From: a virus
IMG/VR virus record: IMGVR_UViG_3300045988_141143
Length of the DNA stretch: 64,000 bases
Reading direction: 5' to 3' (one strand)
Shown here in pieces: positions 1 to 64,000 of the stretch. How positions within the stretch are numbered: position 1 is the first letter of the stretch; every line of letters begins with the position of its first letter. The position numbers were made by a program, and so were the translations under genes. The notes under the pieces were generated by a model. The model searched no databases. It had not been told where the DNA came from and worked only from the letters and a program-made list of their open reading frames with translations.

Positions 1-70
1 ACTAAGCATATACTATATACTTTTAATTTTTTATATACTTTTGCAATACAAAATACTAATATTATACGTT

Positions 71-361
71 ATGAATAGGATAAAGCAAATACTAAAAGAA
101 CGCAATATTACGCAAAAGGAGTTCGCCGCCCTGCTTGGTATCTCTCCAGTCGGTTTATACCAGCAAATTAAAAAGCCATCTTATCCCACGTTAGAAAAGT
201 GGGCGGCCGTGCTTAATATTCCGATGTGGCAACTTTTCGCCAGCCCTGAAGAGGTTGCAGCCAACACGCAGCAGGAGGGGCAAGGCGTGCGCCTTGTGTG
301 TCCTCATTGCGGAAAACCTTTGCACATTGATTTAGCCAAGAGCGAAGTGTACCAAAATTAA
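71..361 (+). CDS. XRE-family HTH DNA-binding protein with C-terminal CPHCG zinc-ribbon-like tail
   Basis: HTH signature ITQKEFAALLGIS...IKKPSYPTLEKWAAVLNIPMWQLF. C-terminal CPHCGKP. The track ORF starts at 41; an internal Met at 71 (MNRIKQIL) is the more likely start. Confidence 0.55.
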   Translation: MNRIKQILKERNITQKEFAALLGISPVGLYQQIKKPSYPTLEKWAAVLNIPMWQLFASPEEVAANTQQEGQGVRLVCPHCGKPLHIDLAKSEVYQN

Positions 362-366
362 AAAAG

Positions 367-711
367 ATGAAATCATACATTAAAGATATACTAACCGAAA
401 AGGGCATTACACAAAAAGAACTCGCCCAGCGCCTCGACGTTAGACAAGCGACGATTTCCGCCGTAATCTCGCGGCCATCGTTTCCAACCTTGGAGCGCAT
501 CGCCGCCGCCTTGGATGTAGAGCCGTGGCAGCTCCTCGCCCCTCCTGCAGTTGTGGAGGAGGTGAAGCAAGCCAGGGCGCAGCGCGAAAGCGGTGTAGGT
601 GGTGCCCTGGTTGGTGTCGTGCGTGTCGGCGGTGAGATCTACACAGCCGACACCGTGCAACAGCTCCGCGCCATCGTGGAGAGGCTGGAGAGAGAAGAAG
701 CAAAGAAGTAA
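367..711 (+). CDS. XRE-family HTH DNA-binding protein
   Basis: ITQKELAQRLDVRQATISAVISRPSFPTLERIAAALDVEPWQLL is a paralog of the upstream HTH. The C-terminal LRAIVERLEREEAKK is partly duplicated at 1594-1620. Confidence 0.55.
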   Translation: MKSYIKDILTEKGITQKELAQRLDVRQATISAVISRPSFPTLERIAAALDVEPWQLLAPPAVVEEVKQARAQRESGVGGALVGVVRVGGEIYTADTVQQLRAIVERLEREEAKK

Positions 712-751
712 AAAACAAAAAAAATCCCGACAGGGTGCAAACCTTGTCGGG
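712..751 (-). terminator. Rho-independent terminator downstream of hicB
   Basis: Hairpin CCCGACAGG(725-733)/CTTGTCGGG(743-751), followed on the minus strand by T-run ATTTTTTTTGTTTTTT. Confidence 0.4.
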
Positions 752-796
752 AAAACTTCGGCTAATTTCCTAAGCTGTCAAACAAATAAAACTAAC

Positions 797-1204
797 CTAA
801 AGTATAACGGCCGCCGCCAACTCACGGGCAAAACGGTGCAAAGCGTTTATAATTTTCTCTTTCTGTGCCTGTCGCGGTTTCTTGCGTCCGTGCATATAGG
901 CCCATAGTTGTTTTTGATTTATCCCCGTGATACGCTCCATACCTGCAAGAGATATAAAACTACCGTAATAATACAAAAAGCTTTCGGTATCATACCGCCA
1001 TATAATTGTATATTCGCCAGCCTTCAGAGGTTCGGGCCAGTCCTCGCGCGGCATGTTCTTTTTTATTAACTCGATAGCTCGCACGGTGTCGGCCTTGCAT
1101 GCTTCCACGGTGTCACCAGCCGCCCAAATTCCGGGGCAATTCTCAGAGCATGCGCCGAAACTGTCGGCACTTGCAGAAATAAGCATTATAATTTCGTTTG
1201 CCAT
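797..1204 (-). CDS. hicB: HicB-family antitoxin
   Basis: N-terminal HicB/UPF0150-like segment ENCPGIWAAGDTVEACKADTVRAIELI plus a C-terminal basic DNA-binding tail. Lies immediately downstream of a HicA-like ORF. Confidence 0.65.
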   Translation of the reverse strand: MANEIIMLISASADSFGACSENCPGIWAAGDTVEACKADTVRAIELIKKNMPREDWPEPLKAGEYTIIWRYDTESFLYYYGSFISLAGMERITGINQKQLWAYMHGRKKPRQAQKEKIINALHRFARELAAAVIL

Positions 1205-1233
1205 ATCCTTATATATATTATTTCGTTTGTTAT

Positions 1234-1267
1234 GAAAGAGGAAAGGGGCGCGCCCCTTTCCTCTTTC
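1234..1267. repeat. Perfect 34-bp palindrome with 17-bp arms between hicA and hicB
   Basis: GAAAGAGGAAAGGGGCG|CGCCCCTTTCCTCTTTC, centred at 1250/1251. No adjacent T-run. Confidence 0.85.
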
Positions 1268-1272
1268 TTCTG

Positions 1273-1451
1273 CTAAATTCCAATCGCTCGCGCTATGCTC
1301 CGCCGTAACGGCTCGGGCACCTCCTTTGCCCCATGAAAGGGGACAGGGGCGAGAGCTTTCCGCCCTTGGTGTAAAAGTAGTGCGAGCCTTCGGCGTGGTC
1401 GAACTTCCAGCCCTTGGCCTTGATTCTTCGGTGAAATTCTGTGTACTTCAT
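1273..1451 (-). pseudogene. hicA: HicA-family mRNA interferase toxin with an apparent frameshift after about codon 31
   Basis: MKYTEFHRRIKAKGWKFDHAEGSHYFYTKGG matches the HicA N-terminus. The in-frame tail SPLSPFMGQRRCPSRYGGA ends at 1293, whereas another frame gives a HicA-like C-terminus KALAPVPFHGAKEVPEPLRRSIARAIGI ending at 1273. Confidence 0.5.
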
Positions 1452-2193
1452 TGCTTTATATGTTTTATTTGTTTGACGTTGCAAAGGTAGTAAAATTTCT
1501 ACCTTTTACCAAATATTTTTGCAATTATTTTTGCTTTCGTCATTATTTTTTTCTTTTCACCTTATTATATAGGCGCACGGCTGCACCTCTGCGCCATCGT
1601 CGAGAGGCTGGAGCAGGGCAGCACACCACCACCGCGGACTACTTCGCCACCGTTCAGGCATCCACAGCAGCCACCGACGAGCAACAGCACACACGACCGC
1701 CACACCCTCGCCCCGTCTGGTATGCCTCACGCCCTGAGCTGCGCACCCTCTCCCCATCCAGGGCGCACCCTCTACCGCCTGAGTGCGTCCGCATATATGA
1801 TAAGTTTTAGCTAAATCGGGTGCACGCAAGGCTCTCCAGTGCGGCGGCGCTCTCGCCTGTGAATCGAAGTTGCAAGGGAAGTTTGCAGGATGCGATTGCT
1901 CTAATTATCAATTATTTAGGTGTTCCTCTTGGGATGGCTTTTACAGGAGTGATTTTTAGTTAAGACATTGATTATTAACTATTTATAGGGGTAAAATAAT
2001 AATTCAGATACAACAAAAAAAATAGATAATATGCCTCTATTTTTACAAAAAAATACAAAAGAAAACTCTGCGAACAGATAAAACTATACTCTTTTGAACA
2101 GAAATAAACGTATATAATAATTATTTTTCAGAAAAACTTGCAAAATACAAATATATGTATTAACTTTGCAGCCAAAACAATACTAATATAAAC

Positions 2194-2487
2194 ATGAGAA
2201 CGAAAATAGACATTCGTCGCGCCATAAAAGAGCGCGGTTACACCATTACGTCTTTCTGTCAGAAGTTCGACCTAAAGACGCAGAACATCATTCAGAATTA
2301 CATCAAAGGCAACCCTACAATAAAACGTTTGGAAGACCTTTGCGAGAAACTGGATTGCGACATCACTGATTTGTTCTATCCAATAGGCGATTCGAGCGAT
2401 GCACAGTCTACTATCAACACCACCGCTTTATGTCCTCATTGTGGTGCAAAGGTTCGGGTCGGTGTGGTGCTCCTGCCCGAAGAATAA
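2194..2487 (+). CDS. XRE-family HTH DNA-binding protein with C-terminal CPHCG zinc-ribbon-like tail
   Basis: HTH signature ITSFCQKFDLKTQNIIQNYIKG. C-terminal CPHCGAKVRVG, paralogous to the ORF at 71-361. Confidence 0.55.
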   Translation: MRTKIDIRRAIKERGYTITSFCQKFDLKTQNIIQNYIKGNPTIKRLEDLCEKLDCDITDLFYPIGDSSDAQSTINTTALCPHCGAKVRVGVVLLPEE

Positions 2488-2557
2488 GAAAATCCCACGG
2501 CAAGTCTTTTTGTGCATGCCGTGGGAAATGTTAAGGCTTTTGTGTGCAAGCCAGCCT

Positions 2558-3001
2558 TTAAGACTCCAGCTCGCCGCCAGGTTTCTGACCGCCGCCTTCA
2601 GTGGTGGAGCCGCCGGGCTTCACGCCACCCGTGAGGTCGTTGCCGGCAAGGATGACCTTGAGGTCATCGGTGACGAGGGAGCGCATGTAGCTGTAGGGGT
2701 TGCCGATTTTGTGCTGCGCCTTGTAGGCCTTCATCACGGCGAGGTAAGCCTCCGTGCCCTTGGCCGACGTAGCCGACGGGCGGTTCTGCTTCCACCAAGA
2801 GGAGGCGAACTGCGATTTCTTCGTAAACGAAGATTTCACCGTCTGCTGTTTCTCACTGTTCGGCTGCACGCATCCGTGATAGCCAGCCGAATACATCTTA
2901 CCCGTGCGTTTGTTGACACCAATATAAGTAGTGTCCTTTTTGCACAGTTTGCCACTAATGGAACTAACCAAGTGGCTTGGAACAATCTTTGCCATACGCA
3001 A
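2558..3001 (-). CDS. Hypothetical protein with a Gly-rich acidic C-terminal tail shared with the HU-like protein at 24288-24839
   Basis: Ends TTEGGGQKPGGELES, compared with TTGGGEQKPGGNPPEIES in the HU-like protein. The 3-prime ~35 nt are ~85% identical between the two genes. The opposite-strand ORF 2399-3004 is low-complexity. Confidence 0.4.
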   Translation of the reverse strand: MRMAKIVPSHLVSSISGKLCKKDTTYIGVNKRTGKMYSAGYHGCVQPNSEKQQTVKSSFTKKSQFASSWWKQNRPSATSAKGTEAYLAVMKAYKAQHKIGNPYSYMRSLVTDDLKVILAGNDLTGGVKPGGSTTEGGGQKPGGELES

Positions 3002-3173
3002 TAAATTTTTCCGTGAAACATTGTCCCTAAAAAGGGGCGTTAATACACTCAGAGCAAGTCTACTGAAAGTCTACTGAAAGTTCACTGACGTTGCTCATAG
3101 TGTAAAGGTACGAAAAACGTGCGTGAAACATCGGACATAAAAAATAATTACTAACTAAAATAACAGATTTATT

Positions 3174-3758
3174 ATGAAGAAAATTTTCAGTTTTTTGCTC
3201 ATGTTAGCCATGATGCTTGCCATGGGCGCGAGTGTAGCGAGCTGTAGCAGTAGCAGTGACGATGAAGGTGGAGAAAAAAATCCTCCAGAAGAAGAGTATG
3301 TCGCAAAAGAAAGCAAGTTTTGCGATGCCTTGAGAAAATTCAAGGTATCAGGGTTTGACTACCATCAATACCAATATGTCAGTAAATTCTCGCTGCATAG
3401 CGAGGCTCGCAGTGGAATAGATGCCACCGACCGATGGGAGATTGGAATGTATATAGCAAACGACCCAGGTCTGGATAAGTGGGACGGCACATACCAGTTA
3501 GACCAACTTTGGGGTACGCTCTACGGCTTTGAAAATGGGTACGAGGTGACAAAGGCATATTTAGGTACGGAAGATACTCTCCCAGTGAAAGGAGCATGGA
3601 TAAAATTCACCTACTTGCACAAAAACGACAAATACGGCAACAAGATATACACCATAGAGCTGCATATCGACGAAATGAAGGAGAAAAACGGCGACTACGC
3701 ACGCGACATCAACATCACATATACTGGTTCGATTAGTGGCGGCATGATAGAATATTAA
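3174..3758 (+). CDS. Lipoprotein
   Basis: Signal peptide MKKIFSFLLMLAMMLAMGASVASC with lipobox VASC, followed by an SSSSDDEGG linker. Confidence 0.55.
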   Translation: MKKIFSFLLMLAMMLAMGASVASCSSSSDDEGGEKNPPEEEYVAKESKFCDALRKFKVSGFDYHQYQYVSKFSLHSEARSGIDATDRWEIGMYIANDPGLDKWDGTYQLDQLWGTLYGFENGYEVTKAYLGTEDTLPVKGAWIKFTYLHKNDKYGNKIYTIELHIDEMKEKNGDYARDINITYTGSISGGMIEY

Positions 3759-3868
3759 AGATATATGGGTGAAAGTTTGCATGTTTCGCAAACTTTGCTT
3801 ACCTTTGCAGTGCTATAATGTGACTCGAAGTTTCAAATAGAGAGTCATAATCTAAAATTAAAAGTATG

Positions 3869-3916
3869 GATCCCTGCTATTCGTGAGAATGGCAGGGATT
3901 GTTATATGTTTTTTCT
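3869..3916 (+). terminator. Rho-independent terminator after the lipoprotein gene
   Basis: ATCCCTGC...GCAGGGAT hairpin followed by TGTTATATGTTTTTTCTTG. Confidence 0.5.
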
Positions 3917-3994
3917 TGAAACGACCAAATTTTTTCGTTTCCAATTATTTCCTAAGAAATAAAAGGAAATAAATGGAAACGAGTTCTGCCCCAA

Positions 3995-4276
3995 TCAACA
4001 GAGCACGACAATATGATTCATCTTCAAGATATAAGCAAAGATGAAATAGTTGATGATGCTTCCCAGGATGATGACGAGGGTGTATCGCACAATATCCTCC
4101 CACTCGAACTTTGCCAAATGATAGTGTTTGTATTGATATACCTCTCTACATATCATTACAGGCAAAGCAAGCGGACCTACAAATATACTGACAAACAGCC
4201 AACAGGCGAGACCGATGAGGTCGCGCTTGTTGAGGGTGATGAGGTTTCGGAGAAATGTCTTCATACGCAGAGCCAA
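3995..4276 (-). CDS. Small membrane protein
   Basis: Two or three hydrophobic segments. Overlaps the next minus-strand gene by 16 nt. The opposite-strand ORF is D/E-rich low complexity. Confidence 0.3.
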   Translation of the reverse strand: MALRMKTFLRNLITLNKRDLIGLACWLFVSIFVGPLALPVMICREVYQYKHYHLAKFEWEDIVRYTLVIILGSIINYFIFAYILKMNHIVVLC

Positions 4277-4788
4277 TAGGTGAAATATACGTCAATGAAG
4301 CCCGCCATCTCTGCCCAATACCAGGGTTTGTAGAATGATGCCCTGCGGTCGAAGATGTAGAGGCAGAGAAGGTACTCTGCCAGTACGATGAGTGTCATCA
4401 TCCAGCATACGGACAGACTCCAACCTACACATCCTATGGCGGCTACGATGGCTCCTCCCTTATGGACAGGGTAGGCGTCGGCATCGAGATAGTTGGGTGC
4501 CGCACCGACAAAGAGCAGTCCTGCGCAACCTATGAAGGCGAGGCACTGAATGCCCTTGCCCGTGTCGAGCATACATATCATCATGGCGATGGCTGTGAAG
4601 AACATGATAAAGGTGAAGAGAAGTCCATAGTTGTGCTTCGTCTTGTTGCCTATCACCTCGCTGCCCGTGCAGTTTTGCAACTGATAGTAAATGTCGCTTA
4701 TCATGTCGGGTGCTCCGAAGCGCATAAACGACAGAAGAAGGAATCCTCCAAGCAGGAGGAATGAGATAATACTTAATATACACATCAT
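4261..4788 (-). CDS. Polytopic membrane protein
   Basis: Five or six predicted TM helices (LLLGGFLLLSF, LLFTFIMFFTAIAMMICML, IVAAIGCVGWSLSVCWMMTLIVL). Confidence 0.45.
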   Translation of the reverse strand: MMCILSIISFLLLGGFLLLSFMRFGAPDMISDIYYQLQNCTGSEVIGNKTKHNYGLLFTFIMFFTAIAMMICMLDTGKGIQCLAFIGCAGLLFVGAAPNYLDADAYPVHKGGAIVAAIGCVGWSLSVCWMMTLIVLAEYLLCLYIFDRRASFYKPWYWAEMAGFIDVYFTYWLCV

Positions 4789-4880
4789 AATCTTTTTATA
4801 TTAATGGGTTTTGGGAATACTGACCATTTTCGTGAGGTCACGAATATGGTTATCATTTTCCCGGCATCAGGAAAATGATA

Positions 4881-5399
4881 TTATACACTCATCTCAAGCA
4901 TCTTCGGGTAGCCTGCCTTGTAGTCGTAGGCTTCCACCTCCTCGATGGTCGTCAGCTGACTGACTGCTTGCTTATGGCTCGCCGTAACGTTAAAACACTC
5001 GTAAGCATAGTTTTCGATGCTTCGCATGAGTACTTCGGCTTGCGCACATGGCATAGTAAAAGATACACCTTTTAGCCATATAGCGATATTTTCCTCGCCA
5101 AGCGCAAACTTGTCAGCAATATTCTGTCGTAAGTCCATGCGCTTTTCGACGTTAGGAGAATTAGTGTCATCCTTGTTCCATGAAATAAGCATACCGTTTA
5201 AAATAAAGCCGTTTACCTTGTCTGAGGTGTCGTAGGCTGTTATCTCTTCCTCCTTCTTTGAGATGGCATAAGCCAATTCTGCCGCCTTTACTCTTTCATC
5301 GAATTTAGCGTAAGCAGCCTTCACCTCGTCCTCATCGAATAGCGATGTCGGGATGCTACATTCATAACACCGATAAGCTCCTATCTCGCTATCCAACAC
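4881..5399 (-). CDS. Tail-fiber-associated protein (putative fiber assembly/chaperone), paralog A
   Basis: C-terminal YECFNVTASHKQAVSQLTTIEEVEAYDYKAGYPKML is paralogous to the ORF at 5974-6519. Located directly downstream of the fiber genes. Confidence 0.4.
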   Translation of the reverse strand: MLDSEIGAYRCYECSIPTSLFDEDEVKAAYAKFDERVKAAELAYAISKKEEEITAYDTSDKVNGFILNGMLISWNKDDTNSPNVEKRMDLRQNIADKFALGEENIAIWLKGVSFTMPCAQAEVLMRSIENYAYECFNVTASHKQAVSQLTTIEEVEAYDYKAGYPKMLEMSV

Positions 5400-5559
5400 C
5401 TCGCCAAGATGGTAGATGGTGATTGTTTCACTCTTGTCTGAACTACCGATTTCATATTTTTTTTAAAACTGGTCAGCAGGAATAATCGTACTGACAAACG
5501 AAATTGTTTTTTTCATAATTTTACCTTTCTTTTAAAGTTACTTTTTATTCTACTCTCTC

Positions 5560-5961
5560 TCAAAGAGGCAAATAGGTCAGCAAGCGTAGACAGGCAGAAA
5601 ACGAGTAGGCGACGGGCTTTCTGTTGGTGCCAATCTGATACGCGCAGTAAACAACAAACGTGGCACTACCCTGCGTTGAAGTCCATCTAATGGTTTTCTT
5701 AACGAAAGTTTCATAGGCTGTGGCAGTGCTTGCATCAAACAATTCCGTCAGAATTTCCTTGATAGTCTCAAGGTTAGCTACATGTACTAATTCCTGTCCT
5801 ATCGACATAATGAAACCACGCTGTTCTTCACCACCTAACGTAAGAATTGTGTTATATGCGTAGTCAAAGGCTGGCAAGGGGAAAGCCTGCGCTTGTCCCT
5901 CCACCATCTTCATCACTGGTATTCGCAGCGTGAAGTCGTTACCTTTAACGATTTTCTTCAT
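5560..5961 (-). CDS. Hypothetical protein
   Basis: ORF in the operon orientation. No recognisable motif. Confidence 0.35.
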   Translation of the reverse strand: MKKIVKGNDFTLRIPVMKMVEGQAQAFPLPAFDYAYNTILTLGGEEQRGFIMSIGQELVHVANLETIKEILTELFDASTATAYETFVKKTIRWTSTQGSATFVVYCAYQIGTNRKPVAYSFSACLRLLTYLPL

Positions 5962-5973
5962 ATAGCTATAAAA

Positions 5974-6519
5974 TTAAATTGTTAGTCGTACTTTTTCGGG
6001 ATAACCTGCCGTAATATCATAAGCTATCAATGAGTCTATCGTCTGTAACTCCGCAACCTTATCAAGATGGGTCTGCGTAACATTGTAGCAGTCTTTGGCG
6101 TAGACCTCTATCTTGCTGATAAGGTCTTGAGCTGTGTCAATAGGCAGGGTATAACACTCACCGTCGAGCCACAGGGTCGTTTCCGTTCTCCCCATTCGTC
6201 TCAGTCGCTCGTTGCCCTGATACACTCTGTCTCTTGTCTCGAAGTCGAGCCAGTGAGCCTCGTCGTTGAGATAAAACGTATTCACCTCTGCGCTCTTATC
6301 GTACTCCGTTATCTGCTCGATGCACTTGATTCTCAGAGCCTCTGTCAGCTGTTCTTCTGTGGGCACCTCATCGGTATTCATACCGAGCAGCACGCAGTCA
6401 TACAGATACTCACCGTCTTCAGTCTTGCGTTCGTTCACAGCAAGACGCACCTCATTATTTTTCCATGTCGCAACCTTCGTTTCCAAAGGCGTAGCATACA
6501 ATTCCTTATATGTTATCAT
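5974..6519 (-). CDS. Tail-fiber-associated protein, paralog B
   Basis: C-terminal KDCYNVTQTHLDKVAELQTIDSLIAYDITAGYPEKV matches paralog A. Confidence 0.4.
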   Translation of the reverse strand: MITYKELYATPLETKVATWKNNEVRLAVNERKTEDGEYLYDCVLLGMNTDEVPTEEQLTEALRIKCIEQITEYDKSAEVNTFYLNDEAHWLDFETRDRVYQGNERLRRMGRTETTLWLDGECYTLPIDTAQDLISKIEVYAKDCYNVTQTHLDKVAELQTIDSLIAYDITAGYPEKVRLTI

Positions 6520-6525
6520 ATTCGT

Positions 6526-9168
6526 TTAGTAATTATTGTTGCTCATTATTCCTACGTCAAGATTACCGAAAGTGGTTTCTGTCTGTATCGAATAGATTCT
6601 TCCATACCCTGCGAGTGTCATGTACTTAGCGCCGAAGGTGGCTATCTGTACATAGAAGGATGGCCTTGTCACGCTCTGCCCCTTCTTGATGGCAGGCACC
6701 AGCTTTGTGTTGTCGTAGGCCGTGGCATCCCCAGTAAGGAACACGCCATCCGCAAGATTTGTCAGCGCACCATTCTTCACCATTGTGCGGCTCGTAAAAG
6801 TCCTTCCGTCGGCTGCACTCGCAAGGTCGTAAGTACCCAATCCGTTTGCCGAGTCGGCTACTATCTTTCCGTTCACTCTTGGCGCTGAGTAACGATACAG
6901 GGTTGTCGTTTTGCCCGTCGCACCCTTAACGAAAAGAATGTAGTTGTTATCCTTCGTTGCCGTGTACCACGACTTGGTGGTATCAACCCACGGTAGGTCT
7001 ACATTCTCTCCGAGCGGAGTCGTCAGTCCTGCGTCCTCTGCTTTGATATATTGCGCAGAAGTTATCTTCGCGTCGGTCTTGCTTAGCGAGGCGATACCAG
7101 CAGGGCCGAGGTCATAGAGAAAGTTTCCGTTGTCGTCGTAGTACGACAGCACGGCCTGTCCCGAACTGTTCAGACCGAAGCGGATGTTTGCAGTTCCTGC
7201 CTTGCCGTAGATATTGATAAGGCCATCGGCTATCCTTACCATCTGTCCGTTGTGTCCTTGGGATGTAAGCATCTGCGCCAGTATCAGAGCCGCATTGATG
7301 GCTCCGTCTTTAAAGAGAGCGGCTGTCGTTGTCTGACCGGTAGAGAGCGTGTTCTCCACCTTGATTTTCTCGCCATACAGAGTTACTCCTCTCGACGTAA
7401 TCTCAAGTCCTGCCGCCTTTGCTGTGGCTCTGTCGATGAGGTCGGTCTTCCGTTCTGTATAATCAGTAAGTTGTGCGCCTTCCTCCAGTTTCGGCTTTGT
7501 CACCCAAGCCTCAGTATCGCCTGGAACACGTATCAGCACCTTGTCTGGGATTACCTCTGCTCCCTCGCCAGTATAGTCCTCTATTCGCCAATGCACCCAG
7601 TACCGCTTATAGGTCGAGGTGAGTGCGAGCTGTGCGTATCCGTCAGCCCAGCCGTCCGTATATTCGTTTCCTTCGCAGGTTTCTGTATATACATTTGCAT
7701 GAACGCTGTCTCCATAGAGAAAGACGTTGATGTTTCCGCTGCCCTTGGCAACGAAGGAGAACACATAGTCCTGATTCTTTACTATTCTCGCCTGCCCAGA
7801 AAGGGTAGCTGTTGTTGGAAATTTATATTGCAAGACTTCTGTGTACTGAGACTCTGCCGAGTTGTTTTTGTTGTACAATATACCGTAGCAGCCTTCGTAT
7901 TTTCCAAACATAATCAGTCCACTGGCAAGCTGGAGATTGCTTTTGTCAGACGATCTGGTCAGTGTCATCGTGTCCTCCATAAGGTTTCCTCCCACATAGT
8001 CGTAGTCCGTTTCCGCAGGAGTCCAGCCTGTGTACTCGCTTCCTTCTTCAAGCATTGGCATACATATCCATCCGTTGCCCGAGGCAGTATAACCAAAGGT
8101 TCCGTCCACGGTTATGCCATTGTAGACAAAGATATTCACCTCGATAAACTCTGCGTTGCTCGTATTGAAGGTGTAGTTCACCTGCCTCCACTGATTCACC
8201 TCGTTCTCCTTTGTCAGCCCGTACATGTTACCCGAGGTGGCAGTAATTCTGTCCCCTCTATCGCCATTCAGCGCAGCCATTTTGAACACCTCCGATATAA
8301 CCTGTAAGTCCTTCGTGTCGCACTTTATCCATGCCGAGAAAGTGTAGTCTGTATTCTTCTTCACAGCGATGCCGTTGACGGCCTGTCCCCAGAAAAGACC
8401 CTTGTACTGAGGCGTTCCGTTACCCGTCACCGAGAAGCGGATGGCATTATGGCCGTTTACGCCCTGTGTTATCGTAGGCTGGAAGATGCCGTTCATATAA
8501 TATATATCACCCTTCCTCGTCAGTGACGTATCTCGCAGTAGGTTATGCCGTCCTTGCTGGCTCTGAGTCACACTGAGAGTAATCTCCTTTGCTGTCTGCT
8601 TGATAGTAGATGTGTAGGCTTTGAGAACGGTAGGATTGCTTCCTTTGAGGTCGTTCTCCAATGCCTTAAATTGCGACTGATACTGCTTTGCCGTAGCCTT
8701 TACACTACCCATATACTTCGACACGTTCACCGAGAATGGAACTTGCGCAAAATAGAGAACACCAGTGTAAACAAATTGTGCGACCGCATAGCCTGATGTT
8801 GCAGAAACCTGTCCTTGATTTACCCCGTCAACAATTACATCGTTCTTTGCAATATTACTGCCTGATACAGATACTTCGATATATCCATCCTTCTGTGTTG
8901 CACTACATTTGCAATTTACACACAAATCATCCCTTGAGTTAATATTGCTGCATTCATTAGAGATATTCAGGTTACCCTTCATTATCTTTACCTTCGCAAC
9001 CTTTGATATGCTAACAGGTACAATTCCACTATCATCTGTGTCAAAAACGAGCGGAGCGTCTTCGACAATAATAGAAACGGCATCCTTGCCAGGCTTGCCT
9101 TGCGGGCCTGGCGCACCATCCTTTATCGCCGCTATCGTTATCTGGCCCCTCGCCAATAATACTGCCAT
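6526..9168 (-). CDS. Tail fiber / receptor-binding protein with a short collagen-like repeat
   Basis: 880 aa. N-terminal MAVLLARGQITIAAIKDGAPGPQGKPGKDA contains Gly-X-Y triplets. Shares its N-terminal motif with the ORF at 9214-10257. Antisense ORFs 6067-6888 and 7252-8307 are rejected. Confidence 0.5.
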   Translation of the reverse strand: MAVLLARGQITIAAIKDGAPGPQGKPGKDAVSIIVEDAPLVFDTDDSGIVPVSISKVAKVKIMKGNLNISNECSNINSRDDLCVNCKCSATQKDGYIEVSVSGSNIAKNDVIVDGVNQGQVSATSGYAVAQFVYTGVLYFAQVPFSVNVSKYMGSVKATAKQYQSQFKALENDLKGSNPTVLKAYTSTIKQTAKEITLSVTQSQQGRHNLLRDTSLTRKGDIYYMNGIFQPTITQGVNGHNAIRFSVTGNGTPQYKGLFWGQAVNGIAVKKNTDYTFSAWIKCDTKDLQVISEVFKMAALNGDRGDRITATSGNMYGLTKENEVNQWRQVNYTFNTSNAEFIEVNIFVYNGITVDGTFGYTASGNGWICMPMLEEGSEYTGWTPAETDYDYVGGNLMEDTMTLTRSSDKSNLQLASGLIMFGKYEGCYGILYNKNNSAESQYTEVLQYKFPTTATLSGQARIVKNQDYVFSFVAKGSGNINVFLYGDSVHANVYTETCEGNEYTDGWADGYAQLALTSTYKRYWVHWRIEDYTGEGAEVIPDKVLIRVPGDTEAWVTKPKLEEGAQLTDYTERKTDLIDRATAKAAGLEITSRGVTLYGEKIKVENTLSTGQTTTAALFKDGAINAALILAQMLTSQGHNGQMVRIADGLINIYGKAGTANIRFGLNSSGQAVLSYYDDNGNFLYDLGPAGIASLSKTDAKITSAQYIKAEDAGLTTPLGENVDLPWVDTTKSWYTATKDNNYILFVKGATGKTTTLYRYSAPRVNGKIVADSANGLGTYDLASAADGRTFTSRTMVKNGALTNLADGVFLTGDATAYDNTKLVPAIKKGQSVTRPSFYVQIATFGAKYMTLAGYGRIYSIQTETTFGNLDVGIMSNNNY

Positions 9169-9184
9169 ACTCTTTCATTTTTTT

Positions 9185-9229
9185 TATTAATAAAAAATAA
9201 GGGTGAGGTGCCCTTATTTAGACACCTCA
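9185..9229 (-). terminator. Rho-independent terminator
   Basis: Hairpin GTGAGGTG(9202-9209)/CACCTCAC(9222-9229) followed on the minus strand by CCTTATTTTTTATT. Confidence 0.4.
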
Positions 9230-10257
9230 CAAGTAAACGTGCCTCTCACTGCCACGTCAGCGTTGGACACCGTGACGTAAGGCTTGCTCGAAGCATTCAC
9301 CGCACTTGATGTACCGTTCCAGTTCGTGGCTACACCGCTGGCATTGTACTTCGTCCATTTGTAGATGTAGTTCGAGGCATGGTTGCTGTCTGCCTTCACC
9401 GCTGCACCATCCTCCACTACCTTGCCGTCTTTCCAGAGTCGGGCGTAAAGCTCCGTCGACTGCGAACCGTTCACTATCTTGTCGCCGGTCAGCGAATACA
9501 CCTCCACCACGTACGGGTCGCTCGCATCGAAGAACGTGATGATAGCGCTGGCCGTATCAGCACCGTCCTTCACCGTACAGCGGAAAGTCTGGAAGTTAAG
9601 CACGTCATTGGCGCTCACGTTCAGAGTGCTCACGCCGCCCGAAGTGCTCACGTTGCCCGAAGCCACGGCGTCCCATGTTCCTGCACTGATATTCAGCACC
9701 TCCCAAGTCATTGATGTCATGGTGGTGTCCTGCACGTTGCCACGGAAGAACTTGGCTATAGCACGCAGCTTATTGCTGTTGTTGGTCGAGTCGAACGTGT
9801 TGCCGTCGGGAGTCTCAATCTGCACCGTCTGAAGCGCACCGCCACTCTTAGCCAGCGAAATGGTCTTGTAGCCGATACACGTTGTCGTAGCCTTAGTTTC
9901 GGGGTCAGTATATTTGCACGACCACTCGATGTTCTTCACGCTGCCGTTCTTGTCGATGTTGCTGGCGAGGTTAAGCTGATACGACTTGCCGCTCACAGGA
10001 GTGGCAGCCACACCATCCAACTTCCACGACCATCCCGTACAAGCCGAGGTCGGAGCCTGGTCTGTAGCACTGCCCGTCACATATACACGGGCTGTTATCA
10101 CGTTTGGTTCACTCGACGAGTAGTTCGGAGTGTACACACCCGTGTCGGGGGTGTAAATCTGAGTCTCGCCCTTAGAGCATTGTGTAAAACACTGAACGGC
10201 CTTGCCGTCATTGAGGTCAACGATAGTAATCTGACCATTAGCTAATACTTTTGCCAT
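9214..10257 (-). CDS. Tail fiber-like protein
   Basis: 347 aa. N-terminal MAKVLANGQITIVDLNDGKAV resembles the N-terminus of the 880-aa fiber. Thr/Ser-rich, with a beta-rich composition. Confidence 0.45.
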   Translation of the reverse strand: MAKVLANGQITIVDLNDGKAVQCFTQCSKGETQIYTPDTGVYTPNYSSSEPNVITARVYVTGSATDQAPTSACTGWSWKLDGVAATPVSGKSYQLNLASNIDKNGSVKNIEWSCKYTDPETKATTTCIGYKTISLAKSGGALQTVQIETPDGNTFDSTNNSNKLRAIAKFFRGNVQDTTMTSMTWEVLNISAGTWDAVASGNVSTSGGVSTLNVSANDVLNFQTFRCTVKDGADTASAIITFFDASDPYVVEVYSLTGDKIVNGSQSTELYARLWKDGKVVEDGAAVKADSNHASNYIYKWTKYNASGVATNWNGTSSAVNASSKPYVTVSNADVAVRGTFTCEVSK

Positions 10258-10281
10258 AATCGTTTGTTTGTTTTAATATTA

Positions 10282-12597
10282 TTATATGTTACTATTAATA
10301 GTCTTTGTATCTGATACGCACACACTACATCCGAATTGTGCCTGTCTGTCTACGTCGTCACGTGTTATAAGACAGTTCCGGCCAATCCCCTCATGCAGCT
10401 TATTCCATACAGCATCATCTTCGGCATCAGCCGATTGTCGCCACCACGACCATGAGCTGTTGCCCACGGTGTCGCTTATGTCCTCGCCATTGCGTAGCAG
10501 CGTTGCCTTCAGCGTCATTTCGCCCGAACCGTTAATCATCACCGTGCCCGTATCGCTCGTTATCATTATCTGATAAGCCACGCCGTCCTCGCCCTTGTCT
10601 CCCTTCTCGCCTTTGCTTCCAGATAGAACTTTTTTCCATTGTGTCGAGCCGTCAGAAGGCTCACCTGTTACGTCCTCCTCTGAATTGGCAACACACACCC
10701 AAACGGCATTATTGTGATTTACTTGGTCGTTCTTATGATAGGTATTTCCTTCTACCCAGTCACCTCTATAATTGATGATATTAATAGTACTGCCGTCATC
10801 CGAAATCAATTCAAAGTGTGAGGAATTGATTTTCGTTCCACCCTTCGGTGAAGTCTCGAATACCGACAGAGATACTTCTTTGTTCTCGCCATTTACGCTT
10901 TTTGTGATAGTATGCTTGTACTCAGAGATATTAGCATAGCAAGCGATACGAGGAGCATAGTCGCCAGTTGTCTCAAGGATAATCACGTTCTGCCTGTCCG
11001 TCTTGTCGTACTCAAGATTGCCATTACGATGTCTGTTGCCGTCCAGCACGATTGTGTCGCCCTCAGCAGGGTCTCCCTTTATCTCAACAGGCGCATTCTT
11101 CTCTGTATATCCGTCTAAGCCTTCGGAATGCTTGCCAACGACAATCCAAGCAAACGCCTGACCATCGTACAATTCCACCTGTTCTTCTCTCGTCTGCTCC
11201 TTACCAGCTTCGTCAAGATAAGTCTCCGTTTTAGTGCCGTATATCTTCTCATTTTGCGTAGATACGCCACCATCAGGAATAGTACGCCAGTAACTCTTAT
11301 TACTTGTATCACTATATGCTCCACCAGCCACAATCTCGCCAATAGTCTGACAGCGCACTTGGTCGCCCTCCTGCCAGTAGTTCATCGTGGCAGTAGTTCC
11401 GTTGTCAGCTAAGAGATAGCATTTCCAGCCAGCGCATTCTGCATCATCCGCAGTTGTTTCTACCCAAGATATAACACCGTCAGCAGATACCGATTCCTTG
11501 ACAGGCACAACTTTGATAAGCTTGCTACCAGCTCCAGATAAATAGATGTTGCCTCCCGAATAAGACAGCTTGCGTACATCTAATTCGTGGAATATCGCCT
11601 TGCCCCAGATGGTGAGGTTCGTAACGAAGGCGTGATATTTTCCGTTATCCTTCTTAACAGCGAAACCCTGCTCTGCTTCGTTGTCGTAGTCGATGGACTG
11701 TAACGACTCAAAGATGGCACGTCCTGCCTCGTCTATCAACGCTCCTCCCTTACCAAAGTAAGCACCTCTGTTCAGCTTTACTAAAGCCTCGCTCACCAGT
11801 CCTTTGATAAAGGTAATCATGCCGTTTACCGTGTCATCATTCTCTTTGGATAAGAAATGGCGTACACCAAACTGCCCAAGGAACTCAGGAGTAACCACTT
11901 TGTTGGCTGACGTATCATCGGTGTTTTCTGTCGCTACGCCAACGATTTTATGTCCATTCAAGAAAAGGGTGGCGATAGTGGCTGTCGCTGCCTTGAGCGT
12001 AGTAAATGCTGCCACAGAGATGGTCTTCAGGAACTTGATGGTGTCGTGTACTGACTCATATCTCCACCACTGACCCTCGCCGCCGGAAGCTATCGCTTCG
12101 TCGGTGGCAAGAGAACCGTATTCCACAGTGAGAGTCCACTCACGATACTTTTCTATGATGTCCTGATCGTTCTCATCCTTACCTACATTTTTGGTCAGGA
12201 CCTCAGAGATTTCTCCTTGCAGATACACATAGTAATAGTCCTCGTTGCCCACCTGCTTGTCCGGAGATGCAATAGACTTACCGTAGATGTCAATGCGCTC
12301 GCTGGGGAATACCACCATTGCCGTACCGTTGACGCCATTGCTGACGCGCGGAATGGCTACGTAAACATACTTAGCCTTTGCATCAGGAAAGAGAGAGGGA
12401 TAAGCCACTAACGGCCAACGCTGATAGTTGTGCCCGGCATCGTAGCCCAGACCCTCAATGTCCTGCATATAGCATAGAATAGAAGCACCACTCGCCACGC
12501 TACACTGGATGTAGTTAGGCTCACCCATTGCGTTGAGTTGGATATAGAGCGCACTGCTCGAAATCCAATAATTCGTAATTTTGACTTCTGTTACCAT
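10282..12597 (-). CDS. Large virion structural protein (tail or baseplate)
   Basis: 771 aa, located in the structural gene run. No catalytic motifs seen. Confidence 0.4.
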   Translation of the reverse strand: MVTEVKITNYWISSSALYIQLNAMGEPNYIQCSVASGASILCYMQDIEGLGYDAGHNYQRWPLVAYPSLFPDAKAKYVYVAIPRVSNGVNGTAMVVFPSERIDIYGKSIASPDKQVGNEDYYYVYLQGEISEVLTKNVGKDENDQDIIEKYREWTLTVEYGSLATDEAIASGGEGQWWRYESVHDTIKFLKTISVAAFTTLKAATATIATLFLNGHKIVGVATENTDDTSANKVVTPEFLGQFGVRHFLSKENDDTVNGMITFIKGLVSEALVKLNRGAYFGKGGALIDEAGRAIFESLQSIDYDNEAEQGFAVKKDNGKYHAFVTNLTIWGKAIFHELDVRKLSYSGGNIYLSGAGSKLIKVVPVKESVSADGVISWVETTADDAECAGWKCYLLADNGTTATMNYWQEGDQVRCQTIGEIVAGGAYSDTSNKSYWRTIPDGGVSTQNEKIYGTKTETYLDEAGKEQTREEQVELYDGQAFAWIVVGKHSEGLDGYTEKNAPVEIKGDPAEGDTIVLDGNRHRNGNLEYDKTDRQNVIILETTGDYAPRIACYANISEYKHTITKSVNGENKEVSLSVFETSPKGGTKINSSHFELISDDGSTINIINYRGDWVEGNTYHKNDQVNHNNAVWVCVANSEEDVTGEPSDGSTQWKKVLSGSKGEKGDKGEDGVAYQIMITSDTGTVMINGSGEMTLKATLLRNGEDISDTVGNSSWSWWRQSADAEDDAVWNKLHEGIGRNCLITRDDVDRQAQFGCSVCVSDTKTINSNI

Positions 12598-12691
12598 GAT
12601 GATTTTTGATTATTTATTTTTAGATGTAGCAAAGTTACCGAAAACACTTTTCTTGATAGGGACAAAGCATGACGGGAGGGTGACACTTAGA

Positions 12692-12731
12692 TACAAAAAA
12701 ACGAAGGACACAGCCCTAAAGCCGATGTCCT
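12692..12731 (-). terminator. Rho-independent terminator
   Basis: Hairpin AAGGACA...TGTCCTT followed on the minus strand by CGTTTTTTTGTATC. Confidence 0.4.
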
Positions 12732-12763
12732 TTGCCAAACAAACTAAGAAAAAAAGTATTCTA

Positions 12764-13816
12764 TCAGAGTAGAAGTGAACCATTAATATCGATCACTACT
12801 TTAAACGACAAAGCATACATATTGGTGTTAGTGTCATCCTGGATAGTGGTCTCGTCTTCCAAAGTGATGGTGCATGGAATCCAAATGCCGTGCGATAGAA
12901 TCCATGCGTGTTCGCTCATGGCAAACTCGTGCAGATACCAGTCGAGCCAATTCTCGTCGAGTGGGTCAGTAGTGAGATTCCAAGTTTCTTGATCATTCTG
13001 TTTCTTGACCGACGCACGAGAGAAGGAGTTGAACGTCTCCTGCTTTGCCACAATATACGATTCTGTTGTAAGCGCCATCTTACGGCTGTTGGCTTTCGGC
13101 AGACTGACACTCTCAAGTACACCAAACAGATTGATGAAGCGTATGGTGTAACGGTTGCTCGCCTCTGTAGCAGGAAGCGCATAGAGTTGGTGAGTACCGA
13201 TGGTCTGTAGTCCTTCCTGCGTAATCTCCTTAGAGACAGACGTGGGAGGAACCAGGGTCGGACTGTTACTGAGCAGTTGTTCTGTCTCGTATGATGGAGT
13301 ATAAATAAAGGTGTCACCCACAACGACGGGTTGCGGCAATGTGTTCGGCTTTCGGGTAAACGAAACGACTCCCTTGCTGAGTCCAGACAGAAGGCGCACC
13401 ATATCAGAGAAAGCACCCGCTATGCTGCGAAGGTTCGTATTGCCGGTTTCGTCGGGGTTTTGAGGATAAAACACCTCGCCTACATTGGTATGTATCTCAC
13501 CATTGCTATCCATATATTCATCGTAGGCATGGACGTACCAGCTCACGAAAGGATAGGTTGTCGGCTCGGGAGTATATTCGTAGGAGTCGAGTGCCGCACG
13601 GAGAGCTGACGATACATCAAGCGATACATCAGTGCCCTCTTTGGTGACAGGCTCATTGAGTTGTATGACATCATAGCTGCCGTCATTGTCGAACATGACC
13701 TCTACGACGACACGATGAAAAGAAGGTGTATTATCTGGAACTGACGGCGAGATGGTAAAAGTAACCGGGTTGCCAGCAAGGATTGAACCAGATGTAAGTA
13801 AAATATTCTTTGCCAT
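12764..13816 (-). CDS. Virion structural protein
   Basis: 350 aa, within the tail module. Confidence 0.35.
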   Translation of the reverse strand: MAKNILLTSGSILAGNPVTFTISPSVPDNTPSFHRVVVEVMFDNDGSYDVIQLNEPVTKEGTDVSLDVSSALRAALDSYEYTPEPTTYPFVSWYVHAYDEYMDSNGEIHTNVGEVFYPQNPDETGNTNLRSIAGAFSDMVRLLSGLSKGVVSFTRKPNTLPQPVVVGDTFIYTPSYETEQLLSNSPTLVPPTSVSKEITQEGLQTIGTHQLYALPATEASNRYTIRFINLFGVLESVSLPKANSRKMALTTESYIVAKQETFNSFSRASVKKQNDQETWNLTTDPLDENWLDWYLHEFAMSEHAWILSHGIWIPCTITLEDETTIQDDTNTNMYALSFKVVIDINGSLLL

Positions 13817-13879
13817 ATCTATAGATAAAACAGGAGATGAATGTATGTGCTGAGATTTTTCTTTTGGCTGCGAAAGTCG

Positions 13880-14128
13880 CTAAGACATTTTCTTCTCTAC
13901 GATAGCTGTCACATCAGACACAAGCTGTAAGTCTTTTGCCTCTTCTGGCGAAATCTTGATATGGAACATGGTTTCGGTCTGAAGAACGAGGTCGAGAAAG
14001 TCAATAGACTCAAGAGCAAGATCATCACGCAGGTTAGCGCTGTCGGTCACTTCTGCTGTCGATGCCCAAGGTGTGCGCAGGCCTTCAACGATATTGAACA
14101 CCCGCTGACGTATATCTTCTTTGTTCAT
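13880..14128 (-). CDS. Acyl carrier protein
   Basis: 82 aa, acidic. DDLALESIDFLDLV resembles the phosphopantetheine-attachment DSL-type motif and helix II. Its start overlaps the ketosynthase stop (ATGA). Confidence 0.65.
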   Translation of the reverse strand: MNKEDIRQRVFNIVEGLRTPWASTAEVTDSANLRDDLALESIDFLDLVLQTETMFHIKISPEEAKDLQLVSDVTAIVEKKMS

Positions 14129-15339
14129 GATGGTTGATATTTAGAGATGATGAATGATGAGTTGGTGCCTCCGAAGCCAAAGGCATTGCAGAGGATATGG
14201 TGTGCTGAGTACTCGCGTGACTGCATGACGAGATTGAGTTTGGGAAAAGCATTCTCGGCTGTGGTAGCCGCACCGAAGACAGTGTCTGTGTTGAGCATCA
14301 TGGATGCTTGAACGGCCTGCGATACACCAGCCATCCAGCACTCGTGCCCCGTCATGCCCTTGGTGGCTACGATATAAGGGCTCTCGGGGAATACCTTTCC
14401 GATGGCTTCTGCCTCTGCAGCATCGCCCAGCTCTGTACCTGTGGCATGGGCAAGGAGTACATCTATCATTCCTGCATCGAGTCCTGCCGATTCTATGGCC
14501 TTAATCATTGCCACTTCTTCCTGATAAGCATCCGGGGTACAGATGTTGGTGCCGTTGGTGGAGAAGCCGCAGCCGGAAAGTTCTGCCACGGGCGAGACTT
14601 CATAATCCTCGAAACGCAAGCTGTCGGAAGGCTCAAGAATGACACAGGCTGCACCACCCGAAGGAGCAAGACCATTGCGGCCTTTGCCGAAGGGCTGCAC
14701 CTTGTCGGGCGAGAAAACGCCCATGGCATCAAACGACAGCATGGAGAAGGGACCTGTCTCCTGTGCGCCAACGACAATCACCATGTCGGTTTGGCGCGTA
14801 TCAAGAAGCATCTTGGCAAGACCGATGGCATGACCTCCTCCGGCACAAGCCCCGCTGACGGTAAGCGAAAGTCCTTTCAGTCCGTAGATAGAGGCGAGAC
14901 TCATGCTGACGGTGGAATTGAGTGTACGGAACACTGCGCCTGCCCCTAAACGTCGGGTGTCGCGCTGTGTAATGGCAGTTGTCATTGCCTGATAGTTGTC
15001 TCCAGCCGTAGTGTCGTTGCTGACGATGACCGATACATTGTGAGACTGCAAGAACTCGGGAAGAATATTGGCTTCCATCAGAGCCTCGTTGACGGCAGAT
15101 AAGGAATATAGGGTCGGTTCGGAAAGACATTGCCGTTGAGCCCTGGTGAGTTCGGATAGCTTCCAAGGGTTCGGGTCATTTATCTTTCCGCACAGGTCGG
15201 ACTGATAACCTTTCTCGCTACGTGCGGGGTCGTGGTGAAGACCGCACTCTCCATACGCCAGCTTCTGTGCGACGGAAAAGGTATCGTTGCCAAGACAGGA
15301 AACGATACCTGTGCCTGTGATTAATATTTTTCTATCCAT
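14125..15339 (-). CDS. Beta-ketoacyl-ACP synthase (KAS I/II-like)
   Basis: SGACAGGGHAIG aligns to the FabF STACTSGVHNIGHA active-site Cys. HATGTELGD and ATKGMTGHECWMAG align to the two catalytic His residues. C-terminal NAFGFGGTNSSFI. Confidence 0.8.
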   Translation of the reverse strand: MDRKILITGTGIVSCLGNDTFSVAQKLAYGECGLHHDPARSEKGYQSDLCGKINDPNPWKLSELTRAQRQCLSEPTLYSLSAVNEALMEANILPEFLQSHNVSVIVSNDTTAGDNYQAMTTAITQRDTRRLGAGAVFRTLNSTVSMSLASIYGLKGLSLTVSGACAGGGHAIGLAKMLLDTRQTDMVIVVGAQETGPFSMLSFDAMGVFSPDKVQPFGKGRNGLAPSGGAACVILEPSDSLRFEDYEVSPVAELSGCGFSTNGTNICTPDAYQEEVAMIKAIESAGLDAGMIDVLLAHATGTELGDAAEAEAIGKVFPESPYIVATKGMTGHECWMAGVSQAVQASMMLNTDTVFGAATTAENAFPKLNLVMQSREYSAHHILCNAFGFGGTNSSFIISKYQPS

Positions 15340-15368
15340 GATTATGTTTGTTTGATTAAAGAATACTC

Positions 15369-18182
15369 TTACAAAGCATAGACGGTCAGTTCCACCTCTC
15401 CAATGCCTTCCTTAGCCGTGATAGTTGTATTCACCTTGTCGATAAGACATTTCACACCTCCGATGTTCCACCACGTCTTCCAATGGTTAGGTATGTCGGC
15501 TATCTGTGCGACAGAAGCCGAACAGCGGATGATGTACTTCTTGCGGTTAAGCAGAAAATAGGCGTAGGGCAAAATGAAGGTATCAAAAAGACCGCGTGAG
15601 CGTATCTTGGTTATCACGTTGCCTTTGGCATCCACCTCGTCGGGGTCGCAGAGAGAAACATCCTTGTATTCCGGCTTACTGAGCCATGACGGCTCTTTGA
15701 AAGCGCGTATCTTGAGCGAGAAGCGTTCACCTTTGCCTCTGCCTTCCTGCACACCATTGTAGTCGAATACATTGCCCATCATGTCAAGAGAGTCGCAAGC
15801 AAGAGCATACTCGCCTGCTGCCGTGCGCCACTTGGAAGTACCGAAGTGGTCATAGTTATAGTCATAGGGCTCTGTGGTTGCATTCGTACCGCCGCCTCGC
15901 ATCATGGCCAAGGCAAATCCCCATCGTGAATCGTCTTGAAGAGGCGAGTTGCCGTCTTCGGTGTTTGACGGGTCGTAACTCTCGACGAGTTTCAATGACT
16001 GCTGCATATAGAAGTCGCAGAAAGGCGAGGAGATGGTCTGGTTGATGATTTGCTCGACAAACTCATGTTCCATTTCCTCGTCGACATAGGCGCAGAGGAT
16101 GGGCTGTCCTTCCTTGATAACGACACCATAGGTTGTTGTCTTTGAATCATCATAGTACTTTGCCGTATGAGAGCCGTAAGCAGCCTCTATCTCCTTGAAA
16201 TAGTTGACATCGTTGAACGGCACGGGAGTGAAGTCGATGGTGATGTCGTGGATGAAGTCTTCATTCTCCTCGCTGCAATCACCATACTCCACACCCTTGT
16301 ACTGGCCTACCTCGAAAAGTACAGGTTTGAGGTCGGCTGTAGTAGTGGCGTCGCCATTCACCTTCACGCGATAGGCATTGCCCGTCTTGCGGTCGATGTA
16401 GCATCTTTTATCTCCAGAACTTAAATTATGAAAGAAGTCAACGTAATCTCGATCGTAAACCGTTTCGTTGTCTCCACTTCCCGGTTCGGGATAGTCGATA
16501 TAGTCGTAATCGGTGGCATAGCCCATATTTTTATTCTTGCGGCTGTCCTTGACGTTCTGCTGCTGATCCTTGGCATCGCTCTCTTCGGAGTATCGCATAC
16601 GTACACCCGTTATCTTCTCGCTGACGGGAATGATAGAATGAATGTCTGCGCGGAACGTGCGTGCTGGCTGTCCACTCTCGCGAAGCACGTCACGGATGAG
16701 GTAGGCCGTGACTTTCTTTTGCTCATAGTCGTAGGAGAACTTGATGCCGAAGGCGCTTTCCAAGGATGAGATAATCGTGCTGACACTCTCATCGGGGAAG
16801 TTGTCGCTGTTGGCCACCATATAGAGCACGTTGGCCTGCACGTTGAACTTAGAGATTTGCGCCTCGATGCTGATACCAGTCACCTTGCCGCCCTCTTTTG
16901 TCGTCTCTCCCACCTGTATGTGTTCGGAAGTCCCTTCGTTAGTGGTGAGGGTGAGCTCGTTGACCGTCTTGTCCTCTGCCTTTACGATGTTGATTTTTCC
17001 ACCACAACCGCGCGACTCCAACCAGGAGTTGATATGATCTTGCTTCTTGAAATATCCTTCCTTAATCTCGCCTTCCTTCTTTTTCTTGGCGATGACTTCG
17101 GGGTCGTCCTTCTTGTAGTATGTTCCGTGATGTGGATGCTCTTTGGTATCGTAGGCGCAAACGGTGGTGAAGAAACAGAGGTGCTTCATATCCTCTATCT
17201 GCATCAGTGCCGACTTGTCGAAGGTGACACCCAAGTGAGCAAACAGGCAGTCGAGAAAATAGAGTACATAGAAACAAATGCCCGACTGCGGACGGCGTGC
17301 GTCCAACACCCAATAGGGATAAAGATCTTCGTTAGTCCACTTGCAATCCTTTGTGCTGATAATGTCGCTCGATGTGGTGCCATCGTCTGCCAGTCCGTGG
17401 TGCTTGTAGCAGATACGGGCATTGCAATAGGCTGCGGGACGGCCTGCGCCATCAGTCTCGCCATAGGCTGCCGATGTGTTGATATAGTCGCCATTCTTGG
17501 CGATGGCGGGCTCGTTGACTGAATTTCCGTTGGGGTAGGATCGTGACGACTTTCTCTTGGCATCGGCCTTCATGTGTAAAGGATAAAGGATATTGGTGGT
17601 GTACTCCTGGCACGATGCAGGATAGGAGAAGCCAAGAGCCTGCGGTTCGAGCACTTTACTTACACTTACGTGCTCAGCATGAATGGTTCGGGTGACAGTC
17701 TCGTCATCCTTATGCTTTCCTCCCTCCACAAATACACTGACATTTACAACAGGGTCGCTCTCGATGTCTACCATTACATTGCCTATCTTCTCGCCGATGA
17801 TCAGTTCATCCTTGATGGGGATGTCACGACAGTTGAGCGATCCGATGAGGTCGCTGAAACTCTGTCTGCCTGCATTAATACTCATAGAGAGCGAGTCTTT
17901 TATCTCTTCAGCATCCTGCATGACGAGCGTACCGTTGCGGAAGGGCAGTCCGTCGGCATGAATGCGCGTAGGCAAATGCTCCATGTTGACAGCACGAAAC
18001 GATGCCCGCACGTCATCGATGTTCTTTACCAGCCATCGGTTGCCGTCGAGCGGAATGGAAAACGGATAGGCGAACATCTCGTTATCATTGAACACAGGGT
18101 TTTGGTCCTCTATGTCGATAGAGAAATCATCGGGCAGCGACACAGGGCGGTCGTTGATAAGTATGGTGAGATGTGAGTTCAT
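15369..18182 (-). CDS. Large virion protein
   Basis: 937 aa, in the structural run. Confidence 0.4.
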   Translation of the reverse strand: MNSHLTILINDRPVSLPDDFSIDIEDQNPVFNDNEMFAYPFSIPLDGNRWLVKNIDDVRASFRAVNMEHLPTRIHADGLPFRNGTLVMQDAEEIKDSLSMSINAGRQSFSDLIGSLNCRDIPIKDELIIGEKIGNVMVDIESDPVVNVSVFVEGGKHKDDETVTRTIHAEHVSVSKVLEPQALGFSYPASCQEYTTNILYPLHMKADAKRKSSRSYPNGNSVNEPAIAKNGDYINTSAAYGETDGAGRPAAYCNARICYKHHGLADDGTTSSDIISTKDCKWTNEDLYPYWVLDARRPQSGICFYVLYFLDCLFAHLGVTFDKSALMQIEDMKHLCFFTTVCAYDTKEHPHHGTYYKKDDPEVIAKKKKEGEIKEGYFKKQDHINSWLESRGCGGKINIVKAEDKTVNELTLTTNEGTSEHIQVGETTKEGGKVTGISIEAQISKFNVQANVLYMVANSDNFPDESVSTIISSLESAFGIKFSYDYEQKKVTAYLIRDVLRESGQPARTFRADIHSIIPVSEKITGVRMRYSEESDAKDQQQNVKDSRKNKNMGYATDYDYIDYPEPGSGDNETVYDRDYVDFFHNLSSGDKRCYIDRKTGNAYRVKVNGDATTTADLKPVLFEVGQYKGVEYGDCSEENEDFIHDITIDFTPVPFNDVNYFKEIEAAYGSHTAKYYDDSKTTTYGVVIKEGQPILCAYVDEEMEHEFVEQIINQTISSPFCDFYMQQSLKLVESYDPSNTEDGNSPLQDDSRWGFALAMMRGGGTNATTEPYDYNYDHFGTSKWRTAAGEYALACDSLDMMGNVFDYNGVQEGRGKGERFSLKIRAFKEPSWLSKPEYKDVSLCDPDEVDAKGNVITKIRSRGLFDTFILPYAYFLLNRKKYIIRCSASVAQIADIPNHWKTWWNIGGVKCLIDKVNTTITAKEGIGEVELTVYAL

Positions 18183-18847
18183 TGTTTCTTGATATTTACT
18201 TGAGCGTTGTCGTATATAGAGATAAACTGACGGGTGAAGGAGTTGACGACGGCATTACCGAAAGCGTAGACAGCTCTGTGGCCATGGTCGGTGAGTGTGC
18301 CTGCCGTGATGTTGACCACCGACATGTCATAACACTCGGCAGAGGCATTGGTGGTCAGTCGGGACTGGTTGCGTGCCACGGCGTGACCTTCCTTGACGGT
18401 GGCCCGTGAGAAGTCGCGCAACTCTACATGGCAGTCGGGATTCATAACCAGGGCAGAGGCGATGTTGTGCAGCACGACACGGGCGTTGCCCAGGATATAG
18501 GCCGTGTGGGCATGATAGAGGTGGATGGTCTCTGTGCTGTCGCCGATGAGCACATTGCCCGTAGGCGAGTCCTCGTTGTAGAAGATGCCGGCAGCATTTA
18601 TCTCACTCTTATAGTCAGGATAGAAGTCCCGAAAAGCTGCCATGACCTGCTGTGGCACCTCGGTTATCATGCCGTGCCAATACTTGTGCCAGGCCGCGCA
18701 CATCTGCTGTATGCTCTCCGTGCCACGGAAGGCGAGTTGCGACTCCTGGCAGTTGCCGCTCTGGGCAAGAATGGCGATACACAATGCCTTAAACTTTTCG
18801 GACTTCTCCATATTCTGACTCTTCTCTATTATCGAATTTCCAGTCAT
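18179..18847 (-). CDS. Hypothetical (structural module)
   Basis: 222 aa. Its stop overlaps the start of the downstream gene. Confidence 0.35.
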   Translation of the reverse strand: MTGNSIIEKSQNMEKSEKFKALCIAILAQSGNCQESQLAFRGTESIQQMCAAWHKYWHGMITEVPQQVMAAFRDFYPDYKSEINAAGIFYNEDSPTGNVLIGDSTETIHLYHAHTAYILGNARVVLHNIASALVMNPDCHVELRDFSRATVKEGHAVARNQSRLTTNASAECYDMSVVNITAGTLTDHGHRAVYAFGNAVVNSFTRQFISIYDNAQVNIKKQ

Positions 18848-18884
18848 TTCTGACTAAAATAAGCACTAAACACAAAACGACATC

Positions 18885-19961
18885 TTAGACTCCCGCTTCG
18901 GCGATGGTCTTTGTAAGGATGGCCTCGTAGCCAGTGAGTTCGTCTTCGGTTACGATGTCGGCATACTCCTGGCGCAAACGGTCGATACGCTCCTTCAGTC
19001 CCTTAACCCTTGCCTTGGTACTTGGCTTGTCCTTGCGGATAATATACTTGATGATGGCATCAGCTTCGGCCTTGTGCTTGGCTGCCTTGTCGCGTGCGGC
19101 TTTCACCTCGGGGCGGTCGGCTGCGATTTTCTCTGCTATGCTGACAGCAAAGCGAGGATCACGCTCTTGGGCTTTCTCATAGAAGGGCTTGAGCTGAGTA
19201 CGCAGTTCCTGTGGCGACAAACTGAAAGTCTTTTCCACATAAGAGATAAATTCAGGATCGCCGTTGCGCTGATTCAATCGGAGATAGACTTCACCCATTT
19301 CACGGTCCACTGCCATGTAGATGTCGGGCAGGATGTGGCTCTCTATCTCTGTCGCACGGGTGGCGAGCAGCGCTATCTCGGCTTCAGTGTAGAGGATGCC
19401 CTTGTTCTGCTGTTGCGATTTCTCGTTGGCTTCTGCCATTGTCTTGGCTTGCTCGGCCTTGCTCGCCATTTCGTTGCGGAGGTCGCGCACGGTATTGACG
19501 CGCTGTTGAAGGGCGGGACTGAGGAAGGGACGTATCTGTGCGAGGTTGGGCATGGTGGCGGCGATGCTCTCGCCGTTGGGGTTGGCCACGATGCCGCCAT
19601 AGGTGAGTAGCTGTACGGCTACGTTGGGCTTCACCTCGGGGAAGAGCGACTGGCGGGCTTCGTCGAGGGCTTTCTGCTTCTGCTGTTCGTTGTATCGTGC
19701 CTGTTCCTCCTTGGTGGGTCTGCCCACGTGGCGCTTGGCTTCGGCAGCCTCGGGGATGGGGATAATCTGCAGGCTGGTGATCAACTGACGCACACGGCGG
19801 TGGTAGTCGCGAAAACGATGCGAGTCGCGCACGAAAGCCTGTGCGCTGGGCACGCTTTCGAGCAGTGTCAGTCCCTGCTCGAAGGCTTCTTTCTGTTCGG
19901 CAGTCAGCATTCGGGTGTTGAGTGCCGGCGTGAGTATCTGAATGATTTGCTCTTTGTTCAT
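18885..19961 (-). CDS. Hypothetical (structural module)
   Basis: 358 aa, alpha-helical and charged. Confidence 0.35.
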   Translation of the reverse strand: MNKEQIIQILTPALNTRMLTAEQKEAFEQGLTLLESVPSAQAFVRDSHRFRDYHRRVRQLITSLQIIPIPEAAEAKRHVGRPTKEEQARYNEQQKQKALDEARQSLFPEVKPNVAVQLLTYGGIVANPNGESIAATMPNLAQIRPFLSPALQQRVNTVRDLRNEMASKAEQAKTMAEANEKSQQQNKGILYTEAEIALLATRATEIESHILPDIYMAVDREMGEVYLRLNQRNGDPEFISYVEKTFSLSPQELRTQLKPFYEKAQERDPRFAVSIAEKIAADRPEVKAARDKAAKHKAEADAIIKYIIRKDKPSTKARVKGLKERIDRLRQEYADIVTEDELTGYEAILTKTIAEAGV

Positions 19962-19991
19962 ATTGTTGTGTCTTTTATTGTTGTCGGGGTT

Positions 19992-21101
19992 TTAGAACAT
20001 GAGTGGTGTGACGAATATCTTGCCGCCCTCCTGGTTATTCTCGTAGCTGCCGGATTTGTCTGCAGCGGATGATGAGGAAGCGGAGGACGTGGTGGAAGTG
20101 GAGGAGGAAGCGTTGCCTGCGGCGGCTTCCTGAGCCTGCTTCTCGTCCTTGAGGAGGCGATAGACGGAATCGCGGAGCGAGATGGACTCGTTGTGCGCCA
20201 GCAGACGGGTAGCCTTGTCGAAGGCGATGACGGTGGTTCGCTCCACGAGGTAGGCGGTCATCAGTCGGCGCACCTTGCGGAGGAGTTTGTCGCGGTCGTC
20301 AGCGTGCTGAAGACGGTCGATGAGCTCGTCGCCGAATACGTCGGCTATGTATTCGTCCTGCACGTAGCGGAGGTCGGGCAGCAAACGGATGAACTTGTCG
20401 CGGTTGTCGTAAATGTCGAGGTACTGCTGAAGGATGCTGCACGTAGGGATGAGGAGGTCGTGGTGCAGGTAGTAGTACTTACTCTCCTGCCACAACAGCA
20501 CTATTTCCTCGATAGCTGCGAGGCGCTCGGTACTTTCGTCCTGTGGTATGTCGGATTTTCCGTCGTCAGGTACTTCTGTACTTTCGCCCTTTGGTACTTC
20601 GGTACTTGCGCTGCCGTCTTTCGGGGCGGCTGTTTCGGCTGGCGTGTTGATGCTGACTGCCCAGTTTTCGAGAAGTATGAGGAGGTTGTTGAGTGACACC
20701 ATGGCCTCCTTTTTATATCCCGCAACTCCCTTGTCGAGGAGTTTCTCTGTAGCGGGGTCGTAGTCGGTAGAGGAGGCGATGTTGACGCCTGCGCCGTTAA
20801 CCGAAAGGATTTGCTGGTAGGCGTATCGCGCCATGGCATCGTTGACCACCATACGCTGTGCGAGGACGAGGAGGACGCTCCATGGCTTCATGACATAGGT
20901 GCCGTCGGTCATCTGCTGATAGAAGCCGTCGCCGCCCAGGGTGGTATAGTATTCGCAAAGCCGTGTGTAGAGCGGCTTGCCCAATTTGTCCTGCAGGAAG
21001 TCCTTCTCGCTGTTGTCGAGCACGCCCTGCAGGTTGGCTATCTCGTCCACGGCATTGCTGGGCAGGATAAGCCGAAGTTCTTGATTGGTGGAAAGTATCA
21101 T
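19992..21101 (-). CDS. Hypothetical (structural module)
   Basis: 369 aa. C-terminal Ser/Thr/Ala-rich low complexity. Confidence 0.35.
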   Translation of the reverse strand: MILSTNQELRLILPSNAVDEIANLQGVLDNSEKDFLQDKLGKPLYTRLCEYYTTLGGDGFYQQMTDGTYVMKPWSVLLVLAQRMVVNDAMARYAYQQILSVNGAGVNIASSTDYDPATEKLLDKGVAGYKKEAMVSLNNLLILLENWAVSINTPAETAAPKDGSASTEVPKGESTEVPDDGKSDIPQDESTERLAAIEEIVLLWQESKYYYLHHDLLIPTCSILQQYLDIYDNRDKFIRLLPDLRYVQDEYIADVFGDELIDRLQHADDRDKLLRKVRRLMTAYLVERTTVIAFDKATRLLAHNESISLRDSVYRLLKDEKQAQEAAAGNASSSTSTTSSASSSSAADKSGSYENNQEGGKIFVTPLMF

Positions 21102-21173
21102 GATGTGTTGTGCTGTTATGTGCTGAGTGAAAAAAATGTTGTTGTCGGGACGGAAGTCAGGGAGGGGGGAGGG

Positions 21174-22967
21174 TTACTCCTGTTCCTGCTTCTTGACGCC
21201 TGTCTTCGAGTTGTCGAGGGTGGTGAGCACCTCACGGTCTATCTGCCATTCGAGGTGTGTGTCCCATTCATTGACATCGTCGATTACCTCCAAGGCGCGG
21301 AGCATGAGCTGCTGCAATGGGGCAAACTGTATCTGCTTGACGAGGAAACGCTCACGGAGGTCGGTGCCGCCCGATGAGGTTGCGTCGCCAGGGGTGTTGC
21401 CGATGAGCTTGGAGTCGAGACCCATGGCGAAGAAGATGATGCTCGTAATCTCCTGCAGCTCGGTCTTCTCGGCTTGCGCTTGCGAGTTGGCCTTGCTCTC
21501 TATCTCCACAATCTCCCATGCCTTGTGCTCCTTGCCGTCGGCGCCGGTGAACACGGCAGAGATGAGCGCCTGACCTGCATTGTCGGGATTGGAGAGCCAC
21601 GTGTTGATGTCGCTGAACACTTCCTGCTGAAGCTGCGCCATGGTCTTGGTCTTCTTGTCGCCCTGCTGGGTGTAGAGGTTCTTGAGATATTCCTGGTGAA
21701 TGTAGATGACGCGACCGATGATGTTGGAGTTGCGCTTACGGGTGAGTCGGTCGTCGACAATGGTGAAGGCATACTCGTAGATGCTTCCGGCAAAGATGGA
21801 ATGCCAGAGGGCATCGGCATAGTAGGGACCGCCATAGTCGCGTGGCGACATGATGAAGCGGGTGGGGCGGTCCTTGCGGCTTACCCGCTGCTGACGGGCA
21901 CGGCGCACGGCTGCCTGGAGGTCTTTCACTGCCGACACGGTGGGAAGATAGGGCACGGCGGCGATGCTCTTGTCGAGGTCGGCGAACTGGGCGGTGCGGT
22001 CTTGCGTGGGGTCGAGCCACTGGTTCGACACGTAGGCATAATTGATGCGATAGTTGGTGTCCTGTCGCTCCAGTCGGGTGGTGAAGATGCTGCGGTGTTT
22101 CAGTCCTACGACCTTGGGGGTCCACTGGCTGGTGGGTACCGGCTTGCCATCGTCGGAGAGTTGCCGCTGGTTGAGTTGCAGCTCGACGAAGCACTGCGAC
22201 ATGAGCGACATGTCGCCCGCCATGTTGAGGAAGGTCTGCATCAGGTCGTTGTCCTTCATGAATTTCTGCACCTCGCGGTTGGTCTGTTCCCACTTGGCGA
22301 GGGCATCCTTCAGTGCTTTCATCTCATCGCTGTCCTTTGGCTGGCCTTCGGTCTGCTGACTGACGGAATGCAGAGGGTCGTCGGGGTCGCCGCTGACGCC
22401 GTTCTGTTGTTGTGCCTGACGTTCTGCTGCCTCCTGTGCCTTGAGGTCGGCTATCTGTCCGCGGAGCAGTGTGCCAGCCGATGCGTAGGGGATGTATTTC
22501 TCGGTGATGTTGCCGCCTACGTACTGGGTGTAGTGGTATTTGGGCGAGGGTCCGTGGCCTACGAGTATCTTCTTGATGAAGTCGACGCCGGCAGCGGTGA
22601 AGGGCGACATCCGTGAGAGAATCCAGACGAGGTTGGGCAGTCGGTTGCCCACGCCCCATTCCATGTAGCCCAGTCCGGGTGTTCCCACGCCGTTGGGCTT
22701 GGCCTTGTTCTCGCCGCCGCTGGAGGCGAAGATGGTGGAAATCTGTCGTCGTGCTCCCGATGAGGTAGTCGAGCTGCCCTGCGCTGTCATGCCGGCTGTC
22801 TCGAAGAGCATGGAGCGGACGTAATCGTTCCATGAGAAGACTTGTGCGCCGCTGTTGGGATTGATGAAAGCAGAGGGCGACACGGCCACATATCCATCGC
22901 GCTTCAGCTCCTCACTACGATCTTGGAACTGCTGTAAGTTGGTAACTCTGTTCTTGTTGCGTGACAT
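21174..22967 (-). CDS. Large virion protein, portal candidate
   Basis: 597 aa. Size and position (first gene after a strong promoter cassette) are compatible with a portal protein, but no diagnostic motif was recognised. Confidence 0.3.
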   Translation of the reverse strand: MSRNKNRVTNLQQFQDRSEELKRDGYVAVSPSAFINPNSGAQVFSWNDYVRSMLFETAGMTAQGSSTTSSGARRQISTIFASSGGENKAKPNGVGTPGLGYMEWGVGNRLPNLVWILSRMSPFTAAGVDFIKKILVGHGPSPKYHYTQYVGGNITEKYIPYASAGTLLRGQIADLKAQEAAERQAQQQNGVSGDPDDPLHSVSQQTEGQPKDSDEMKALKDALAKWEQTNREVQKFMKDNDLMQTFLNMAGDMSLMSQCFVELQLNQRQLSDDGKPVPTSQWTPKVVGLKHRSIFTTRLERQDTNYRINYAYVSNQWLDPTQDRTAQFADLDKSIAAVPYLPTVSAVKDLQAAVRRARQQRVSRKDRPTRFIMSPRDYGGPYYADALWHSIFAGSIYEYAFTIVDDRLTRKRNSNIIGRVIYIHQEYLKNLYTQQGDKKTKTMAQLQQEVFSDINTWLSNPDNAGQALISAVFTGADGKEHKAWEIVEIESKANSQAQAEKTELQEITSIIFFAMGLDSKLIGNTPGDATSSGGTDLRERFLVKQIQFAPLQQLMLRALEVIDDVNEWDTHLEWQIDREVLTTLDNSKTGVKKQEQE

Positions 22968-23007
22968 ATTCTGTTATCCTGTTTTTAGGGGTTGATGTAT
23001 GTTGTTG

Positions 23008-23031
23008 TTGCTTTTTTCGACTACAAATGTA
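23008..23031 (-). promoter_or_regulatory. Bacteroidetes-type promoter element (-7 TAnnTTTG) upstream of the 597-aa gene
   Basis: The minus strand reads TACATTTGTAGTCGAAAAAAGCAA. The identical 24-mer recurs at 24969-24992. Confidence 0.45.
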
Positions 23032-23326
23032 CTAAGAATTGTCTTAGTGGTACGGACATGAGTCAGAACTGCGAGAGCTGCACGGTGCGGTTGCCTCATT
23101 CGGCGCACCGCGTATGAGCGAAAAAACTGCGGTCCCGTCGGTTCTCCCTTCCCTTTTCCGTCCACTTCATAGAATTGGAAAGTTCGAGAGTGTTGGTAGT
23201 CTTCGGGAATGAAGCCGTGCGAGCCGCAGTTAATCTAACAATATGTTTCACGTTTTTGCATTATGGCCTATATTATGTTGTTGTCGGGGTGTTGTGTTGC
23301 GTCCGCCTACATATCGTAGTCGTACA

Positions 23327-24145
23327 TTATCGTTTGATATTCCACATGTGCTCTGCCGGACCAACGAGCACGTCGATGTTTGCGCCCTGCTTCAGGGCCA
23401 CCGTCTCCACCCATTTAAGTTGAATAAACTGCTGTGGGTTAAGATTCATCTCGTTCATATACGCCTTGTCTGCCACAGCCTTTTGGCGTTCAGCCTTCTC
23501 GCGTGCCAACTGCACCTCATATTCACGTTCCTGCGTCTGCTTGGCCTGTACCATCTTTGCCGTGCGGTTCATTTCGGCAAGCTGTTCCTTGTTTGGGGTT
23601 GCCTTGCCGATGATAACGTCCTTGATGATGACGGGCATCGGCTTGTGCTTTGAGAGGGCAGCCACGTAATCCTGCATCTGCTTCAGAATCTTCTTGTCGA
23701 TGGTGCTCAATACCTGTCGGTTAGACATCAAATCGAATGGACTGTACTGCGAGATATGGTCTCTGATAAGATTGCAGAAATAGTTGTAGAGGTTGGTGTC
23801 AAACCAGTCGCGTCCATAGTTCTGCAACAGTATGGGAGACTTGCCTTGCTCCACCTGAGTGACTATGACAGAATGGAAGTCGAGTGGCGTGTTATCGTCG
23901 GAGAAGATGTCGTCAAGAACAACCTCGTGGCGTACAGGCACAATCTTGAATGTTTCAGAATGAGTACTCAGGGCACACCATGTCAAGCCACTCTGAACTG
24001 GGTCGTTGTCAACACCTCCGTGTCCGAAGAACCATGGTTTCTTTACCAACACGGTTTCCTCGTCAGCATCGGGCGACACAAAACAGCACGAGGATAACAT
24101 CACTACTGCGATAAGCGCAAAAAGAATTGAAAATAATTTTTTCAT
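23327..24145 (-). CDS. SPFH/band-7 domain lipoprotein
   Basis: Lipoprotein signal MKKLFSILFALIAVVMLSSC. SPFH-like core with a C-terminal coiled coil QAKQTQEREYEVQLAREKAERQKAVADKA. Start chosen at Met83 of the track ORF. Confidence 0.6.
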   Translation of the reverse strand: MKKLFSILFALIAVVMLSSCCFVSPDADEETVLVKKPWFFGHGGVDNDPVQSGLTWCALSTHSETFKIVPVRHEVVLDDIFSDDNTPLDFHSVIVTQVEQGKSPILLQNYGRDWFDTNLYNYFCNLIRDHISQYSPFDLMSNRQVLSTIDKKILKQMQDYVAALSKHKPMPVIIKDVIIGKATPNKEQLAEMNRTAKMVQAKQTQEREYEVQLAREKAERQKAVADKAYMNEMNLNPQQFIQLKWVETVALKQGANIDVLVGPAEHMWNIKR

Positions 24146-24287
24146 AATTGTTTTTTGTTTATATTGATTCATTAAAATCCTTATATATGACAATCGTACA
24201 TTGTCAATAGAGTGTCTGTAGGTATTCCAGTTCTTTCCAATTCTTTCAAAACTGGAAAGAACGGGAATGGCTATACACCCGCTGCCT

Positions 24288-24839
24288 TTACGACTCAATC
24301 TCGGGAGGGTTGCCACCAGGTTTCTGCTCGCCGCCTCCAGTGGTGCCGGAATCGCCCGTGCCGGGAGTTGCTGGAGCATCCGTTGCAGCATCGCCCACTC
24401 GCTTGAACGAGCCGTGCTGTGCGAAGGCGGCGGTGAACTTCTTGGAGAAGTCGATGGCTACGCCTGCGGTGAGGTCCTTTGTGGTGAGGTCGGCGGCGGT
24501 AATCTCTCGGTTCACGTCAACGTCCTCGCCTGCTGCCTTACGTGCTTCGAGCTTCGCCTTGAGCTGGCTCTGAGTGAGCGAACCGCTGACGGTAGGACGT
24601 ACCGTCATGCCCTCGGCAGACACCTGTACCTTGGTGCCCAGTGCCAACAGAAGCGGCAGCTTTTTCTCCAACTGCGTCATCACGGCCATTACGTCCGCTG
24701 CGCCTACTGTAGAGTCCTGCGCCATGTAGTCGCAAAATTCAGGGAATGACATCTGCTGCAAGTCAACGATCTGTGCGCTTGCAACCTTTTCTTTCGTGAA
24801 ATTATTCACACGAACTGCAATTCTTGTTTTGATTGCCAT
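24288..24839 (-). CDS. HU-family (Bacteroidetes-type) DNA-binding protein
   Basis: MAIKTRIAVRVNN...AQIVDLQQMSFPEFCDYMAQDSTVGAADVMAVMTQLEKKL fits the Bacteroidales HU-like N-terminal pattern. Gly-rich acidic tail. Confidence 0.55.
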   Translation of the reverse strand: MAIKTRIAVRVNNFTKEKVASAQIVDLQQMSFPEFCDYMAQDSTVGAADVMAVMTQLEKKLPLLLALGTKVQVSAEGMTVRPTVSGSLTQSQLKAKLEARKAAGEDVDVNREITAADLTTKDLTAGVAIDFSKKFTAAFAQHGSFKRVGDAATDAPATPGTGDSGTTGGGEQKPGGNPPEIES

Positions 24840-24910
24840 AGGTTATTTTTTGTTTGGGCGTTAATACTTCCCTCTCTGTTTTTACCCGATTCCACAAAGA
24901 GGTTTTTTGC

Positions 24911-24992
24911 AATGTGCCGACACTTTTTATCGAATGTGCCGACACTTTTTGTCAAATGTGCCGACACATTGCTTTTTTCGACTACAAATGTA
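24911..24992 (-). promoter_or_regulatory. Promoter (-7 TACATTTG) plus three 16-bp dyads AATGTGCCGACAC(A/T)TT at 22-bp spacing
   Basis: Dyad starts at 24911, 24933 and 24955. GTG-N4-CAC architecture between the -7 element and the HU-like gene. Confidence 0.5.
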
Positions 24993-25024
24993 GGGAGAAA
25001 ATTTTGAGCGGTGCGGACATAAAT

Positions 25025-25795
25025 TCAGAACAGCGTGAGCTGTGCTTGCTCCAACTTGATGCGCTTGCAAGCCTTGTCGTAATACTCCTTGTTGAGCTCA
25101 AAGCCGATGAAGTTGCGCTTCTCTTTTATACAAGCAATGGCGGTGGTGCCGCTGCCCATGCAGTTGTCTAATATGGTGTCGCCCTCGTTGGAGTAAGTAC
25201 GGATGAGGTACTGGATGAGAGCGACAGGCTTTTGAGTGGGGTGGAAGCTGTTGTGAATATCCCTCTGAAATAAGACAATATCGGTTGGATATTTTTCGTC
25301 GGTTATCATATCCTTCACTTTGCCATAATTTCCGTAACATCTGTTGGTTTGCTCTTTCTCTTGCTTTCCTCTGCTGTGATTGCGTTCATGTGGAAGACAT
25401 TTGCGCATTTGTGGATGATAGGTTGGCTGTCCGTCGTAGAAAACGGAAATCATCTCCGTTTGCTTTAGAGGCATCTTCTTTGTGTTCAAAAAGCCAGTTG
25501 TACGGCATTTATCCCACGTGATATTATAGCGCCACATCTTTTCATTGCTCATCATCAGTTTTGCCGTGAACATACCCTGTCCGAACAATATTATAGCCGC
25601 ATTGGGCTTACTGATACGAAGATATTGCTTCCATAAAGAATCAAGTGGAATAATACTATCCCATCCTCCTCCTTCGCTCTGCTTATTGAGGACACCATAC
25701 GGCAAATCGCACACAATGCAATCCACGCTTCCGTCTGGAATCCTTTTCATTCCTTCGAGGCAGTCTTCATTATATATTTTGTTCAGTTCTATCAT
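25025..25795 (-). CDS. DNA methyltransferase (beta-class N6A/N4C)
   Basis: Motif IV VCDLPYG precedes motif I DNCMGSGTT. N-terminal IYNEDCLEGMKRIPDGSVDCIV. Confidence 0.8.
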   Translation of the reverse strand: MIELNKIYNEDCLEGMKRIPDGSVDCIVCDLPYGVLNKQSEGGGWDSIIPLDSLWKQYLRISKPNAAIILFGQGMFTAKLMMSNEKMWRYNITWDKCRTTGFLNTKKMPLKQTEMISVFYDGQPTYHPQMRKCLPHERNHSRGKQEKEQTNRCYGNYGKVKDMITDEKYPTDIVLFQRDIHNSFHPTQKPVALIQYLIRTYSNEGDTILDNCMGSGTTAIACIKEKRNFIGFELNKEYYDKACKRIKLEQAQLTLF

Positions 25796-25802
25796 TGTCT
25801 TT

Positions 25803-26837
25803 TTACTTTTTCCTTATCTTTTCCATTTCCTCATTCTCCACCGTCAGGCGTTCCAGGTGCTCCAGCACGAGGGAATAGCTTTGGTTGTTCACCTGGTCCT
25901 CCGTCAGTCCGGCATACTTCTGCATGGTGGCGGTGGTGGCAGTGTAAATCTCCAAGGGCGTGGTGGGCTTCTGCGACTTGAGGGGCTGCACCTTGAACAC
26001 ATGACGATAACGATGAGCGAGGGTGTGCATCACGCCCGTCCACCAAAAGAGTATCACCTGCCATGCCGTTTCGGGAAAATCGCGGAAATAGGACTGGTTC
26101 GTCTCCCACTGGTTCAACTCGTAGTGGAAGTCGTGCTTCACCATGCCCGTGTTACTGTCCACATAGTCGGTCGTGCCGTTGAAGATGGTGGCGAGAAACA
26201 TCGTCCGGGCAGAACTCACGTTCTCCATCTGCCGCTGCATCTGCTCGTCGGTGAAAGTGCCGCGCTGCTGCATCTTCAAGAGGCTGTTGCTAAGTCGGGT
26301 GTAGGTCTGCATCATGTCGGAGGCGAAGCGATACTGCGCCCACGAGAATCCGTCGAGGTCGTTGGCAGGACCGCTGAACACCTTCTTGCGTCGCCACCAC
26401 GCGCGGCGTCGCCGGATGACAGGGTAGGGAAAACGGGTGAGGAAAGCACCGTTCTCGTTATCAAGCCAGTCGAGCAAGCCTGCTCCCTGAGCGATATACT
26501 CTGCCGACTTTCGGGCGTCGGTCTTTGCCTTGGGCGTCAGCCAATAGTTGATTTGCCACAGATACAGCGGAAAGGTGCCGCTGTCCTCGTCGTCCTGCAT
26601 ACGGCAGAGGTAATACTGCTCGCTGAGGTCGAGGCGAGTGTCGGGCGCTGCCACTATCTCCAAGCCCGACAGGGCAAAGAAGATCGCCACCTTCACATTG
26701 CGCATGTCGAAGGGGTGGTATCTGTCCTGCCGTTCCACCTGCTCACGTATCACGTCGGCTATCAGCTCCAACTGTTTCGTAGAGCAGAGGTTCCAGTGGC
26801 GGGGAAGATGTAAGTCTATTTTTTTTGGATTGTTCAT
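25803..26837 (-). CDS. Hypothetical protein
   Basis: 344 aa with an RRRRAWWRRKK basic patch. No recognisable family. Confidence 0.4.
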   Translation of the reverse strand: MNNPKKIDLHLPRHWNLCSTKQLELIADVIREQVERQDRYHPFDMRNVKVAIFFALSGLEIVAAPDTRLDLSEQYYLCRMQDDEDSGTFPLYLWQINYWLTPKAKTDARKSAEYIAQGAGLLDWLDNENGAFLTRFPYPVIRRRRAWWRRKKVFSGPANDLDGFSWAQYRFASDMMQTYTRLSNSLLKMQQRGTFTDEQMQRQMENVSSARTMFLATIFNGTTDYVDSNTGMVKHDFHYELNQWETNQSYFRDFPETAWQVILFWWTGVMHTLAHRYRHVFKVQPLKSQKPTTPLEIYTATTATMQKYAGLTEDQVNNQSYSLVLEHLERLTVENEEMEKIRKK

Positions 26838-26993
26838 TTTTACAGAATCCTAAGTTTTTATCCCAAAAATGCCAAAATTGGATTATTTTAGTCCAGAAAA
26901 ATCCAAAAATGGACGAATTTAATCCCAAAAATCCAAAAGCTGGACCAGATTTATCCAGAAAAATCCAAAAATGGATGGGAAAGTTATCAAAAA

Positions 26994-27548
26994 CTACCAG
27001 GTGATTTCCATTCCTCGGTTGTCGACGAGCGAGCCGTATCGGATGCCGTCGAGTCGACGAAGCCATCCGTCGAGGAACCGCCTCTGCGAAGGTTTGCTCT
27101 TCACCAACCGCTCATAGTACAACTTGCGGCGAGCCTTGAGGCGCGAGAAGAAAGTTTCGGGGTTCTGTCGGTTCAGGGCGGCGAGGGTGTTCTTGCCCAT
27201 GATGCCGTCGGCTTTCACACCCAGTAAGGCTTGGGTGAGGGTGACGGCAGGCGTACCGCTGATCCACAGCCAGTCCACAAGTAGGTTGGCGATGCTCTGG
27301 TCTTTGATTTCATCGGCACGGCATCGGCGCCAGTAGCATCGGCGCAGGATTTCCGTAGCATCAGTATCTGAGATAAGTCGGAGGTCGCGCACGTCTATCC
27401 GTCCGTCGCCGTTCTTGTCGTACCCCTGCTGCCGCCATGTGCCGATGGTCACGCCCTTGTTTGTAGCACCGCCACGGTCTTTCGGGTCGTTCACGAAACC
27501 GCCCTCAAACGAGAGAATGAATTTAGCTAAAGGTTCAATCTTTACCAT
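26994..27548 (-). CDS. Endolysin, GH108-type lysozyme with a peptidoglycan-binding C-terminal region
   Basis: N-terminal FEGGFVNDPKDRGGATNKGVT is the GH108 signature. C-terminal LRRLDGIRYGSL. Contains an insert DKNGDGRIDVRDL that looks like an EF-hand or dockerin calcium-binding loop. Confidence 0.7.
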   Translation of the reverse strand: MVKIEPLAKFILSFEGGFVNDPKDRGGATNKGVTIGTWRQQGYDKNGDGRIDVRDLRLISDTDATEILRRCYWRRCRADEIKDQSIANLLVDWLWISGTPAVTLTQALLGVKADGIMGKNTLAALNRQNPETFFSRLKARRKLYYERLVKSKPSQRRFLDGWLRRLDGIRYGSLVDNRGMEITW

Positions 27549-27847
27549 AGTTTATCGTTTTCTTGTTCTGTTATGTATAAATGTAGGGCAAAGATACAAA
27601 AAAGTCATCCATCGTGCGGGACAAAAATATCCCAGATACTTTGCATGGCAGACTGCGCACCGTGGTCGGCGCAGCCGGAAAACAATGGAAGCCGCAATGC
27701 TGCACTCTTCGTGGAGCAAAGCGGCTTCTGAAACGAAATATTATCCTGAAAAGGAAAGATTACCATTTTGCTGACGCCAGCAAAATGATATTCGGCTCTT
27801 TTTACCTTTTTACTTTTTTGTCTTAGAAATCAGCAAGAAAGCTCTTT

Positions 27848-28375
27848 TTACCTTTTTACCTTTTTACTTTTCAAACATGGCCTCATGTATTCCCATATTT
27901 TCGTACAGTCGAGTACATCTGTGTCCTTCCAGTCGGCATCACAGAAGTAGAACAAGTATGCGGCCTTGATAATCTCCTCTTCGCTCATCTCGGCGCAGAG
28001 GTCAGCATACATGGCATTGAAGGCTACATACTTGTCCCAACAATTCACCTTGCTTGGGAAGTCGAAGTCCTTGGTGGCTTGCTCAATCTCCGATTTAGTC
28101 CAGTGAGCGCCCCTGCCCATAGGCACACCCTCATCGTCCAACTTGCTGTAGAGAAGTCGGTCGACATCATGATGGGCAAACATCTCGCTGTAGTGGCGGT
28201 CGTAGAGCACGGCATGCTGGTGACGGATAATCTTCCAGTAAAGTTCAGGATTCTCATTCTCCACCTTCATCAGGTCGCACGACAACTGCTCCAAGGCAGC
28301 ATTGAGTTTTTTGTCTGTCATCTGTCCGTCAACACGGGCCTGGTTGATTAATTGATTGTACTTCATGATTTTCAT
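27848..28375 (-). CDS. Hypothetical protein (lysis cluster)
   Basis: 175 aa. Ends KSKKVKR*, the same tail as the ORF at 37100-38077. Confidence 0.4.
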   Translation of the reverse strand: MKIMKYNQLINQARVDGQMTDKKLNAALEQLSCDLMKVENENPELYWKIIRHQHAVLYDRHYSEMFAHHDVDRLLYSKLDDEGVPMGRGAHWTKSEIEQATKDFDFPSKVNCWDKYVAFNAMYADLCAEMSEEEIIKAAYLFYFCDADWKDTDVLDCTKIWEYMRPCLKSKKVKR

Positions 28376-28522
28376 TTATTTTTTTAAGAATTAATGGTCT
28401 AACAATTGGGGCAAGCGCCACGGAAATGTGGAATGACGGGAAGCGCCGTCGCCTGTCCCGAATCGGGAAGAAAGAAAGAAACTTGCTCTAACTTTCTTTC
28501 TTTCTTATTTTCTCTTAGGTCA

Positions 28523-28852
28523 TCACTCGATGGTTCTGTCAGAGCCTCGGGCATGACCTTCACTTTCTTTTCTTTCATAATCGTATAGTCTTGTGAATAA
28601 TCTCTGCAGCCAAAGCAGCAAAAGCAAAAGCCAGTTGGAACAATAAGCTGCAAGAATGGACAACAGCGCAGCCCCGACGGGAGGACAACGCATACAAACA
28701 AGTACGGCAAGCACGCTCCAGAACGTAAGGCACTGAGGGCATGATGCTACCTTGTTCAACACCTGGGCTACGGCTTCAGCCAATCCCAGATGCTGAATGA
28801 GCGTCGCGGCCGTCAGGACTGCGAGGGTTACTAACAGGTACTCCGTCATCAT
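28523..28852 (-). CDS. Small 3-TM membrane protein, holin candidate
   Basis: 109 aa with three hydrophobic helices and a charged C-terminus. Adjacent to the endolysin cluster. Confidence 0.4.
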   Translation of the reverse strand: MMTEYLLVTLAVLTAATLIQHLGLAEAVAQVLNKVASCPQCLTFWSVLAVLVCMRCPPVGAALLSILAAYCSNWLLLLLLWLQRLFTRLYDYERKESEGHARGSDRTIE

Positions 28853-28861
28853 CGTCAGAGT

Positions 28862-29293
28862 TTAAGCGGTCGCTGTGATGGTGAGGGTGAGAGGCGCATC
28901 GCACACAAAGGTCTTACTGCAGCTGCAACAAGCCACACGGGCTATGCCGTTCTGAATCGCACCTACCGAAGCAGACACGGCTGTAATTGCTGTAGCACTG
29001 AACACGGGAATGGTGAAGTCCTGACTCACCACCTGGGAGCGGGTGCAGCACGTGCCGCAGTTGCAGGGCACGTAGTTGATGACACCCTCGGCGTGCATCA
29101 CCACGAGATACTGCGAAGTGCCTACCTTGACAATATTCTTCACCGAAAACTGGGGCACGAACACGGGTGTCTCGTCCACACAGGCAGGTGTGCAGAGCTG
29201 CTGCGTGATGTTCACATCATAATAAGGGGCAGTGGCTGTCGCACCTACTGCCAGAGTAGCCGTAATGACGGCTGGAATGGTTCTTTTGTTCAT
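28862..29293 (-). CDS. Secreted Cys-rich protein
   Basis: Signal peptide MNKRTIPAVITATLAVGATATA. Motifs CTPAC, CNCGTCC and CCSC. Confidence 0.4.
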   Translation of the reverse strand: MNKRTIPAVITATLAVGATATAPYYDVNITQQLCTPACVDETPVFVPQFSVKNIVKVGTSQYLVVMHAEGVINYVPCNCGTCCTRSQVVSQDFTIPVFSATAITAVSASVGAIQNGIARVACCSCSKTFVCDAPLTLTITATA

Positions 29294-29401
29294 AATCTTT
29301 TTCTTTTTTAATAAAGCGACGAAACTTGCCGCCGCATTCTTTTTAATTGATAAATAGTGCAGGACGTATCTCCTACTGTCAGAGAAAAGGCGAGGCACAC
29401 G

Positions 29402-29824
29402 TTAATGTTTCACCTGATAGCCTGTCGATGACTCCACAGGGAGGTTCTTCTGCAGAAGGTCTGCCAGCTCGTCGAGGTCATCCTCGTCGAAGGTGATCAT
29501 GCCCTCAAGGATAGAGAGCGACCCCTTGAAGCGCAACTGGTCCACCACGTCGTGAGCCATCTGCGGAATGCTCTCGTCGGGAATGTTACCGAAGTACTTG
29601 CATAGCATCGGCGTGACGAGCGCATTCACTATGGGCTGAATCATGGGTTCCATGTCGGCCTGCAGCGAGTAGTTGCCGCTCACCAGTCCCATGCTGCCGA
29701 TGGTGGCTTGCAACGACTGGAGCATGGGCAGACGCATCAGGTTGCTGGCAGCAATCTGCGAAATGGCTGGCCGTGCCCACTCGGACACGACCGCCGCCAA
29801 AATCTGAGAATTGGTGTAATCCAT
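29402..29824 (-). CDS. Hypothetical protein
   Basis: 140 aa, acidic C-terminus. Confidence 0.35.
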   Translation of the reverse strand: MDYTNSQILAAVVSEWARPAISQIAASNLMRLPMLQSLQATIGSMGLVSGNYSLQADMEPMIQPIVNALVTPMLCKYFGNIPDESIPQMAHDVVDQLRFKGSLSILEGMITFDEDDLDELADLLQKNLPVESSTGYQVKH

Positions 29825-29836
29825 ATCTCACGCCGA

Positions 29837-30355
29837 TTACTGGTTACAGCCACAACCACAACCGCAGCCGGTCTGGCATACGTTGGAGGAAGGGATAAAC
29901 ACCTTGGTGACACTCGCAAGAGATGCCACCTGCGACTTCAGCACGTCGATGTTGGCATTGGCAGCAGCATTGTATGCCACCTGCTGTGCGTTGATCGCCT
30001 GCTGTGCGTCCTTGTTGGCATCCACCTTGTCTTCCACACGGCGCAACTTCGTGTCGAGATACTGGGTTACCTCCACCAACTTCTTGTCGGTGTAGTTCTC
30101 GCTCTTCTGGATGGCGAGCTCAGTCTTGAGTGTAGAGTTCTCCTGAATGAGGTTGGTCTCACTCTTGGTGACAAAACGTGCATCGGGGTCGGAAGGGTTG
30201 GCAGTAGCCGGACCGCCGTTTCTCGTCATGCCCAACAGCGAAGCGCCACCGCCCAAAAGGCTGGTAGCCAATCCCGCAATACCAAGGCCAAGGGCTGTGT
30301 TACCTAAGCCTTTGCTGGCAACATCATAGTTGCCGTCATTAGTTTTTACTTGCAT
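29837..30355 (-). CDS. Membrane-anchored coiled-coil protein with a C-terminal CGCGCGC tail (spanin-like candidate)
   Basis: Glycine-zipper TM GLGIAGLATSLLGGGASLLG, a long heptad-rich segment, and an ending CQTGCGCGCGCNQ. Confidence 0.4.
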   Translation of the reverse strand: MQVKTNDGNYDVASKGLGNTALGLGIAGLATSLLGGGASLLGMTRNGGPATANPSDPDARFVTKSETNLIQENSTLKTELAIQKSENYTDKKLVEVTQYLDTKLRRVEDKVDANKDAQQAINAQQVAYNAAANANIDVLKSQVASLASVTKVFIPSSNVCQTGCGCGCGCNQ

Positions 30356-30530
30356 AATGATTGATATTTAAAAAAATTCTTCCAATATCGGAATCATCTG
30401 CAAAAGTAAAGGGAAACAGACAAAAAGAAAAGGGAAGTTTATGAAGTATTCTTACAGGAAAACCACGAAACAGAAATGCTTATGAAAACATAAACAGGCA
30501 CTATATATAAAGGTATAATAAGAATATCTT

Positions 30531-31439
30531 TTATCGCATGGCTTCCTCAAGAGTTCTAATATAAGGTATGGCTTCGTTGCGCACAATGTCGAGAAAAAGT
30601 TGTGCTGACCGCTTCATCGGCACGTCCTTCATCCAGTGGGCATTGCTCATCAGGTCGTGCTCAAGCCCAGCGATGGGACGGACGGTAAGGGTGGGGTGAC
30701 TCTTCAGATAAAGTTTAGGCATGAAAGTAACACAATGGGTTTCTTCCACGATGGCAAGGTCTTCGTTGGGGTCGCTCACAATACATTTTACATTCAGTTT
30801 CATCAAGTCGTATCTCAGATATTGCTGGAAGGTATTGAACACCCTTTCGCCTACATCGGGCATAATCACGTTGTGCCTTAACAAATCCTCGTATGACACC
30901 TTTTCCAGTCGGGCCAAAGGATGGGTGTCCCGCATCATCGCATAGATACGGAAAGGAATACAGGGTTCTGACTTGATACCCTCATTCTTGTAGGCAGAGT
31001 TCAGAGTGAAGGCGAGGTCAATGGAGTGGCTTCTCAACAGGTGGTTCAAGTTCGCTGCCTTGGCAAACTCGGCGTTGATTCTCACATTCGGGTATCGCTC
31101 CATGAAGATAAGTGCAGCCATCCGAATGTAAGGTGCGATAAAAGAGCCTACACCTATCCTCAGCTCGCCCACAAGGCAGTTGTTGAGCGCATTGATTTGC
31201 TCCTTGCAGTCATCCGTCTGCTTCAGTATCTCCTTGGCGCGAGGCAAAAGCGCCTCGCCGCTCTCGGTGAGCATGATGCTGTGCGAGGTGCGGATAAGCA
31301 GCTTGCACCTCAGTTCATCCTCAAGAGCCTTGATGTGCTGACTGATGGCGGACTGAGTGACACAACAGCGCGTGGCTGCAATGCTGAAAGATAAAGTTTC
31401 AGCGACATATACAAATGAGCGCAAATGACGAAGTTCCAT
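30531..31439 (-). CDS. LysR-family transcriptional regulator
   Basis: N-terminal HTH MELRHLRSFVYVAETLSFSIAATRCCVTQSAISQHIKALEDEL followed by a LysR substrate-binding-like domain. Confidence 0.75.
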   Translation of the reverse strand: MELRHLRSFVYVAETLSFSIAATRCCVTQSAISQHIKALEDELRCKLLIRTSHSIMLTESGEALLPRAKEILKQTDDCKEQINALNNCLVGELRIGVGSFIAPYIRMAALIFMERYPNVRINAEFAKAANLNHLLRSHSIDLAFTLNSAYKNEGIKSEPCIPFRIYAMMRDTHPLARLEKVSYEDLLRHNVIMPDVGERVFNTFQQYLRYDLMKLNVKCIVSDPNEDLAIVEETHCVTFMPKLYLKSHPTLTVRPIAGLEHDLMSNAHWMKDVPMKRSAQLFLDIVRNEAIPYIRTLEEAMR

Positions 31440-31540
31440 AATAGTTAAATGTTAATAGACCAATAATAAATTCATGCCGCAAATTTACACAAAATATTTA
31501 AAGATAACAGAAACCTCGCATTAAAATTGCTAATATTATA

Positions 31541-31587
31541 ATAACAAAAAACCCGGTATCATAGACTTATTAGCCAAGATACCGAGT
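31541..31587 (-). terminator. Rho-independent terminator
   Basis: Hairpin CGGTATC/GATACCG followed on the minus strand by GTTTTTTGTTAT. Confidence 0.45.
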
Positions 31588-31642
31588 CTTTGAAAGTATA
31601 AATTTTAAAATCGTAAATGTTATGCCTTACAATTTAGAGCGA

Positions 31643-31822
31643 TCAATCATCATCAATCAATGTACTGGCGGTGCTTGTCGGAGTTGTACTTGCGTCTGTC
31701 GGCTTCACACTTGCAGAGCTCGTCCTTCCCGCAGTCGCTCTCGCAGCCGCTTTCTTTGCTGCTGATGTTCCTGGGTCGGCGGAATCAGTCTCGCCCTTAT
31801 CAGTTCCGCCCGTTATCCCCCC
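31643..31822 (-). other. Putative -1 programmed-frameshift extension of the upstream 188-aa structural protein
   Basis: Heptamer GGGGGGA (minus strand, 31822-31816) lies at the last codons before the stop. The -1 frame stays open for about 58 codons (ITGGTDKGETDSADPGTSAAKK...TLIDDD) within a GC-rich island. Confidence 0.3.
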
Positions 31823-32379
31823 ACTGCCTTGGAAGCAAGGAGTGAATCCCATCCTTCCGTTGCAGGATCGGTCACGTAGAGGTTAGGATAAAGCACACCG
31901 GACAATTTTGCCTCGTAGGTGGTTTTACGCTCGTCGCCGATTTTTGCGCCAGTGTCCGTTTTAATTCCACCATTGTCGAACTTCACCTTGATGTTAGGAT
32001 CGTACATGATCTGCGTCTTGTCGTTTCCCTTACCTGTTACAATGATGAAAATATCCAGGTTGTTGGCGGCGCGGGCAAGCTTGCCGGCGACCTCGTTCAC
32101 AGCGGCGACAGCAAAGTTAGAGGTGATCTCGAAGCCACCTTTATAACCAGCCGAAGAACCCTGAATCTGCTGTGTGTCATCGCTGGCTTCAACCTTGTAA
32201 AGTCCCTTACCGCTCTTGAAGGTAGGAGTAGAATAAGTGCTGCCGGTGAGAGTCAGTGGCGCAGCCAAATCACTCTTCAGACCGATATACACATTATTGC
32301 CCATACCTGCGATATTCTCCAAGCACTCGTTTTCGTTCAGTACATCCACGAGCTCAGGACATGTTGCTTTTTCTGCCAT
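31813..32379 (-). CDS. Virion structural protein (major tail or decoration-like)
   Basis: 188 aa, beta-rich and Gly/Thr-rich. Immediately downstream of the capsid gene. Confidence 0.4.
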   Translation of the reverse strand: MAEKATCPELVDVLNENECLENIAGMGNNVYIGLKSDLAAPLTLTGSTYSTPTFKSGKGLYKVEASDDTQQIQGSSAGYKGGFEITSNFAVAAVNEVAGKLARAANNLDIFIIVTGKGNDKTQIMYDPNIKVKFDNGGIKTDTGAKIGDERKTTYEAKLSGVLYPNLYVTDPATEGWDSLLASKAVGG

Positions 32380-32490
32380 AGTCGTATCTTGTTTTAATGG
32401 TTTAATAAGAAAAGGCGGCGACCGACATTTTCCGTCAGGTCAGCCGACCGCCGCCCGTGAATTTATTATTATGAGCAGTCGTGCCGATGA

Positions 32491-33777
32491 TTACTCACTT
32501 GCCTTGAAGAAGGCAGTAAGACCCATACTCATACCAGTAGCGGTGATGGTGATGGACTTCTCCTTGCTGCCGTTGCTCCAATGTGAGAACTTATCCTTTG
32601 TACCGTCCTTTGCCTCAAGAGTCAGGATCTGGTTAGGAGTGGTTTCTACGGCCTTGTCGTATTTAGTACCGTTGACGGTTACTGAAGCGTCGGTAATCTC
32701 CTTGCCTTCAGTTTCTGCGATAGTCACTACAAGGTTAGAGTTGGTATAGTCGCCAGATACGAAGTCAGTGCAGCGCAGCTCACCATCCGTAACAGCCAAA
32801 GCCCATGAGAATGGATTTTCGATACCGTAGCCCTGAATACTCTGACACTGGAACTGCAGGTCACGTGTATCGTTGTCAGAGCCGAGGCGTACATCGACGA
32901 AAGTCTGATTACCCTCTGAATCAACAGCGAACACGAGGTTGCCGGCAACAGAGAAGATGATGCGGTCGCCTTCACCCATACCGTCTACAGGAGCGATAGT
33001 TACCTTTGGCAACTCAGGAATCTTGTAGTTACCGTCTGCTACTACGTCGAGCTTGTGAGTACCGTATGACTGGAGAGCATAAGCATCAGAGATATTGATA
33101 GCAGTCTCTGTAGTCATGTAAGCGAAAATCTGCTGACGACGAAGACGTGGATCAAGCTTCATGTAAGCTTCACGGAAGTTCTTGTAAGCAGAACTATCTG
33201 TGGAAGACGTAGGAGCTGAGATGGCTTCACAATGAATGAGGTTATGGTTAGCCTCACTGATCAAGCCGTCCTCGATGTCATGGTTGATACAGGTAATCCA
33301 GCCATCAGCCAAGCCCATAGCCTTCTCCTCTTCGGTAGCGCCCTCGTGATCGTTGTCGATGTCACCCCACCAGGCGTTATTGTAGATGTCATCTGCATGG
33401 GTTTTGATTACGGCCTCTACAGCAACAGTAGAAAGAGGATAAGCACCCTGCGCGTCTGTACCATGGATTGTCTCGCAATATCTGTCGATATTATCAGAAC
33501 CATGGAACCAAGCGAGCTTGGCAGTAAGTACGCGCTCTTTCAGGAAGCCCACCTCGCTGTTCATCTTAGGATTGACATCCTTTCGGCGAGTGGTGCCACC
33601 TTTACGCAAGAAGATGTTAGTTGTACGCTGATACTGGATGCCACTGATAACTTTTACTCCAAGACGCTGCATATCTTCAGGAGCTGCATACTGTGGTCCC
33701 ATCACGACGCTTTTAAAAACTTGGTTAGCTACCTGCTGAAGGACATCAATACCAATAAAGTTTTTAGGTGTATTCAT
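32491..33777 (-). CDS. Major capsid protein (HK97-fold candidate) with a C-terminal Ig-like extension
   Basis: 428 aa, directly downstream of the protease/scaffold gene. C-terminal Thr/Lys-rich beta domain. Confidence 0.55.
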   Translation of the reverse strand: MNTPKNFIGIDVLQQVANQVFKSVVMGPQYAAPEDMQRLGVKVISGIQYQRTTNIFLRKGGTTRRKDVNPKMNSEVGFLKERVLTAKLAWFHGSDNIDRYCETIHGTDAQGAYPLSTVAVEAVIKTHADDIYNNAWWGDIDNDHEGATEEEKAMGLADGWITCINHDIEDGLISEANHNLIHCEAISAPTSSTDSSAYKNFREAYMKLDPRLRRQQIFAYMTTETAINISDAYALQSYGTHKLDVVADGNYKIPELPKVTIAPVDGMGEGDRIIFSVAGNLVFAVDSEGNQTFVDVRLGSDNDTRDLQFQCQSIQGYGIENPFSWALAVTDGELRCTDFVSGDYTNSNLVVTIAETEGKEITDASVTVNGTKYDKAVETTPNQILTLEAKDGTKDKFSHWSNGSKEKSITITATGMSMGLTAFFKASE

Positions 33778-33830
33778 AATACTTTACTTTTTAAAAATGT
33801 GAATGAAAGTTTGAAAAAATAGAAATGATG

Positions 33831-35552
33831 TTAGAGAAGACCATTATCACGTTTATACTTCTCGATAGCCTTCTTTGAGCCAACAGGATCTGAAGGGTTC
33901 CAAGTGGGGTAGGCTGTATGAGGTTCGGTTACCTGTGCGCCTTCTCCGTTGTTACCTGGTGCAGTTCCTGCCGCAGGTTCCTTGCCAGCCTCTTCGGTAA
34001 GGGCGGCTATCTGGGCGTCCTTGTCGGCAATGGTCTGCTCGGCTGTAGCGAGCGATTCCTTTGCGCCTTTCAGTTCCTCTTCGACCTTGGCTTTGTCGGT
34101 TGTCAGGGCAGCTATCTCCTCATCCTTCTTGGTTGTCAGGGCAGCTATCTCCTCGTCCTTCTTGGCAGTAAGAGTTGTCAGTTCCTCGTTCTTCTTGGCG
34201 AGAGTTGCAGCCGTTTCATCAGAAAGAGTCTTAGCTGCATCGTGTTCTTTCTGAAGAGCATCAAACTTAGCCTGAAGGTCGGCGAGCTTTTGCTCTGCTG
34301 TAGTGGCTTTCTGCTTGGCATCGGCCACAGCCTGCTCGTTGGTGTTCAACTTGGTTTCGAGAGAGTCGAGCAATGGAGCATTCATGAATGTGCCTTCTGC
34401 ATTGACTTCAATCTCGCCTTCCTTGATACCACAAGCAGCGCTAATCAATGGGTAATTTTTCATATCAATATGAGTTTGGTTAAAATTGTTGTTGTTATCC
34501 TTTTTTGAAGATGGAGCGGTTGTTGGCTCTTGTGCTGAACTGGCTACTGTAGCTGAGGTAGAGGCGTTCTTAGGCTCTTTTTCTGTGCCTTCGGTATCAG
34601 TACCTTGGTCATCAGTGGTGATTTCTCTCTCGATAGGCTTTGCTGTACCATTGTAGAGATCGAAGCAGCGGTGGATGCAGTCAAGGAAAGTAGATTGACC
34701 ATCCACCAAAATGCCCTTTGCCTCTTCGGCTGTGAATATCTTTCCATGGAGATGCTCCTTTTTAGCTTTCGGGCAAGCCTTCTTTACATCTCTGCGGAAC
34801 TCGACGCCCAGTTCAGCCAACTCTGCCACGAACTTCTTCGTATTGCCGTCGTTGGCAATATCACGGAACTCGCGATTCTTGTCATAAGACTCCGGATCGT
34901 AAATCTCGTGATAAGTCTTGTTGGTGAACTTGTTGGTACTGCCGTCGGCCTCAGTATAAAAAGCACCCATCACACCGATGCAGCCTACACCGTCCTTCGG
35001 GTGCATGTAATATCGCTCATCGCAGAGAGAGGCGAGATACATACCGGCAGAATAGCAGTCGCCATCGATAAAACACAGAACTGGCTGGCCAAGTGAACGT
35101 GCGTAATTGATGGCCTGTTCATAATCATTCTTAGCCCATGCTGTACCGCCAGGTGTGTCAATAATAAAGATATGACCACGACACAAAGGATGATTGGCTG
35201 CATTAATCATTATGTTACGATGATCGACGGAACCATACGAGCAACCGCCGCCATTGCGGGTGATAGGACCATCAACTGTAAGGACAGAGACAAAAGGAAA
35301 ATTTTGTGCATCATCATCTTTGAGAGCCCACTGACTTCTCACCTGATTACCATCCTCTGAGATCTGATATTCCTCGGGATAGTAGACGCATCCGTTCTCG
35401 TCTATAGCAGTGACAAAACCGCAAGTCTTCTGAGGCTTCTCGAAAGCAGCATGAGTGTTCAGGTTCTGCTCTAAGGCCTTACGTATTCCGTGTACGAACT
35501 CGGGGTTGATCATCCACTCCTTGTTGGTCATAATTTCAAAAAGACCTTTCAT
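33831..35552 (-). CDS. Prohead protease (S49/ClpP-like) fused to a coiled-coil scaffold domain
   Basis: IFIIDTPGG serine-protease motif and FIDGDCYSAGMYLA. C-terminal repeats KKDEEIAALTT x3 within a long coiled coil. Confidence 0.65.
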   Translation of the reverse strand: MKGLFEIMTNKEWMINPEFVHGIRKALEQNLNTHAAFEKPQKTCGFVTAIDENGCVYYPEEYQISEDGNQVRSQWALKDDDAQNFPFVSVLTVDGPITRNGGGCSYGSVDHRNIMINAANHPLCRGHIFIIDTPGGTAWAKNDYEQAINYARSLGQPVLCFIDGDCYSAGMYLASLCDERYYMHPKDGVGCIGVMGAFYTEADGSTNKFTNKTYHEIYDPESYDKNREFRDIANDGNTKKFVAELAELGVEFRRDVKKACPKAKKEHLHGKIFTAEEAKGILVDGQSTFLDCIHRCFDLYNGTAKPIEREITTDDQGTDTEGTEKEPKNASTSATVASSAQEPTTAPSSKKDNNNNFNQTHIDMKNYPLISAACGIKEGEIEVNAEGTFMNAPLLDSLETKLNTNEQAVADAKQKATTAEQKLADLQAKFDALQKEHDAAKTLSDETAATLAKKNEELTTLTAKKDEEIAALTTKKDEEIAALTTDKAKVEEELKGAKESLATAEQTIADKDAQIAALTEEAGKEPAAGTAPGNNGEGAQVTEPHTAYPTWNPSDPVGSKKAIEKYKRDNGLL

Positions 35553-35757
35553 ACGGGTTTAAAAATTAAGATTGTGAATGTAAGTTATCCTGTAAACAAT
35601 TCTTTTTACCAAAGAATGTACTATGTCAAATGTTTCTGTTTGCAAAGGTAATAGATTGAAGGTAGGCAAAAAGGACAAAAAAACGCCGCTATCCTCACGG
35701 ACAACGACGTTGACAACTAAATACTATTTCTGATATTTAACGAATATATTATAAAAT

Positions 35758-36246
35758 TTATTCCAACTGAATAGGAATAAAATCGGACATTGCTTTACAA
35801 GTGGCTGTTATGGTTCTCGACTCCGAACTGTTTGTAGCAGTCGAAGATGTGGCAAGTCGGAAAGTATGAGCAAGCGTATAACAGAGCCAAAACGATTCGT
35901 CTCGCCTACGAAGTACTATATAATAGTCCTTACCCTTCATTAGTTTAGACGCTTCGCATACAAGATTACCACCAGTCAACACATTTACACTCACCTCAAA
36001 GGTATAAACAGTTCCGTTTCCACCTTGCGATGGAGTTTCTTTTGCTGTAATGCTGCTTGCCAATACCGTATGTTCTCCTTCAGACATGGCGATATGCAGC
36101 GCTGGCTCGGAAAAATTGCAGTTGTTTATCTGCATAATCTGAGCGACAAATGGCGGAACAGGGATAGAGGAATGTTCCACATCATGAAAGTAAACGTCGG
36201 TTACGCCATCGAGAAACGTCTCCCTACAATTATCTGGTACAAACAT
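35758..36246 (-). CDS. Hypothetical protein
   Basis: 162 aa. Confidence 0.35.
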   Translation of the reverse strand: MFVPDNCRETFLDGVTDVYFHDVEHSSIPVPPFVAQIMQINNCNFSEPALHIAMSEGEHTVLASSITAKETPSQGGNGTVYTFEVSVNVLTGGNLVCEASKLMKGKDYYIVLRRRDESFWLCYTLAHTFRLATSSTATNSSESRTITATCKAMSDFIPIQLE

Positions 36247-36318
36247 ATATATCGAATATTATAATTAAACTTTTAACTTATTTTACTTTTCTTATTAACA
36301 CATTTTTAAAGGCGGTAT

Positions 36319-37050
36319 TTATAGCCATTGTATCTCGTCAATGTGCATACAGCTTTCTTTTGCGTCGCCATACTGCATATCGAAACACGAAAACGACTTA
36401 TAATTGGCGTGTTCGGTACTCAACCAGCGGTTGACGATGCGGCGAAGATTATCCTTTTCTTCGGTTGTCGGTTCTATGCCATATCTCATTAAGTATCGCT
36501 CCAGCGCAGCAGCCCTGGAACGAGCTATCAGACGGCCTTTTGACGTGCAATAATCGAAAGTAGAAAGCGACCACTCCACAATGCTTCGCTTGAAGTCATT
36601 GTTTATGGATGTAAGCAGGCGACGCACACCATGGGTATCAATCGTCCAGGAAGGAGTAACCGACTTGACTACATCTACCATCTCCACCTCATTCGGAAGT
36701 TTAATGCAAAGATAATCTTCATTGTTGGTTTTAGCGTAATCAAGTTTACCGTTCAAGTATTGAACTTCGCCATAAGAAAGATATTGGTGAACATCTCTCT
36801 TGATGACAATACTTCCACCTAAAGGATGTCTGCCTTGCATCATGTTTCGCCACTGCTGTTGCGAAAAACAAGTCATATTGATTTGCTTACAATTAGCCAC
36901 AGCCGGGGTCAGTGAATTGCGCAGAATGAAATGCTCCGGCATATAACTGTTAAAGACCAGAGGATCACACTCGGACAATACGTGGTTAGGGTCTCGATTC
37001 CTGATAAACTGGCACCGACTCAACGGAAGCCGAAGATAGATATTTGGCAT
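36319..37050 (-). CDS. Hypothetical protein
   Basis: 243 aa. Confidence 0.35.
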   Translation of the reverse strand: MPNIYLRLPLSRCQFIRNRDPNHVLSECDPLVFNSYMPEHFILRNSLTPAVANCKQINMTCFSQQQWRNMMQGRHPLGGSIVIKRDVHQYLSYGEVQYLNGKLDYAKTNNEDYLCIKLPNEVEMVDVVKSVTPSWTIDTHGVRRLLTSINNDFKRSIVEWSLSTFDYCTSKGRLIARSRAAALERYLMRYGIEPTTEEKDNLRRIVNRWLSTEHANYKSFSCFDMQYGDAKESCMHIDEIQWL

Positions 37051-37099
37051 CTTAAAAAATGTTTACTTTTTACATTCAGATTGGCAAGAGGGTCTTTTT

Positions 37100-38077
37100 T
37101 TACCTTTTTACTTTTTTACCTTTACTTCTATGGTAGTACAACAGGATAATATCTGTTACTCTAAAGCAATAGTTGGCTGGATCTTTATCCGCTGTGACAG
37201 TACATCCCGCCTCTTTCATCACCTTGTCGAGCCTTTCTGTCTGACTGGGCGATAAAACTTTGACGAGCGATAAAGCATCTATATACGTTCCTCCACTTTC
37301 CGTATGCTTGATAAATTCCTTATCAAAATGGGTTTCATTGTAAAAAAACAGGTTAATGGCTTCTACCATCTGCTCTGCAGTATAAACTGGCAACATGGGT
37401 GTCAGTTTACGAAGCTTCTTGCTGTAGGTAGTCAAACGTTTGCTGAGGTAATCGTCGATACTGTCAGAATATTCAAAATACAGCTGTGCTTTAGGAGTGT
37501 TGTCATCCTTACCAATAACAGACTGATAAAAGCCACGAAGTTGCTGTATCATTTTGATAACACCGTCGAACTGATGGAACTCAGTAGTATTGCCGAAGAC
37601 TGCATACATATTCGACCTGACATCCTTCACGACGCATTCCAGCATGTCGGAAAGAAACGCTACCTTATCAAGGTTGAGTGACAATGTATCTACCTTCTCT
37701 TGCATACCATCCTGAGAATAATCTACAAAATATCTCAGTAGAGTACCGAAGGAGAAAAAGTCGAAGGTAACGTTGGAACGAACATTCGCCAACACAACGG
37801 AGGAATACATCGTATAAGCCAGCTCTAAATCGCGCTTCTGTATCTGCTTCACCAGATTTTGAATTTCCGATGAACCTTGCTTCAACCGACTTGCCACCTT
37901 CGCGAGGTTGTTGCGTCTCGTCATCAACTCATTAAAGTCAGGATCACGAAAGAGTAGGTCAAGCGACTCGGTATATTTCTCCAAAGGTACGTCTTTGAAG
38001 TTAATGGAATAAATGGTAGGCTGCGCATAGATGGCATCTATGCGCTTTGCCTCTTGTTGCTTTTTGCTTTTGCCCAT
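37100..38077 (-). CDS. Hypothetical protein
   Basis: 325 aa. Ends SKGKKVKR*, matching the C-terminal end and 3-prime flank of the ORF at 27848-28375. Confidence 0.35.
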   Translation of the reverse strand: MGKSKKQQEAKRIDAIYAQPTIYSINFKDVPLEKYTESLDLLFRDPDFNELMTRRNNLAKVASRLKQGSSEIQNLVKQIQKRDLELAYTMYSSVVLANVRSNVTFDFFSFGTLLRYFVDYSQDGMQEKVDTLSLNLDKVAFLSDMLECVVKDVRSNMYAVFGNTTEFHQFDGVIKMIQQLRGFYQSVIGKDDNTPKAQLYFEYSDSIDDYLSKRLTTYSKKLRKLTPMLPVYTAEQMVEAINLFFYNETHFDKEFIKHTESGGTYIDALSLVKVLSPSQTERLDKVMKEAGCTVTADKDPANYCFRVTDIILLYYHRSKGKKVKR

Positions 38078-38156
38078 ATTAAAATCTACTATTTATCATA
38101 ACGTCCATTAATGACCAAACGGAAAACGCATCTTTAGCCATGATTATCAAATACGA

Positions 38157-38546
38157 TTATCTCTCGTCACCATCGCCGGCAATGACATTTCGCTGCTTGC
38201 GAGAGGCAAGTTTAGCCAGGTTTTCCTCAGCCACTTCTTCGAGCGTAACACCCATCACTTTTGCCAGTCCTGCTGTCTGCCAAAGAATGTCGCCGATTTT
38301 AGAAAGCATCAGATGGCGTTCCTCGTCACTGACGTTCCACACCTGTGTATGCAGGATCTTGCCTTCCTCGTCGCGCTGGGTAGTGGTGATATGCAGCTTG
38401 CCTTTGCGCATGTGCTTACCGGCTTTGCTTGCAAACTCACCAACCTCGCCAACGAGATTGGCAAGCATATAGAAGAGGTTGTCACTCTCAGGAAGACAAG
38501 TACTCATTGCCTTGTCCTGATATTCGTTTAATGTTAAATTTGCCAT
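38157..38546 (-). CDS. MazG-like nucleotide pyrophosphohydrolase
   Basis: LANLVGEVGEFASKAGK and IGDILWQTAGLAKVMGVTLEEV match the MazG EEXXE motifs. Start taken at MANLTL. Confidence 0.65.
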   Translation of the reverse strand: MANLTLNEYQDKAMSTCLPESDNLFYMLANLVGEVGEFASKAGKHMRKGKLHITTTQRDEEGKILHTQVWNVSDEERHLMLSKIGDILWQTAGLAKVMGVTLEEVAEENLAKLASRKQRNVIAGDGDER

Positions 38547-38571
38547 GATATATATATGTTTATATTGATGA

Positions 38572-39468
38572 TTATATGTCAAACTCATCACAATACTGGC
38601 GCATACGCTCGATGATGATGTTGCGTATCTTCTCACCAATAATCTTGGCATTGGGATGCGGTGTGCCCGTCTTGCCATGATAGCGAAGGTCGAGAATATG
38701 GCTCCAGTCGGAAAGCGTATAGGTATATGCCACAACGGTATAGGTATCGAGAGGCAGAACACCTCGTGCGTCCTGCGGCTTCAAGCCGGACTTCAGAAGT
38801 CGGTTGTAGCCCCACTCGCATACTCGGCATACAAGGCCATAGACCATGCGCTGCCAACGACTGCCTTCTACGTGCCAATGCGGACGTGCTATCTGTACGC
38901 CTCCCTTCTTCTCTAAATAGCAATAGCGTGTGCTCTGTTCGGCGATGCTGTTGGGCGACGTGCGGTTGAGCTCACGCGAGGTACTTATCTGCGTGGTTAC
39001 TACCAGCGTCATGCGGATAATAGAGAATGCCTCCTCGCACTCGTACTTCAGTGCCTTCTCGATAAACTCGTCTTCGCTGACACCATACTGACTAAGCGTA
39101 TTCATTATGTCCTCGTGCTCAAGCGCAAACTGAGTATTGGTACTGAACCATACCTTATGATTCTTGGTGGCATAGTTGATGTAAGGCGATGCCTCCAGAT
39201 ATGCCCAGATGTGGTTAGGAAGACCCCTTTCGTTGGGCATAAAGAAATAGACTGTGCCGTGGCGAAACATCGAGCGATGTCCGCTTTCCCAGAAGCCTTT
39301 GCAGCGTTCCTCGTCACGCTTCTGGATGAAAGTTTTCTCTTCCTCTTCGGTCATTCCTTCTTCGGGCTGCTTGCCCTTTGCCTTGTAGCATATTCTGCCC
39401 ACTCTTGCTATATGTTGTGCAAGAGTAGTCTGCTGCCACCATTCTACTTGTGGTTCGATGAATTTCAT
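38572..39468 (-). CDS. ThyX-fold (FAD-dependent thymidylate synthase-like) protein with a degenerate RHR motif
   Basis: HRSMFRHGTVYFF aligns to ThyX HETPFEHIVFTF. TSRELNRTSPNSIAEQSTRY aligns to RQWFRHRIASYNELSGRY, with RHR replaced by RTS. The C-terminal LDLRYHG region is conserved. Confidence 0.55.
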   Translation of the reverse strand: MKFIEPQVEWWQQTTLAQHIARVGRICYKAKGKQPEEGMTEEEEKTFIQKRDEERCKGFWESGHRSMFRHGTVYFFMPNERGLPNHIWAYLEASPYINYATKNHKVWFSTNTQFALEHEDIMNTLSQYGVSEDEFIEKALKYECEEAFSIIRMTLVVTTQISTSRELNRTSPNSIAEQSTRYCYLEKKGGVQIARPHWHVEGSRWQRMVYGLVCRVCEWGYNRLLKSGLKPQDARGVLPLDTYTVVAYTYTLSDWSHILDLRYHGKTGTPHPNAKIIGEKIRNIIIERMRQYCDEFDI

Positions 39469-39509
39469 TATGGATGAATTTTAATTTGTTATTAAAAGAT
39501 AGTGCATTC

Positions 39510-40016
39510 TCATATTTTCCGAAGTTTACTCAATACTCGTCGCTGCACCTTGTCACACAGACTTTCGAGCGAGCCGTTATTGAAGATTACTGCATCGTAG
39601 AAGAACAAGGACAGAAGATTGCGCTGTTGGTCGCGGTCTAAGCGTTCCTGCGACACCCCTCGGCGCAGTCGAGTTGCTTCCCATGCCGTCACACAAATCT
39701 TGAATAGCTCGATGTCGGGGAATTTCTCGCACAAGGCTTTCAGTCCGTCCTCGTCAATGACGTAAATAGCCTTGTCCGTCACCTGGTCGATGGTGGTCCA
39801 ATACTCATAGCCGCCATACTGGGTGTATGCCAACATCTTGTCGTGCGGTACGTCGCACTTCTCTACAAAATAATGCTGCCAACCGTCAATTTCGCCTTCA
39901 CGCTTCGGACGAGTGGTATAAGAACATATCACTTTATAGCCGCCCATGTCGGACAGCATCTGAGCCACAGTGTCCTTTCCTGCACCACTCGGACCAGTAA
40001 TTGTTATCAGTTTCAT
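39510..40016 (-). CDS. Guanylate-kinase-like P-loop nucleotide kinase
   Basis: GPSGAGKDT Walker A. YTTRPKREGEIDGWQHYFV aligns to guanylate kinase HTTRQPRPGEVHGEHYFFV. Confidence 0.65.
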   Translation of the reverse strand: MKLITITGPSGAGKDTVAQMLSDMGGYKVICSYTTRPKREGEIDGWQHYFVEKCDVPHDKMLAYTQYGGYEYWTTIDQVTDKAIYVIDEDGLKALCEKFPDIELFKICVTAWEATRLRRGVSQERLDRDQQRNLLSLFFYDAVIFNNGSLESLCDKVQRRVLSKLRKI

Positions 40017-40194
40017 ATATTTTTTGTTTGAATTTTAACATTTGAGCAATCAGTAAACAATCAGTAAACAATCAGTAGACATGAAGTAAATACGCATAGG
40101 CTTCACTCTTTGCGAAAATCGGGGCTTTTTTTGCCGTTTTTCGAGTTTTTGATTTAACACTTGTGAAAAAGTGTTTTTATGTGATTACGACCCT

Positions 40195-41280
40195 TTAGCC
40201 ATAGATTTCCTGCATATCCTCCCTCGAAAGTGTTACCTTGGCTCTTTTGCAAAACATGAAAAAAGTATTTGCTCTTACTCTTTCGTATTTTCCGAATGAC
40301 TTCCAAGGAGCCACAAAGTCTGATTCACGGTGTCCGTGGTTGGCATCAAAGGGACGGAAACGAGAAACTCGCTTCCACATATCATAGCCTTCATTCGGAT
40401 CGATACTGTATAAAGACATTCCGCATTTAACCCAGTCATCATAGTTTTCCATAATGTCAACAGCATTCTGCTCTACCTTACGTACAAGGACACGCGCTTT
40501 GCGCAAGATGATGTCGGGTGTATCATTTTCCCAATCACCAGTATAACCCGACCTCTGACCTGACGACGTATTTTCGTAATGCGTAGCAACTTTAGTTACA
40601 GGAATTAGCGATGGCAACACAGCCATATCTTCCAGTCCCTTATACGGCACCACATTTTCATTGATATATATATGTTCGGGATCGTCCCAGGAGGCGAAGC
40701 GCACACGACCGATGTTGCTGCAAGCCTTGTCGAGCATGATGCCGATAGCGGCATATTCTTTGAGCAGAGCTTTGAACTGGTCTTTGTGTCTTTCGGGATA
40801 GGCCAGACGAACCAGACCGAAATAACCAGTACCAGAGCAAGACCGCATCATTAATCCTATCTCAGGACGAAAACGGGCAAGCTTAAATATACTTTCAAAA
40901 TCAGTTATCTGAAGATTGTCCTGCAGATCAATGTCGATGGCGAGCCAGCCCGTGTGCTGTTTCAGGTGGCTCTCTCGTCGGCTCACCATGACACGCTGCC
41001 CTGGATGCGTCAGACTGTCATCTTCATAGAGAGCGAACAAGCCGCTAAGAGTGGCACCAGGTAACATCTTCTTGGTATTGATGTACTCAGGCATTTTCTT
41101 TGCCTTGCTGCCAAATTCCTGACGCATAGCACGAAGACGCTGCACATACGGCTTCCATCTATCCGTAAGACAGAACTCGCGGATGGTCATCTGCTGAATG
41201 CACTCACCCGTCTCGCGGTCTACGAAACGGCCATAAGCATCTTGGGCAGACTCATAAATAGAGCAAACTTCGTCAAACAT
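40195..41280 (-). CDS. Primase-polymerase (AEP-like) domain protein
   Basis: GWLAIDIDLQD (DxD), CSGTGYFGLVRL and NIGRVRFAS resemble archaeo-eukaryotic primase motifs I-III. Adjacent to an iteron-rich region. Confidence 0.45.
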   Translation of the reverse strand: MFDEVCSIYESAQDAYGRFVDRETGECIQQMTIREFCLTDRWKPYVQRLRAMRQEFGSKAKKMPEYINTKKMLPGATLSGLFALYEDDSLTHPGQRVMVSRRESHLKQHTGWLAIDIDLQDNLQITDFESIFKLARFRPEIGLMMRSCSGTGYFGLVRLAYPERHKDQFKALLKEYAAIGIMLDKACSNIGRVRFASWDDPEHIYINENVVPYKGLEDMAVLPSLIPVTKVATHYENTSSGQRSGYTGDWENDTPDIILRKARVLVRKVEQNAVDIMENYDDWVKCGMSLYSIDPNEGYDMWKRVSRFRPFDANHGHRESDFVAPWKSFGKYERVRANTFFMFCKRAKVTLSREDMQEIYG

Positions 41281-42199
41281 ATCTTAGTTATTATACTTAA
41301 TACTTTCACTGCAAAATTAAGAAATAAAACCTAAATAACAAAATATCTGGGGTATTTTCTTGTGTATTTAAGATATATTAAAAGAAATTTAATCGAAATA
41401 TCCCAGTTGTTTCACGTAATGATAGGTATTTTTGAGTGATGAGAAGGAGCATAAAATAAAATGAGACCAAAAAGAAGACTCTGGTCTCATTTCTGTATCA
41501 AAAAGTCCCATTTTTCAAAAATGAACCAAAAAGCAAAAGTCCACTCATCCTATTTTTCTCCTTTTTAGTCCCATGATTGTCTCACGATTATCACCCTGTT
41601 GCCCACTTATTTCTTGCTGTTACTTGCTTACTAATTAGCTTTTTATATTATTTTGGTCTCAAAATGATTATTTTTTTTATAAACTAATATGCGCATAAGA
41701 AATAAAATATTTATCTAAAAGATATAAAATACAGCAAAATTGGCTCAAATCCATCTTATACTTTGCTCCATTTCAATCTTGTAAGTAACTTATTGTCTGA
41801 TGTTTACGGCAAAGCCGTTAATGCTACTAACTTCTAAATTGAGGTTAGGGGCTTTTGATTTTAGGAGAATAAAAAAATTACCCAAAATTCTGATATAGTA
41901 TGCTTAGGATTCATGAAAAATGCGACCAAAACCCTGAAATGAGACCAAAAATGCGAATAAAGTCCCAATAAATGAGACTGTTACACCACTACTCTACCCT
42001 GTCACATTCATATTTGCGAAATGCGACCAGATTATTCGGATTCCATATTGACTATCGTTTTATAGCCGTTCACACCTCACAGCGAAAGAGAAAAACACTG
42101 CGTTTCACAACGAAAAAAGACCACCACGTTTCACAACGGAGCGGTCTCATCAGAAAATACTAACTAATAAATAAGATAAAGAAAATAAAATTCGTAAAC
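41281..42199. promoter_or_regulatory. AT-rich non-coding region with ATG(A/C)GACCAAAA iterons, putative replication origin
   Basis: Copies at about 41461, 41480 (inverted), 41521, 41653 (inverted), 41919, 41939, 42021 and 42141 (inverted). Inverted repeat GAGACC...GGTCTC at 41463-41488. AAAGTCCCA repeats. Confidence 0.4.
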
Positions 42200-45100
42200 T
42201 TAGCCCTTGCCTTTCATAAACTGGTTGGCTTTTGTCATGCTGTCATAAAGATTACCACGGCCATACATGTCTATCTTTGCGTAGATAGGTTCATTCAGTC
42301 GGTCGAGGAGGGTCTTGACGGCTTGCATGAGAGCGGCTTGGCTGGCTGTGTTGTTAGCGATTACATTGTTGGCCGCTGGTGCGCCCAACAGAAGATTACC
42401 ATTTTCTGCTGTAAAGCCCGCTGCTGCGTCCCCCATTGCGCTCGCAAGCTCGCCGACATTACCATTGTCAAATGCGCGTCTTGCTGCACGTCTGCCTGAA
42501 TAGTTGCTGTCGTAGTTGACGAGAGCCTTGAGGAGTGCCGGATTGTTCATCATCATGGCGTGTGTCGTCTCACGACCGATTACTATCTCGGGTCCATTCT
42601 CTGCTACAAGAGAAGGCTGGCCATTGATGGTAGTAGCCCTTGGAGTAGTTATCATTTGCACGCCAGTTTTTTGCCTGCCGTCATCCTCTGTTGCCCAATA
42701 AATATCACCATTGTCGGCTACAAATGGCTTCAGGTCTTGCACGTTACCGCTGTCATACGTAAGCATACCTGAAACGAGCTTCGTGTTTTTAGATACAGAA
42801 GAAGATTTCTTACTGCTGCTGCTGAAAGCCGAATTAAGTGCCCACTGAAGCAAGCCCATCAGAGTAGCCATCACTCCTGCTGCAGCAATAGGACCAGCAA
42901 TAGGACCTAAGAACTCAAAACACTTCGCCATTGCTCCCGCGATAGAGAATGTCACCTCTTGGTCGGTGCGGGCCGCGTCCGAGTTTGCCACATCCTGATT
43001 GTTCTGTTCTTTAGCTGCAAGATTGGTGGTCATAGCCGTCTGGGTCATATCAAGAATGGCATTCTGCGCTATCTCCGTACTCTTACTTTGCTCTTTATTG
43101 CCGGCATCGGTGATGTCAGTTATATTCTTGACACCTTGATGGGTTTCTTTCTCTCTATCCTTAGCTCCCTTTTTAACCTCTTTGCTGAGTTCTTTTTGAT
43201 GCTTCCTTTCTTTCTTGAGCTGCTTGGCTTTTTCCTTGTCGTCTCCAGTTTTCTTTGAAGAACCGCCAAGAGTGAAATTGGTATTCATCAAGTCACCCAC
43301 AAGGCTGCCTCCGATACCGGCTACGGCATCGGACAGAGTAGTACCACCTGTAATAGCACCAGCAACGGCTGTTCCCGCTTGAGAGGCTGTATCAATACCG
43401 TAAGTCTCCTTGTTATAATCATGGATAGTACCGTTTGGATGACGTTTCTTCCATGCAGCAGGAGGCTCAGTATTTGCAAGATTGTTGCCGTTGGCATCAA
43501 TATACTGACCTCCTACGACACGTACCCACATCGGGTTTTCAGCCGTGCCCAGGTTACGCCAATCCATATCAATGGTAGTAGCATTAGCATTAGCATTGGC
43601 TCTCGCTGCATCAATGCCAGGCTGTGCGTTTTTCTTGCCTTGTTTCGCTCCGGCATCATTGATGGCTTTCCACATTTGGGTGTTCACGTCATTTAGCGCC
43701 ATATTAGCCCACGACTCAATCATAGACTTCAGGGCATTCTTGATGCTCTCCTGTGCGCTTGATACGTCAGACTCCATCATGGCGAAAGCCTTGCCTACCT
43801 CTGCACCGAAGGTTTCAATAGGCTGTACGAGCTGCTGCATCTGCGAAAGGCGGTTCTTCATCGCCGTCGCCATTTGGTTGGCATAAGCAAGTTCGGCCTC
43901 CTGGCGAGCCTTATCCGCCTCGTCTACCAACTGCTTGTTACGAGAGTTCTTCAGACAGAAGGCATAGTAATCTTCTGCCAGCTGCATCTTCAGCTTCAGT
44001 AGTTCTACCTCTGGGTCAGCGGTAAGGTCGGCAAGACCGAGGTTGGAAAGAAGGTTGGTCCGCTTGCCGAAGAGAGAACTTTCCTGCTGCATCTTGCGCA
44101 GCTTTGCCTGCTGATCGAGATTGCGTTTGTTGTTTTTCCAAAGAAAATCAGAAATCTTCTTGGCTTCATCGTATTCTTTTTTCTGTGCAGCTGTATATTC
44201 ATCAACATATTGGATAAGCTTGTGATAGAATAGCTTTACATTCTGCTCAGTCTCGCCCATCAACGCAAGAAAGACAGAAGGCATCTGCATATAGTCTTTT
44301 CCAAATAAGAACTGAAGCAGCTTCTGCTTCTCCCCGTTTGTCTCAAAAAGTGCCGCCATTTGTGTGCGAGCCTTTTCCAAAACTTTTATAACATCAGCCC
44401 TATCTTTATTTAGCGTTTCAAGCGAAACGTCTGCAAAACGAGAATTTATTAATCCCAAGAAAGAATTTTGTTGAACTATGCCTGTGTAATCATGTTCAAG
44501 TAGCTCCTTCCGACGTTGCTCTATGCGTTTTTGAATCACATTGCTTGAATCGTTCTCTTTTGATGAAGCATTCAGCCACATTCGGTCAAGATAAGCACGG
44601 TCGCGTTCATCTGATTTATATCCGACAACTTGCCCTTTCTTAATTTTAGGCATTTGCTTTAATAAATCAGAACGAAGTTGTGCTACATTAGTATTCAATA
44701 TGGCATCCTCAAGCATACGAGACTGAGATTGTCCAAACTCATCGTCTTTTTCCTTGCGATATTTGTCTATTGATTTTTTAAATTTATCCCAAGTTTTATT
44801 TCCAAAGACAATAGACTGCTGCGCAGCTGCAAGGGCAGCATCCATTTGTATTTGAATGTCATTAACTGCCTGTTCTTGTAATTCTTTCTCTACACCCTTC
44901 TTTGAAAGATCCTCAACAGTAGCTGTCATTTGGCGCTTATAGAAATTCTTTATCTTCGTAATAAACTCAGATATGTTGTTGCGAGCATCATCTTCAGGAG
45001 TAGTTGTGTTACCTCCACCACCGTTGCCGCCATAAACTTTTTGACCTACAGCCATTCCATCTCCTACATCAAGTTTAGCCCCAAACTTTTTCCGTAAGGC

Positions 45101-48100
45101 TTCTTCTTGTGCGTTTATTTCATCCAGTCTTGACTGAGCCTTATCTCGCTCGCGTTTCGCAGCCGCACGTTGTCCTGCCTGTCCGATTGCACCCTGTGCC
45201 TGCCCTGGCATCATAGCACCACCAGAGGTCTGAATATATCTTCCATTAGGAGCGTTCACGTGTGTATTTGCATACGCATCTTCTTTTTTCTGCAAATCAA
45301 GAATAGCATCCACTTTCTCACGACCCAATTCTGCCAACTTAGAACGAGCGCCCTCAAGTTCGTAGTAATCTTGTAGACGTTGAAAGTTTTTCTCCCATGC
45401 CTTAGTGTTTTCCTTAACAACACCCGTCTCTGTGTTAATTTTAGCGTTGAGGTTAGGAATAGCGCCATTCAATTTATTCATAGCTTCGAGGCGAAGATTC
45501 ATTGACGCAGAAGTATCGTGCATAACATTATGCAGACGCTTCAACGATTCTTGTTCCTCCATAGCCTTACGCTTACCTTCTTCTTGTACTTCGTTAAGCA
45601 CGCGCTGTCCTGCGGATAAACCGTTCAAAGAGGAAGAATATTCGGCAAGTTTTACGACCAATATACCCAATAATCCAATTAATCCTCCCATAATACCCGC
45701 CTGCTTGGCAAACGACAAGCCATTAAATGCAGCTTTAGTTTTGGCAACAACAGCCCCCAGAGACAACATACCTCCCTCTAATCCCTGAACATAAGTAAGC
45801 AGTTTTGCAAAGCCACCCGCTAATCCTGCCATACTAATCATGGTGATCAACGTAGGAAGTATGCTCAGTAGCATCTTTATAGAGGCAAAGAGCAGCGCTA
45901 ACGCTACACGAACCTCTGTCATAAAACTCATACTGGTTGTAAGTTCCTTTACAACTTCAAACCAAGCTTTTGCTATATCACGAATAGGTCCCGAAGCCGC
46001 ACTTGAAGAAACAAACTGTTTTTCAAGAAGGTTGTTAGCCCTCTCCATATACGCGGCTGCAGTTTCCTGCTGCATATTATACTCAACCGTAACAGCAGAA
46101 CCTTCATTAAAAGCTTTATTAGACTCCTTTACCGCTTTAGTAAGCATACCATTCTTGGCAGCCATTGTTACCATAGTTTTTACCAAACGAGCGCCATCTG
46201 AGCCTAAGTCCTTAAATAAGCCATCAAGAGCAAAAAGGTTTTTAGTTTCGCCCATTCTGCGGAAAATGGTTAAGATTGCATCCATACCTCTTCCACTCTC
46301 GATCATCTTCTTCAAAGAACCAGAAGCTATACCGAGTGATTTTTCAATAGGGCTTGTACCTTTACGAAGCTCTACAACCAACTTTCCAAAAGCTGTTGCT
46401 GCAACTTCTGGCTCAAGGGCCATTGAGTCAACAGCCGCACCAAGAGCCAAAATATCTGGGGTTGTTAAAGCCGCCTGTTCGCCCAATGCAAGCATACGAT
46501 TAGAGAAATCCACAATCTTTCCGCTTGTCGCTGTAGATGTAGATGCCAGTCGGAAAATCGCAGAGCCTGTTTTCAGCATAGCCTGCTCCACTCCATATTT
46601 ATCCGCAAGACCCATCACCTCAGTAATCTTAGCAAGAGCCGTCAACGCTTCATCGCCCAAATCCTCTTTCAATGCGACGTTCACCTGGTCTGCGGCACGG
46701 ACGAAGCCAGCTAAATTTTGAGTTGTAACACCAAGTTTAGCTCCCGCATAGGCCAAGTTGTTCAGTTCTTCTATGCTTGTACGGGTATCGATTTTAGCAA
46801 GTTCCTTTGATAAATTTGCTACTTCGTCAGTTGTAGATAAAGCGACCTTACGAATATTAGTAAGCTGTTCGCTATACTTCATATTAAGACGAAACAAATC
46901 CATAAAGTACGTTTTAAGCTGATTGAACATCGCAAACAATCCGACATAAGCCGTGAGGTTCTTCAGTGCTGTCTGCCATGCGCTGCCATGCTTGTTGGCC
47001 GCACCCGTCGCCTCGTCGATGTTCTTCTTCAGCTCCTTCATCGACTTCTGCTTGTCGGCAAACTCCTTACTCTTGGTATTGATTTGGTTCAGTTCCTCTT
47101 CGAGTTGCTTGTAGGCACGGCGCAGTTCGTCGAGGGAGGCCTTACCCTGCTTGCTACGGGCGAGAATGTCGTTAAGGGCACTCTGCGACATACGGGTCCC
47201 CTTGAGGGTCTGTTCGAGCATGGAGTATTGGCGACGGAGGTCGGCCACATACTTGCTGCCAGCAGGGAGTTGCTGAATCTTCTGCTGTATCACTTCCATC
47301 GTGCGCTTGATGTCTTCGCCCGAAGCCTTGTTAGGTTCAGCCAATACCTGCTTCATCTGCTTCCAGCTCATTGATGCTTTCTGAGTCTTACCCGACACAG
47401 CCTCCAGCCGCTTCTCTATCTCCTGGAGCTCGCTGTTGTATTTTGCAATATCAGCCGAATTGCCTGTAGGTGTGTTGTCGCGAGCCTCAGTAAGCGTAGA
47501 CTTGGCTCGGCGCAAATCAGATGCTGAAGCGTTTTGACTGGTTACAGTCTGATGTGCCTCTGCCACGCCCATTTTGCCCTTGCGTCTGTCCTCCTCGGCT
47601 TCAAGTTGCTTCAATGTGGCGAGATTCTGCTGATAGGACGCATCCGATTTTTGCAGCGAACCTACGAGGTCACGCTGTTGTTTGATGGCCTTGTCGAGCC
47701 ATTGATCGGATTGGTTCTTTACATTATTCAAGCCATCGGCTATCTTGACATACTGACCTTCAATAAGGCGCATTTGATCGCCCACTTGCTTCATCTCGCT
47801 TCGTATCTGCTCTGCCTTCTTCAGGTCGGCATCCGAGCCGGTGAGCTTAGCAAGAGCCGACTTGCCCGAACCCATAGCACGACGCAGGTCACGAAGCTTA
47901 GTGTTGGTGAGGTCTTGCACCACCTCGCTCAATCGCTTCGTGTCCTCGATATTGTCACGCTGCACTTGCGACAACGCCTTCAATGTGCTCTCTGCCCTCT
48001 TACACTCAGCAGTGTTAGCCTGTCCTGCGGCAGTCATCTTCTGGATGTCGGCAGTATATTTCTGCACAAGATTGTCAATCTCTTCCAACACCTTCTTGGC

Positions 48101-48151
48101 TGTAGAGGCATTGGCCGTGATTACTACTTTTGCTAATTTTTGTGTTGCCAT
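42200..48151 (-). CDS. Tail tape measure protein
   Basis: 1983 aa, extensive coiled coil with a central hydrophobic/glycine segment. Antisense ORFs are rejected. Confidence 0.7.
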   Translation of the reverse strand: MATQKLAKVVITANASTAKKVLEEIDNLVQKYTADIQKMTAAGQANTAECKRAESTLKALSQVQRDNIEDTKRLSEVVQDLTNTKLRDLRRAMGSGKSALAKLTGSDADLKKAEQIRSEMKQVGDQMRLIEGQYVKIADGLNNVKNQSDQWLDKAIKQQRDLVGSLQKSDASYQQNLATLKQLEAEEDRRKGKMGVAEAHQTVTSQNASASDLRRAKSTLTEARDNTPTGNSADIAKYNSELQEIEKRLEAVSGKTQKASMSWKQMKQVLAEPNKASGEDIKRTMEVIQQKIQQLPAGSKYVADLRRQYSMLEQTLKGTRMSQSALNDILARSKQGKASLDELRRAYKQLEEELNQINTKSKEFADKQKSMKELKKNIDEATGAANKHGSAWQTALKNLTAYVGLFAMFNQLKTYFMDLFRLNMKYSEQLTNIRKVALSTTDEVANLSKELAKIDTRTSIEELNNLAYAGAKLGVTTQNLAGFVRAADQVNVALKEDLGDEALTALAKITEVMGLADKYGVEQAMLKTGSAIFRLASTSTATSGKIVDFSNRMLALGEQAALTTPDILALGAAVDSMALEPEVAATAFGKLVVELRKGTSPIEKSLGIASGSLKKMIESGRGMDAILTIFRRMGETKNLFALDGLFKDLGSDGARLVKTMVTMAAKNGMLTKAVKESNKAFNEGSAVTVEYNMQQETAAAYMERANNLLEKQFVSSSAASGPIRDIAKAWFEVVKELTTSMSFMTEVRVALALLFASIKMLLSILPTLITMISMAGLAGGFAKLLTYVQGLEGGMLSLGAVVAKTKAAFNGLSFAKQAGIMGGLIGLLGILVVKLAEYSSSLNGLSAGQRVLNEVQEEGKRKAMEEQESLKRLHNVMHDTSASMNLRLEAMNKLNGAIPNLNAKINTETGVVKENTKAWEKNFQRLQDYYELEGARSKLAELGREKVDAILDLQKKEDAYANTHVNAPNGRYIQTSGGAMMPGQAQGAIGQAGQRAAAKRERDKAQSRLDEINAQEEALRKKFGAKLDVGDGMAVGQKVYGGNGGGGNTTTPEDDARNNISEFITKIKNFYKRQMTATVEDLSKKGVEKELQEQAVNDIQIQMDAALAAAQQSIVFGNKTWDKFKKSIDKYRKEKDDEFGQSQSRMLEDAILNTNVAQLRSDLLKQMPKIKKGQVVGYKSDERDRAYLDRMWLNASSKENDSSNVIQKRIEQRRKELLEHDYTGIVQQNSFLGLINSRFADVSLETLNKDRADVIKVLEKARTQMAALFETNGEKQKLLQFLFGKDYMQMPSVFLALMGETEQNVKLFYHKLIQYVDEYTAAQKKEYDEAKKISDFLWKNNKRNLDQQAKLRKMQQESSLFGKRTNLLSNLGLADLTADPEVELLKLKMQLAEDYYAFCLKNSRNKQLVDEADKARQEAELAYANQMATAMKNRLSQMQQLVQPIETFGAEVGKAFAMMESDVSSAQESIKNALKSMIESWANMALNDVNTQMWKAINDAGAKQGKKNAQPGIDAARANANANATTIDMDWRNLGTAENPMWVRVVGGQYIDANGNNLANTEPPAAWKKRHPNGTIHDYNKETYGIDTASQAGTAVAGAITGGTTLSDAVAGIGGSLVGDLMNTNFTLGGSSKKTGDDKEKAKQLKKERKHQKELSKEVKKGAKDREKETHQGVKNITDITDAGNKEQSKSTEIAQNAILDMTQTAMTTNLAAKEQNNQDVANSDAARTDQEVTFSIAGAMAKCFEFLGPIAGPIAAAGVMATLMGLLQWALNSAFSSSSKKSSSVSKNTKLVSGMLTYDSGNVQDLKPFVADNGDIYWATEDDGRQKTGVQMITTPRATTINGQPSLVAENGPEIVIGRETTHAMMMNNPALLKALVNYDSNYSGRRAARRAFDNGNVGELASAMGDAAAGFTAENGNLLLGAPAANNVIANNTASQAALMQAVKTLLDRLNEPIYAKIDMYGRGNLYDSMTKANQFMKGKG

Positions 48152-48171
48152 TGTTTTCTGTTTTTGTGTTG

Positions 48172-48699
48172 TTAGAGAGTGATATGGATGTCATAATCCT
48201 CGAAAGCCTTAATTATCTGTGCTTCGCCCTGGAATCCGTAGAAATCTACGAGATATTTTTGCATACGCGTTTGCAGGTGTCGAAGCTCCATCATAATGGC
48301 AGGACGCTGAGAGCGACCCGCTCCGTAGCGTTTCCAAGAACGGACATAGCGGCGAGAATAGTTGGCCTTTCGTGCGCTATCCACATCGTTGTACTTAGTA
48401 CCGAGACCTACACCCATATCCACAAAGCGCATATAGTCGTTGTAGGTAAATTCGTAGGTCCAGCCTTCGGGAGTATCGTTCACAATCCTGCCTTGGAAAG
48501 AGTTTACGCCCACTCCCTCGGCGTGCCATTGTCCGCGTGCTCCACGGGCATCGTTTATAGCCCGAAAGCCGCTGTAAATCTCCTTCGGGAAGATGCACTG
48601 CGTCTCGGTGTTTATCTTGAGCTGACGCAATACGTCGCCAAGATACCATCGTGCGGTGTCCTTGAAATCAAAGGCCGGGGCTTGTATTGGTTTTGGCAT
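48172..48699 (-). CDS. Hypothetical protein (tail-assembly-chaperone position)
   Basis: 175 aa, immediately upstream of the tape measure gene. Confidence 0.3.
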   Translation of the reverse strand: MPKPIQAPAFDFKDTARWYLGDVLRQLKINTETQCIFPKEIYSGFRAINDARGARGQWHAEGVGVNSFQGRIVNDTPEGWTYEFTYNDYMRFVDMGVGLGTKYNDVDSARKANYSRRYVRSWKRYGAGRSQRPAIMMELRHLQTRMQKYLVDFYGFQGEAQIIKAFEDYDIHITL

Positions 48700-48705
48700 G
48701 ATGTT

Positions 48706-49311
48706 TTACTTTTTTTTATCATCCGAGTTTTCATCTTTCGGCACGATATACTTTCCGTTGCTGCCACACGCGAAGTTGTATAGCGGTTGCAGGCTCTTCC
48801 AGTCCATGCCCACCACGAGCCATTGTCCGGCATAGATGTCGCCCACCATGCCGAAGGAGATGGAGCTGGTGTCGATGCTTTGCAACTCTGCCATCATTAC
48901 GGCATCATCGGCGAAGCTGCGCTTTGTGACGGGACAGCGGCCTGTGCGCTTCACCTCGATAAGCCAGGCTATGAGGTCCTTGCAGTAGTCGGTGAGGTCG
49001 TTGGCCGTGCGTTCTATCTTGTTGCCGTCGTAACGGCCAAGGGTCTGCGGCGTGTCCTTCACCTTAGCGAGAAACCACACCTGGTGAGAGACCGATGCCT
49101 TCTTTGCGTCAACGAGTTCGCCGGTGGTGAGTACGCTGTATAGCATACACGGTGAGTGAACGACGTTGGCGTTTCGGGAGAAAATGTTCTCAAGGTCGAT
49201 GTAGCGGATGCGGAAGAAGCTCTGGTCTTCGAGGCGCTTGCTCTCGGGGTTGTGAGACAGGGGCTTGTAGATGGAAGCCCAATGCTCAAGAATGTTGCTT
49301 ATTGTTGCCAT
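48706..49311 (-). CDS. Hypothetical protein
   Basis: 201 aa. Confidence 0.3.
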   Translation of the reverse strand: MATISNILEHWASIYKPLSHNPESKRLEDQSFFRIRYIDLENIFSRNANVVHSPCMLYSVLTTGELVDAKKASVSHQVWFLAKVKDTPQTLGRYDGNKIERTANDLTDYCKDLIAWLIEVKRTGRCPVTKRSFADDAVMMAELQSIDTSSISFGMVGDIYAGQWLVVGMDWKSLQPLYNFACGSNGKYIVPKDENSDDKKK

Positions 49312-49367
49312 ACTCTTTTCACTTTATTAGGGTTGCCGGGCGGCGAACCGCCCATGCTGCTATATGA

Positions 49368-49898
49368 CTATTCGGGGTCGGGGGATTTTTCTTTATTCAT
49401 CTCCTCATCATCCCGCATGAGTTCCTTCAACTTGATATTGAAATGTCGCTCGGTCTTGTCGGCTACTATCTTCTGCATCACTCTCGCCCATCCTGCTCCG
49501 TTGCAGGTGCTTTCGTTCTCAAGGATGCTGACGAACTGGACTCCGCAGTAAAGGGCGGCGAGATAGTTGGCGAGGTGGAGCGGATTCATATAGTCGAGTA
49601 CGATGGTGTCGATGGCGGTGGCGAGGAAAATGGCGAGGATGAGGACGGAGAAGTCCTGCACCATCTTGGTCATCTTCTTGGATTTCAGTTTGCCGTCCAT
49701 CTGGCATTTGGGGTTCTTCTTGATGGCCTCACGATACCGGCTGTAGATACGGCGGTTGAGCCGCCATGCCGTGTAGCAATCCAGTAGAAGGGCGAAGAAG
49801 CATACACCGATGTAGTTGAGTGAGGGTTCGATGTAGCACCACAGCAGACCTATTGCGGCTGCTATGAATCGGGTAATGTTGGGTAAGATCGTTTGCAT
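49368..49898 (-). CDS. Membrane protein (4 TM)
   Basis: Hydrophobic helices FIAAAIGLLWCYI, IGVCFFALLLDCY, FSVLILAIFLATAI and LANYLAALYCGVQFV. Confidence 0.4.
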   Translation of the reverse strand: MQTILPNITRFIAAAIGLLWCYIEPSLNYIGVCFFALLLDCYTAWRLNRRIYSRYREAIKKNPKCQMDGKLKSKKMTKMVQDFSVLILAIFLATAIDTIVLDYMNPLHLANYLAALYCGVQFVSILENESTCNGAGWARVMQKIVADKTERHFNIKLKELMRDDEEMNKEKSPDPE

Positions 49899-50096
49899 TG
49901 TTGTGTTTGATTTTTAATGTGTGAAGTAAATGTGAAGTGTTATCCTGTTTTGATTAAGATACGATGCAAAGGTAACGAAAGGCGAAAAAACGGGTGGGAC
50001 ATATTATTTCGCCATGGGGACGGGCAGCGAGGCTTGTCCCAATCGTTTTGGGACGATTTCGTAACTTTGCCGACGTAACAAACAACATAAACAAAG

Positions 50097-50900
50097 ATGA
50101 GTCAGATAACACAAGGCACATTGGCACGCATCGACAAATGGTTGGCGCAAGGCATCAGTATCGAGACGATGTTCCCGAACCTGGAGCAGCGCTATCGTAT
50201 GCAACTCTGTGCGGAATATTACAAGAGGTGGGTGCAGAACAAGGACATTGACCCTCGTACCACCTGTCGCAACATTGCCAGACGCGACTACGAGTTGTTT
50301 ATCAACCAGGCCGCGCAGGGCAACAAGGAGGCTGTGGCGATGATTCAGGCGCTGGGCATCACGGTGGATGACGAGGGCAATGTGAGAAATCGCACCATCA
50401 CGGAACTCAACAACGACGTGGCGGTGTGCAATCACATCATCCGCTTCTTCACCACCGACGAGAGTCCGCGCCACAAAGCCATGTACCTCAATTCGGCAGA
50501 ATGGTTGATACGCACGGGCAAGCAGCAGAACAACGACCGTGCCGTGGATAAGGGTATGCAGGCCTTGGCCAACATATACAGCAACTTCATCGAGGAGAAG
50601 GACGCTACGGACGAGATGCCGGACATGAGCCGCATTGCCATCACGCAGGACGTGAGCATCGTGAAGCGCGACCGCATCAACTACACCGAGGAGGAGAAGC
50701 TTCGTCTGGCCCGCAAGTATGGTCTTACGGCAAAGGATATGCGGGATATAGCCGAAGAGGAATCCCTGCAGGCTGTAGGCAAAGAGAATGAGCCCGACTA
50801 CTTCGAGTACATGGAGAAGAAAGACGAGGAGGAGGACGTGATTAGACACGGGTACATGAAAGAAAGCGAAATGACGGATTCCGAAACGACGGATGAGTGA
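50097..50900 (+). CDS. Hypothetical acidic protein
   Basis: 267 aa. First gene of the plus-strand block that ends in the large terminase. The overlapping minus ORF 50004-51011 is Leu/His-rich and judged antisense. Confidence 0.4.
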   Translation: MSQITQGTLARIDKWLAQGISIETMFPNLEQRYRMQLCAEYYKRWVQNKDIDPRTTCRNIARRDYELFINQAAQGNKEAVAMIQALGITVDDEGNVRNRTITELNNDVAVCNHIIRFFTTDESPRHKAMYLNSAEWLIRTGKQQNNDRAVDKGMQALANIYSNFIEEKDATDEMPDMSRIAITQDVSIVKRDRINYTEEEKLRLARKYGLTAKDMRDIAEEESLQAVGKENEPDYFEYMEKKDEEEDVIRHGYMKESEMTDSETTDE

Positions 50901-50977
50901 AAACGAAACAGAAGTATCTGTTTGATGCAAACATAAGTATCTGTTTGATATAAACAATGGGCATCGTTTGAAAAACA

Positions 50978-51145
50978 ACTTGCCGACACTTTTCATCGAA
51001 TGTGCCGACACATTAAAACGAAGGTGTTAGCACTTTTTGCCAAAAGTGTTAGCACATTTTACCAAAAGTGTTAGCACATCAAAAAAACGGAGGTTCAGTT
51101 GATTTCATCAAAAGAGTCGGCTGATTTCGCCAAAAGAGTCGAACC
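50978..51145. promoter_or_regulatory. Array of seven phased 22-bp repeats (GTG-N4-CAC dyads) upstream of the plus-strand operon
   Basis: TGCCGACAC at 50981 and 51003. TGTTAGCAC at 51025, 51047 and 51069. CAAAAGAGTCG at 51111 and 51133. All at exact 22-bp phasing. Confidence 0.5.
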
Positions 51146-51193
51146 TCGGCAAATATATAGTGCATAAATGCGCTATAAAAACACTATAAAAAT

Positions 51194-52044
51194 ATGTTAA
51201 ACGAACAACTGCAGAAAAAGGTAAAACAGTCGATAAAACTCCTGCAGAGTGTGCAGAAGCGATACGACGGCGAGATAGAGATAGCCTACTCGGGCGGTAA
51301 GGACTCCGACGTGATCCTTCAGCTGGCGAAAGAGGCAGGCATCAAGTATCGGGCCATATACAAGAATACGACCATCGACCCGCCAGGCACGTTGGGGCAC
51401 GTCAGAGAAATGGGAGTGGAGATACTGCGGGCCAAGACATCCTTCTTTCATCTCGTGGCACAGAAAGGATTTCCATCTCGCTTTACTCGTTTCTGTTGTG
51501 AAGAACTGAAGGAATACAAGGTGCTCAACAAAAGTATTATCGGCGTGCGCAAGGCTGAGAGCCGGAAACGAAACGAAAGATACAACGAGCCGACAGAGTG
51601 CCGATACTTCGGAAAGAAGAAAGAGGAAAATCACGTAGAACAGATTTATCCTATTCTGGAATGGACCGATGAGGACGTGCGTGACTTCATCATAGACAGA
51701 AAGTTGAAACTCGCACCCATTTATTACAATTCGGGGGGCAAATCGACGTGTCGAAACGTCTTGGCTGTATGTGCTGTCCTCTTGCCTCAAGGCGCAAGCG
51801 CATTATCGAGTTTCAGAAATATCCCAAGATAGCAAAGGCTTATCTCCGTGCGGGGCAACGATTTATGGAAACGCATCCTGACAGCAAGGCGTGCCAGAGG
51901 TACGACAATGTTTACGAATGGTTCGTTCGCGACGTATTTTACAGCTCCAATGCAGATTGGAGCAAGGTAAGCACAGGGCTGTTCGGTAAGCCGGACTTCA
52001 AGAAATTCTTGGAGGACAAGTTCGGTATTGACTTGACATTATAA
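51194..52044 (+). CDS. PAPS-reductase-like (phosphoadenosine phosphosulfate reductase family) protein, frameshifted at a G6 run
   Basis: IAYSGGKDSDV PP-loop motif. The reading frame breaks at GGGGGG (51733-51738). The downstream frame continues with RLGCMCCPLASRRKR, the family's Cys cluster. Confidence 0.55.
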
Positions 52045-52065
52045 ACAACACAAAACAATAACGAT

Positions 52066-52395
52066 ATGGCAAAGATTATTTATTTCGGGACAGAAGGCAA
52101 CGGGCGAGCAGGACACTACCCTATGGGTATCGACAAATACCTTACCCTCGAAGAATGCAAAATATGGACTGAATGTGACAACGAGACGTGGATCAATAAC
52201 ATCTACAAGAATCCCGGTCGTCACTTGATAAAACATCACGGTGTTGTATATACCAACTATGCCGTGCCGTTCTCCGTAGATGATGAAAGGGGTGGGTCGC
52301 ATACTGAAGTATTTTGGGAAGGAATACACTCCGAGGAGGAAATGATAGAGCTTATTAAAAGCAACACTTTCTTGAAAAAACAATTCAAAATGTAA
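52066..52395 (+). CDS. Hypothetical protein
   Basis: 109 aa. Confidence 0.4.
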   Translation: MAKIIYFGTEGNGRAGHYPMGIDKYLTLEECKIWTECDNETWINNIYKNPGRHLIKHHGVVYTNYAVPFSVDDERGGSHTEVFWEGIHSEEEMIELIKSNTFLKKQFKM

Positions 52396-52401
52396 GCGAC
52401 A

Positions 52402-52683
52402 ATGATAACAATAAAAATCAAAACATGGAAGGACTGGAAGAAGGACTTCATCGATTGGGTAAAGGAGCCGCGGCGCAAGACGTGCAAGGAGTATGTGGAC
52501 TATATGGAGGCTTTACAAAAAAATACTCTCTACCAAATAATAGAGGACACTTGTGATAAATACAACAATATGCGTGAGGATCAAATCAAAGACATCACAG
52601 AAGCAGTAGAAAAATGCGTGGCTGCTTGTGCTGAAGAAGCTCGCAAGTTAATCGATGAAAGTCAGCCCGTAAAATTCTTCTAA
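52402..52683 (+). CDS. Hypothetical protein
   Basis: 93 aa. Confidence 0.35.
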   Translation: MITIKIKTWKDWKKDFIDWVKEPRRKTCKEYVDYMEALQKNTLYQIIEDTCDKYNNMREDQIKDITEAVEKCVAACAEEARKLIDESQPVKFF

Positions 52684-52724
52684 GACTGGAACTTTCATTA
52701 TAAGCAACAAAAACTCTACACAAC

Positions 52725-53333
52725 ATGAATAACAACATAAAAAGAAAGGACTGGGTAGGCGGCTCGGCTGCTGTATTCAAGACGTTGGGCGCGAGCAACC
52801 ATACGAATGCGGATAGACAGCGTGAGGATTACTATGCCACTGAGCCGAAGGCTACGGAATGGCTGTGCAAGCTGGAGAGGTTTGAGGGCAGGATTCTTGA
52901 GCCTTCGTGTGGCGAGGGCCACATGAGTAGAGTATTGGAGGCAGCAGGGTATGAGGTGGTGAGCCGCGATCTTGTGGATAGAGGGTACGGCGAAGTTGCC
53001 GACTTTCTCTCTATTGACAATATGGAGTGGGATGGCAATATCGTGACTAATCCACCCTACAAATACGCACAGGAATTTGTGGAGAAGGCTCTAAGCATCA
53101 TTCCCGAAGGAAAGAAGGTGGCGATGTTTCTAAAGCTGACTTTCCTCGAAGGCAAGGGTCGACGCGCTCTCTTCCGTTCTACTCCCCCCATTCGTGTTTG
53201 GGTAAGTTCATCACGACTGAAATGCGCCATGAATGGCGACTTCGAGGCTTACGGCAGCAGCGCCGCGGCTTACGCATGGTTCGTGTGGGAGAAAGGATAT
53301 AAAGGCGAGACAACTGTAAAATGGTTTAACTGA
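52725..53333 (+). CDS. Small N6-adenine DNA methyltransferase
   Basis: Motif I ILEPSCGEGHMS and motif IV IVTNPPYKY. Confidence 0.65.
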   Translation: MNNNIKRKDWVGGSAAVFKTLGASNHTNADRQREDYYATEPKATEWLCKLERFEGRILEPSCGEGHMSRVLEAAGYEVVSRDLVDRGYGEVADFLSIDNMEWDGNIVTNPPYKYAQEFVEKALSIIPEGKKVAMFLKLTFLEGKGRRALFRSTPPIRVWVSSSRLKCAMNGDFEAYGSSAAAYAWFVWEKGYKGETTVKWFN

Positions 53334-53372
53334 CGGAAAATAGAACAACTAACAACAACACAAAAACAACAC

Positions 53373-53603
53373 ATGAGTAACAACCGACACAAATACTTCA
53401 ACAAGGTACCGCCGTTCAAGCCGGACCCTGAACACTACACTCGCAAGCAACACTCTTGGAAAGCGAAGGAGGCCTACGAGACGGAAGATGATGCTTGGGA
53501 ATATCTCAATCAGAACCCGAAGCTGCGGGCGCAGGGCATGACGGCGTACCGATGCAGGACGTGCAACAAATGGCACATAGGACATAAGACGCACAGCGAA
53601 TAA
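53373..53603 (+). CDS. Small zinc-finger protein
   Basis: 76 aa. CRTCNKWHIGH plus upstream His residues. Immediately precedes the terminase gene. Confidence 0.4.
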   Translation: MSNNRHKYFNKVPPFKPDPEHYTRKQHSWKAKEAYETEDDAWEYLNQNPKLRAQGMTAYRCRTCNKWHIGHKTHSE

Positions 53604-53632
53604 GCTACACAACACAAAATCAGGATAACACA

Positions 53633-55627
53633 ATGCAGCAAGCACACAACATATACTTAACCAAATTCCAGCAGCAGTCACTATACATGGGAGCCAAGGA
53701 TGAGCGAGTGATTGCTGCCCGCCGTGTGGGTAAGACCGACGGACTTGTGGCTCCTTACGTCTGGACGGCAAGCAACTCCATGCCTGGTATGCTCGGCGCA
53801 TGGGTGGCTGTGTCACGTCAGCAGGGCTTCGGCAAGACCATACCGAGTACGATGGCGGCCATGGAACGTATGTTCGGATTTACGCAGGGCATTCACTTCG
53901 GTTGGGGTCGCCCACCGAAGCACGCTCGCGAGAGTATCTTCAAGCCTAAGAACTACGACAACTACATTTGGTTGGCCAATGGTGCGGGATGGGTTCTTAT
54001 CTCCCTCTCGCAGACCGCCTCTGCCAACTCCTACACGTTCTCTGCGATGGTGGGCGACGAGGCGAGATTCTTTCCCTATAAGAAAGTGACCGACGAGCTG
54101 ATGCCGGCGCTTTCAGGACAGACGCACCCCTTGGGCGACATCAACTTCTCTGACCACAACCCGATGTATAAAAGTACGCGCTTTCTCTCGGATGCCTCGC
54201 TCACAGCCAAAGGTTCGTGGTTGGAGAAGGAGGAGGAGAAGTTGGATATGACGGTGGAGACGGGTCCATTCAAGGGCAAGACCTACCGATGGGTACAGGA
54301 GCAGCTGGAGGATTATGCCGACAAGGTGATACGCTACAACGACCTGTTGTATAACGCCAAGAAGACCGGTCACGGGGTGCATGTGGTGCCGAAGGAACTG
54401 CGCACGATGATACGCGCCGTGGCGCTGAAGATGATGAAACATGAGGGGCAGTTCCGCATCATGCCCAACCATGGCCAACACGTCACGAAGGGCATGGTGG
54501 AGATGGCTGTCAACTACAAACTCATTCCGCAGGAGGATGCCGAACTGATTTACGATTACGAATACCTTATCACGCCGGAAGAGGATTTCGAGATGCAGAT
54601 GTTTCTGCGGTCGAAGAAATTCTCTGAAAACTATCTGCGTGAGCTGCGCCGTGTGGCTTTCTGCGTGCGCCGTGCGTCATCGCTCGACAATGTGGATATT
54701 CTGGGTGAAGACTATATTCGCCAGATGAAACGAGATTTGCCTCCGATGACCTTCGCTATTTCAATCCTCAACATCAAAGTAAAGAAGTCAAACGACGGAT
54801 TTTACTCCAACCTCGACATCGATCATGTTCACGGATATATCCCCGACGAGATAGACCCCTTATCGTCTGCCAAATTTTCCACGCAAAAGGTATCGGGCAT
54901 CATCGGTGGCAAGAAAGTCACGAGCGAGAGTTATCAGCCCGACTTCAAGGAGTTGGGCGAGCGCAACGACTCGCGCCAGGACTCCGACTGCATCAACTCC
55001 CTTCCTTTATATATAGCCCTCGATTACAATGCCAATATCAATACGTTGGTGGTCGGGCAGATGTACGAGCGCGACGGCATGGAATGTCTGAACGTCATCA
55101 AGAGTTTCTATGTAAAGAACGAGCGCAAGTTGCGTGAAGTGATAGCCGATTTTTCCGACTATTACGCACCGAAGCGAGCCATCAACCGTGACGTGACGTA
55201 TTTCTATGATGCTACGGCAAAGCAGGGAGCATCCTATGCTTCGTCGGACGAGCGATTCTATATGACCGTGATTGCTGAATTGGAGAAGCACGGCTGGAAC
55301 GTGACGGCCATTGATATGGGCGCACCAGAGAAGCACGAGGTGAAGCACAAGATTATCAACGACGGACTGGCTCACCTCTCCTACCCTGCCATCCGCATTA
55401 ACCAGGTGAACAATCCCGACCTTATCATCGCCATGCAGCTGTGTGAGGTGCAGATTTCGTACAAGGGATTCCACAAAGACAAGAGTCAGGAGAAGAAGCC
55501 CGAAAGCGAGGACACGCTGCCCCTGCAGCAACGTACCGACTTCACGGATGCCTTCGATACGCTGTACTTAGGTTGCAAGTTCTTCCGTGTCGGTGGCGGT
55601 TGGTTTGTGCTGCCGAGTGGAAGATAG
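53633..55627 (+). CDS. Terminase large subunit
   Basis: Walker A AARRVGKTD and Walker B MVGDEARF in the N-terminal ATPase domain. 664 aa with a C-terminal nuclease-sized domain. Confidence 0.65.
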   Translation: MQQAHNIYLTKFQQQSLYMGAKDERVIAARRVGKTDGLVAPYVWTASNSMPGMLGAWVAVSRQQGFGKTIPSTMAAMERMFGFTQGIHFGWGRPPKHARESIFKPKNYDNYIWLANGAGWVLISLSQTASANSYTFSAMVGDEARFFPYKKVTDELMPALSGQTHPLGDINFSDHNPMYKSTRFLSDASLTAKGSWLEKEEEKLDMTVETGPFKGKTYRWVQEQLEDYADKVIRYNDLLYNAKKTGHGVHVVPKELRTMIRAVALKMMKHEGQFRIMPNHGQHVTKGMVEMAVNYKLIPQEDAELIYDYEYLITPEEDFEMQMFLRSKKFSENYLRELRRVAFCVRRASSLDNVDILGEDYIRQMKRDLPPMTFAISILNIKVKKSNDGFYSNLDIDHVHGYIPDEIDPLSSAKFSTQKVSGIIGGKKVTSESYQPDFKELGERNDSRQDSDCINSLPLYIALDYNANINTLVVGQMYERDGMECLNVIKSFYVKNERKLREVIADFSDYYAPKRAINRDVTYFYDATAKQGASYASSDERFYMTVIAELEKHGWNVTAIDMGAPEKHEVKHKIINDGLAHLSYPAIRINQVNNPDLIIAMQLCEVQISYKGFHKDKSQEKKPESEDTLPLQQRTDFTDAFDTLYLGCKFFRVGGGWFVLPSGR

Positions 55628-55663
55628 GGGATTTTTTGAGTTTTGATATTAGAATAGAAAGGC

Positions 55664-55702
55664 GAAGGGCAGACGTTATCACAACGGCTGCCCTTCTTTT
55701 TG
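55664..55702 (+). terminator. Rho-independent terminator after the terminase gene
   Basis: Hairpin GAAGGGCAG...CTGCCCTTC followed by TTTTTG. Confidence 0.5.
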
Positions 55703-55750
55703 TAAAATAATGAATAAATGTGCAATCTTTTGATATGATATGATTAGATA

Positions 55751-56395
55751 TTACTTATTTCTTTGTTTACCATGACGATATTTGTGCGTCTTAAAAAGAG
55801 GACGAGTAAGTCTTGCGGAGACTGAGTAATAAGACGGAGTATTGAATACCTCTGCTTTAAATCTTACCGTATAGCCCACCTTCTTTATATAACCGTTGAT
55901 GTGCTTCACATCCTCCATCGTGAGGGTAGCCATTTTGTATGTCTCCCGTAGACGCAAAGACGCATGCCTGCCAATAAGATTACAGAAACCCATCGAATAG
56001 TCACTATATGGTATCGACAAAGTATCGTCTGCCACATAGAGAGTATCAATGTTATTCGACTCGTGTACCAAAAAAGCGTAACACATGACCGTCTTCCCTT
56101 TCTCACAGGGACTTTTCAAAATGGCAATAATATACGTCCCAGGATGTTCGGAATCTAAAAACTTGTAATATATGCCGTTAGCAGCATCATAACGGTCGCG
56201 ATCTCCGAGGGCAGCACTCCCCATACTAAACTCTATATGCTTGTTCCTCTCAACACCACTGCCCTTTGCGGACAACTGACTTATGCGCTGTTCCAGCTCT
56301 TTAATGCTCTTAGCGTGCTCGTCGAGCGTATCTATTACAGACCCCATATTGTCCATCAATGCCTGCAATAGTTTTTCTTTTAATTGTTTACACAT
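55751..56395 (-). CDS. Hypothetical protein
   Basis: 214 aa. Confidence 0.35.
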   Translation of the reverse strand: MCKQLKEKLLQALMDNMGSVIDTLDEHAKSIKELEQRISQLSAKGSGVERNKHIEFSMGSAALGDRDRYDAANGIYYKFLDSEHPGTYIIAILKSPCEKGKTVMCYAFLVHESNNIDTLYVADDTLSIPYSDYSMGFCNLIGRHASLRLRETYKMATLTMEDVKHINGYIKKVGYTVRFKAEVFNTPSYYSVSARLTRPLFKTHKYRHGKQRNK

Positions 56396-56470
56396 GTCTT
56401 TTATGTTTAAAATTCACTCTTTTTCTTCCTTCAGCATTACAAATTGCTTTGTGGGTGGGGATGGTTATCA

Positions 56471-57142
56471 TTACAAGAACACTGGCAGTCTGCGCCACAC
56501 GCCTCCGTTCGGCTGAAACTCCTCATGCCATTCCCGATATTCCACTTCAAACTTTGCACCATAATAAGCCAAACCTTTGAGAGGTAGGCTCTTGATATAT
56601 TTCTCCTGCTCCTCACGAGTCATAAAGTCGTTAGGCATGAGAATGATGCGATTGCTACGGACATGAATAAAGAACTCTATCGCAAAATTACTATTCGTCA
56701 GCATTCTCTTAATCGCGTCATAGTCCCACTTGCCTTTAGGCGAAAAGTTTATGCCATCCACATAAGGGTAAAAACGTTCGGGAAAGTTGTTTATATCCAC
56801 GTTGGCAAACATCCATCTACCAGAAGTGTAGATATAGAGCTGCTTGATGTTAGGATAATCATGGCGCAGGTGTGAGCATATATCTATGATACCAGTCACA
56901 TAGAATGGGTCTCCACCAGTAAGCATAACAGTATGTGCTGCCTTCAACTCCTCTACAGTTGCCACAGGCACCGTATCGAGGTCGTACTGCTTGTTGCAGT
57001 ACACGGGACAGGAGTTAGTACATGTACGGTTAATAATCAAGTGTATGGCTTCCTTATCGGAGCCCGGCTCGTCAGCATATTTACGTTTTGTTTCCATTAA
57101 CTTTTTCATATCTATATGTATTAGTTTTATTACTTCTAACAA
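56471..57142 (-). CDS. Radical-SAM-like 4Fe-4S protein (NrdG/QueE-like activase size), non-canonical Cys spacing
   Basis: CTNSCPVYC has Cx3Cx3C spacing rather than Cx3Cx2C. Followed by VMLTGGDPF, which resembles the glycine-rich SAM-binding motif. Confidence 0.35.
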   Translation of the reverse strand: MLEVIKLIHIDMKKLMETKRKYADEPGSDKEAIHLIINRTCTNSCPVYCNKQYDLDTVPVATVEELKAAHTVMLTGGDPFYVTGIIDICSHLRHDYPNIKQLYIYTSGRWMFANVDINNFPERFYPYVDGINFSPKGKWDYDAIKRMLTNSNFAIEFFIHVRSNRIILMPNDFMTREEQEKYIKSLPLKGLAYYGAKFEVEYREWHEEFQPNGGVWRRLPVFL

Positions 57143-57259
57143 TATATAAGGCTTTTGCCCTTACAGGGCGCATTACCAATTGCCATTACACCCAGTGCGA
57201 TGCCCTGGGCTAAGAGCTTCTGCCCCCTTCAGGGCGTGCTGATTATATGACCTTTGCCT

Positions 57260-58363
57260 TCAGGGTGTGGTGACTCTGGAGCTGCCCGATGGGTTGTCAG
57301 ATACTTCTTGGCTCTTCTGCTGTTCCTTTACCGCACTGGACGCAGGCTTCTCATAAATATCGAACTTGCGTGTGGTTGGACACCAACTGATTCCGGCGGC
57401 GTGCAGCGCATTGTCTATTGTGATTTCAGTCGCAAGATCGGCTGGAATGATAGACAGAGGAACGCCACCTTGATAGAGGTGGTCGAGATAGATACACGGT
57501 CCAAAGTATATGCCGTTATTAAAACCAATAAAGGTCATGCTGTAATCTAAACCCCTAATGTCTTTGTTTTTCTTTACCATGGAATGCAGGTGGATGGTTC
57601 TGCTCTCCACATCGTAGCAGTTGAAGATAGCTGCATAAGAAGCCAGTCCGCAGCCAGGCCTTGCGTAGGTAAGCTCTACGTACTGACCAGTCTTGAATGC
57701 CGGAAGGAGCTTATAACCTTTACGACTGGAGAAAAGACGACCCGTAAACTTTTCTATTTTACGGTAAAGCTCTCGGGTGTCTTCTTCGTTGAGCTTGCTG
57801 TAGCTATTGACGGAAATCTTACACTTTTCGCCATCCGAGGTCTTGGGGCATTCCTCTATACTCTGAATTTCTGAATATCTGTCCTCAAATACTTCCACCA
57901 GCGGAGTAAAGGTGTTATAATCATCATTGTTTACCTTATCGACAATAAAGAATGGGCCGTCGTATTCGTAAGGACGTCTCACTACCGTGCCCTTGCGCCA
58001 TGTAAGCACGTCCCATTTCGCTTTACTTGGATTGGGATGTATCACGCAGTCGGAACCTAAAAGGTCTGAGATTTCGATGTTTCCTACCTTGAGTTTCAGA
58101 CAGCCCTCCTTATTGAACGTAAGGTAGGCGGTCTTTGGGTCGGCTTTTTTATCGGCGATGGCACAGAAAATCTCGTCATCCGTCACGTCTATCAACGTCA
58201 TCCAACCGCACAGGTCGCACCACACTTGCATTCCTACCCTGCCGTATTGAAACAGAACCTCCTTCACGTTCTCTAAATTTCTCTGGCTCATAATATATAC
58301 ATTTAATAAATTGATTAAACATGCTGTTCTCTTTACTGGTCGCTGTCCGAACATCAACGCCAA
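57260..58363 (-). CDS. Hypothetical protein
   Basis: 367 aa. An alternative start at 58291 (MSQRNLENV) is possible. Confidence 0.35.
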   Translation of the reverse strand: MALMFGQRPVKRTACLINLLNVYIMSQRNLENVKEVLFQYGRVGMQVWCDLCGWMTLIDVTDDEIFCAIADKKADPKTAYLTFNKEGCLKLKVGNIEISDLLGSDCVIHPNPSKAKWDVLTWRKGTVVRRPYEYDGPFFIVDKVNNDDYNTFTPLVEVFEDRYSEIQSIEECPKTSDGEKCKISVNSYSKLNEEDTRELYRKIEKFTGRLFSSRKGYKLLPAFKTGQYVELTYARPGCGLASYAAIFNCYDVESRTIHLHSMVKKNKDIRGLDYSMTFIGFNNGIYFGPCIYLDHLYQGGVPLSIIPADLATEITIDNALHAAGISWCPTTRKFDIYEKPASSAVKEQQKSQEVSDNPSGSSRVTTP

Positions 58364-58409
58364 TCCACGAGCCGCTACATGGCGTTCATCTCATCCCACT
58401 TCTTCTTCA

Positions 58410-59048
58410 TCACTCATCGGCGGGAAAGCTGATCTTTGCATCTGCCAGTCTTTTCTTGCAGATCACACCAAGGCCTTCAATGACACCCAAACATGAGCTA
58501 CAATCCAAACAGTAAGCATAGCCAATCATGGCGCTAACGGTATTGTATGGGCATTTCTCCCCCTTTATCGCATAAAGGTGTTTGTCCTCCATAAAGGCGT
58601 GGATTTCTTTTTTTAACCCATTCAGTATTTTGTTCTCTCTTTCCAGCTCGTCGCAATGGTCGCGCATCTGCTGCATCTCAACAAGCGACTGCCTTGACTC
58701 GCGCTCCTCCTTACTGCCCAACTGGTGAGCGACATCGTTGTAATCATCCGTGAGCTTATGCACAAGCTGCTCAAGTTCTCCGTTCTTTCTTTCCAGCTCA
58801 TCACAATGGTCGCGCATCTTCATCATCTCGCCAAGCGTCTGCTTGGAAGAGTTTTCATCCTTGCGTGCCTCCAGTCCATGCTGTTGGCGCACGGCATCGT
58901 TGTAATCGTCCATGAGCTGATGCACACGTTGCGTCATCTCAATGTTCTCTGCCTTCAAGTCGGCTACGATATAGGAAAGAGCCAACATACGTTTGTTTTC
59001 TTCTGTTGTCATTGTTTCTTGGGTTTTATGTTTGTTATTCATATTCAT
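58410..59048 (-). CDS. Coiled-coil protein with an internal ~40-aa tandem repeat and a C-terminal Cys cluster
   Basis: Repeat units HQLMDDYNDAVRQQHGLEARKDE...MRDHCDELERKNGELEQLV and HKLTDDYNDVAHQLGSKEERE...MRDHCDELERENKIL. C-terminal CPYN...CLDCSSC. Confidence 0.4.
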   Translation of the reverse strand: MNMNNKHKTQETMTTEENKRMLALSYIVADLKAENIEMTQRVHQLMDDYNDAVRQQHGLEARKDENSSKQTLGEMMKMRDHCDELERKNGELEQLVHKLTDDYNDVAHQLGSKEERESRQSLVEMQQMRDHCDELERENKILNGLKKEIHAFMEDKHLYAIKGEKCPYNTVSAMIGYAYCLDCSSCLGVIEGLGVICKKRLADAKISFPADE

Positions 59049-59213
59049 ATACTATATGCGATGTGGTATTGCCCAGTCCGTCGCGAGGGTCGGTAATACC
59101 TATCCCGACCATTGTCGTCACGGCATTGGCTATCTGCTTGCGCGGTCGACTCTTTACGAGGCCCTTGCCGTCCTTGCCGCTGCGTACCCAACCGATGTAA
59201 TACTTGTCAATCA
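59034..59213 (-). CDS. Small ORF (59 aa) ending VYEYE, overlapping both neighbours by ATGA-type junctions
   Basis: MIDKYYIGWVRSGKDGKGLVKSRPRKQIANAVTTMVGIGITDPRDGLGNTTSHIVYEYE. ATGATTGA and ATGAATATGAATAA overlaps. Confidence 0.25.
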
Positions 59214-60019
59214 TCGGTCTGTGGTATGGTCAGATACATTCGTTCATTAGCCTTGCACGACTCCCCTTGCATTCTACCTGCCTCTAACCCTGCTTTCTTT
59301 AGAGCTTCGTCACGCTCATGCTCCAGTTTTATGCAATATTCAGTCAGGCGATTATATTCTTTCTGCAAGGCGTTGAAATCCTCGCGCAGTTGCTCGGGAG
59401 TGTGAGTTTCTGAATCTAATGGCACAAGACGCTGCTTTCTCTTGTCCCATATTTTCCCGATTCTCTCCACGGCATTGTTGAGAAGTTTTTCTTCCGTAGG
59501 CGTGGCGTATCTCAGTTCGATGCTTACTTCTTCTGCGCATGTACCGAGAAGATCAAGATGGACGTTAGGAGTAAGTTCGTCGCTGTTTTTGCACAAGCAG
59601 GCGTATGTTCTTATCTTGGGATAAGAATCTATAAAATCCACTTCATTGAAAATCACAATGTAGGTCAGGATGTTGCCATCTTTATTTTTAATATCCATTG
59701 CCACGATGTCGCCGGGCTGGAAGTTGAGCACATTCCAATGCCGGTAAAGATGCGAGAGAAACAGCATACACTCTCCTTTTTCAAAGTTCGCTAAACGCCC
59801 ATTGCAACGAAAAAGAATGTAGTGTGCTTCATCCTCGTCAGGAATGGAGGGACCCACCAAAATACCCGAAGCGTTTGTTTCTTTCACATTCAGATAGCCA
59901 AACAAAGGTGAGTAAAGCGTGTCACCTTCAGTCAAGCCGTAGAGGAAGGCTGCCATTTTTTCAATCTCGAATAATTTAGCTTTTATCTCAGGGATGCTTC
60001 TTGTTGCTTTTTGTTTCAT
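59207..60019 (-). CDS. Hypothetical protein
   Basis: 270 aa. Confidence 0.35.
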   Translation of the reverse strand: MKQKATRSIPEIKAKLFEIEKMAAFLYGLTEGDTLYSPLFGYLNVKETNASGILVGPSIPDEDEAHYILFRCNGRLANFEKGECMLFLSHLYRHWNVLNFQPGDIVAMDIKNKDGNILTYIVIFNEVDFIDSYPKIRTYACLCKNSDELTPNVHLDLLGTCAEEVSIELRYATPTEEKLLNNAVERIGKIWDKRKQRLVPLDSETHTPEQLREDFNALQKEYNRLTEYCIKLEHERDEALKKAGLEAGRMQGESCKANERMYLTIPQTDD

Positions 60020-60072
60020 AATGTCTCTATTTTAAATTATCACTCATATTCTATCTTGTGATGTTATTCATA

Positions 60073-60363
60073 TTACCCTTTTTCTACTAATTCCCAGGTC
60101 TTTTCATCGTGAGAGGAATAGACGGTATAGGTAAGTTCACAACAGTTCTTGGCTGTCCTCACTTCATGCAACATTTCTCTCGTATAGAAGCAACGCTCCA
60201 TAAGGTACGCCAATGCCTTAAACTGGTCTTGAGTAAGAAAGACCTCCTGCTCGCCGCAAGTGATACCAACATTATCAGTAATGGTAGAATAGAAGAGCTT
60301 TACGTCCTCTTCCTTCCCTGTGTCCTCGTTCTTTACGATTATCTTTTCTGTATTGAAACTCAT
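60073..60363 (-). CDS. Hypothetical protein
   Basis: 96 aa. Confidence 0.3.
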   Translation of the reverse strand: MSFNTEKIIVKNEDTGKEEDVKLFYSTITDNVGITCGEQEVFLTQDQFKALAYLMERCFYTREMLHEVRTAKNCCELTYTVYSSHDEKTWELVEKG

Positions 60364-60503
60364 AATTTATTTCTCCTTTTATAATTCAACAAACACGCAA
60401 ATTCCACCACTTGCAGCGATCAGTGCGTTTACAAGCTTACTCCCATCCTCGCCATTCGAGCCGATGGCTAACGGGATGCACGGAAATGTAGATGTGGGTC
60501 ATG

Positions 60504-60965
60504 TTACTCTTGAAGATACTCGCCGTATAGTTTCCACTCCTTATCATGGATGTTGCCGACAACCTCAAAGCTCTTCATCTTCTCTTGCAAGAGATCATCT
60601 GGGATGCCGTCTTCAAGACCACCTACGTCAGAGTAGGGATTTTTTACCGTAACGATACCAAAGCAAGCTTTCTTCTCACAATAATACACTACGGCATAGT
60701 AGTCGTCGCAAGTATTGTATTCGATTCTGCTATACGGATATTCGTTCGATCGCAATACGTCGCCTTCATAAATCTCCTTGCCGTTCTTGTCGGTGAAGCC
60801 AGTGAACTGGCATACAGTAGAGGGGTCAACAGCAAACGTAAAAACAGGCCGTCCATCACTGACTGGATTATTTTTTACGAGAGTCTGGTCACCCACATGG
60901 GACAAATCGCCGTAATTCCACTTCCCGTCCTCTATACTCTTAGCCTTAAACTTAATTGTTCTCAT
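60504..60965 (-). CDS. YopX-family phage protein
   Basis: MRTIKFKAK...GKWNYGDLSHV and FTGFTDKNGKEIYEGDVL match the YopX N-terminal signature. Confidence 0.55.
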   Translation of the reverse strand: MRTIKFKAKSIEDGKWNYGDLSHVGDQTLVKNNPVSDGRPVFTFAVDPSTVCQFTGFTDKNGKEIYEGDVLRSNEYPYSRIEYNTCDDYYAVVYYCEKKACFGIVTVKNPYSDVGGLEDGIPDDLLQEKMKSFEVVGNIHDKEWKLYGEYLQE

Positions 60966-61125
60966 AATTCTCTATTTTAAATTGTTACTCATATTCTATC
61001 AATACAATGGTGTGCTGTCCGTGCTCGTCGTAGAGTCCTGCCATCCGTCGTAGCGGGCGGACAATGCCGTGGAATACCCCCGACGAGGGCAAAGCTGGGA
61101 TGTGCGTAACACGAAAGGAATTTGG

Positions 61126-61296
61126 TTACACATAATCGGGATTGAAAAATATGCCATTTACACCTTCAATATCGATGGTGTTTCTGTTACAGTCAAAATC
61201 AGCATCACAAAACTCGTCGCCATTGACTGTTACTTCCAATTCGCCATGTTCTTTACGCAAAAGTTCAAGGCGGTTTATAAGTTCGCTTATATTCAT
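61126..61296 (-). CDS. Small ORF (56 aa)
   Basis: MNISELINRLELLRKEHGELEVTVNGDEFCDADFDCNRNTIDIEGVNGIFFNPDYV. Preceded by an upstream fragment ending ALIEYL*. Confidence 0.2.
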   Translation of the reverse strand: MNISELINRLELLRKEHGELEVTVNGDEFCDADFDCNRNTIDIEGVNGIFFNPDYV

Positions 61297-61306
61297 ATTA
61301 TTTTCT

Positions 61307-61928
61307 TTACAAATATTCTATCAATGCCATATTATCCTTGCCTACTGACGTAAGGGTGTTGGTTGTACTTCCCCCGTTTATCTCCATTCGCTGACAGAAG
61401 CGTCCGTTGGAGGGATGCTTGCGGTCGGACGGATTGTCGGGGTCACGGCCTCGGAAGGCTGCTATGCGAAAGTGTAGCATAGGAGGTTGTCTTTTGTTAC
61501 TGTTGTTATCGAATTGCTCCACGCCCACGGACTTGGGCGGTGATACTTGTCGCTGTATTTGCACCCTCCCCGGTCGCCATGTTCACGACGGAAGGTTTTG
61601 GCTTCCTCGGTGCGGTAGTGGACGAGGACGGAACGATTAATCATACTCTATCAATATTTTCGGTTTATCCACGTCGTGACCTTTACCTCCCCCGGCTATG
61701 CACAAGGCTATGCCGCGCGGCGACACGATGATGCCGTTCTGCGAGGGGCTGTAGGAGCCGAGGATGATGGGGCGAGGGTTGTTATTCATATATTACAATT
61801 ACGCCAGTGGCTTTGAAATTTGCTCCTTGGGTTGAAACGTCAAGAACATCGTATGCACCCTTCTTGAAATAATTGGCTTTGATAGTGCGTGATGTGCCAT
61901 CGGATTCGGTGTTGAAAGGGAATGTCAT
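61307..61928 (-). pseudogene. Chain of overlapping small ORFs resembling C5-methyltransferase target-recognition-domain fragments
   Basis: Translations include GIIVSPRGIALCIAGGGKG (compare M.HhaI STRGIAITLSAYGGG) and GGSTTNTLTSVGK (TL motif). Stops and starts overlap as ATGAATAA and ATGATTAA. ORFs at 61782-61928, 61637-61789, 61462-61644 and 61307-61564. Confidence 0.3.
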
Positions 61929-62103
61929 AATTCTACTGCTACAAAGAACACGTCGCTGCAATCGGTGCGCGACATGATAGTTACTGCTATACCGTGAAAT
62001 GCTCCGTTGAAGCGTTCTGCGCTGAACATCGAGGCAGGGCAGGTGAGCAAACTACCCCCCAATCATATCAGCTATGATACGGATTACACGGTCGGGTGGA
62101 TTA

Positions 62104-63419
62104 TCAGTTCTCATTCTTCCTCTCCATATTCTCCTTGAACATTTCTCCGAAACCATCCCAATAATGAGCGTCCATCCATTCGGGCGAGGATAAAAACTGC
62201 TCATACATCATTGTCGCAGGTATCGTCCGTAGGTATTTCTCGCAAGCCTTAACGTCTTTGTCCCACAAATCCATCCGCTCCATTTCTATCTGAAAATACG
62301 TCTTGAGGAACATTGCCGCCTCATGTGTCGGTGGCAGGTCGAATTGAAGGAATAAGGCATTGTCGGAGTCGTTTGCCTTGAGGAACTTGCTCACGGCATC
62401 GTCCTTGAGGAAATAGCGGTCAGACACTTCCTCTTCGAGCACGTCTTCCAATCGGGTAAGCAGCTCGAAAGGTTCTGGGAACTGATAGTCGAATGCCACG
62501 TCTCGGCGCATGGAGAGGCAGAACACACGGTCGCGGTTTTGTGGCACACCGTAGTTCTTGGCGTTGAGTCGCGTCCAACGGCTCACATAGCCGAGCGACG
62601 AGAGTTTGTCGAGCCACTTCTGAAAGTCTGGCAAGAACTTCTGGCTTACCAGTGCCGCCACGTTCTCCTGCAAGAGATACTTCGGGCGAAGCACCTCCAC
62701 AGCATCCGCCACACGCCAAAGCAGTGCGCTTCGGGTGTCGCTGCCCTCCTGCAAGCCCATTTGCTTGCCCGCCTGACTGATGTCCTGGCAAGGCGAGGAA
62801 TAGGTGAAGAGGTCTACTTCGCGGCCTTCGAGCGAGCTTTCCACCTCGTGCCAGTCAATCTTGGTGATGTCGCCCAGGGCGCAGTCGGCAAACTGAGGGA
62901 AGACGAGGTTGTGCATCTGACAGGCGTATTTGTCGATGTCGCTCCATCCTATACATGTCCATCGGAAGTCGGGATGCCACTCGCGGAGCACATCGGCTGC
63001 CATAAGCTGCGAGTCGTAGCCGAAGAACGTGGTAAGGAATATCTTCTCCTCGTTCTTGTTGGCTGCGGTGGGCGGCAGGGCGGGTAATGTGTCTTCGAGG
63101 TCGTCGAAGAGCGAGAGTTGCTTTTGCTTACGAGGTTTGGGCGTAGGATAGAAAAGTTGCTCGTAGATGTGGGCCAACACGTCCACCACGATGCTGTTTC
63201 CGGCTTGCTTGTACTGCTGTGAGGCAGATATAGCCATGTCTTCGGGCTTGCCCTTGCCTTTCCAGTCGGGCAGACGTTCGGCTGCTTGAGCATTGCTGCT
63301 CTGCATCGTGCCGATTACATTGTCACGAACGCCATCAGACGAAAACACTCCTTGGGTGTGAGCTTGCGGATGGCATAGCTCTTGATGGTGCGGTCGGTGA
63401 AATTGAGTTTTGTAATCAT
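62104..63419 (-). CDS. DNA (cytosine-5)-methyltransferase with motifs IX-X at the N-terminus and an apparent frameshift
   Basis: Motif IX RKLTPKECFRLMAF lies in an ORF starting at 63419 and ending at 63315. The next frame carries motif X YKQAGNSIVVDVL, then SSPCQDIS (PCQ), LQENVAAL (ENV), QNRDRVF, and a TRD start DVAFDYQFPEP...VSDRYFL. Confidence 0.55.
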
Positions 63420-63432
63420 ATTGTTGCTGTTA

Positions 63433-63585
63433 TTATTCGTATTCTATTAAAATTCCTGGAGCATGATTATCTGCCTTGACGCATCTATTTATTCCTTCTA
63501 ACGGAGGTCTTTTATAGTCAGGCGAAACATTCCAATAAATGCTCGATATTGCATGAGCGTGATAGTCTATTGTGATGTTATTCAT
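63433..63585 (-). CDS. Small ORF (50 aa) ending ILIEYE
   Basis: MNNITIDYHAHAISSIYWNV...PGILIEYE. Its start overlaps the upstream ORF stop (ATGAATAA). Confidence 0.25.
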   Translation of the reverse strand: MNNITIDYHAHAISSIYWNVSPDYKRPPLEGINRCVKADNHAPGILIEYE

Positions 63586-63709
63586 ATTCTTCAATCAAAA
63601 ATACATTTTGCTGCCACGAGTTGATTGTTACGGTCGGGCAAACGTCTGTACCTAATCGACCTCCATCGTTATTGCCACGAGGATATTGGTAGAAGTCAAG
63701 ATTAATCAT
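63578..63709 (-). CDS. Small ORF (43 aa), C5-methyltransferase TRD-like fragment
   Basis: MINLDFYQYPRGNNDGGRLGTDVCPTVTINSWQQNVFLIEEYE. CPTVT resembles the sPTLt TRD motif. Confidence 0.25.
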   Translation of the reverse strand: MINLDFYQYPRGNNDGGRLGTDVCPTVTINSWQQNVFLIEEYE

Positions 63710-63718
63710 ATTCTTCAA

Positions 63719-63976
63719 TCAAAAGAACGCTTCAGATTGCAAGTCGCCAATATAACAATAACGCTGCACTTCGTATTCGCTGATAAACATTCGCCAATTC
63801 TGTTCGTCATGATCGAAATGTTCATGTACGAAGCATGTACCACCGAGTCGCCAACAGAGAAGCGATCCTATGCAATGCGGTTGTTCTCTGGCTGGATGCC
63901 ATAACTGAACGATATTACGATATTCGGCTCTTTTATCCGTTTCTACATCGTCAGACAAGGAATCCTTAAAGCTCAC
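63719..63976 (-). CDS. Hypothetical protein
   Basis: 85 aa with several His/Cys. Confidence 0.3.
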   Translation of the reverse strand: MSFKDSLSDDVETDKRAEYRNIVQLWHPAREQPHCIGSLLCWRLGGTCFVHEHFDHDEQNWRMFISEYEVQRYCYIGDLQSEAFF

Positions 63977-64000
63977 GCCTTTTTTATCGGAATCGACAAA

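What the first reader, a model, noticed from the sequence alone, without database searches (positions are those of the whole stretch)
797..1484. hicAB locus with an apparently frameshift-inactivated HicA toxin and a perfect 34-bp palindrome between the genes
The HicA-like ORF matches the family for about 31 residues (..GSHYFYTKGG). It then continues in a frame that gives a non-homologous tail, while a different frame encodes a convincing HicA C-terminus (..VPFHGAKEVPEPLRRSIARAIGI) ending at 1273. The HicB antitoxin appears intact. Toxin decay with antitoxin retention is common in mobile elements. The 34-bp perfect palindrome (1234-1267) sits exactly between the toxin stop in the corrected frame and the hicB start. 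It could be an RNA processing or stability element, or a HicB operator.
Basis: partly seen in the sequence, partly recalled or inferred. Interest (0 to 1): 0.5.

Follow-up and report, generated by a model that had tools for sequence, protein, structure and literature searches.

The report
Decayed phage hicAB with conserved RNA structures
A toxin-antitoxin gene pair carried by a gut Prevotella-type phage has lost its toxin to a one-base deletion. The palindrome between the two genes is a conserved RNA hairpin of a kind already shown to act as an internal terminator in plasmid hicAB, and the two ends of the operon's mRNA also appear to pair with each other.

Summary
hicA (minus strand, ATG 1451) is frameshifted. 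The window has C4 at 1346-1349 where ten close relatives have C5. Restoring one C gives a 59-aa protein that matches Pfam HicA_toxin end to end. The same allele is in two other, near-identical assemblies, so it is not an assembler slip. hicB (1204-797) is intact. Across 134 related loci hicA was inactivated at least 12 separate times while hicB stayed intact.

The perfect 34-bp palindrome (1234-1267) occurs only in this lineage. It is a perfected form of a 26-nt hairpin. A GC-rich hairpin at or just after the hicA stop codon is a family-wide feature. Its architecture matches the experimentally shown noncanonical internal terminator of IncI2 plasmid hicA^T B (Lin et al. 2025). It is unlikely to be the HicB operator. 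A better operator candidate, TAGAAAnnTTnCTA, overlaps the Bacteroidetes-type promoter at 1483-1506.

One new point emerged. The hicA 5'UTR (1462-1477) is perfectly complementary to a 16-mer just after the hicB stop (777-792). This pairing co-varies across clades, which suggests a hok-like 5'-3' fold-back in a type II operon. That reading is untested.

The parts
1510..1513 (-). -33-like TTTG of the hicA promoter
   Evidence: It lies 20 nt upstream of the -7 box and is conserved in relatives. Assignment is by consensus only.
1483..1506 (.). Inverted repeat AAAGGTAG-N8-CTACCTTT overlapping the -7 box. In relatives the equivalent is the palindrome TAGAAAnnTTnCTA. Candidate HicB operator.
   Evidence: Repeat I25. 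The motif is conserved and often duplicated in relatives. It occurs once in the 64-kb window. HicB binding is inferred.
1482..1489 (-). Bacteroidetes-type -7 promoter box TACCTTTG (TAnnTTTG)
   Evidence: Present at this position in 71 of 76 unique upstream regions. The consensus is cited in PMC4747536 and PMC12632263.
1462..1477 (-). hicA 5'UTR arm GTCAAACAAATAAAAC. It starts 4 nt after the -7 box, near the predicted transcription start, and ends 10 nt before the ATG.
   Evidence: Perfect 16-nt complement of 777-792 (I2). Co-varies with that arm across clades.
1293..1451 (-). hicA as written: 52-codon frameshifted ORF
   Evidence: 20.4 bits, N-terminal half only.
1346..1349 (-). Frameshift site: C4 run where relatives have C5
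   Evidence: Alignment A1. C5 in L052 with an identical HicB. C4 in L051 and L053.
1273..1345 (-). Out-of-frame remnant encoding the HicA C-terminus PVPFHGAKEVPEPLRRSIARAIGI plus its stop
1234..1267 (-). Junction hairpin, a perfect 34-nt palindrome. The conserved core is 1238-1263.
   Evidence: Terminator-like on both strands by the pattern scan.
1205..1233 (-). A/U-rich unstructured leader of hicB
   Evidence: Unpaired in the minimum-energy folds. The median distance from hairpin to ATG is 35 nt in the family.
797..1204 (-). hicB antitoxin, 135 aa: HicB-like N-terminal domain plus XRE helix-turn-helix C-terminal domain
   Evidence: AlphaFold2 model with pLDDT 93. Foldseek top hits are HicB3 and HicB for the whole protein and HTH repressors for the C-terminal domain.
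777..792 (-). 3'UTR arm GTTTTATTTGTTTGAC, starting 5 nt after the hicB stop codon. Pairs with the 5'UTR arm.
   Evidence: The 16-mer occurs only at these two places in the window.
717..752 (-). Canonical intrinsic terminator of the operon: 12-nt inverted-repeat arms (11 of 12 complementary), then U8
   Evidence: Repeat I19. Fold. Conserved with compensatory changes in L002, L032 and L033.

Best explanation
This is a self-contained hicAB transcription unit (promoter, hicA, hairpin, hicB, terminator) carried as an accessory cassette in a tailed phage of gut Prevotella/Bacteroidales.

Toxin. In this lineage hicA has recently been killed by loss of one C from a C5 run. The antitoxin hicB and all the regulatory RNA elements are still intact.

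Palindrome. It is the local, perfected version of a hairpin that this hicAB family keeps at the end of hicA. It most likely acts in the mRNA as a weak, noncanonical internal terminator or attenuator. That would set the ratio of hicA-only transcripts to hicA-hicB transcripts, as shown experimentally for IncI2 hicA^T B.

Operator. HicB most likely represses transcription at a different palindrome that overlaps the promoter.

Fold-back. In read-through transcripts the very 5' end, which is the hicA leader, can pair with a 16-nt element just after hicB. This would close the mRNA into a panhandle. I infer that the panhandle masks the hicA translation start and/or protects the RNA ends, so that full-length mRNA yields mainly HicB.

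Shown: the frameshift, the conservation and position of the hairpin, covariation of the two UTR arms, and the fold assignments. Inferred: termination, translational masking, and operator binding.
For: Frameshift:
- One base is missing relative to ten close relatives.
- Pfam scores 45.1 bits for the repaired protein against 20.4 bits as written.
- L052 has an identical HicB next to an intact C5 hicA. The C4 allele is present in a Logan contig and an ENA contig.

Decay pattern:
- 94 loci intact and at least 12 independent lesions, with hicB always intact.

Hairpin:
- Present in most family members.
- It is the most stable 40-nt window of the operon in 50 of 80 unique modules. The junction is about a tenth of the operon's length.
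- L032 and L033 have different sequences that still pair, and the L028/L031 group has sense-strand G:U pairs.
- In distant relatives and in pHNSHP45 the stop codon sits in the loop, for example ATGGCGGGGATTTAATCCCCGCC in pHNSHP45 and GCGATGGGGGTATAATCCCCATC in L037.
- Lin et al. 2025 showed about 10-fold more hicA than hicB mRNA, abolished by deleting the hairpin.

Operator.

Panhandle:
- A 16-nt perfect match in the window.
- Cognate arms have a median of 16 nt against 10 nt for non-cognate pairings.
- 14 of 18 pairs change on both sides. 90% of cells are paired, against 76% in shuffles (0 of 500 shuffles reach the observed value) and 40-48% when the partner is slid.
- It appears in both the minimum-energy and centroid folds of the 763-nt mRNA.
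- It co-occurs with a strong junction hairpin: 41 modules with both, 25 with neither, 11 discordant.

Phage context: and the IMG/VR relatives.
Against: - No transcript data exist for this family, so termination, processing and translation effects are all inferred.
- The U-tract after the hairpin is short and inconsistent. The mean is 2.6 T in 8 nt against a background of 2.05. In the window the U residues lie inside the extended stem.
- RNAalifold on an automatic alignment recovers only the 4-bp GGGG:CCCC core of the stop-overlapping hairpins.
- The panhandle alignment was anchored on the best complementary diagonal and used only loci that have the helix, so it leans towards the structure.
- The G:U against A:C counts are small, 4-5 against 1.
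- One rumen clade and several other loci lack the panhandle.
- The co-occurrence test is not corrected for phylogeny.
- The three assemblies carrying C4 are nearly identical to one another. They may come from one strain or even one sample.
Confidence: 0.6

Rival explanations
1. The junction hairpin is not a terminator. It is an RNA stability, processing or insulation element. It could be a barrier to 3' exonucleases that stabilises hicA RNA, a 5' cap-like stem for a processed hicB RNA, or a clamp that keeps the A/U-rich hicB leader unstructured.
For: The U-tract is weak and variable. The hairpin always lies 24-71 nt upstream of the hicB ATG, followed by an unpaired A/U-rich leader. No alternative hicB promoter is seen in the spacer, so read-through must be substantial. 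Lin et al. also reported an effect of the hairpin on HicB translation.
Against: The only experimental precedent with the same architecture behaves as a terminator. About two thirds of the strong hairpins have TTT directly after the GC core (sequences). This reading is not mutually exclusive with attenuation.
Confidence: 0.25
2. The 34-bp palindrome is a DNA site, either a HicB operator or another protein-binding or recombination site.
For: It is a perfect palindrome, and HicB has a helix-turn-helix domain.
Against: Its sequence is not conserved across the family, while its pairing is. Sense-strand G:U pairs would be C:A mismatches in a DNA cruciform or on the opposite strand. The perfect 34-bp form exists only in this lineage. 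A sequence-conserved palindrome sits at the promoter, where type II antitoxins usually bind.
Confidence: 0.05
3. The frameshift is a sequencing or assembly artefact and hicA is really intact.
For: It is a homopolymer-length difference. The window also differs from the two other assemblies by one homopolymer length at 2015.
Against: The same C4 is present in three assemblies built by different pipelines: the window, ENA ERZ1743998 NODE_346 at 28x coverage, and Logan SRR3993002. A C4/C5 miscall is unusual for short-read consensus. Many other independent hicA lesions exist in the family.
Confidence: 0.07
4. The inverted repeats flanking the operon (777-792 and 1462-1477) act at the DNA level. They could be recombination sites of an invertible or mobile cassette, or paired protein-binding sites, rather than an RNA-RNA interaction.
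For: Bacteroidales are rich in inverted-repeat-flanked invertible segments (PMC4747536 and PMC8748976). Concerted change of two copies of a protein-binding site could mimic covariation.
Against: All 76 unique loci have the same orientation relative to promoter and terminator. The promoter lies outside the repeats yet is co-conserved with the cassette. There are no consistent target-site duplications. The arms are 14-25 nt long, non-palindromic and A-rich, which is longer than typical half-sites. The distance of the 3' arm from the hicB stop varies from 3 to 53 nt, while the 5' arm is fixed at the predicted transcript start. Mismatches are mostly G:U on the sense strand.
Confidence: 0.15
5. Full-length HicA is still made by programmed ribosomal frameshifting or transcriptional slippage at the C-run.
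For: A -1 shift at CCC-C would restore the frame. The stable hairpin lies downstream.
Against: All relatives encode hicA in a single frame. There is no canonical slippery heptamer. The hairpin is about 80 nt from the site. A C4 run is too short for efficient transcriptional slippage (established knowledge).
Confidence: 0.02

Closest known systems
HicA^T B of IncI2 plasmids such as pHNSHP45 (Lin et al., Nucleic Acids Res 2025, PMC11878559)
   Same: The toxin gene comes first and the ORFs do not overlap. A G/C-rich hairpin with a short UUU tract lies at the end of hicA, just upstream of the hicB start region. A canonical U8 terminator follows hicB. In distant Bacteroidales relatives the hairpin has the identical layout: the codons for ..MG(I/L/V) form the 5' arm, the stop codon is in the loop, and the 3' arm follows. 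HicA is homologous, 32% identical.
   Different: In the window's clade the hairpin lies wholly downstream of the stop codon and is longer, 11-15 bp. HicB here carries an XRE helix-turn-helix domain and is not detectably similar in sequence to pHNSHP45 HicB. The host is a Bacteroidales phage with a different promoter type. By eye, pHNSHP45 shows no 5'UTR-3'UTR complementarity. Nothing here has been tested experimentally.
E. coli K-12 hicAB (Turnbull and Gerdes 2017, as cited in PMC11878559)
   Same: A HicA RNase toxin with a HicB antitoxin that also represses the promoter. The gene order is toxin first.
   Different: The K-12 system uses two promoters to favour HicB. Here a single consensus promoter is seen, and the T:A balance is proposed to be set by RNA structure.
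tac/fbi fold-back of hok mRNA, a type I toxin-antitoxin system (Thisted et al. 1995; summarised in PMC9841398)
   Same: A long-range pairing between the 5' and 3' untranslated ends closes the full-length toxin mRNA. In hok this keeps it translationally inert. Here a co-varying 14-25-nt pairing joins the predicted 5' end to the 3'UTR.
   Different: This is an analogy only. There is no sequence relation, the system here is type II, the closed RNA also encodes the antitoxin, and no processing step or antisense RNA is known.
icaR 5'UTR-3'UTR pairing in Staphylococcus aureus (PMC3868564)
   Same: The 3'UTR pairs with the translation initiation region of the same mRNA.
   Different: That case involves a different gene and organism, and the pairing targets a Shine-Dalgarno sequence. 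Here the target is an A-rich Bacteroidetes leader.

Membership tests
HicA toxin (Pfam PF07927) | Full-length match to the family profile above the curated cut-off | tested here: met
   The repaired 59-aa sequence scores 45.1 bits (cut-off 27) over profile positions 3-58 of 58. The ORF as written fails, at 20.4 bits over positions 3-30. It is 40-47% identical to annotated plasmid HicA toxins.
HicA toxin (Pfam PF07927) | Conserved Gly-Ser-His catalytic motif in the N-terminal half | tested here: met
   GSHYFY is retained upstream of the frameshift and aligns with SSHQIW of pHNSHP45 HicA. The role of the His residue is established knowledge for HicA.
HicA toxin (Pfam PF07927) | RNase activity and toxicity neutralised by HicB | not testable with these tools
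   Needs expression assays. The window allele lacks the C-terminal 23 residues in frame and is predicted to be inactive.
HicB antitoxin | Sequence-profile match to HicB or UPF0150 families | tested here: not met
   Pfam UPF0150 scores only 19.7 bits against a cut-off of 27.3. There is no NCBIfam hit and no PDB sequence hit with a 13-sequence profile. Homologues carry no Pfam domain, and a few are named 'RNase H-like HicB family nuclease' by JGI.
HicB antitoxin | N-terminal HicB (partial RNase H-like) fold | tested here: inconclusive
   The AlphaFold2 model has pLDDT 93.3. The Foldseek PDB top hits are HicB3 6u0i (E 4.8e-3, probability 0.95), E. coli HicB 6hpb and B. pseudomallei HicB 6g26. Whole-chain TM-scores are low, about 0.3, because the C-terminal domains differ. 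TTHA1013 and TTHA0281 match the N-terminal domain, with TM-scores normalised to the target of 0.4-0.6.
HicB antitoxin | C-terminal DNA-binding domain | tested here: met
   Residues from about 73 to 131 superpose on XRE-type HTH proteins (HipB, C.Kpn2I, DdrO, P2 C) at 1.3-2.2 Å rmsd and target-normalised TM-scores of about 0.6.
HicB antitoxin | Encoded immediately downstream of hicA in one operon | tested here: met
   The arrangement is conserved in 94 or more loci.
hicA^T B-type internal terminator (Lin et al. 2025) | G/C-rich hairpin between the end of hicA and the hicB start region | tested here: met
   for the window.
hicA^T B-type internal terminator (Lin et al. 2025) | Short U tract directly after the G/C stem | tested here: inconclusive
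   In the window GGGGCGCGCCCC is followed by UUUCCUCUUUC, but these bases pair with the A/G-rich 5' flank. Family-wide T enrichment after the stem is weak. The pattern scan calls it terminator-like on both strands.
hicA^T B-type internal terminator (Lin et al. 2025) | Causes transcription termination and an excess of hicA over hicB RNA | not testable with these tools
   Needs RNA-seq, Term-seq or in vitro transcription.
Bacteroidales invertible segment (inverton) | Both orientations of the repeat-flanked segment occur | tested here: not met
   All 76 unique loci have the promoter upstream of hicA in the same orientation. Assemblies report only the majority orientation, so this is weak negative evidence.
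hok-like 5'-3' fold-back (functional analogy, not homology) | Complementarity between the mRNA 5' end and the 3'UTR, maintained by compensatory change | tested here: met
   (14 of 18 pairs changed on both sides; 0 of 500 shuffles reach the observed value). Predicted in the minimum-energy and centroid folds.
hok-like 5'-3' fold-back (functional analogy, not homology) | The pairing blocks toxin translation | not testable with these tools
   The arm covers positions -26 to -11 relative to the hicA ATG. The effect on initiation is inferred.

The most novel reading that the evidence does not exclude
This Bacteroidales and phage hicAB family adds an RNA layer to a protein (type II) toxin-antitoxin system. 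An internal hairpin splits transcription into hicA-only RNAs and full-length RNAs. In the full-length RNA the 3'UTR folds back onto the very 5' end and masks the toxin's translation start, so that this RNA yields antitoxin only. Alternatively, the 3'UTR acts in trans after processing, as a 3'UTR-derived antisense RNA. Either way this would be a hok-like fold-back control operating in a type II operon. It would offer one answer to how toxin-first operons avoid making too much toxin.
Probability: 0.35. Interest if true: 0.7.

Novelty: new variant of a known kind. Interest (0 to 1): 0.5.

Why it matters
The frameshift itself is an ordinary example of toxin decay. Its main value is as one data point in a clear pattern: phages keep HicB while repeatedly losing HicA. 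That pattern hints that the antitoxin has a use of its own, such as anti-addiction, counter-defence or regulation.

The hairpin extends an experimentally defined mechanism, the internal terminator of plasmid hicA^T B, to a distant phylum and to phages. The same stop-codon-in-loop layout appears in both, which suggests the feature is old or repeatedly selected.

The co-varying pairing of 5'UTR and 3'UTR is the part that could change thinking. It gives a testable RNA-based explanation for how a toxin-first type II operon sets its toxin:antitoxin ratio.

Tried and rejected
- Programmed -1 frameshift at GGA-AAG. This was my first guess for the shift site. I rejected it once relatives showed the lesion is a missing C further downstream and that all relatives are in a single frame.
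- Attenuator-like alternative pairing between hicA 1335-1351 and the 5' arm of the hairpin (I4 and D6). It is not in the predicted fold, and I did not test it across clades. I kept it only as a possible mutational template.
- Known RNA families. Rfam gives only sub-threshold microRNA-like hits on the palindrome.
- A separate promoter for hicB in the spacer, or for a 3'UTR small RNA inside the end of hicB. There is no conserved TAnnTTTG.
- The 16-mer as a dispersed repeat. It occurs only twice in the window.
- TGA-to-Trp recoding as an explanation for TGA at Trp15 in L002, L018 and L112. The adjacent hicB genes have no in-frame stops, so these are read as nonsense mutations.
- Megablast against GenBank phages found nothing.
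- RNAalifold on an automatic alignment of the stop-overlapping hairpins recovered only the 4-bp core.
- Literature searches for a 5'-3' fold-back in type II systems, or for hicAB in Bacteroides phages, found nothing relevant.
Full report
**The observation.** The region 797-1484 carries a toxin-first hicAB pair on the minus strand. From the ATG at 1451 the 0-frame reads MKYTEFHRRIKAKGWKFDHAEGSHYFYTKGGKLSP and then runs into an unrelated tail, stopping at 1295-1293. A second frame encodes PVPFHGAKEVPEPLRRSIARAIGI and stops at 1275-1273. Pfam HicA_toxin scores the ORF as written at 20.4 bits, below its cut-off and covering only the N-terminal half of the profile. A one-base repair scores 45.1 bits over profile positions 3-58 of 58. 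hicB (1204-797, 135 aa) is uninterrupted. Positions 1234-1267 form a perfect 17+17 palindrome. As RNA it folds at -27.3 kcal/mol, z = -6.1.

**The lesion.** I collected 134 related loci: one-genome-per-species contigs, IMG/VR viral contigs, metagenome contigs and exact-protein look-ups. Aligning the closest ones shows that the window has GCCCCT where ten relatives have GCCCCCT. The frameshift is therefore loss of one C from a C5 run, at window 1346-1349. L052 encodes a HicB identical to the window's next to an intact C5 hicA.

**Is the allele real?** The C4 allele is also present in a Logan assembly of SRR3993002 (L051) and in ENA ERZ1743998 NODE_346 (L053). Apart from L053's contig end, these two differ from the window only by one homopolymer length at 2015. 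They therefore show that the allele survives different assemblers. They do not show that it circulates in several hosts. The out-of-frame C-terminus differs from relatives by a single residue, so the inactivation is recent.

**Toxin decay is the rule in this family.** Of the loci where the state could be judged, 94 have an intact hicA. The rest carry the following lesions, with hicB always intact:

- Nonsense codons: TGA at Trp15 in L002 and in L018/L112, TGA at residue 28 in L081, and TAG at residue 16 in L086.
- Other frameshifts: L003/L077, L017/L120 and L113.
- Truncations and internal deletions: L049/L103, L058 and L097.
- Deletions that remove the promoter, hicA and half of the hairpin: L001/L072.
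- Clean deletions that join the hicA promoter directly to hicB: L074 and L078.
- hicA absent altogether: L005/L083 and L098/L099.

Two database proteins are HicA'-HicB fusions created by further lesions.

**Family membership.** The repaired HicA is 40-47% identical to annotated plasmid HicA toxins and 32% identical to pHNSHP45 HicA. The antitoxin is not recognised by Pfam, NCBIfam or a PDB sequence search. An AlphaFold2 model built on 28 homologues has pLDDT 93. Its best PDB matches are HicB3 and HicB structures for the whole chain, with weak E-values. The C-terminal half superposes on XRE-type helix-turn-helix repressors at 1.3-2.2 Å. I read it as a HicB-like N-terminal domain fused to an HTH domain. 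The window is a tailed-phage genome, with a tape measure protein, tail fibre and head protease. Close relatives are 69-100 kb viral contigs and Prevotella bins.

**The palindrome is a conserved RNA hairpin.** The perfect 34-bp form exists only in the frameshifted lineage. Sister phages read ...CCTCCATC where the window reads ...CCTCTTTC, which gives them a 26-nt perfect hairpin. The family as a whole keeps a GC-rich hairpin at this junction, and its sequence varies:

- L032 has a different perfect palindrome, GAGAGGGAAGGGCTAGCCCTTCCCTCTC.
- L033 and L002 have others.
- The L028/L031 group keeps the stem through G:U pairs. These pair only in the sense-strand RNA.
- In more distant clades the 5' arm is the coding sequence for the last residues..MG(I/L/V). 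The stop codon sits in the loop and the 3' arm follows.

In 50 of 80 unique modules the most stable 40-nt window of the whole operon lies at this junction, which is about a tenth of the operon's length.

**Precedent.** Lin et al. 2025 described exactly this in IncI2 plasmids. [quoted passage not shown] It gives about 10-fold more hicA than hicB RNA and lowers HicB output. I fetched pHNSHP45. Its junction, ATGGCGGGGATTTAATCCCCGCCGACTTTGGAGG, has the same stop-in-loop layout, followed after hicB by a canonical U8 terminator as in the window. The most likely function here is therefore an internal attenuator.

**Caveats on the terminator reading.** U-richness after the stem is weak across the family. 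RNAalifold recovers only the 4-bp core from an automatic alignment. No RNA data exist for this family. A stability or insulation role is a live alternative and could coexist with attenuation.

**The operator is probably elsewhere.** TAnnTTTG, the Bacteroidetes -7 promoter box, lies about 30 nt upstream of the hicA ATG in 71 of 76 unique loci. It is preceded by a TTTG at -33 spacing. A sequence-conserved palindrome, TAGAAAnnTTnCTA, overlaps it and is often present twice. In the window this is AAAGGTAG-N8-CTACCTTT at 1483-1506, and the motif is unique in the 64 kb. This is where an autorepressing HTH antitoxin would be expected to bind. By contrast, the junction hairpin conserves pairing rather than sequence.

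**An unexpected second structure.** The repeat search also found a perfect 16-nt inverted repeat that brackets the operon. One arm, GTCAAACAAATAAAAC at 1477-1462, lies in the hicA leader and starts 4 nt after the -7 box, at about the predicted transcription start. Its complement lies at 792-777, starting 5 nt after the hicB stop and upstream of the terminator. Both arms are therefore in the transcript. Evidence that the pairing is selected:

- The 16-mer occurs nowhere else in the window.
- The pairing is present in most clades with different sequences: GTGTCAAATCAATAACGA, TGTCAATTAAAACAAG, TACCAAACAAATAA, TGTCAAACAAAAACAAAG, and a 25-nt version in L123.
- Cognate arms give a median ungapped helix of 16 nt. 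Arms taken from loci with a different leader type give 10 nt.
- On an ungapped 21-sequence alignment, 14 of 18 pairs show changes on both sides. 90% of cells pair, against 76% in shuffles (0 of 500 shuffles reach the observed value) and 40-48% when the partner is slid by 1-3 columns.
- Mismatches inside the helices are mostly G:U on the sense strand, 4-5 against 1 A:C.
- The minimum-energy and centroid folds of the 763-nt mRNA both close with this helix.

**DNA-level readings of the repeat are less likely.** No locus shows the segment inverted. The promoter lies outside the repeats yet is co-conserved with the cassette. No conserved antisense or internal promoter is present. The panhandle and a strong junction hairpin tend to occur together: 41 modules have both, 25 have neither and 11 are discordant. 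That test is not corrected for phylogeny.

**How it most likely works.**

- Shown: a single consensus promoter, a hairpin after hicA, an open A/U-rich hicB leader, a 3' arm complementary to the 5' end, and a strong terminator.
- Inferred: some transcripts end at the hairpin and are hicA-only with a free leader. Read-through transcripts acquire the 3' arm, which pairs with positions -26 to -11 of the hicA leader. In Bacteroidetes, where initiation depends on an unstructured A-rich leader (established knowledge), this should shut off hicA translation while leaving hicB open. It should also protect the RNA ends.

The closest analogy is the tac/fbi fold-back of hok mRNA and the icaR UTR pairing. 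A search of open-access full text (PubMed Central Creative Commons papers and bioRxiv preprints) found no description of such a fold-back in a type II system. In the window all these RNA elements are intact, so only the toxin's coding capacity has been lost.

**Verdict.** The finding is real and mostly correctly read. The frameshift is ordinary, and the hairpin is a new member of a mechanism described in 2025. The co-varying 5'-3' pairing is a candidate new regulatory variant and the reason for a middling rather than low score.

Noticed in passing
window 1234-1267 and 1333-1351: Only the frameshifted lineage has the palindrome perfected. Two adjacent substitutions, CA to TT, change the sister phages' CCTCCATC into CCTCTTTC. 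The lost C in hicA also makes 1333-1351 more similar to a palindrome arm (17 of 19). Both changes increase complementarity to the same arm, as expected for template-switch (quasipalindrome) mutagenesis. Simple slippage is equally possible.
   Followed up: partly
window 661-690 and 1584-1613: A 30-nt direct repeat, 90% identical, brackets the whole hicAB cassette. The first copy is the C-terminal coding end of the HTH gene 367-711 (..AIVERLE..). The second is an ORF-less remnant of the same gene end. This suggests the cassette was inserted or recombined into that gene's 3' end. The repeat is also present in L026, L027 and L034.
   Followed up: partly
window 41-361, 367-711 and 2194-2487: Three small XRE-type helix-turn-helix genes flank the cassette. 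Two of them have weak zinc-ribbon-like C-terminal matches. This may be the phage's regulatory region.
   Followed up: no
L074 about 1440-1503; L078 about 310-372: In these relatives hicA and the hairpin are cleanly deleted, so the hicA promoter and leader drive hicB directly. This is an orphan antitoxin with the toxin's promoter.
   Followed up: partly
L002, L018 and L112 (hicA codon 15): The same Trp codon is TGA in two unrelated clades. The adjacent hicB genes have no in-frame stops, so I read these as recurrent nonsense mutations rather than TGA-to-Trp recoding. I did not examine the contigs' other genes.
   Followed up: partly
proteins P0001 (206 aa) and P0003 (217 aa): These are database ORFs in which a damaged hicA reads through the hairpin and spacer in frame into hicB, giving HicA'-HicB fusion proteins.
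   Followed up: partly
L051 (Logan SRR3993002 contig), window 1238-2624: The contig ends inside the palindrome, which shows that the perfect palindrome breaks short-read assembly graphs.
   Followed up: yes
window 2015: This is the only internal difference between the window and the two other assemblies of this strain. It is a one-base length difference in a T-run on the plus strand. Homopolymer lengths in this sequence are therefore not all secure.
   Followed up: no
L033 6451-6630 and 7354-7533; L035 6934-7116; L036 7432-7611; L008 4605-4739: Related contigs carry further, divergent hicA-like genes 2.5-3.6 kb downstream of hicB (0.7 kb upstream of hicA in L008). The window itself has only one hicA locus.
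   Followed up: no
L020, L022 and L023: Only the C-terminal half of hicB is left in L020 and L022, so the whole cassette can also decay. L023's match starts at the contig end, so its state is unknown.
   Followed up: no

What the first reader, a model, noticed from the sequence alone, without database searches (positions are those of the whole stretch)
13880..15339. Acyl carrier protein plus KAS I/II-type ketosynthase pair embedded in the virion tail module
The 404-aa protein keeps the full Cys-His-His KAS triad (SGACAGGGHAIG, HATGTELGD, ATKGMTGHECW). The 82-aa protein upstream has the ACP Ser-motif region (DDLALESIDFLDLV). The two are translationally coupled (ATGA overlap). They sit between two large structural genes rather than in a metabolic operon. 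A dedicated ACP plus elongating ketosynthase is the minimal unit for making or extending an acyl or polyketide chain. In a phage this could acylate a virion component, produce a lipid signal, or remodel host envelope lipids for lysogenic conversion or superinfection exclusion. No acyltransferase, ketoreductase or thioesterase partner is visible, so the unit would rely on host enzymes for those steps. Phage-encoded ACP-KAS pairs in structural modules are, to my knowledge, not characterised.
Basis: partly seen in the sequence, partly recalled or inferred. Interest (0 to 1): 0.8.

Follow-up and report, generated by a model that had tools for sequence, protein, structure and literature searches.

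The report
Ketosynthase–carrier protein cassette in gut phage
A large family of about 100-kb gut phages, probably infecting Prevotella, carries an intact, strongly conserved two-gene unit for extending acyl chains; it was inserted between two tail-region genes, is best read as a metabolic add-on rather than a virion part, and its product is unknown.

Summary
On the minus strand, a 404-aa KAS I/II-type ketosynthase (14125-15339) overlaps by ATGA an 82-aa acyl carrier protein (13880-14128). The ACP lies downstream of the KS, not upstream.

Cys165, His298, Lys327, His332 and the GFGG loop are invariant in 57 distinct homologues. The ACP Ser41 is invariant in 42. dN/dS is 0.12 for the KS and 0.17 for the ACP.

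The pair sits at the same place in all 68 related loci, mostly from about 100-kb phage contigs. So it is not a recent host pick-up.

The link to the virion looks incidental:
- Five more distant relatives have the two flanking genes directly adjacent, with no KS or ACP.
- A related phage group carries ACP-KS between the tape-measure-like gene and the primase.
- About 170-kb T4-like contigs also carry the pair.

The phage KSs form their own clade (91% bootstrap). Their nearest cellular relatives are Bacteroidota KSs next to a ketoreductase in aryl-polyene/flexirubin-like clusters, and they share the GHECW signature.

No PPTase, malonyl transferase, reductase, dehydratase or thioesterase was found in the window.

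Best reading: an accessory elongating KS plus dedicated ACP that depends on host enzymes. The product is unknown.

The parts
14125..15339 (-). Elongating beta-ketoacyl synthase (KAS I/II type, 404 aa). Catalytic residues are Cys165, His298, Lys327 and His332, with gating loop F387-G-F389-G-G and the lineage signature G331-H-E-C-W.
   Evidence: ORF. Pfam N and C domains. Best NCBIfam hit is FabB at 191 bits against a 630 cut-off. Full-length alignment to FabB structures. Catalytic residues invariant in 57 distinct homologues. dN/dS 0.12. Phylogeny and motifs.
13880..14128 (-). Dedicated acyl carrier protein (82 aa, pI 4.5). The phosphopantetheine-attachment Ser41 lies in the motif L-E-S-I-D-F-L-D.
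   Evidence: ORF. PP-binding 1.1e-4. NCBIfam ACP models 1e-12 but below cut-offs. phrog_5934 'acyl carrier protein' 5.5e-8. Alignment to solved ACPs. Ser41 invariant in 42 distinct homologues. dN/dS 0.17. pI and alignment with other ACPs.
14125..14128 (-). ATGA overlap of the KS stop and the ACP start, which allows translational coupling.
   Evidence: Read directly from the sequence. The overlap is present in 12 of 67 related loci. The others have gaps of 2-83 nt, and one has 363 nt.
15369..18182 (-). Upstream neighbour g937, a highly conserved phage protein of unknown function. It marks the ancestral left flank of the insertion site.
   Evidence: No Pfam, PHROG or PDB sequence match. No INPHARED match. 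69-99% identity across the clade and dN/dS about 0.05-0.07. Directly followed by the g350 homologue in sister phages. The AF2 model failed at pLDDT 27.
12764..13816 (-). Downstream neighbour g350, an all-beta phage protein. It marks the ancestral right flank of the insertion site and is probably a tail or baseplate component, not an enzyme.
23024..23031 (-). Bacteroidota-type -7 promoter motif (TAnnTTTG) upstream of g597. Inferred start of the operon that contains KS-ACP.
   Evidence: This and the motif at 12630-12637 are the only minus-strand matches between 12630 and 23031. This is motif evidence only.
12705..12717 (-). Terminator-like hairpin plus T-run just after g350. Inferred end of the operon.
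   Evidence: Consensus scan. Not evidence of function on its own.
9214..12597 (-). Context: a tail-fibre-like protein (10282-12597) and a tail protein (9214-10257) downstream. These are the basis for calling this a tail region.
   Evidence: phrog_17422, phrog_2929 and phrog_35697 match the C-terminal part. phrog_3267 'tail protein' scores 2.2e-59.

Best explanation
The pair is an accessory metabolic cassette of a phage: a catalytically competent elongating ketosynthase plus its own acyl carrier protein. It was inserted into a late operon between two conserved phage genes and has since been kept under purifying selection.

Proposed mechanism, with each step marked as shown or inferred:
1. KS and ACP are co-transcribed with their neighbours g597 to g350 (inferred from promoter and terminator motifs). 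They can be translationally coupled (shown by the ATGA overlap).
2. A host phosphopantetheinyl transferase converts apo-ACP to holo-ACP at Ser41 (inferred; no PPTase in the window).
3. Host FabD loads malonate onto the phage ACP (inferred; no malonyl transferase in the window).
4. The KS takes an acyl primer onto Cys165. His298 and His332, with Lys327, decarboxylate malonyl-ACP, and a Claisen condensation gives 3-oxoacyl-ACP (inferred from invariant residues and full-length homology to FabB).
5. Host reductase, dehydratase and release enzymes finish the chain (inferred).

The net effect is to add to, or redirect, host acyl-lipid synthesis during infection. The affected product could be fatty acyl or aryl-polyene-like outer-membrane lipid. 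This resembles how the rhizobial NodE/NodF pair uses housekeeping FAS enzymes.

The position in the tail region marks the insertion site and does not indicate a virion function. The product is unknown.
For: Enzyme identity and integrity.

Purifying selection: dN/dS is 0.12 for the KS and 0.17 for the ACP, similar to or slightly above the neighbours.

Age: the order g597-DUF6712-g358-g222-g937-KS-ACP-g350-fibre is kept in all 68 loci. KS identity is 58-98% and the flanks diverge in step.

Insertion: five sister loci have g937 directly followed by g350, with gaps of 5 and 12 nt in the two checked, and no KS or ACP.

Independence from the tail context:
- A related group of about 100-kb phages shares the tape-measure-like protein (32-42% identity), primase (44-46%) and ThyX (38-40%). 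It carries ACP-KS between the tape-measure-like gene and the primase.
- Other phage-like contigs carry ACP-KS in a replication module, or KR-KS-ACP.
- About 170-kb T4-like contigs carry KS-ACP.

Phylogeny: the phage KSs are monophyletic, with 100% support for the window clade and 91% with the other phage KSs. They are separate from the Bacteroidota chromosomal clade (100%) and from FabB and FabF.

Dependence on the host:
- None of the Pfam families listed for the 66 window ORFs (top 25 of 34) is a PPTase, FabD, KR, DH, TE or acyltransferase.
- None of the families listed for 106 ORFs around ten other viral KS genes (top 25 of 29) is one of these either.
Against: No expression, activity or product data exist.

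The operon structure rests only on motif scans.

Pfam searches of pooled ORFs list only the top 25 families, so weak hits to partner enzymes could be hidden. The window also covers only about 64 kb of a genome of about 100 kb.

The strictly conserved position between two probably structural genes over 58-98% KS divergence is compatible with a functional link to them.

The two immediate neighbours remain without a confident fold, so a non-canonical acyltransferase among them is not excluded.

The tree is neighbour-joining on 398 columns, not maximum likelihood.
Confidence: 0.6

Rival explanations
1. Specific hijack of the host aryl-polyene/flexirubin-like pathway. The phage KS would act like ApeR, the FabB-like KS that raises throughput of aryl-polyene synthesis. 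Together with its ACP it would boost or alter production of the host's polyene outer-membrane lipid, for example to keep the infected cell protected from oxidative stress.
For: The nearest cellular relatives (36-43% identity) are Bacteroidota KSs located next to a KR in clusters that also hold ACPs, ApeP/ApeI-like dehydratases, an LpxL-like acyltransferase, a 4HBT thioesterase, MMPL and LolA.

Derived motifs are shared only with that lineage: GNDS, HATxT, RDGLxPSG and GHECWMxG.

Prevotella and Segatella genomes carry such clusters.

One phage lineage carries KR-KS-ACP, matching the ApeQ-ApeR arrangement.

The role of ApeR is described in PMC8358021.
Against: The phage KSs fall outside the chromosomal clade, which has 100% bootstrap support excluding them.

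Identity is only about 40%, so specificity may have changed.

In PDB sequence searches the window KS scores higher against FabB (135-169 bits) than against the proteobacterial ApeR homologue 4EWG (100 bits) (4EWG is identified as an ApeR homologue).

The phage ACP is no closer to the cluster ACPs (22-28% identity) than to E. coli AcpP (27%).

It has not been shown that the actual host has the cluster.
Confidence: 0.2
2. Virion-linked role. The cassette would make an acyl chain that is attached to a tail or baseplate protein. Alternatively, the KS and ACP would themselves be packaged or delivered with the tail.
For: The cassette keeps an invariant position between g937 and g350, just upstream of tail-fibre genes, in all 68 loci.

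It is apparently co-transcribed with them.

In the sister group the cassette again lies next to a tail gene, the tape-measure-like protein.
Against: Sister phages have the same flanking genes abutting without the cassette, so this gene block also occurs without it.

The same KS-ACP family occurs next to primase and ThyX, and in non-structural regions of T4-like contigs.

No transferase that could move an acyl group from ACP to a protein was found.

g350 has a fold common in phages, and its fold matches are to uncharacterised proteins from a wide range of phages.
Confidence: 0.12
3. Non-catalytic takeover role. The phage ACP and/or KS would act as decoys that bind host FAS components or malonyl-ACP and shut down or throttle host lipid synthesis.
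For: Phages commonly encode small proteins that interfere with host metabolism. The ACP is acidic and shaped like a host ACP. No downstream enzymes are encoded.
Against: A decoy would not need every catalytic residue, the gating loop and the carrier Ser kept invariant across 57 and 42 distinct sequences. Nor would it need the KS-ACP pairing kept in several phage lineages.
Confidence: 0.05
4. Recent host-derived passenger or decaying gene pair with no function for the phage.
For: GC content is slightly higher in the KS kilobase (0.54) than in some neighbours.
Against: Only one close copy (65% identity) exists among 185,579 species genomes. It is on a 22.6-kb contig binned with a Prevotella MAG, and all other genome hits are 43% identity or less.

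The pair is monophyletic and has co-diverged with the phage backbone.

dN/dS is 0.12-0.17, with intact ORFs in all loci.

Window GC ranges from 0.35 to 0.58, so 0.54 is not anomalous.
Confidence: 0.02

Closest known systems
ApeR-type (FabB-like) ketosynthases and their ACPs in aryl-polyene/flexirubin-like gene clusters (ApeR described in PMC8358021)
   Same: Stand-alone KAS I-like KS of about 400 aa with the Cys-His-His triad. The Bacteroidota KSs adjacent to a KR in such clusters are the nearest cellular relatives (36-43% identity). They share GNDS, HATxT, RDGLxPSG and GHECWMxG with the phage KS.
   Different: The phage KS lies in a separate, virus-only clade. It comes with only an ACP and has none of the KR, DH, CLF-type KS, adenylating, acyltransferase, thioesterase or export genes. 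It sits in a phage late operon. The substrate is unknown.
E. coli FabB/FabF with AcpP (housekeeping type II fatty-acid synthase)
   Same: Same fold, same catalytic residues, same gating GFGG loop and same carrier-protein logic. Full-length alignment to solved FabB structures reaches 1.3e-48.
   Different: About 25-30% identity. Scores are 191 and 180 bits against equivalog cut-offs of 630 and 494. There are distinct substitutions around the pocket (FabB F229 -> L, GHSLG -> GHECW). The ACP has E-S rather than D-S at the attachment site.
Rhizobial NodE/NodF (dedicated KS plus ACP making the polyunsaturated acyl chain of Nod factors); from my own knowledge, not tested here
   Same: A minimal two-gene unit of a specialised KS plus its own ACP, which borrows all other steps from the housekeeping FAS. 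This is the best analogy for how the cassette could work.
   Different: No sequence comparison with NodE or NodF was made here. NodEF is encoded on a symbiosis plasmid, works with a defined acyltransferase (NodA) and has a known product. The phage pair has no known acceptor or product.
Predicted viral lipid AMGs: fabG-acpP-fabF in Rhodobacteraceae prophages (PMC8224337) and PHROG 5934 'acyl carrier protein'
   Same: Phage-associated ACP, with or without a KS, annotated as auxiliary metabolic genes. The window ACP matches phrog_5934 at 5.5e-8. The precedent is described.
   Different: Those cases are computational annotations that keep the host-like order fabG-acpP-fabF. Here the KS forms a virus-specific clade, and no PHROG matched it at E <= 0.001. 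The cassette is a bare KS-ACP pair that recurs in several phage groups at different genomic positions.

Membership tests
Elongating beta-ketoacyl-ACP synthases (thiolase fold, Pfam PF00109 + PF02801) | Both the N- and C-terminal KS domains score above the gathering thresholds | tested here: met
   91.7 and 71.9 bits against a 20.8 cut-off
Elongating beta-ketoacyl-ACP synthases (thiolase fold, Pfam PF00109 + PF02801) | Cys-His-His catalytic triad plus the conserved Lys and the GFGG gating loop | tested here: met
   Cys165, His298, Lys327, His332 and F387-G-F-G-G align with FabB C163, H298, K328, H333 and F390-F392. They are invariant in 57 homologues.
Elongating beta-ketoacyl-ACP synthases (thiolase fold, Pfam PF00109 + PF02801) | Decarboxylative condensing activity with malonyl-ACP | not testable with these tools
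   Needs an enzyme assay
FabB (KAS I) / FabF (KAS II) orthologues | Score at or above the NCBIfam equivalog cut-off | tested here: not met
   FabB model: 191 bits against 630. FabF model: 180 bits against 493.75.
ApeR-like KS of Bacteroidota aryl-polyene/flexirubin-like clusters | Lineage-specific sequence signatures (GNDS, HATxT, RDGLxPSG, GHECWMxG) | tested here: met
   Shared by all phage KSs and all chromosomal cluster KSs. Absent from FabB, FabF and the ApeO/CLF-like KSs of the same cluster.
ApeR-like KS of Bacteroidota aryl-polyene/flexirubin-like clusters | Falls inside the chromosomal clade in a phylogeny | tested here: not met
   The chromosomal clade of 16 sequences has 100% bootstrap support and excludes all phage KSs. 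The phage KSs form their own clade at 91%.
ApeR-like KS of Bacteroidota aryl-polyene/flexirubin-like clusters | Encoded within a cluster with KR, dehydratases, CLF-type KS, acyltransferase, thioesterase and exporter genes | tested here: not met
   None of these appeared among the Pfam families listed for the 66 window ORFs or for ORFs around ten other viral KS genes. One separate phage lineage does have an adjacent KR.
Acyl carrier proteins (PF00550) | PP-binding domain with the conserved Ser at the start of helix II | tested here: met
   22.8 bits against a 20.8 cut-off. Ser41 aligns with the DSL serine of solved ACPs. Invariant in 42 homologues. The motif is E-S-I-D rather than D-S-L-D.
Acyl carrier proteins (PF00550) | Housekeeping AcpP equivalog score | tested here: not met
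   Best NCBIfam ACP model scores 48.1 bits against a cut-off of 66.
Acyl carrier proteins (PF00550) | 4'-phosphopantetheinylation in vivo | not testable with these tools
   Needs mass spectrometry. No phage PPTase was found in the window.
Phage accessory (moron/AMG-type) cassette | Absent from related phages that keep the same flanking genes | tested here: met
   L208 and L213, and also L223 and L226, have g937 directly followed by g350, with gaps of 5 and 12 nt in L208 and L213.
Phage accessory (moron/AMG-type) cassette | Own promoter and terminator (classical moron) | tested here: inconclusive
   There is no Bacteroidota -7 motif on the minus strand between 12638 and 23023, and no convincing terminator after the ACP. 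The cassette appears embedded in the operon, but this rests on motif scans only.
Virion structural or virion-associated protein | Presence in purified particles | not testable with these tools
   Needs virion proteomics. The context evidence argues against it.

The most novel reading that the evidence does not exclude
Phages of gut Bacteroidota maintain a virus-specific lineage of ketosynthase plus carrier protein. It would make a dedicated lipid or polyketide-like product during infection. Possibilities are an acyl group attached to a tail or baseplate protein, an envelope lipid that changes receptor access, or a small molecule sensed by the phage's own LysR-type regulator. This would amount to a form of viral secondary or lipid metabolism with its own product, rather than a simple boost of host fatty-acid synthesis.
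Probability: 0.15. Interest if true: 0.8.

Novelty: new member of a known kind. Interest (0 to 1): 0.5.

Why it matters
These phages are common. The protein search returned well over 100 sequence clusters of this KS, and the IMG/VR scans returned about 60 contigs, mostly of 85-110 kb. Several contigs came from samples or bins labelled Prevotella or Segatella, a dominant genus of the human gut.

A two-gene acyl-chain extension unit has been kept under purifying selection and recurs in at least three or four phage groups at different genomic positions. This argues that manipulating host acyl-lipid or polyene-lipid synthesis pays off for these viruses.

The pair is small and easy to express and assay. 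It would give a direct handle on what lipid chemistry a gut phage needs from its host. It also links a viral gene lineage to the very widespread but poorly understood aryl-polyene/flexirubin-type clusters of Bacteroidota.

It does not, on present evidence, point to lipidated virions.

Tried and rejected
Neighbour annotation:
- Sequence searches of the neighbours g350, g937, g222, g597 and g358 against PDB found nothing useful.
- Searches of g937 and g350 against INPHARED phages found no match.
- Megablast of the region against INPHARED found no match.
- AlphaFold2 of g937 with 16 homologues, all at least 79% identical, failed at mean pLDDT 27. It was not used.

Regulatory and RNA scans:
- The sigma-70 promoter scan is at background level and is not appropriate for Bacteroidota. 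I used the TAnnTTTG motif instead.
- Rfam found nothing in the window.

Literature: searches for phage KS/ACP in gut or Prevotella phages gave nothing specific. The only precedent found is the Rhodobacteraceae prophage AMG report.

Ideas rejected:
- FabB or FabF orthology, because of the NCBIfam cut-offs.
- Recent host acquisition.
- A relic of the cassette at the TMP-primase junction of the window. tblastn found no trace there.
- ACP-KS next to the primase in the 80 closest primase relatives. None has it.

Technical note: a first Biopython run of dN/dS and of the tree timed out and was replaced by my own code.
Full report
**1. The observation**

On the minus strand there is a 404-aa ORF at 14125-15339 and an 82-aa ORF at 13880-14128. 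The stop codon of the first and the start codon of the second overlap as ATGA.

Transcription runs from high to low coordinates. The ketosynthase (KS) therefore comes first and the acyl carrier protein (ACP) follows.

Profile and structure-sequence searches confirm both identities:
- Pfam finds both halves of a beta-ketoacyl synthase (7.7e-26 and 5.8e-20) and a PP-binding domain (1.1e-4, just above the curated cut-off).
- The KS aligns over its full length with solved FabB structures (best 4xox, 1.3e-48). Cys165, His298, Lys327 and His332 are in register with FabB C163, H298, K328 and H333.
- The ACP aligns with solved ACPs, with Ser41 at the phosphopantetheine site.

**2. The setting is a phage**

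The window encodes the following phage-type genes:
- a 1983-aa tape-measure-like protein;
- a phrog_3267 tail protein and a fibre-like protein;
- a match to the head-maturation-protease PHROG;
- a GH108 endolysin and a holin;
- a BT4734/PriCT_2 primase and ThyX;
- several DNA methyltransferases and Cro/CI-like regulators.

Close relatives of the KS lie on contigs of about 85-110 kb in IMG/VR and other assemblies. Some sources label them Bacteriophage, Prevotella or Candidatus Segatella. The host assignment rests on such labels and on one binned contig, so it is only probable.

**3. The cassette is conserved and functional**

In all 68 related loci the gene order is g597 - DUF6712 protein - g358 - g222 - g937 - KS - ACP - g350 - fibre. 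KS identity ranges from 58% to 98%, and the flanking genes diverge in step.

Residue conservation and selection:
- Among 57 distinct KS sequences, the catalytic Cys, both His, the Lys and the GFGG gating loop are invariant.
- Among 42 distinct ACPs, Ser41 and most of the surrounding L-E-S-I-D-F-L-D motif are invariant or nearly so.
- Nei-Gojobori dN/dS is 0.12 for the KS and 0.17 for the ACP. The neighbours range from 0.05 to 0.15.

Neither is the case.

**4. What kind of KS it is**

It is not a FabB or FabF orthologue. The best NCBIfam scores are 191 and 180 bits, against cut-offs of 630 and 494.

An exhaustive search of cluster representatives shows one tight family, then a set of stand-alone KSs at 36-45% identity. 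Their contexts fall into two classes.

The first class is chromosomal and widespread in Bacteroidota, including Segatella albensis and several Prevotella. There the KS sits next to a ketoreductase. The cluster also contains ACPs, further KS or CLF-like genes, an O-methyltransferase, an LpxL-like acyltransferase, a 4HBT thioesterase, ApeP/ApeI-like dehydratases, MMPL and LolA. This is an aryl-polyene/flexirubin-like cluster. By position and by its FabB-like character, this KS corresponds to ApeR (PMC8358021).

The second class is phage-like:
- ACP-KS beside a large tape-measure-like gene.
- KR-KS-ACP on a 55-kb contig.
- ACP-KS in a replication module with primase, ThyX and a sliding clamp.

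A neighbour-joining tree (398 columns, 200 bootstraps) gives these results:
- The window clade has 100% support.
- It joins the other phage-context KSs at 91%.
- The 16 chromosomal KSs form a separate clade at 100%.
- FabB, FabF and the ApeO/CLF-like KSs lie outside both.

Phage and chromosomal lineages share derived motifs that FabB and FabF lack: GNDS, HATxT, RDGLxPSG and GHECWMxG.

**5. Does the tail-region position carry meaning?**

Three results say it is an insertion site.

First, five IMG/VR loci from more distant relatives (g937 at 38-49% identity) lack the KS and ACP. In four of them the g937 homologue is directly followed by the g350 homologue. The gaps are 5 and 12 nt in the two checked by ORF listing.

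Second, another group of about 100-kb phages shares with the window the tape-measure-like protein (32-42% identity), the primase (44-46%) and ThyX (38-40%). It carries the pair in the opposite order (ACP then KS), between the tape-measure-like gene and the primase. The window has no trace of a KS at that junction. None of the 80 closest primase relatives has one there either.

Third, T4-like contigs of about 170 kb also carry KS followed by an 82-aa ORF.

A classical self-contained moron is not indicated. The Bacteroidota -7 motif occurs on the coding strand only before g597 and before the fibre gene. A terminator-like hairpin follows g350. The pair therefore seems to be read as part of the g597-g350 operon. 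This is motif evidence only.

**6. Partner enzymes**

Pfam scans were run on 66 ORFs of the window and on 106 ORFs around ten other viral KS genes. None of the listed families was a phosphopantetheinyl transferase, malonyl-CoA:ACP transacylase, ketoreductase, dehydratase, enoyl reductase, thioesterase or acyltransferase. The one exception among all loci examined is the KR in the contig. The pooled scans list only the 25 most frequent families, so weak hits could be hidden.

The immediate neighbours gave little:
- g350 is an all-beta protein. Its moderate-confidence model matches 71 uncharacterised viral proteins and, weakly, phage baseplate and tail-tip domains.
- The g937 model failed.

A hidden transferase is therefore unlikely but not excluded.

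**7. Most likely mechanism**

- Shown: an intact condensing enzyme and an intact carrier protein, coupled in one unit, kept by selection, and repeatedly retained by phages independently of their neighbours.
- Inferred: activation of the ACP by a host PPTase and malonylation by host FabD.
- Inferred: acylation of Cys165, decarboxylative condensation to 3-oxoacyl-ACP, and completion by host reductive and release enzymes.

The outcome would be extra or redirected acyl-lipid synthesis during late infection. The logic resembles NodE/NodF (from my own knowledge).

Given the ancestry of the KS, one specific version is that it plugs into the host aryl-polyene-like pathway, as ApeR does (confidence 0.2). 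Virion acylation (0.12), a decoy role (0.05) and a functionless passenger (0.02) are less well supported, for the reasons given under each rival.

**8. Comparison with what is known, and novelty**

The components are canonical type II KS and ACP. Phage ACPs already have a PHROG family in the AMG category. A fabG-acpP-fabF set has been reported computationally in Rhodobacteraceae prophages (PMC8224337). I found no paper describing or testing this gut-phage KS-ACP family.

I class it as a new member of a known kind. Three points are new:
- a virus-specific KS clade related to ApeR-like enzymes;
- its recurrence as a bare KS-ACP pair in several phage groups;
- clear evidence that it was inserted between two adjacent late genes.

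**9. Verdict**

Interest is moderate at 0.5. This is a well-defined, abundant and experimentally tractable phage metabolic cassette with an unknown product. It is not a surprise in kind.

Noticed in passing
window 30531-31439 (-): A full-length LysR-type transcriptional regulator (HTH_1 2e-20 plus LysR_substrate 2.1e-28; phrog_3736) is encoded in the phage. A ligand-sensing regulator is unusual cargo for a phage, and its ligand is unknown.
   Followed up: no
window 23327-24391 (-); L013 15496-16281 and 12823-13821: An SPFH/Band_7 membrane-scaffold protein (also phrog_200 'lipoprotein') lies just upstream of the operon that holds KS-ACP. The unrelated KR-KS-ACP phage contig L013 also has Band_7 and OmpA genes a few kb from its KS. 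This may hint at a membrane-related function.
   Followed up: no
window 41281-42199: An AT-rich (GC about 0.35) stretch of about 900 nt with no long ORF lies between the tape-measure-like gene and the primase. The gap length is conserved at 760-960 nt in about 50 related contigs. In a sister phage group the same junction holds the ACP-KS cassette. There is no Rfam hit.
   Followed up: partly
L003, L005 and L006, about 19.8-21.2 kb: Relatives carry a diversity-generating retroelement (bAvd, an RVT_1 reverse transcriptase and an Lcl_C-type target protein) downstream of the fibre genes. The region after the fibre genes is highly variable between relatives.
   Followed up: no
window 42200-48151 (-) relative to 9214-12597 (-): The tape-measure-like gene is separated from the fibre and tail genes by about 27 kb. 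That stretch holds a primase, ThyX, methyltransferases, an endolysin and a LysR regulator, so the tail genes are not in one contiguous block.
   Followed up: no
window 25025-25795 (-), 62104-63348 (-) and others: The window encodes several DNA methyltransferases (N6/N4 and C5 types). It also encodes a PAPS-reductase-like protein, a guanylate kinase and a YopX protein. This suggests extensive anti-restriction and nucleotide-metabolism cargo.
   Followed up: no
L299, L300, L302 and L304 (IMG/VR contigs of 160-175 kb): Large T4-like contigs carry a distant KS (33-36% identity) followed by an 82-aa ORF. The surrounding genes include Terminase_6N, endonuclease VII, NAPRTase, RNase H and MazG. So the KS-ACP pair also reaches myovirus-like jumbo-range genomes.
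   Followed up: partly

What the first reader, a model, noticed from the sequence alone, without database searches (positions are those of the whole stretch)
22990..23100. Duplicated ~100-bp promoter cassette upstream of the 597-aa structural gene and of the HU-like gene
Both loci (22995-23090 and 24958-25050) share the 24-mer TTGCTTTTTTCGACTACAAATGTA, which on the minus strand is the Bacteroidetes -7 element TACATTTG. They also share a ~45-bp block GGT(A/G)CGGACAT(G/A)A(G/A)T(T)CAGAAC(T/A)GCG(A/T)GAGCTG. At 24958-25050 the latter block encodes the last codons of the DNA methyltransferase gene (..AQLTLF*). The copy at 23051-23090 therefore carries a non-coding remnant of that gene end, which points to module duplication by recombination. 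The copy at 23032-23047 adds a perfect dyad CTAAGAATTGTCTTAG directly after the -7 element.
Basis: seen in the sequence. Interest (0 to 1): 0.5.

Follow-up and report, generated by a model that had tools for sequence, protein, structure and literature searches.

The report
Two copies of a phage promoter
The two repeated stretches are two of seven copies of a rigid two-part promoter signal (WTGTCC, 22 bases, TAnnTTTG) that an uncultured family of ~100-kb Prevotella phages places in front of its virion, packaging and lysis genes, and the copy before the portal gene was copied from the junction between a methyltransferase gene and the HU-like gene.

Summary
The 24-mer occurs exactly twice (0 expected), and the neighbouring block is about 82% identical between the copies.

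Both copies belong to a strand-specific, fixed-spacing motif, WTGTCC-N22-TAnnTTTG. It occurs 7 times in the window, against 0.025 expected. In 1.07 Mb of related phage loci it occurs 124 times on the gene strand and 0 times on the other strand, and almost never at any other spacing. In the window it precedes the tail, head, endolysin, HU-like, portal-like, tail-fibre and packaging genes.

The downstream half is the Bacteroidota -7 element. The upstream box sits at about -39 to -35 and replaces the usual -33 TTTG.

- **Copy B** drives an accessory cassette (HU-like gene plus SPFH lipoprotein gene) that is inserted between two genes adjacent in simpler relatives.
- **Copy A** restarts the portal operon after that cassette. 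Relatives without an insert lack it (0/15). Relatives with an insert have it (39/39).

Copy A carries a 42-nt pseudogene remnant of a methyltransferase 3' end. The remnant matches the D12-class allele of sister phages better than the window's own gene.

The 'dyad' is not conserved. Promoter activity, timing and the reading factor are inferred, not shown.

The parts
23024..23059 (-). Promoter copy A: box ATGTCC (23059-23054), 22-nt spacer, -7 element TACATTTG (23031-23024). It lies 56 nt upstream of the ATG of the portal-like gene.
   Evidence: Exact match to WTGTCC-N22-TAnnTTTG. Homologous position in 70 of 71 relatives that have an insert upstream of the portal gene.
23008..23023 (-). First 16 nt after the -7 element (TAGTCGAAAAAAGCAA), identical in copies A and B. 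This is the 3' part of the 24-mer and is native to the HU-gene leader.
   Evidence: 16/16 identical between A and B, against at most 10/16 for any other promoter pair. A diverged homologue, tactcaaaaattgcaa, sits in the HU leader of L041.
23032..23047 (.). Inverted repeat CTAAGA-N4-TCTTAG inside the spacer of copy A. Probably not functional.
   Evidence: Not present in copy B or in copy A of L008. L038-type HU promoters have CCAAAACAATTCTTAG at this position.
23063..23104 (-). Pseudogene remnant of a D12-class DNA methyltransferase 3' end (…AE*GNRTVQLSQF*), including its stop codon (23065-23063).
   Evidence: 93% identity over 43 nt to the end of the methyltransferase in L004/L006. Translation. 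L008 orthologue is PF02086. Alignment.
23121..23229 (-). Terminator-like long hairpin closed by CUGCGG/CCGCAG and followed by U6, downstream of the SPFH lipoprotein gene.
   Evidence: RNA fold (whole segment z = -1.8, so weak). Coordinates.
21174..22967 (-). 597-aa portal-like protein gene, the first gene served by copy A.
   Evidence: tblastn match to the annotated portal of Polaribacter phage Leef_1, 29% identity, E 3e-13. No Pfam or PHROG hit.
23327..24145 (-). SPFH/Band-7 lipoprotein gene (accessory cargo).
   Evidence: PF01145 and phrog_200. 94% identical in relatives whose portal is only 74% identical.
24230..24262 (-). Strong hairpin just after the HU-like gene.
   Evidence: Fold z = -6.5. 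The same hairpin is kept in L038, where the HU gene is truncated.
24288..24839 (-). HU-HIG family DNA-binding protein gene (accessory cargo), served by copy B.
   Evidence: PF18291.
24903..24970 (-). Three 22-bp direct repeats (AAAAGTGTCGGCACATT on the minus strand) in the HU leader. Operator- or iteron-like.
   Evidence: Concerted variant GTGTTAGCAC in L002. Other repeat types occupy the same place in relatives.
24969..24984 (-). First 16 nt after the -7 element of copy B, identical to copy A.
24985..25020 (-). Promoter copy B: box ATGTCC (25020-25015), 22-nt spacer, -7 element TACATTTG (24992-24985). It lies 145 nt upstream of the HU-like gene ATG.
   Evidence: Every HU gene in relatives is preceded by the same bipartite motif directly after a methyltransferase stop codon.
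25025..25795 (-). N6_N4 DNA methyltransferase gene. Its last six codons plus stop (25025-25045) lie in the repeated block.
   Evidence: PF01555, phrog_67. C-terminus ...AQLTLF*.
49967..50002 (-). Same promoter class, upstream of the holin-like gene and tail (tape-measure) operon.
50034..50069 (+). Same promoter class, back-to-back with the previous one, upstream of the 267-aa gene and the terminase-like operon.
   Evidence: The divergent pair is conserved in 34 of 80 related loci.
35643..35678 (-). Same promoter class, upstream of the 573-aa protease/scaffold-like head gene. It abuts a terminator hairpin at 35678-35709.
27589..27624 (-). Same promoter class, upstream of the endolysin gene.
12630..12665 (-). 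Same promoter class, upstream of the 771-aa tail-fibre gene.
3103..3138 (-). One-mismatch variant (…TACCTTTA) of the motif. The downstream gene is uncertain.

Best explanation
Copies A and B are two functional, leftward-reading promoters of a class specific to this phage family: W-TGTCC, exactly 22 nt, then TAnnTTTG.

**Anatomy.** The downstream half is the ordinary -7 element read by the Bacteroidota housekeeping sigma factor. The upstream box lies at about -39 to -35. It takes the place of the usual -33 TTTG but sits some 4-6 bp further upstream.

**How it probably works.** I infer that host RNA polymerase uses these promoters only together with a phage-made helper, either an activator or a sigma-remodelling or sigma-like protein. 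That would make them the phage's late-gene switch.

**What each copy does.** Copy B expresses an accessory cassette (HU-like protein plus SPFH lipoprotein) inserted between gene p344 and the portal gene. The three 22-bp repeats in its leader give it an extra layer of control. Copy A sits after the cassette's terminator-like hairpin and restarts transcription of the portal/morphogenesis operon.

**Origin of copy A.** An illegitimate recombination event copied a segment to the front of the portal gene. The segment comprised the last 42 nt or more of a D12-class methyltransferase gene, the promoter, and the first 16 nt of an HU-gene leader.

**Shown:** motif, spacing, strand, positions, conservation, association with the insert, the remnant.

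**Inferred:** promoter activity, late timing, dependence on a phage factor, terminator function.
For: 1. The exact-spacing motif occurs 7 times in the window (6 on the minus strand, which is the coding strand there, and 1 on the plus strand before a plus-strand gene). Shuffles give 0.025 on average and 1 at most.
2. In 80 related loci (1.07 Mb) there are 124 copies on the gene strand and 0 on the other strand. Spacings of 14-31 nt other than 22 give 0-2.
3. Upstream of portal genes only 74% identical in protein, the surrounding DNA is unalignable, yet the box and the -7 element persist at the same spacing.
4. A logo of 96 unique copies shows W before TGTCC, G almost absent at the two 'n' positions (0.04 and 0.00) and an A-rich spacer. 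This matches the published TAHHTTTG -7 element and AT-rich spacer of Bacteroidota promoters (PMC6847099).
5. All window copies lie 27-145 nt upstream of a start codon. The genes are holin-like/tail, protease/scaffold-like, endolysin, HU, portal-like, tail fibre and the terminase-side operon. The primase and nucleotide-metabolism block and the HTH-regulator genes instead have candidate canonical TTG-N19-20-TAnnTTTG promoters. None of the TGTCC class has TTG at 17-22 nt. A 21-kb early-like region beyond the window has none of the motif.
6. Association with the insert is perfect. With a p344-portal gap under 200 nt, 0/15 loci have the motif. With a gap of 200 nt or more, 39/39 have it. With p344 more than 6 kb away, 31/32 have it.
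7. Beyond the consensus, A and B share 16/16 nt downstream, against 10/16 or fewer for other pairs. A also carries a methyltransferase 3' remnant with an in-frame stop.
8. In an IMG/VR-wide scan, every locus with two or more copies belongs to this phage family.
Against: - There is no transcription-start or expression data of any kind.
- No candidate factor was identified. Pfam/PHROG scans of about 70 proteins, from the window and 10 kb beyond it, found no sigma, MotA- or AsiA-like protein. About 25 kb of the phage genome was not examined.
- No host (Prevotella) chromosome was available. The motif could therefore also be a host promoter subtype that unaided host polymerase reads.
- 'Late' rests on gene function only.
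- The terminator-like structure after the SPFH gene is weak as a whole (z = -1.8).
- HU-like, methyltransferase and lipoprotein genes are not classic late genes.
Confidence: 0.72

Rival explanations
1. The sites are real promoters, but unmodified host RNA polymerase with the housekeeping sigma factor reads them. On this view TGTCC is only an unusual upstream contact, and expression is constitutive rather than a phage-controlled late switch.
For: The -7 half is a textbook Bacteroidota element. In Flavobacterium the -33 element is poorly conserved anyway (PMC6847099). No phage factor was found. Accessory genes such as methyltransferases are often expressed from host-type promoters.
Against: The invariant 22-nt spacing and the invariant 5-nt box, 4-6 bp upstream of the normal -33 position, are not features of described host promoters. 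The same phage has candidate canonical TTG-N19-20-TAnnTTTG promoters before its replication and regulator genes. In IMG/VR, multi-copy occurrence was seen only in this family.
Confidence: 0.2
2. The two copies are neutral debris of a segmental duplication and have no function of their own.
For: Copy A contains an obvious gene remnant. The exact 24-mer points to a recent copying or gene-conversion event.
Against: The box and the -7 element are conserved at fixed spacing across relatives whose flanks are unalignable. They are strand-specific and always lie upstream of genes.
Confidence: 0.03
3. The motif is a recombination or cassette-capture site, in the manner of integron attC sites or phage 'boundary sequences'. 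On this view it mediates exchange of accessory modules and is not a promoter.
For: The motif sits at the borders of swappable cargo. Three unrelated methyltransferase types end at the same junction. Spacer alleles are mosaic between copies and lineages.
Against: The same motif heads core operons (tail, head, lysis, fibre, packaging) that are not cargo. Half of it is the host -7 promoter element. No recombinase is associated with it. Thirteen conserved bases are too few for homologous exchange.
Confidence: 0.03
4. TGTCC is an operator for a repressor that overlaps otherwise weak host promoters, giving negative rather than positive control.
For: The box overlaps the -35 region, where repressors commonly bind. 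The p267 promoter has a second inverted GGGAC half-site (GTCCCAA-N5-TTGGGAC).
Against: Most copies have a single asymmetric box with no dyad. A repressor site need not keep an exact distance to the -7 element. Without a -33 element, the promoters would need some positive contact.
Confidence: 0.05

Closest known systems
Bacteroidota housekeeping promoters (sigma-ABfr; -33 TTTG / -7 TAnnTTTG; Bayley et al. 2000, as summarised in PMC6847099)
   Same: The -7 element is TAnnTTTG with G excluded at the two variable positions, and the spacer is A/T-rich.
   Different: There is no TTTG or TTG 17-22 nt upstream. Instead an invariant WTGTCC lies exactly 22 nt upstream of the TA, at about -40 to -35.
Phage T4 middle promoters (host -10 element plus MotA box; sigma appropriation by MotA/AsiA). 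Recalled from general knowledge.
   Same: A host-type downstream element is combined with a phage-specific upstream box that replaces the host upstream element. The box is repeated before a temporal class of phage genes.
   Different: The box sequence and position differ (TGTCC at about -37, against TGCTT at -30). The host phylum and sigma factor differ. No MotA or AsiA homologue was seen among the proteins scanned. The mechanism is untested.
Activator-dependent late promoters of Mu (C protein; PMC4461284, seen) and P2/P4 (Ogr/Delta; general knowledge)
   Same: A handful of late operons are each headed by a promoter with a poor or absent upstream element and a conserved activator site.
   Different: Those activator sites are dyads bound by dimers. 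Here the box is a single asymmetric pentamer at rigid distance, which is more like recognition by a sigma factor.
Morons of lambdoid phages (promoter-gene-terminator units inserted between genes that are adjacent in relatives; Juhala/Hendrix 2000, general knowledge)
   Same: The methyltransferase, HU and SPFH cargo lies between p344 and the portal gene, which abut in 15 relatives. It has its own predicted promoter and terminator-like hairpin and a lower G+C content (0.475 against 0.53-0.57).
   Different: The cargo promoter belongs to the phage's own morphogenesis-gene class, not to a host-type lysogen-expressed class. A second copy of the promoter restarts the downstream core operon.

Membership tests
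Bacteroidota sigma-ABfr (-33/-7) promoter | -7 element TAnnTTTG (TAHHTTTG) | tested here: met
   TACATTTG in both copies. In 96 unique family copies G is at 0.04 and 0.00 at the two n positions.
Bacteroidota sigma-ABfr (-33/-7) promoter | -33 element TTTG/TTG about 19-21 nt upstream of the -7 element | tested here: not met
   None of the 7 window copies has TTG at 17-22 nt. The conserved element is TGTCC at exactly 22 nt, whose TG lies 25 nt from the TA.
Bacteroidota sigma-ABfr (-33/-7) promoter | Transcription start about 5 nt downstream of the -7 element | not testable with these tools
   No RNA data were available.
WTGTCC-N22-TAnnTTTG promoter class of this phage family (defined here) | Box, exact 22-nt spacer and -7 element, on the coding strand, less than 150 nt upstream of a start codon | tested here: met
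   Copy A is at 23024-23059, 56 nt from the ATG. Copy B is at 24985-25020, 145 nt from the ATG.
WTGTCC-N22-TAnnTTTG promoter class of this phage family (defined here) | Conservation at the orthologous position in diverged relatives | tested here: met
   Portal upstream: 70 of 71 loci with an insert. HU upstream: all 13 loci inspected.
Moron (inserted promoter-gene-terminator unit) | Lies between two genes that are adjacent in related phages | tested here: met
   p344 and the portal gene are 27-157 nt apart in 15 relatives and 0.2-4 kb apart in 39 others.
Moron (inserted promoter-gene-terminator unit) | Own promoter and own terminator | tested here: inconclusive
   The promoter motif is present. 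A hairpin plus U6 follows the SPFH gene but the fold is weak overall. No functional data.
T4-type middle promoter / sigma appropriation | MotA box (a/t)(a/t)TGCTT(t/c)a at -30, and MotA and AsiA proteins | tested here: not met
   The box sequence and position differ. No such Pfam families appear among about 70 proteins scanned. Only the working principle is analogous.
Segmental duplication carrying a gene remnant | Similarity between the copies beyond what function requires, plus a decayed coding fragment | tested here: met
   16/16 nt are identical downstream of the -7 element. A 42-nt methyltransferase 3' remnant has an in-frame stop.
Known structured RNA (Rfam) | Match to a covariance model at gathering score | tested here: not met
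   No hit in the window. The only sub-threshold hit is a palindromic hairpin at 24218-24276.

The most novel reading that the evidence does not exclude
The WTGTCC box may be the recognition site of a so far unidentified phage-encoded transcription factor. This could be a sigma-like protein, a sigma-appropriation pair, or the LysR-type regulator that is a conserved core gene of this phage family. Such a factor would redirect Prevotella RNA polymerase to late genes. It would be the first late-transcription switch described for a Bacteroidota phage that relies on host polymerase. It would also give a sequence tag that marks late operons and cargo boundaries in hundreds of uncultured gut phage genomes.
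Probability: 0.4. Interest if true: 0.7.

Novelty: new variant of a known kind. Interest (0 to 1): 0.5.

Why it matters
Almost nothing is known about how phages of gut Bacteroidota time their gene expression. Almost all members of this family are uncultured ~100-kb genomes from gut and similar metagenomes, and most of their genes have no annotation.

- **Annotation.** A rigid, easily searched promoter signature gives a direct handle on their operon structure. It separates presumed late genes from early genes. It also shows that accessory cargo (DNA methyltransferases, an HU-like protein, a lipoprotein) is wired into the phage's own programme rather than expressed like a lysogenic-conversion gene.
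- **Experiment.** The signature defines a concrete question: which protein reads TGTCC at -37?
- **Genome evolution.** The duplicated copy shows how such phages keep downstream core genes expressed after taking up cargo, namely by carrying a second promoter behind the insert.

Tried and rejected
- **Dyad CTAAGA-N4-TCTTAG as an operator.** Rejected. It is absent from copy B and from copy A of sister phage L008, and it is derivable from the L038-type spacer by two substitutions.
- **Hairpin CGGTGCG…CGCACCG at 23082-23111.** Its arms are mutated in L007 and L008, so it is not conserved.
- **HU-like protein binding its own leader repeats.** Not supported. HU proteins 89-91% identical to the window's (L055, L085) sit behind a different repeat, GGTTCGAAC.
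- **Known RNA families.** None found.
- **Cultured relatives.** The phage collection gave only methyltransferase hits by DNA and a distant portal hit by protein.
- **Host DNA as a control.** I tried to obtain it through homologues of the LysR-type regulator. All top hits were phage copies, which showed instead that the regulator is a family core gene.
- **Search for the reading factor.** Pfam/PHROG scans of the window and of 10 kb beyond its right end found no sigma or known late activator.
- **IMG/VR-wide pattern scan.** It is informative only in that multi-copy loci all belong to this family.
- **Literature.** Searches for TGTCC with TAnnTTTG, or for late promoters of Bacteroidota phages, found nothing.
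- **Leader motif CAGGATAAC.** Enriched in the window but not strand-biased across relatives. Left as a side note.

Full report
**Observation**

The 24-mer TTGCTTTTTTCGACTACAAATGTA occurs at 23008-23031 and 24969-24992 and nowhere else in the window, even with three mismatches. Shuffled sequence gives no match. The pair extends to 52 nt at 81% identity. With one indel it continues through a further block of about 33 nt.

All genes here read on the minus strand:
- N6_N4 DNA methyltransferase, 25025-25795
- HU-HIG protein, 24288-24839
- SPFH/Band-7 lipoprotein, 23327-24145
- a 597-aa protein, 21174-22967, whose only outside match is a distant one to an annotated portal protein

Copy B overlaps the last codons of the methyltransferase (...AQLTLF*). 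Copy A has the same frame decayed to ...AE*GNRTVQLSQF*.

**What the repeat really belongs to**

I fetched 80 loci encoding relatives of the 597-aa protein from IMG/VR. Most are only about 74% identical in protein, and their upstream DNA cannot be aligned with the window. Even so, nearly all show [A/T]TGTCC followed, after a fixed distance, by TAnnTTT(G/A).

Counts for the exact pattern TGTCC-N22-TAnnTTTG:

| Sequence searched | Result |
|---|---|
| Window | 7 copies: 6 on the minus strand, 1 on the plus strand |
| Window, shuffled | 0.025 on average, 1 at most |
| 1.07 Mb of related loci, gene strand | 124 copies |
| 1.07 Mb of related loci, opposite strand | 0 copies |
| Same loci, spacings 14-31 nt other than 22 | 0-2 copies |

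A frequency table from 96 unique copies adds several features:
- W before TGTCC
- a C-rich stretch after the box
- an A-rich spacer
- a C on each side of the -7 element
- almost no G at the two variable positions of TAnnTTTG

The last two features agree with the published description of Bacteroidota promoters. There the -7 element is T-12 A-11 H H T-8 T-7 T-6 G-5, and AT-rich spacer motifs are seen (PMC6847099). On that numbering the TGTCC box occupies about -39 to -35. No member of the class has the canonical TTG 17-22 nt upstream.

**Where the copies sit**

In the window the seven copies lie 27-145 nt upstream of these start codons:
- a holin-like gene heading the tape-measure operon (motif 49967-50002)
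- a 573-aa protease/scaffold-like head gene (35643-35678)
- the endolysin gene (27589-27624)
- the HU-like gene (24985-25020, copy B)
- the portal-like gene (23024-23059, copy A)
- a tail-fibre gene (12630-12665)
- on the other strand, a 267-aa gene that heads the operon containing a terminase-like gene (50034-50069)

The primase and nucleotide-metabolism block and the HTH regulator genes have candidate canonical TTG-N19-20-TAnnTTTG promoters instead. A 21-kb region of small early-type genes beyond the right end of the window has no copy of the motif. The divergent pair at about 50.0 kb is conserved in 34 of 80 related loci.

In an IMG/VR-wide scan with a stricter version of the pattern, every locus with two or more copies shared protein homology with this phage. 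Genome bins that contain relatives are mostly labelled Prevotella.

I conclude that this is a promoter class specific to the family and attached to virion, packaging and lysis genes. It is presumably the late class.

**Why there is a copy in front of the portal gene**

The backbone order in relatives is p175 - endolysin - p344 - portal, with 0 to 4 kb of variable cargo between p344 and the portal gene.

| Arrangement in relatives | Loci with the motif upstream of the portal gene |
|---|---|
| p344 abuts the portal gene (gap under 200 nt) | 0 of 15 |
| Gap of 200 nt or more | 39 of 39 |
| p344 further than 6 kb away | 31 of 32 (the exception is truncated) |

The smallest inserts, about 215 nt, consist of a hairpin plus the promoter.

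In the window the cargo consists of:
- the methyltransferase gene
- copy B
- three 22-bp repeats
- the HU-like gene
- a strong hairpin (z = -6.5)
- the SPFH lipoprotein gene
- a long hairpin closed by CUGCGG/CCGCAG and followed by U6

Copy A then follows. Copy A therefore looks like a restart promoter for the core operon behind a cargo cassette that ends in a terminator.

**Origin of copy A**

Outside the consensus positions, A and B share all 16 nt downstream of the -7 element. Other promoter pairs share at most 10 of 16. The homologous stretch is present, diverged, in the HU leader of the distant relative L041, directly followed by the same repeat. This stretch therefore belongs natively to the HU leader.

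Upstream of the box, copy A carries 42 nt (23063-23104) that match the 3' end of the methyltransferase of sister phages L004/L006/L008 at 93%. That enzyme is a D12-class adenine methyltransferase (PF02086) and is unrelated to the window's N6_N4 enzyme. Both enzymes end in QLTLF* followed by the box. The joint at which methyltransferase alleles are exchanged therefore lies inside the last codons.

A third lineage (L038 and similar) has only a remnant of a C5-type methyltransferase end before the same promoter, together with a truncated HU gene.

The spacer of copy A resembles the L038-type HU promoter spacer. The spacer of L008's copy A resembles the window's copy B. The alleles are therefore mosaic, and the 'dyad' in the window's copy A is a lineage-specific accident.

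The simplest history is an illegitimate recombination event. It placed a segment in front of the portal gene, comprising a methyltransferase end, the promoter and the leader start from a methyltransferase-HU junction. Gene conversion between the two copies followed.

**Mechanism and its limits**

The fixed spacing and the asymmetric single box suggest one protein, or one polymerase-bound complex, touching both halves. The -7 half points to the host housekeeping sigma factor. The box lies 4-6 bp further upstream than the normal -33 contact. My best reading is therefore host polymerase plus a phage-made activator or sigma-modifying or sigma-like factor. This is analogous in principle to T4 middle promoters, but it is not a member of that system.

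No such factor was found among about 70 proteins scanned. A LysR-type regulator (30531-31439) proved to be a conserved core gene of the family and is a candidate, but the box lacks the dyad typical of LysR sites.

I could not obtain host chromosomal DNA. The rival that unaided host polymerase reads these sites therefore stays open, at about 0.2. Promoter activity, timing and terminator function are all inferences from sequence.

**Comparison with known systems, and novelty**

The -7 half is a member of the known Bacteroidota element. The whole promoter fails the -33 criterion of that class. The cargo meets the positional criterion of a moron. I found no description of the TGTCC box or of late promoters in Bacteroidota phages in the searchable literature. 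No Rfam family matches.

I rate it a new variant of a known kind. It is a phage-specific promoter class with one duplicated member. Interest is moderate.

Noticed in passing
window 24903-24970 and 50906-51141: Three 22-bp direct repeats (AAAAGTGTCGGCACATT on the minus strand) lie in the HU-gene leader. A 'hub' between the 267-aa gene and the PAPS-reductase-like/terminase-like genes holds four adjacent arrays, all of period 22-23: AAGTATCTGTTTGAT, CAATGGGCAT, GTGCCGACAC, GTGTTAGCAC and AGAGTCG. Every repeat type found in some relative's HU leader (GTGTTAGCAC in L002, ACAATGCCCATTGT in L004/L008, GGTTCGAAC in L055/L085) also occurs in a hub (window, L093-L099). The repeats do not track the HU protein sequence. 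They may be operators, iterons or a packaging site. The binding protein is unknown.
   Followed up: partly
window 30531-31439 (-): A full-length LysR-type regulator (HTH_1 plus LysR_substrate domains) sits among the head genes. It is a conserved core gene of this phage family: over 100 homologues at 65-94% identity, many on contigs of 85-107 kb. This is unusual for a phage, and the protein is a candidate regulator.
   Followed up: partly
window 25025-25045; L004 1081-1104; L008 about 4005-4028: Two unrelated DNA methyltransferases (N6_N4 class in the window, D12 class in sister phages) end in the same six codons, QLTLF*, followed by the same promoter box. The recombination joint for swapping methyltransferase alleles therefore lies inside the coding end.
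   Followed up: partly
L038 3834-4240 (and L045, L050, L052, L059, L061): These relatives keep only the last 50 or so codons of a C5-type methyltransferase and a truncated HU gene (first 36 codons) in front of the same hairpin and SPFH gene. The SPFH gene is 94% identical to the window's although the portal is 74% identical, which points to recent horizontal spread and decay of the cassette.
   Followed up: partly
window 22973-22981, 35584-35592, 49939-49947 (-), 53621-53629 (+): CAGGATAAC occurs 4 times (0.29 expected), each time in the leader of a late gene: portal-like, head protease-like, holin-like and terminase-like. It is also conserved about 25 nt upstream of the portal ATG in the diverged L010 clade. 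It is not strand-biased overall in relatives. Function unknown.
   Followed up: partly
window 35678-35709 (-): A terminator-like hairpin with loop TTGTCCGTGAGGA and a T6 tail abuts the head-operon promoter. The same hairpin precedes the portal promoter in 13 relatives and appears elsewhere in 17 further loci, as if terminator-promoter units move between positions.
   Followed up: partly
window 49967-50069: Two promoters of the class stand back-to-back, with boxes 34 bp apart, and fire in opposite directions into the tail operon and the packaging operon. The plus-strand one has a second inverted half-site (GTCCCAA-N5-TTGGGAC).
   Followed up: partly
window 26857-26975: A tandem repeat of period 31 (3.9 copies, TTTATCCAGAAAAATCCAAAAATGGACCAA) lies between the endolysin gene and p344.
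   Followed up: no
L004 470-800 (contig IMGVR_UViG_3300045988_151591): The D12-class methyltransferase reading frame is broken at homopolymer runs (A13, G7-8) in this contig, but is intact (376 aa) in L008. This may be an assembly error or a phase-variable tract.
   Followed up: no
window 1489 (-), 2161 (+), 3800 (+), 41319 (-): Candidate canonical Bacteroidota promoters (TTG-N19-20-TAnnTTTG) lie next to the Cro/CI-type HTH genes at the left end and upstream of the primase gene. They contrast with the TGTCC class.
   Followed up: partly
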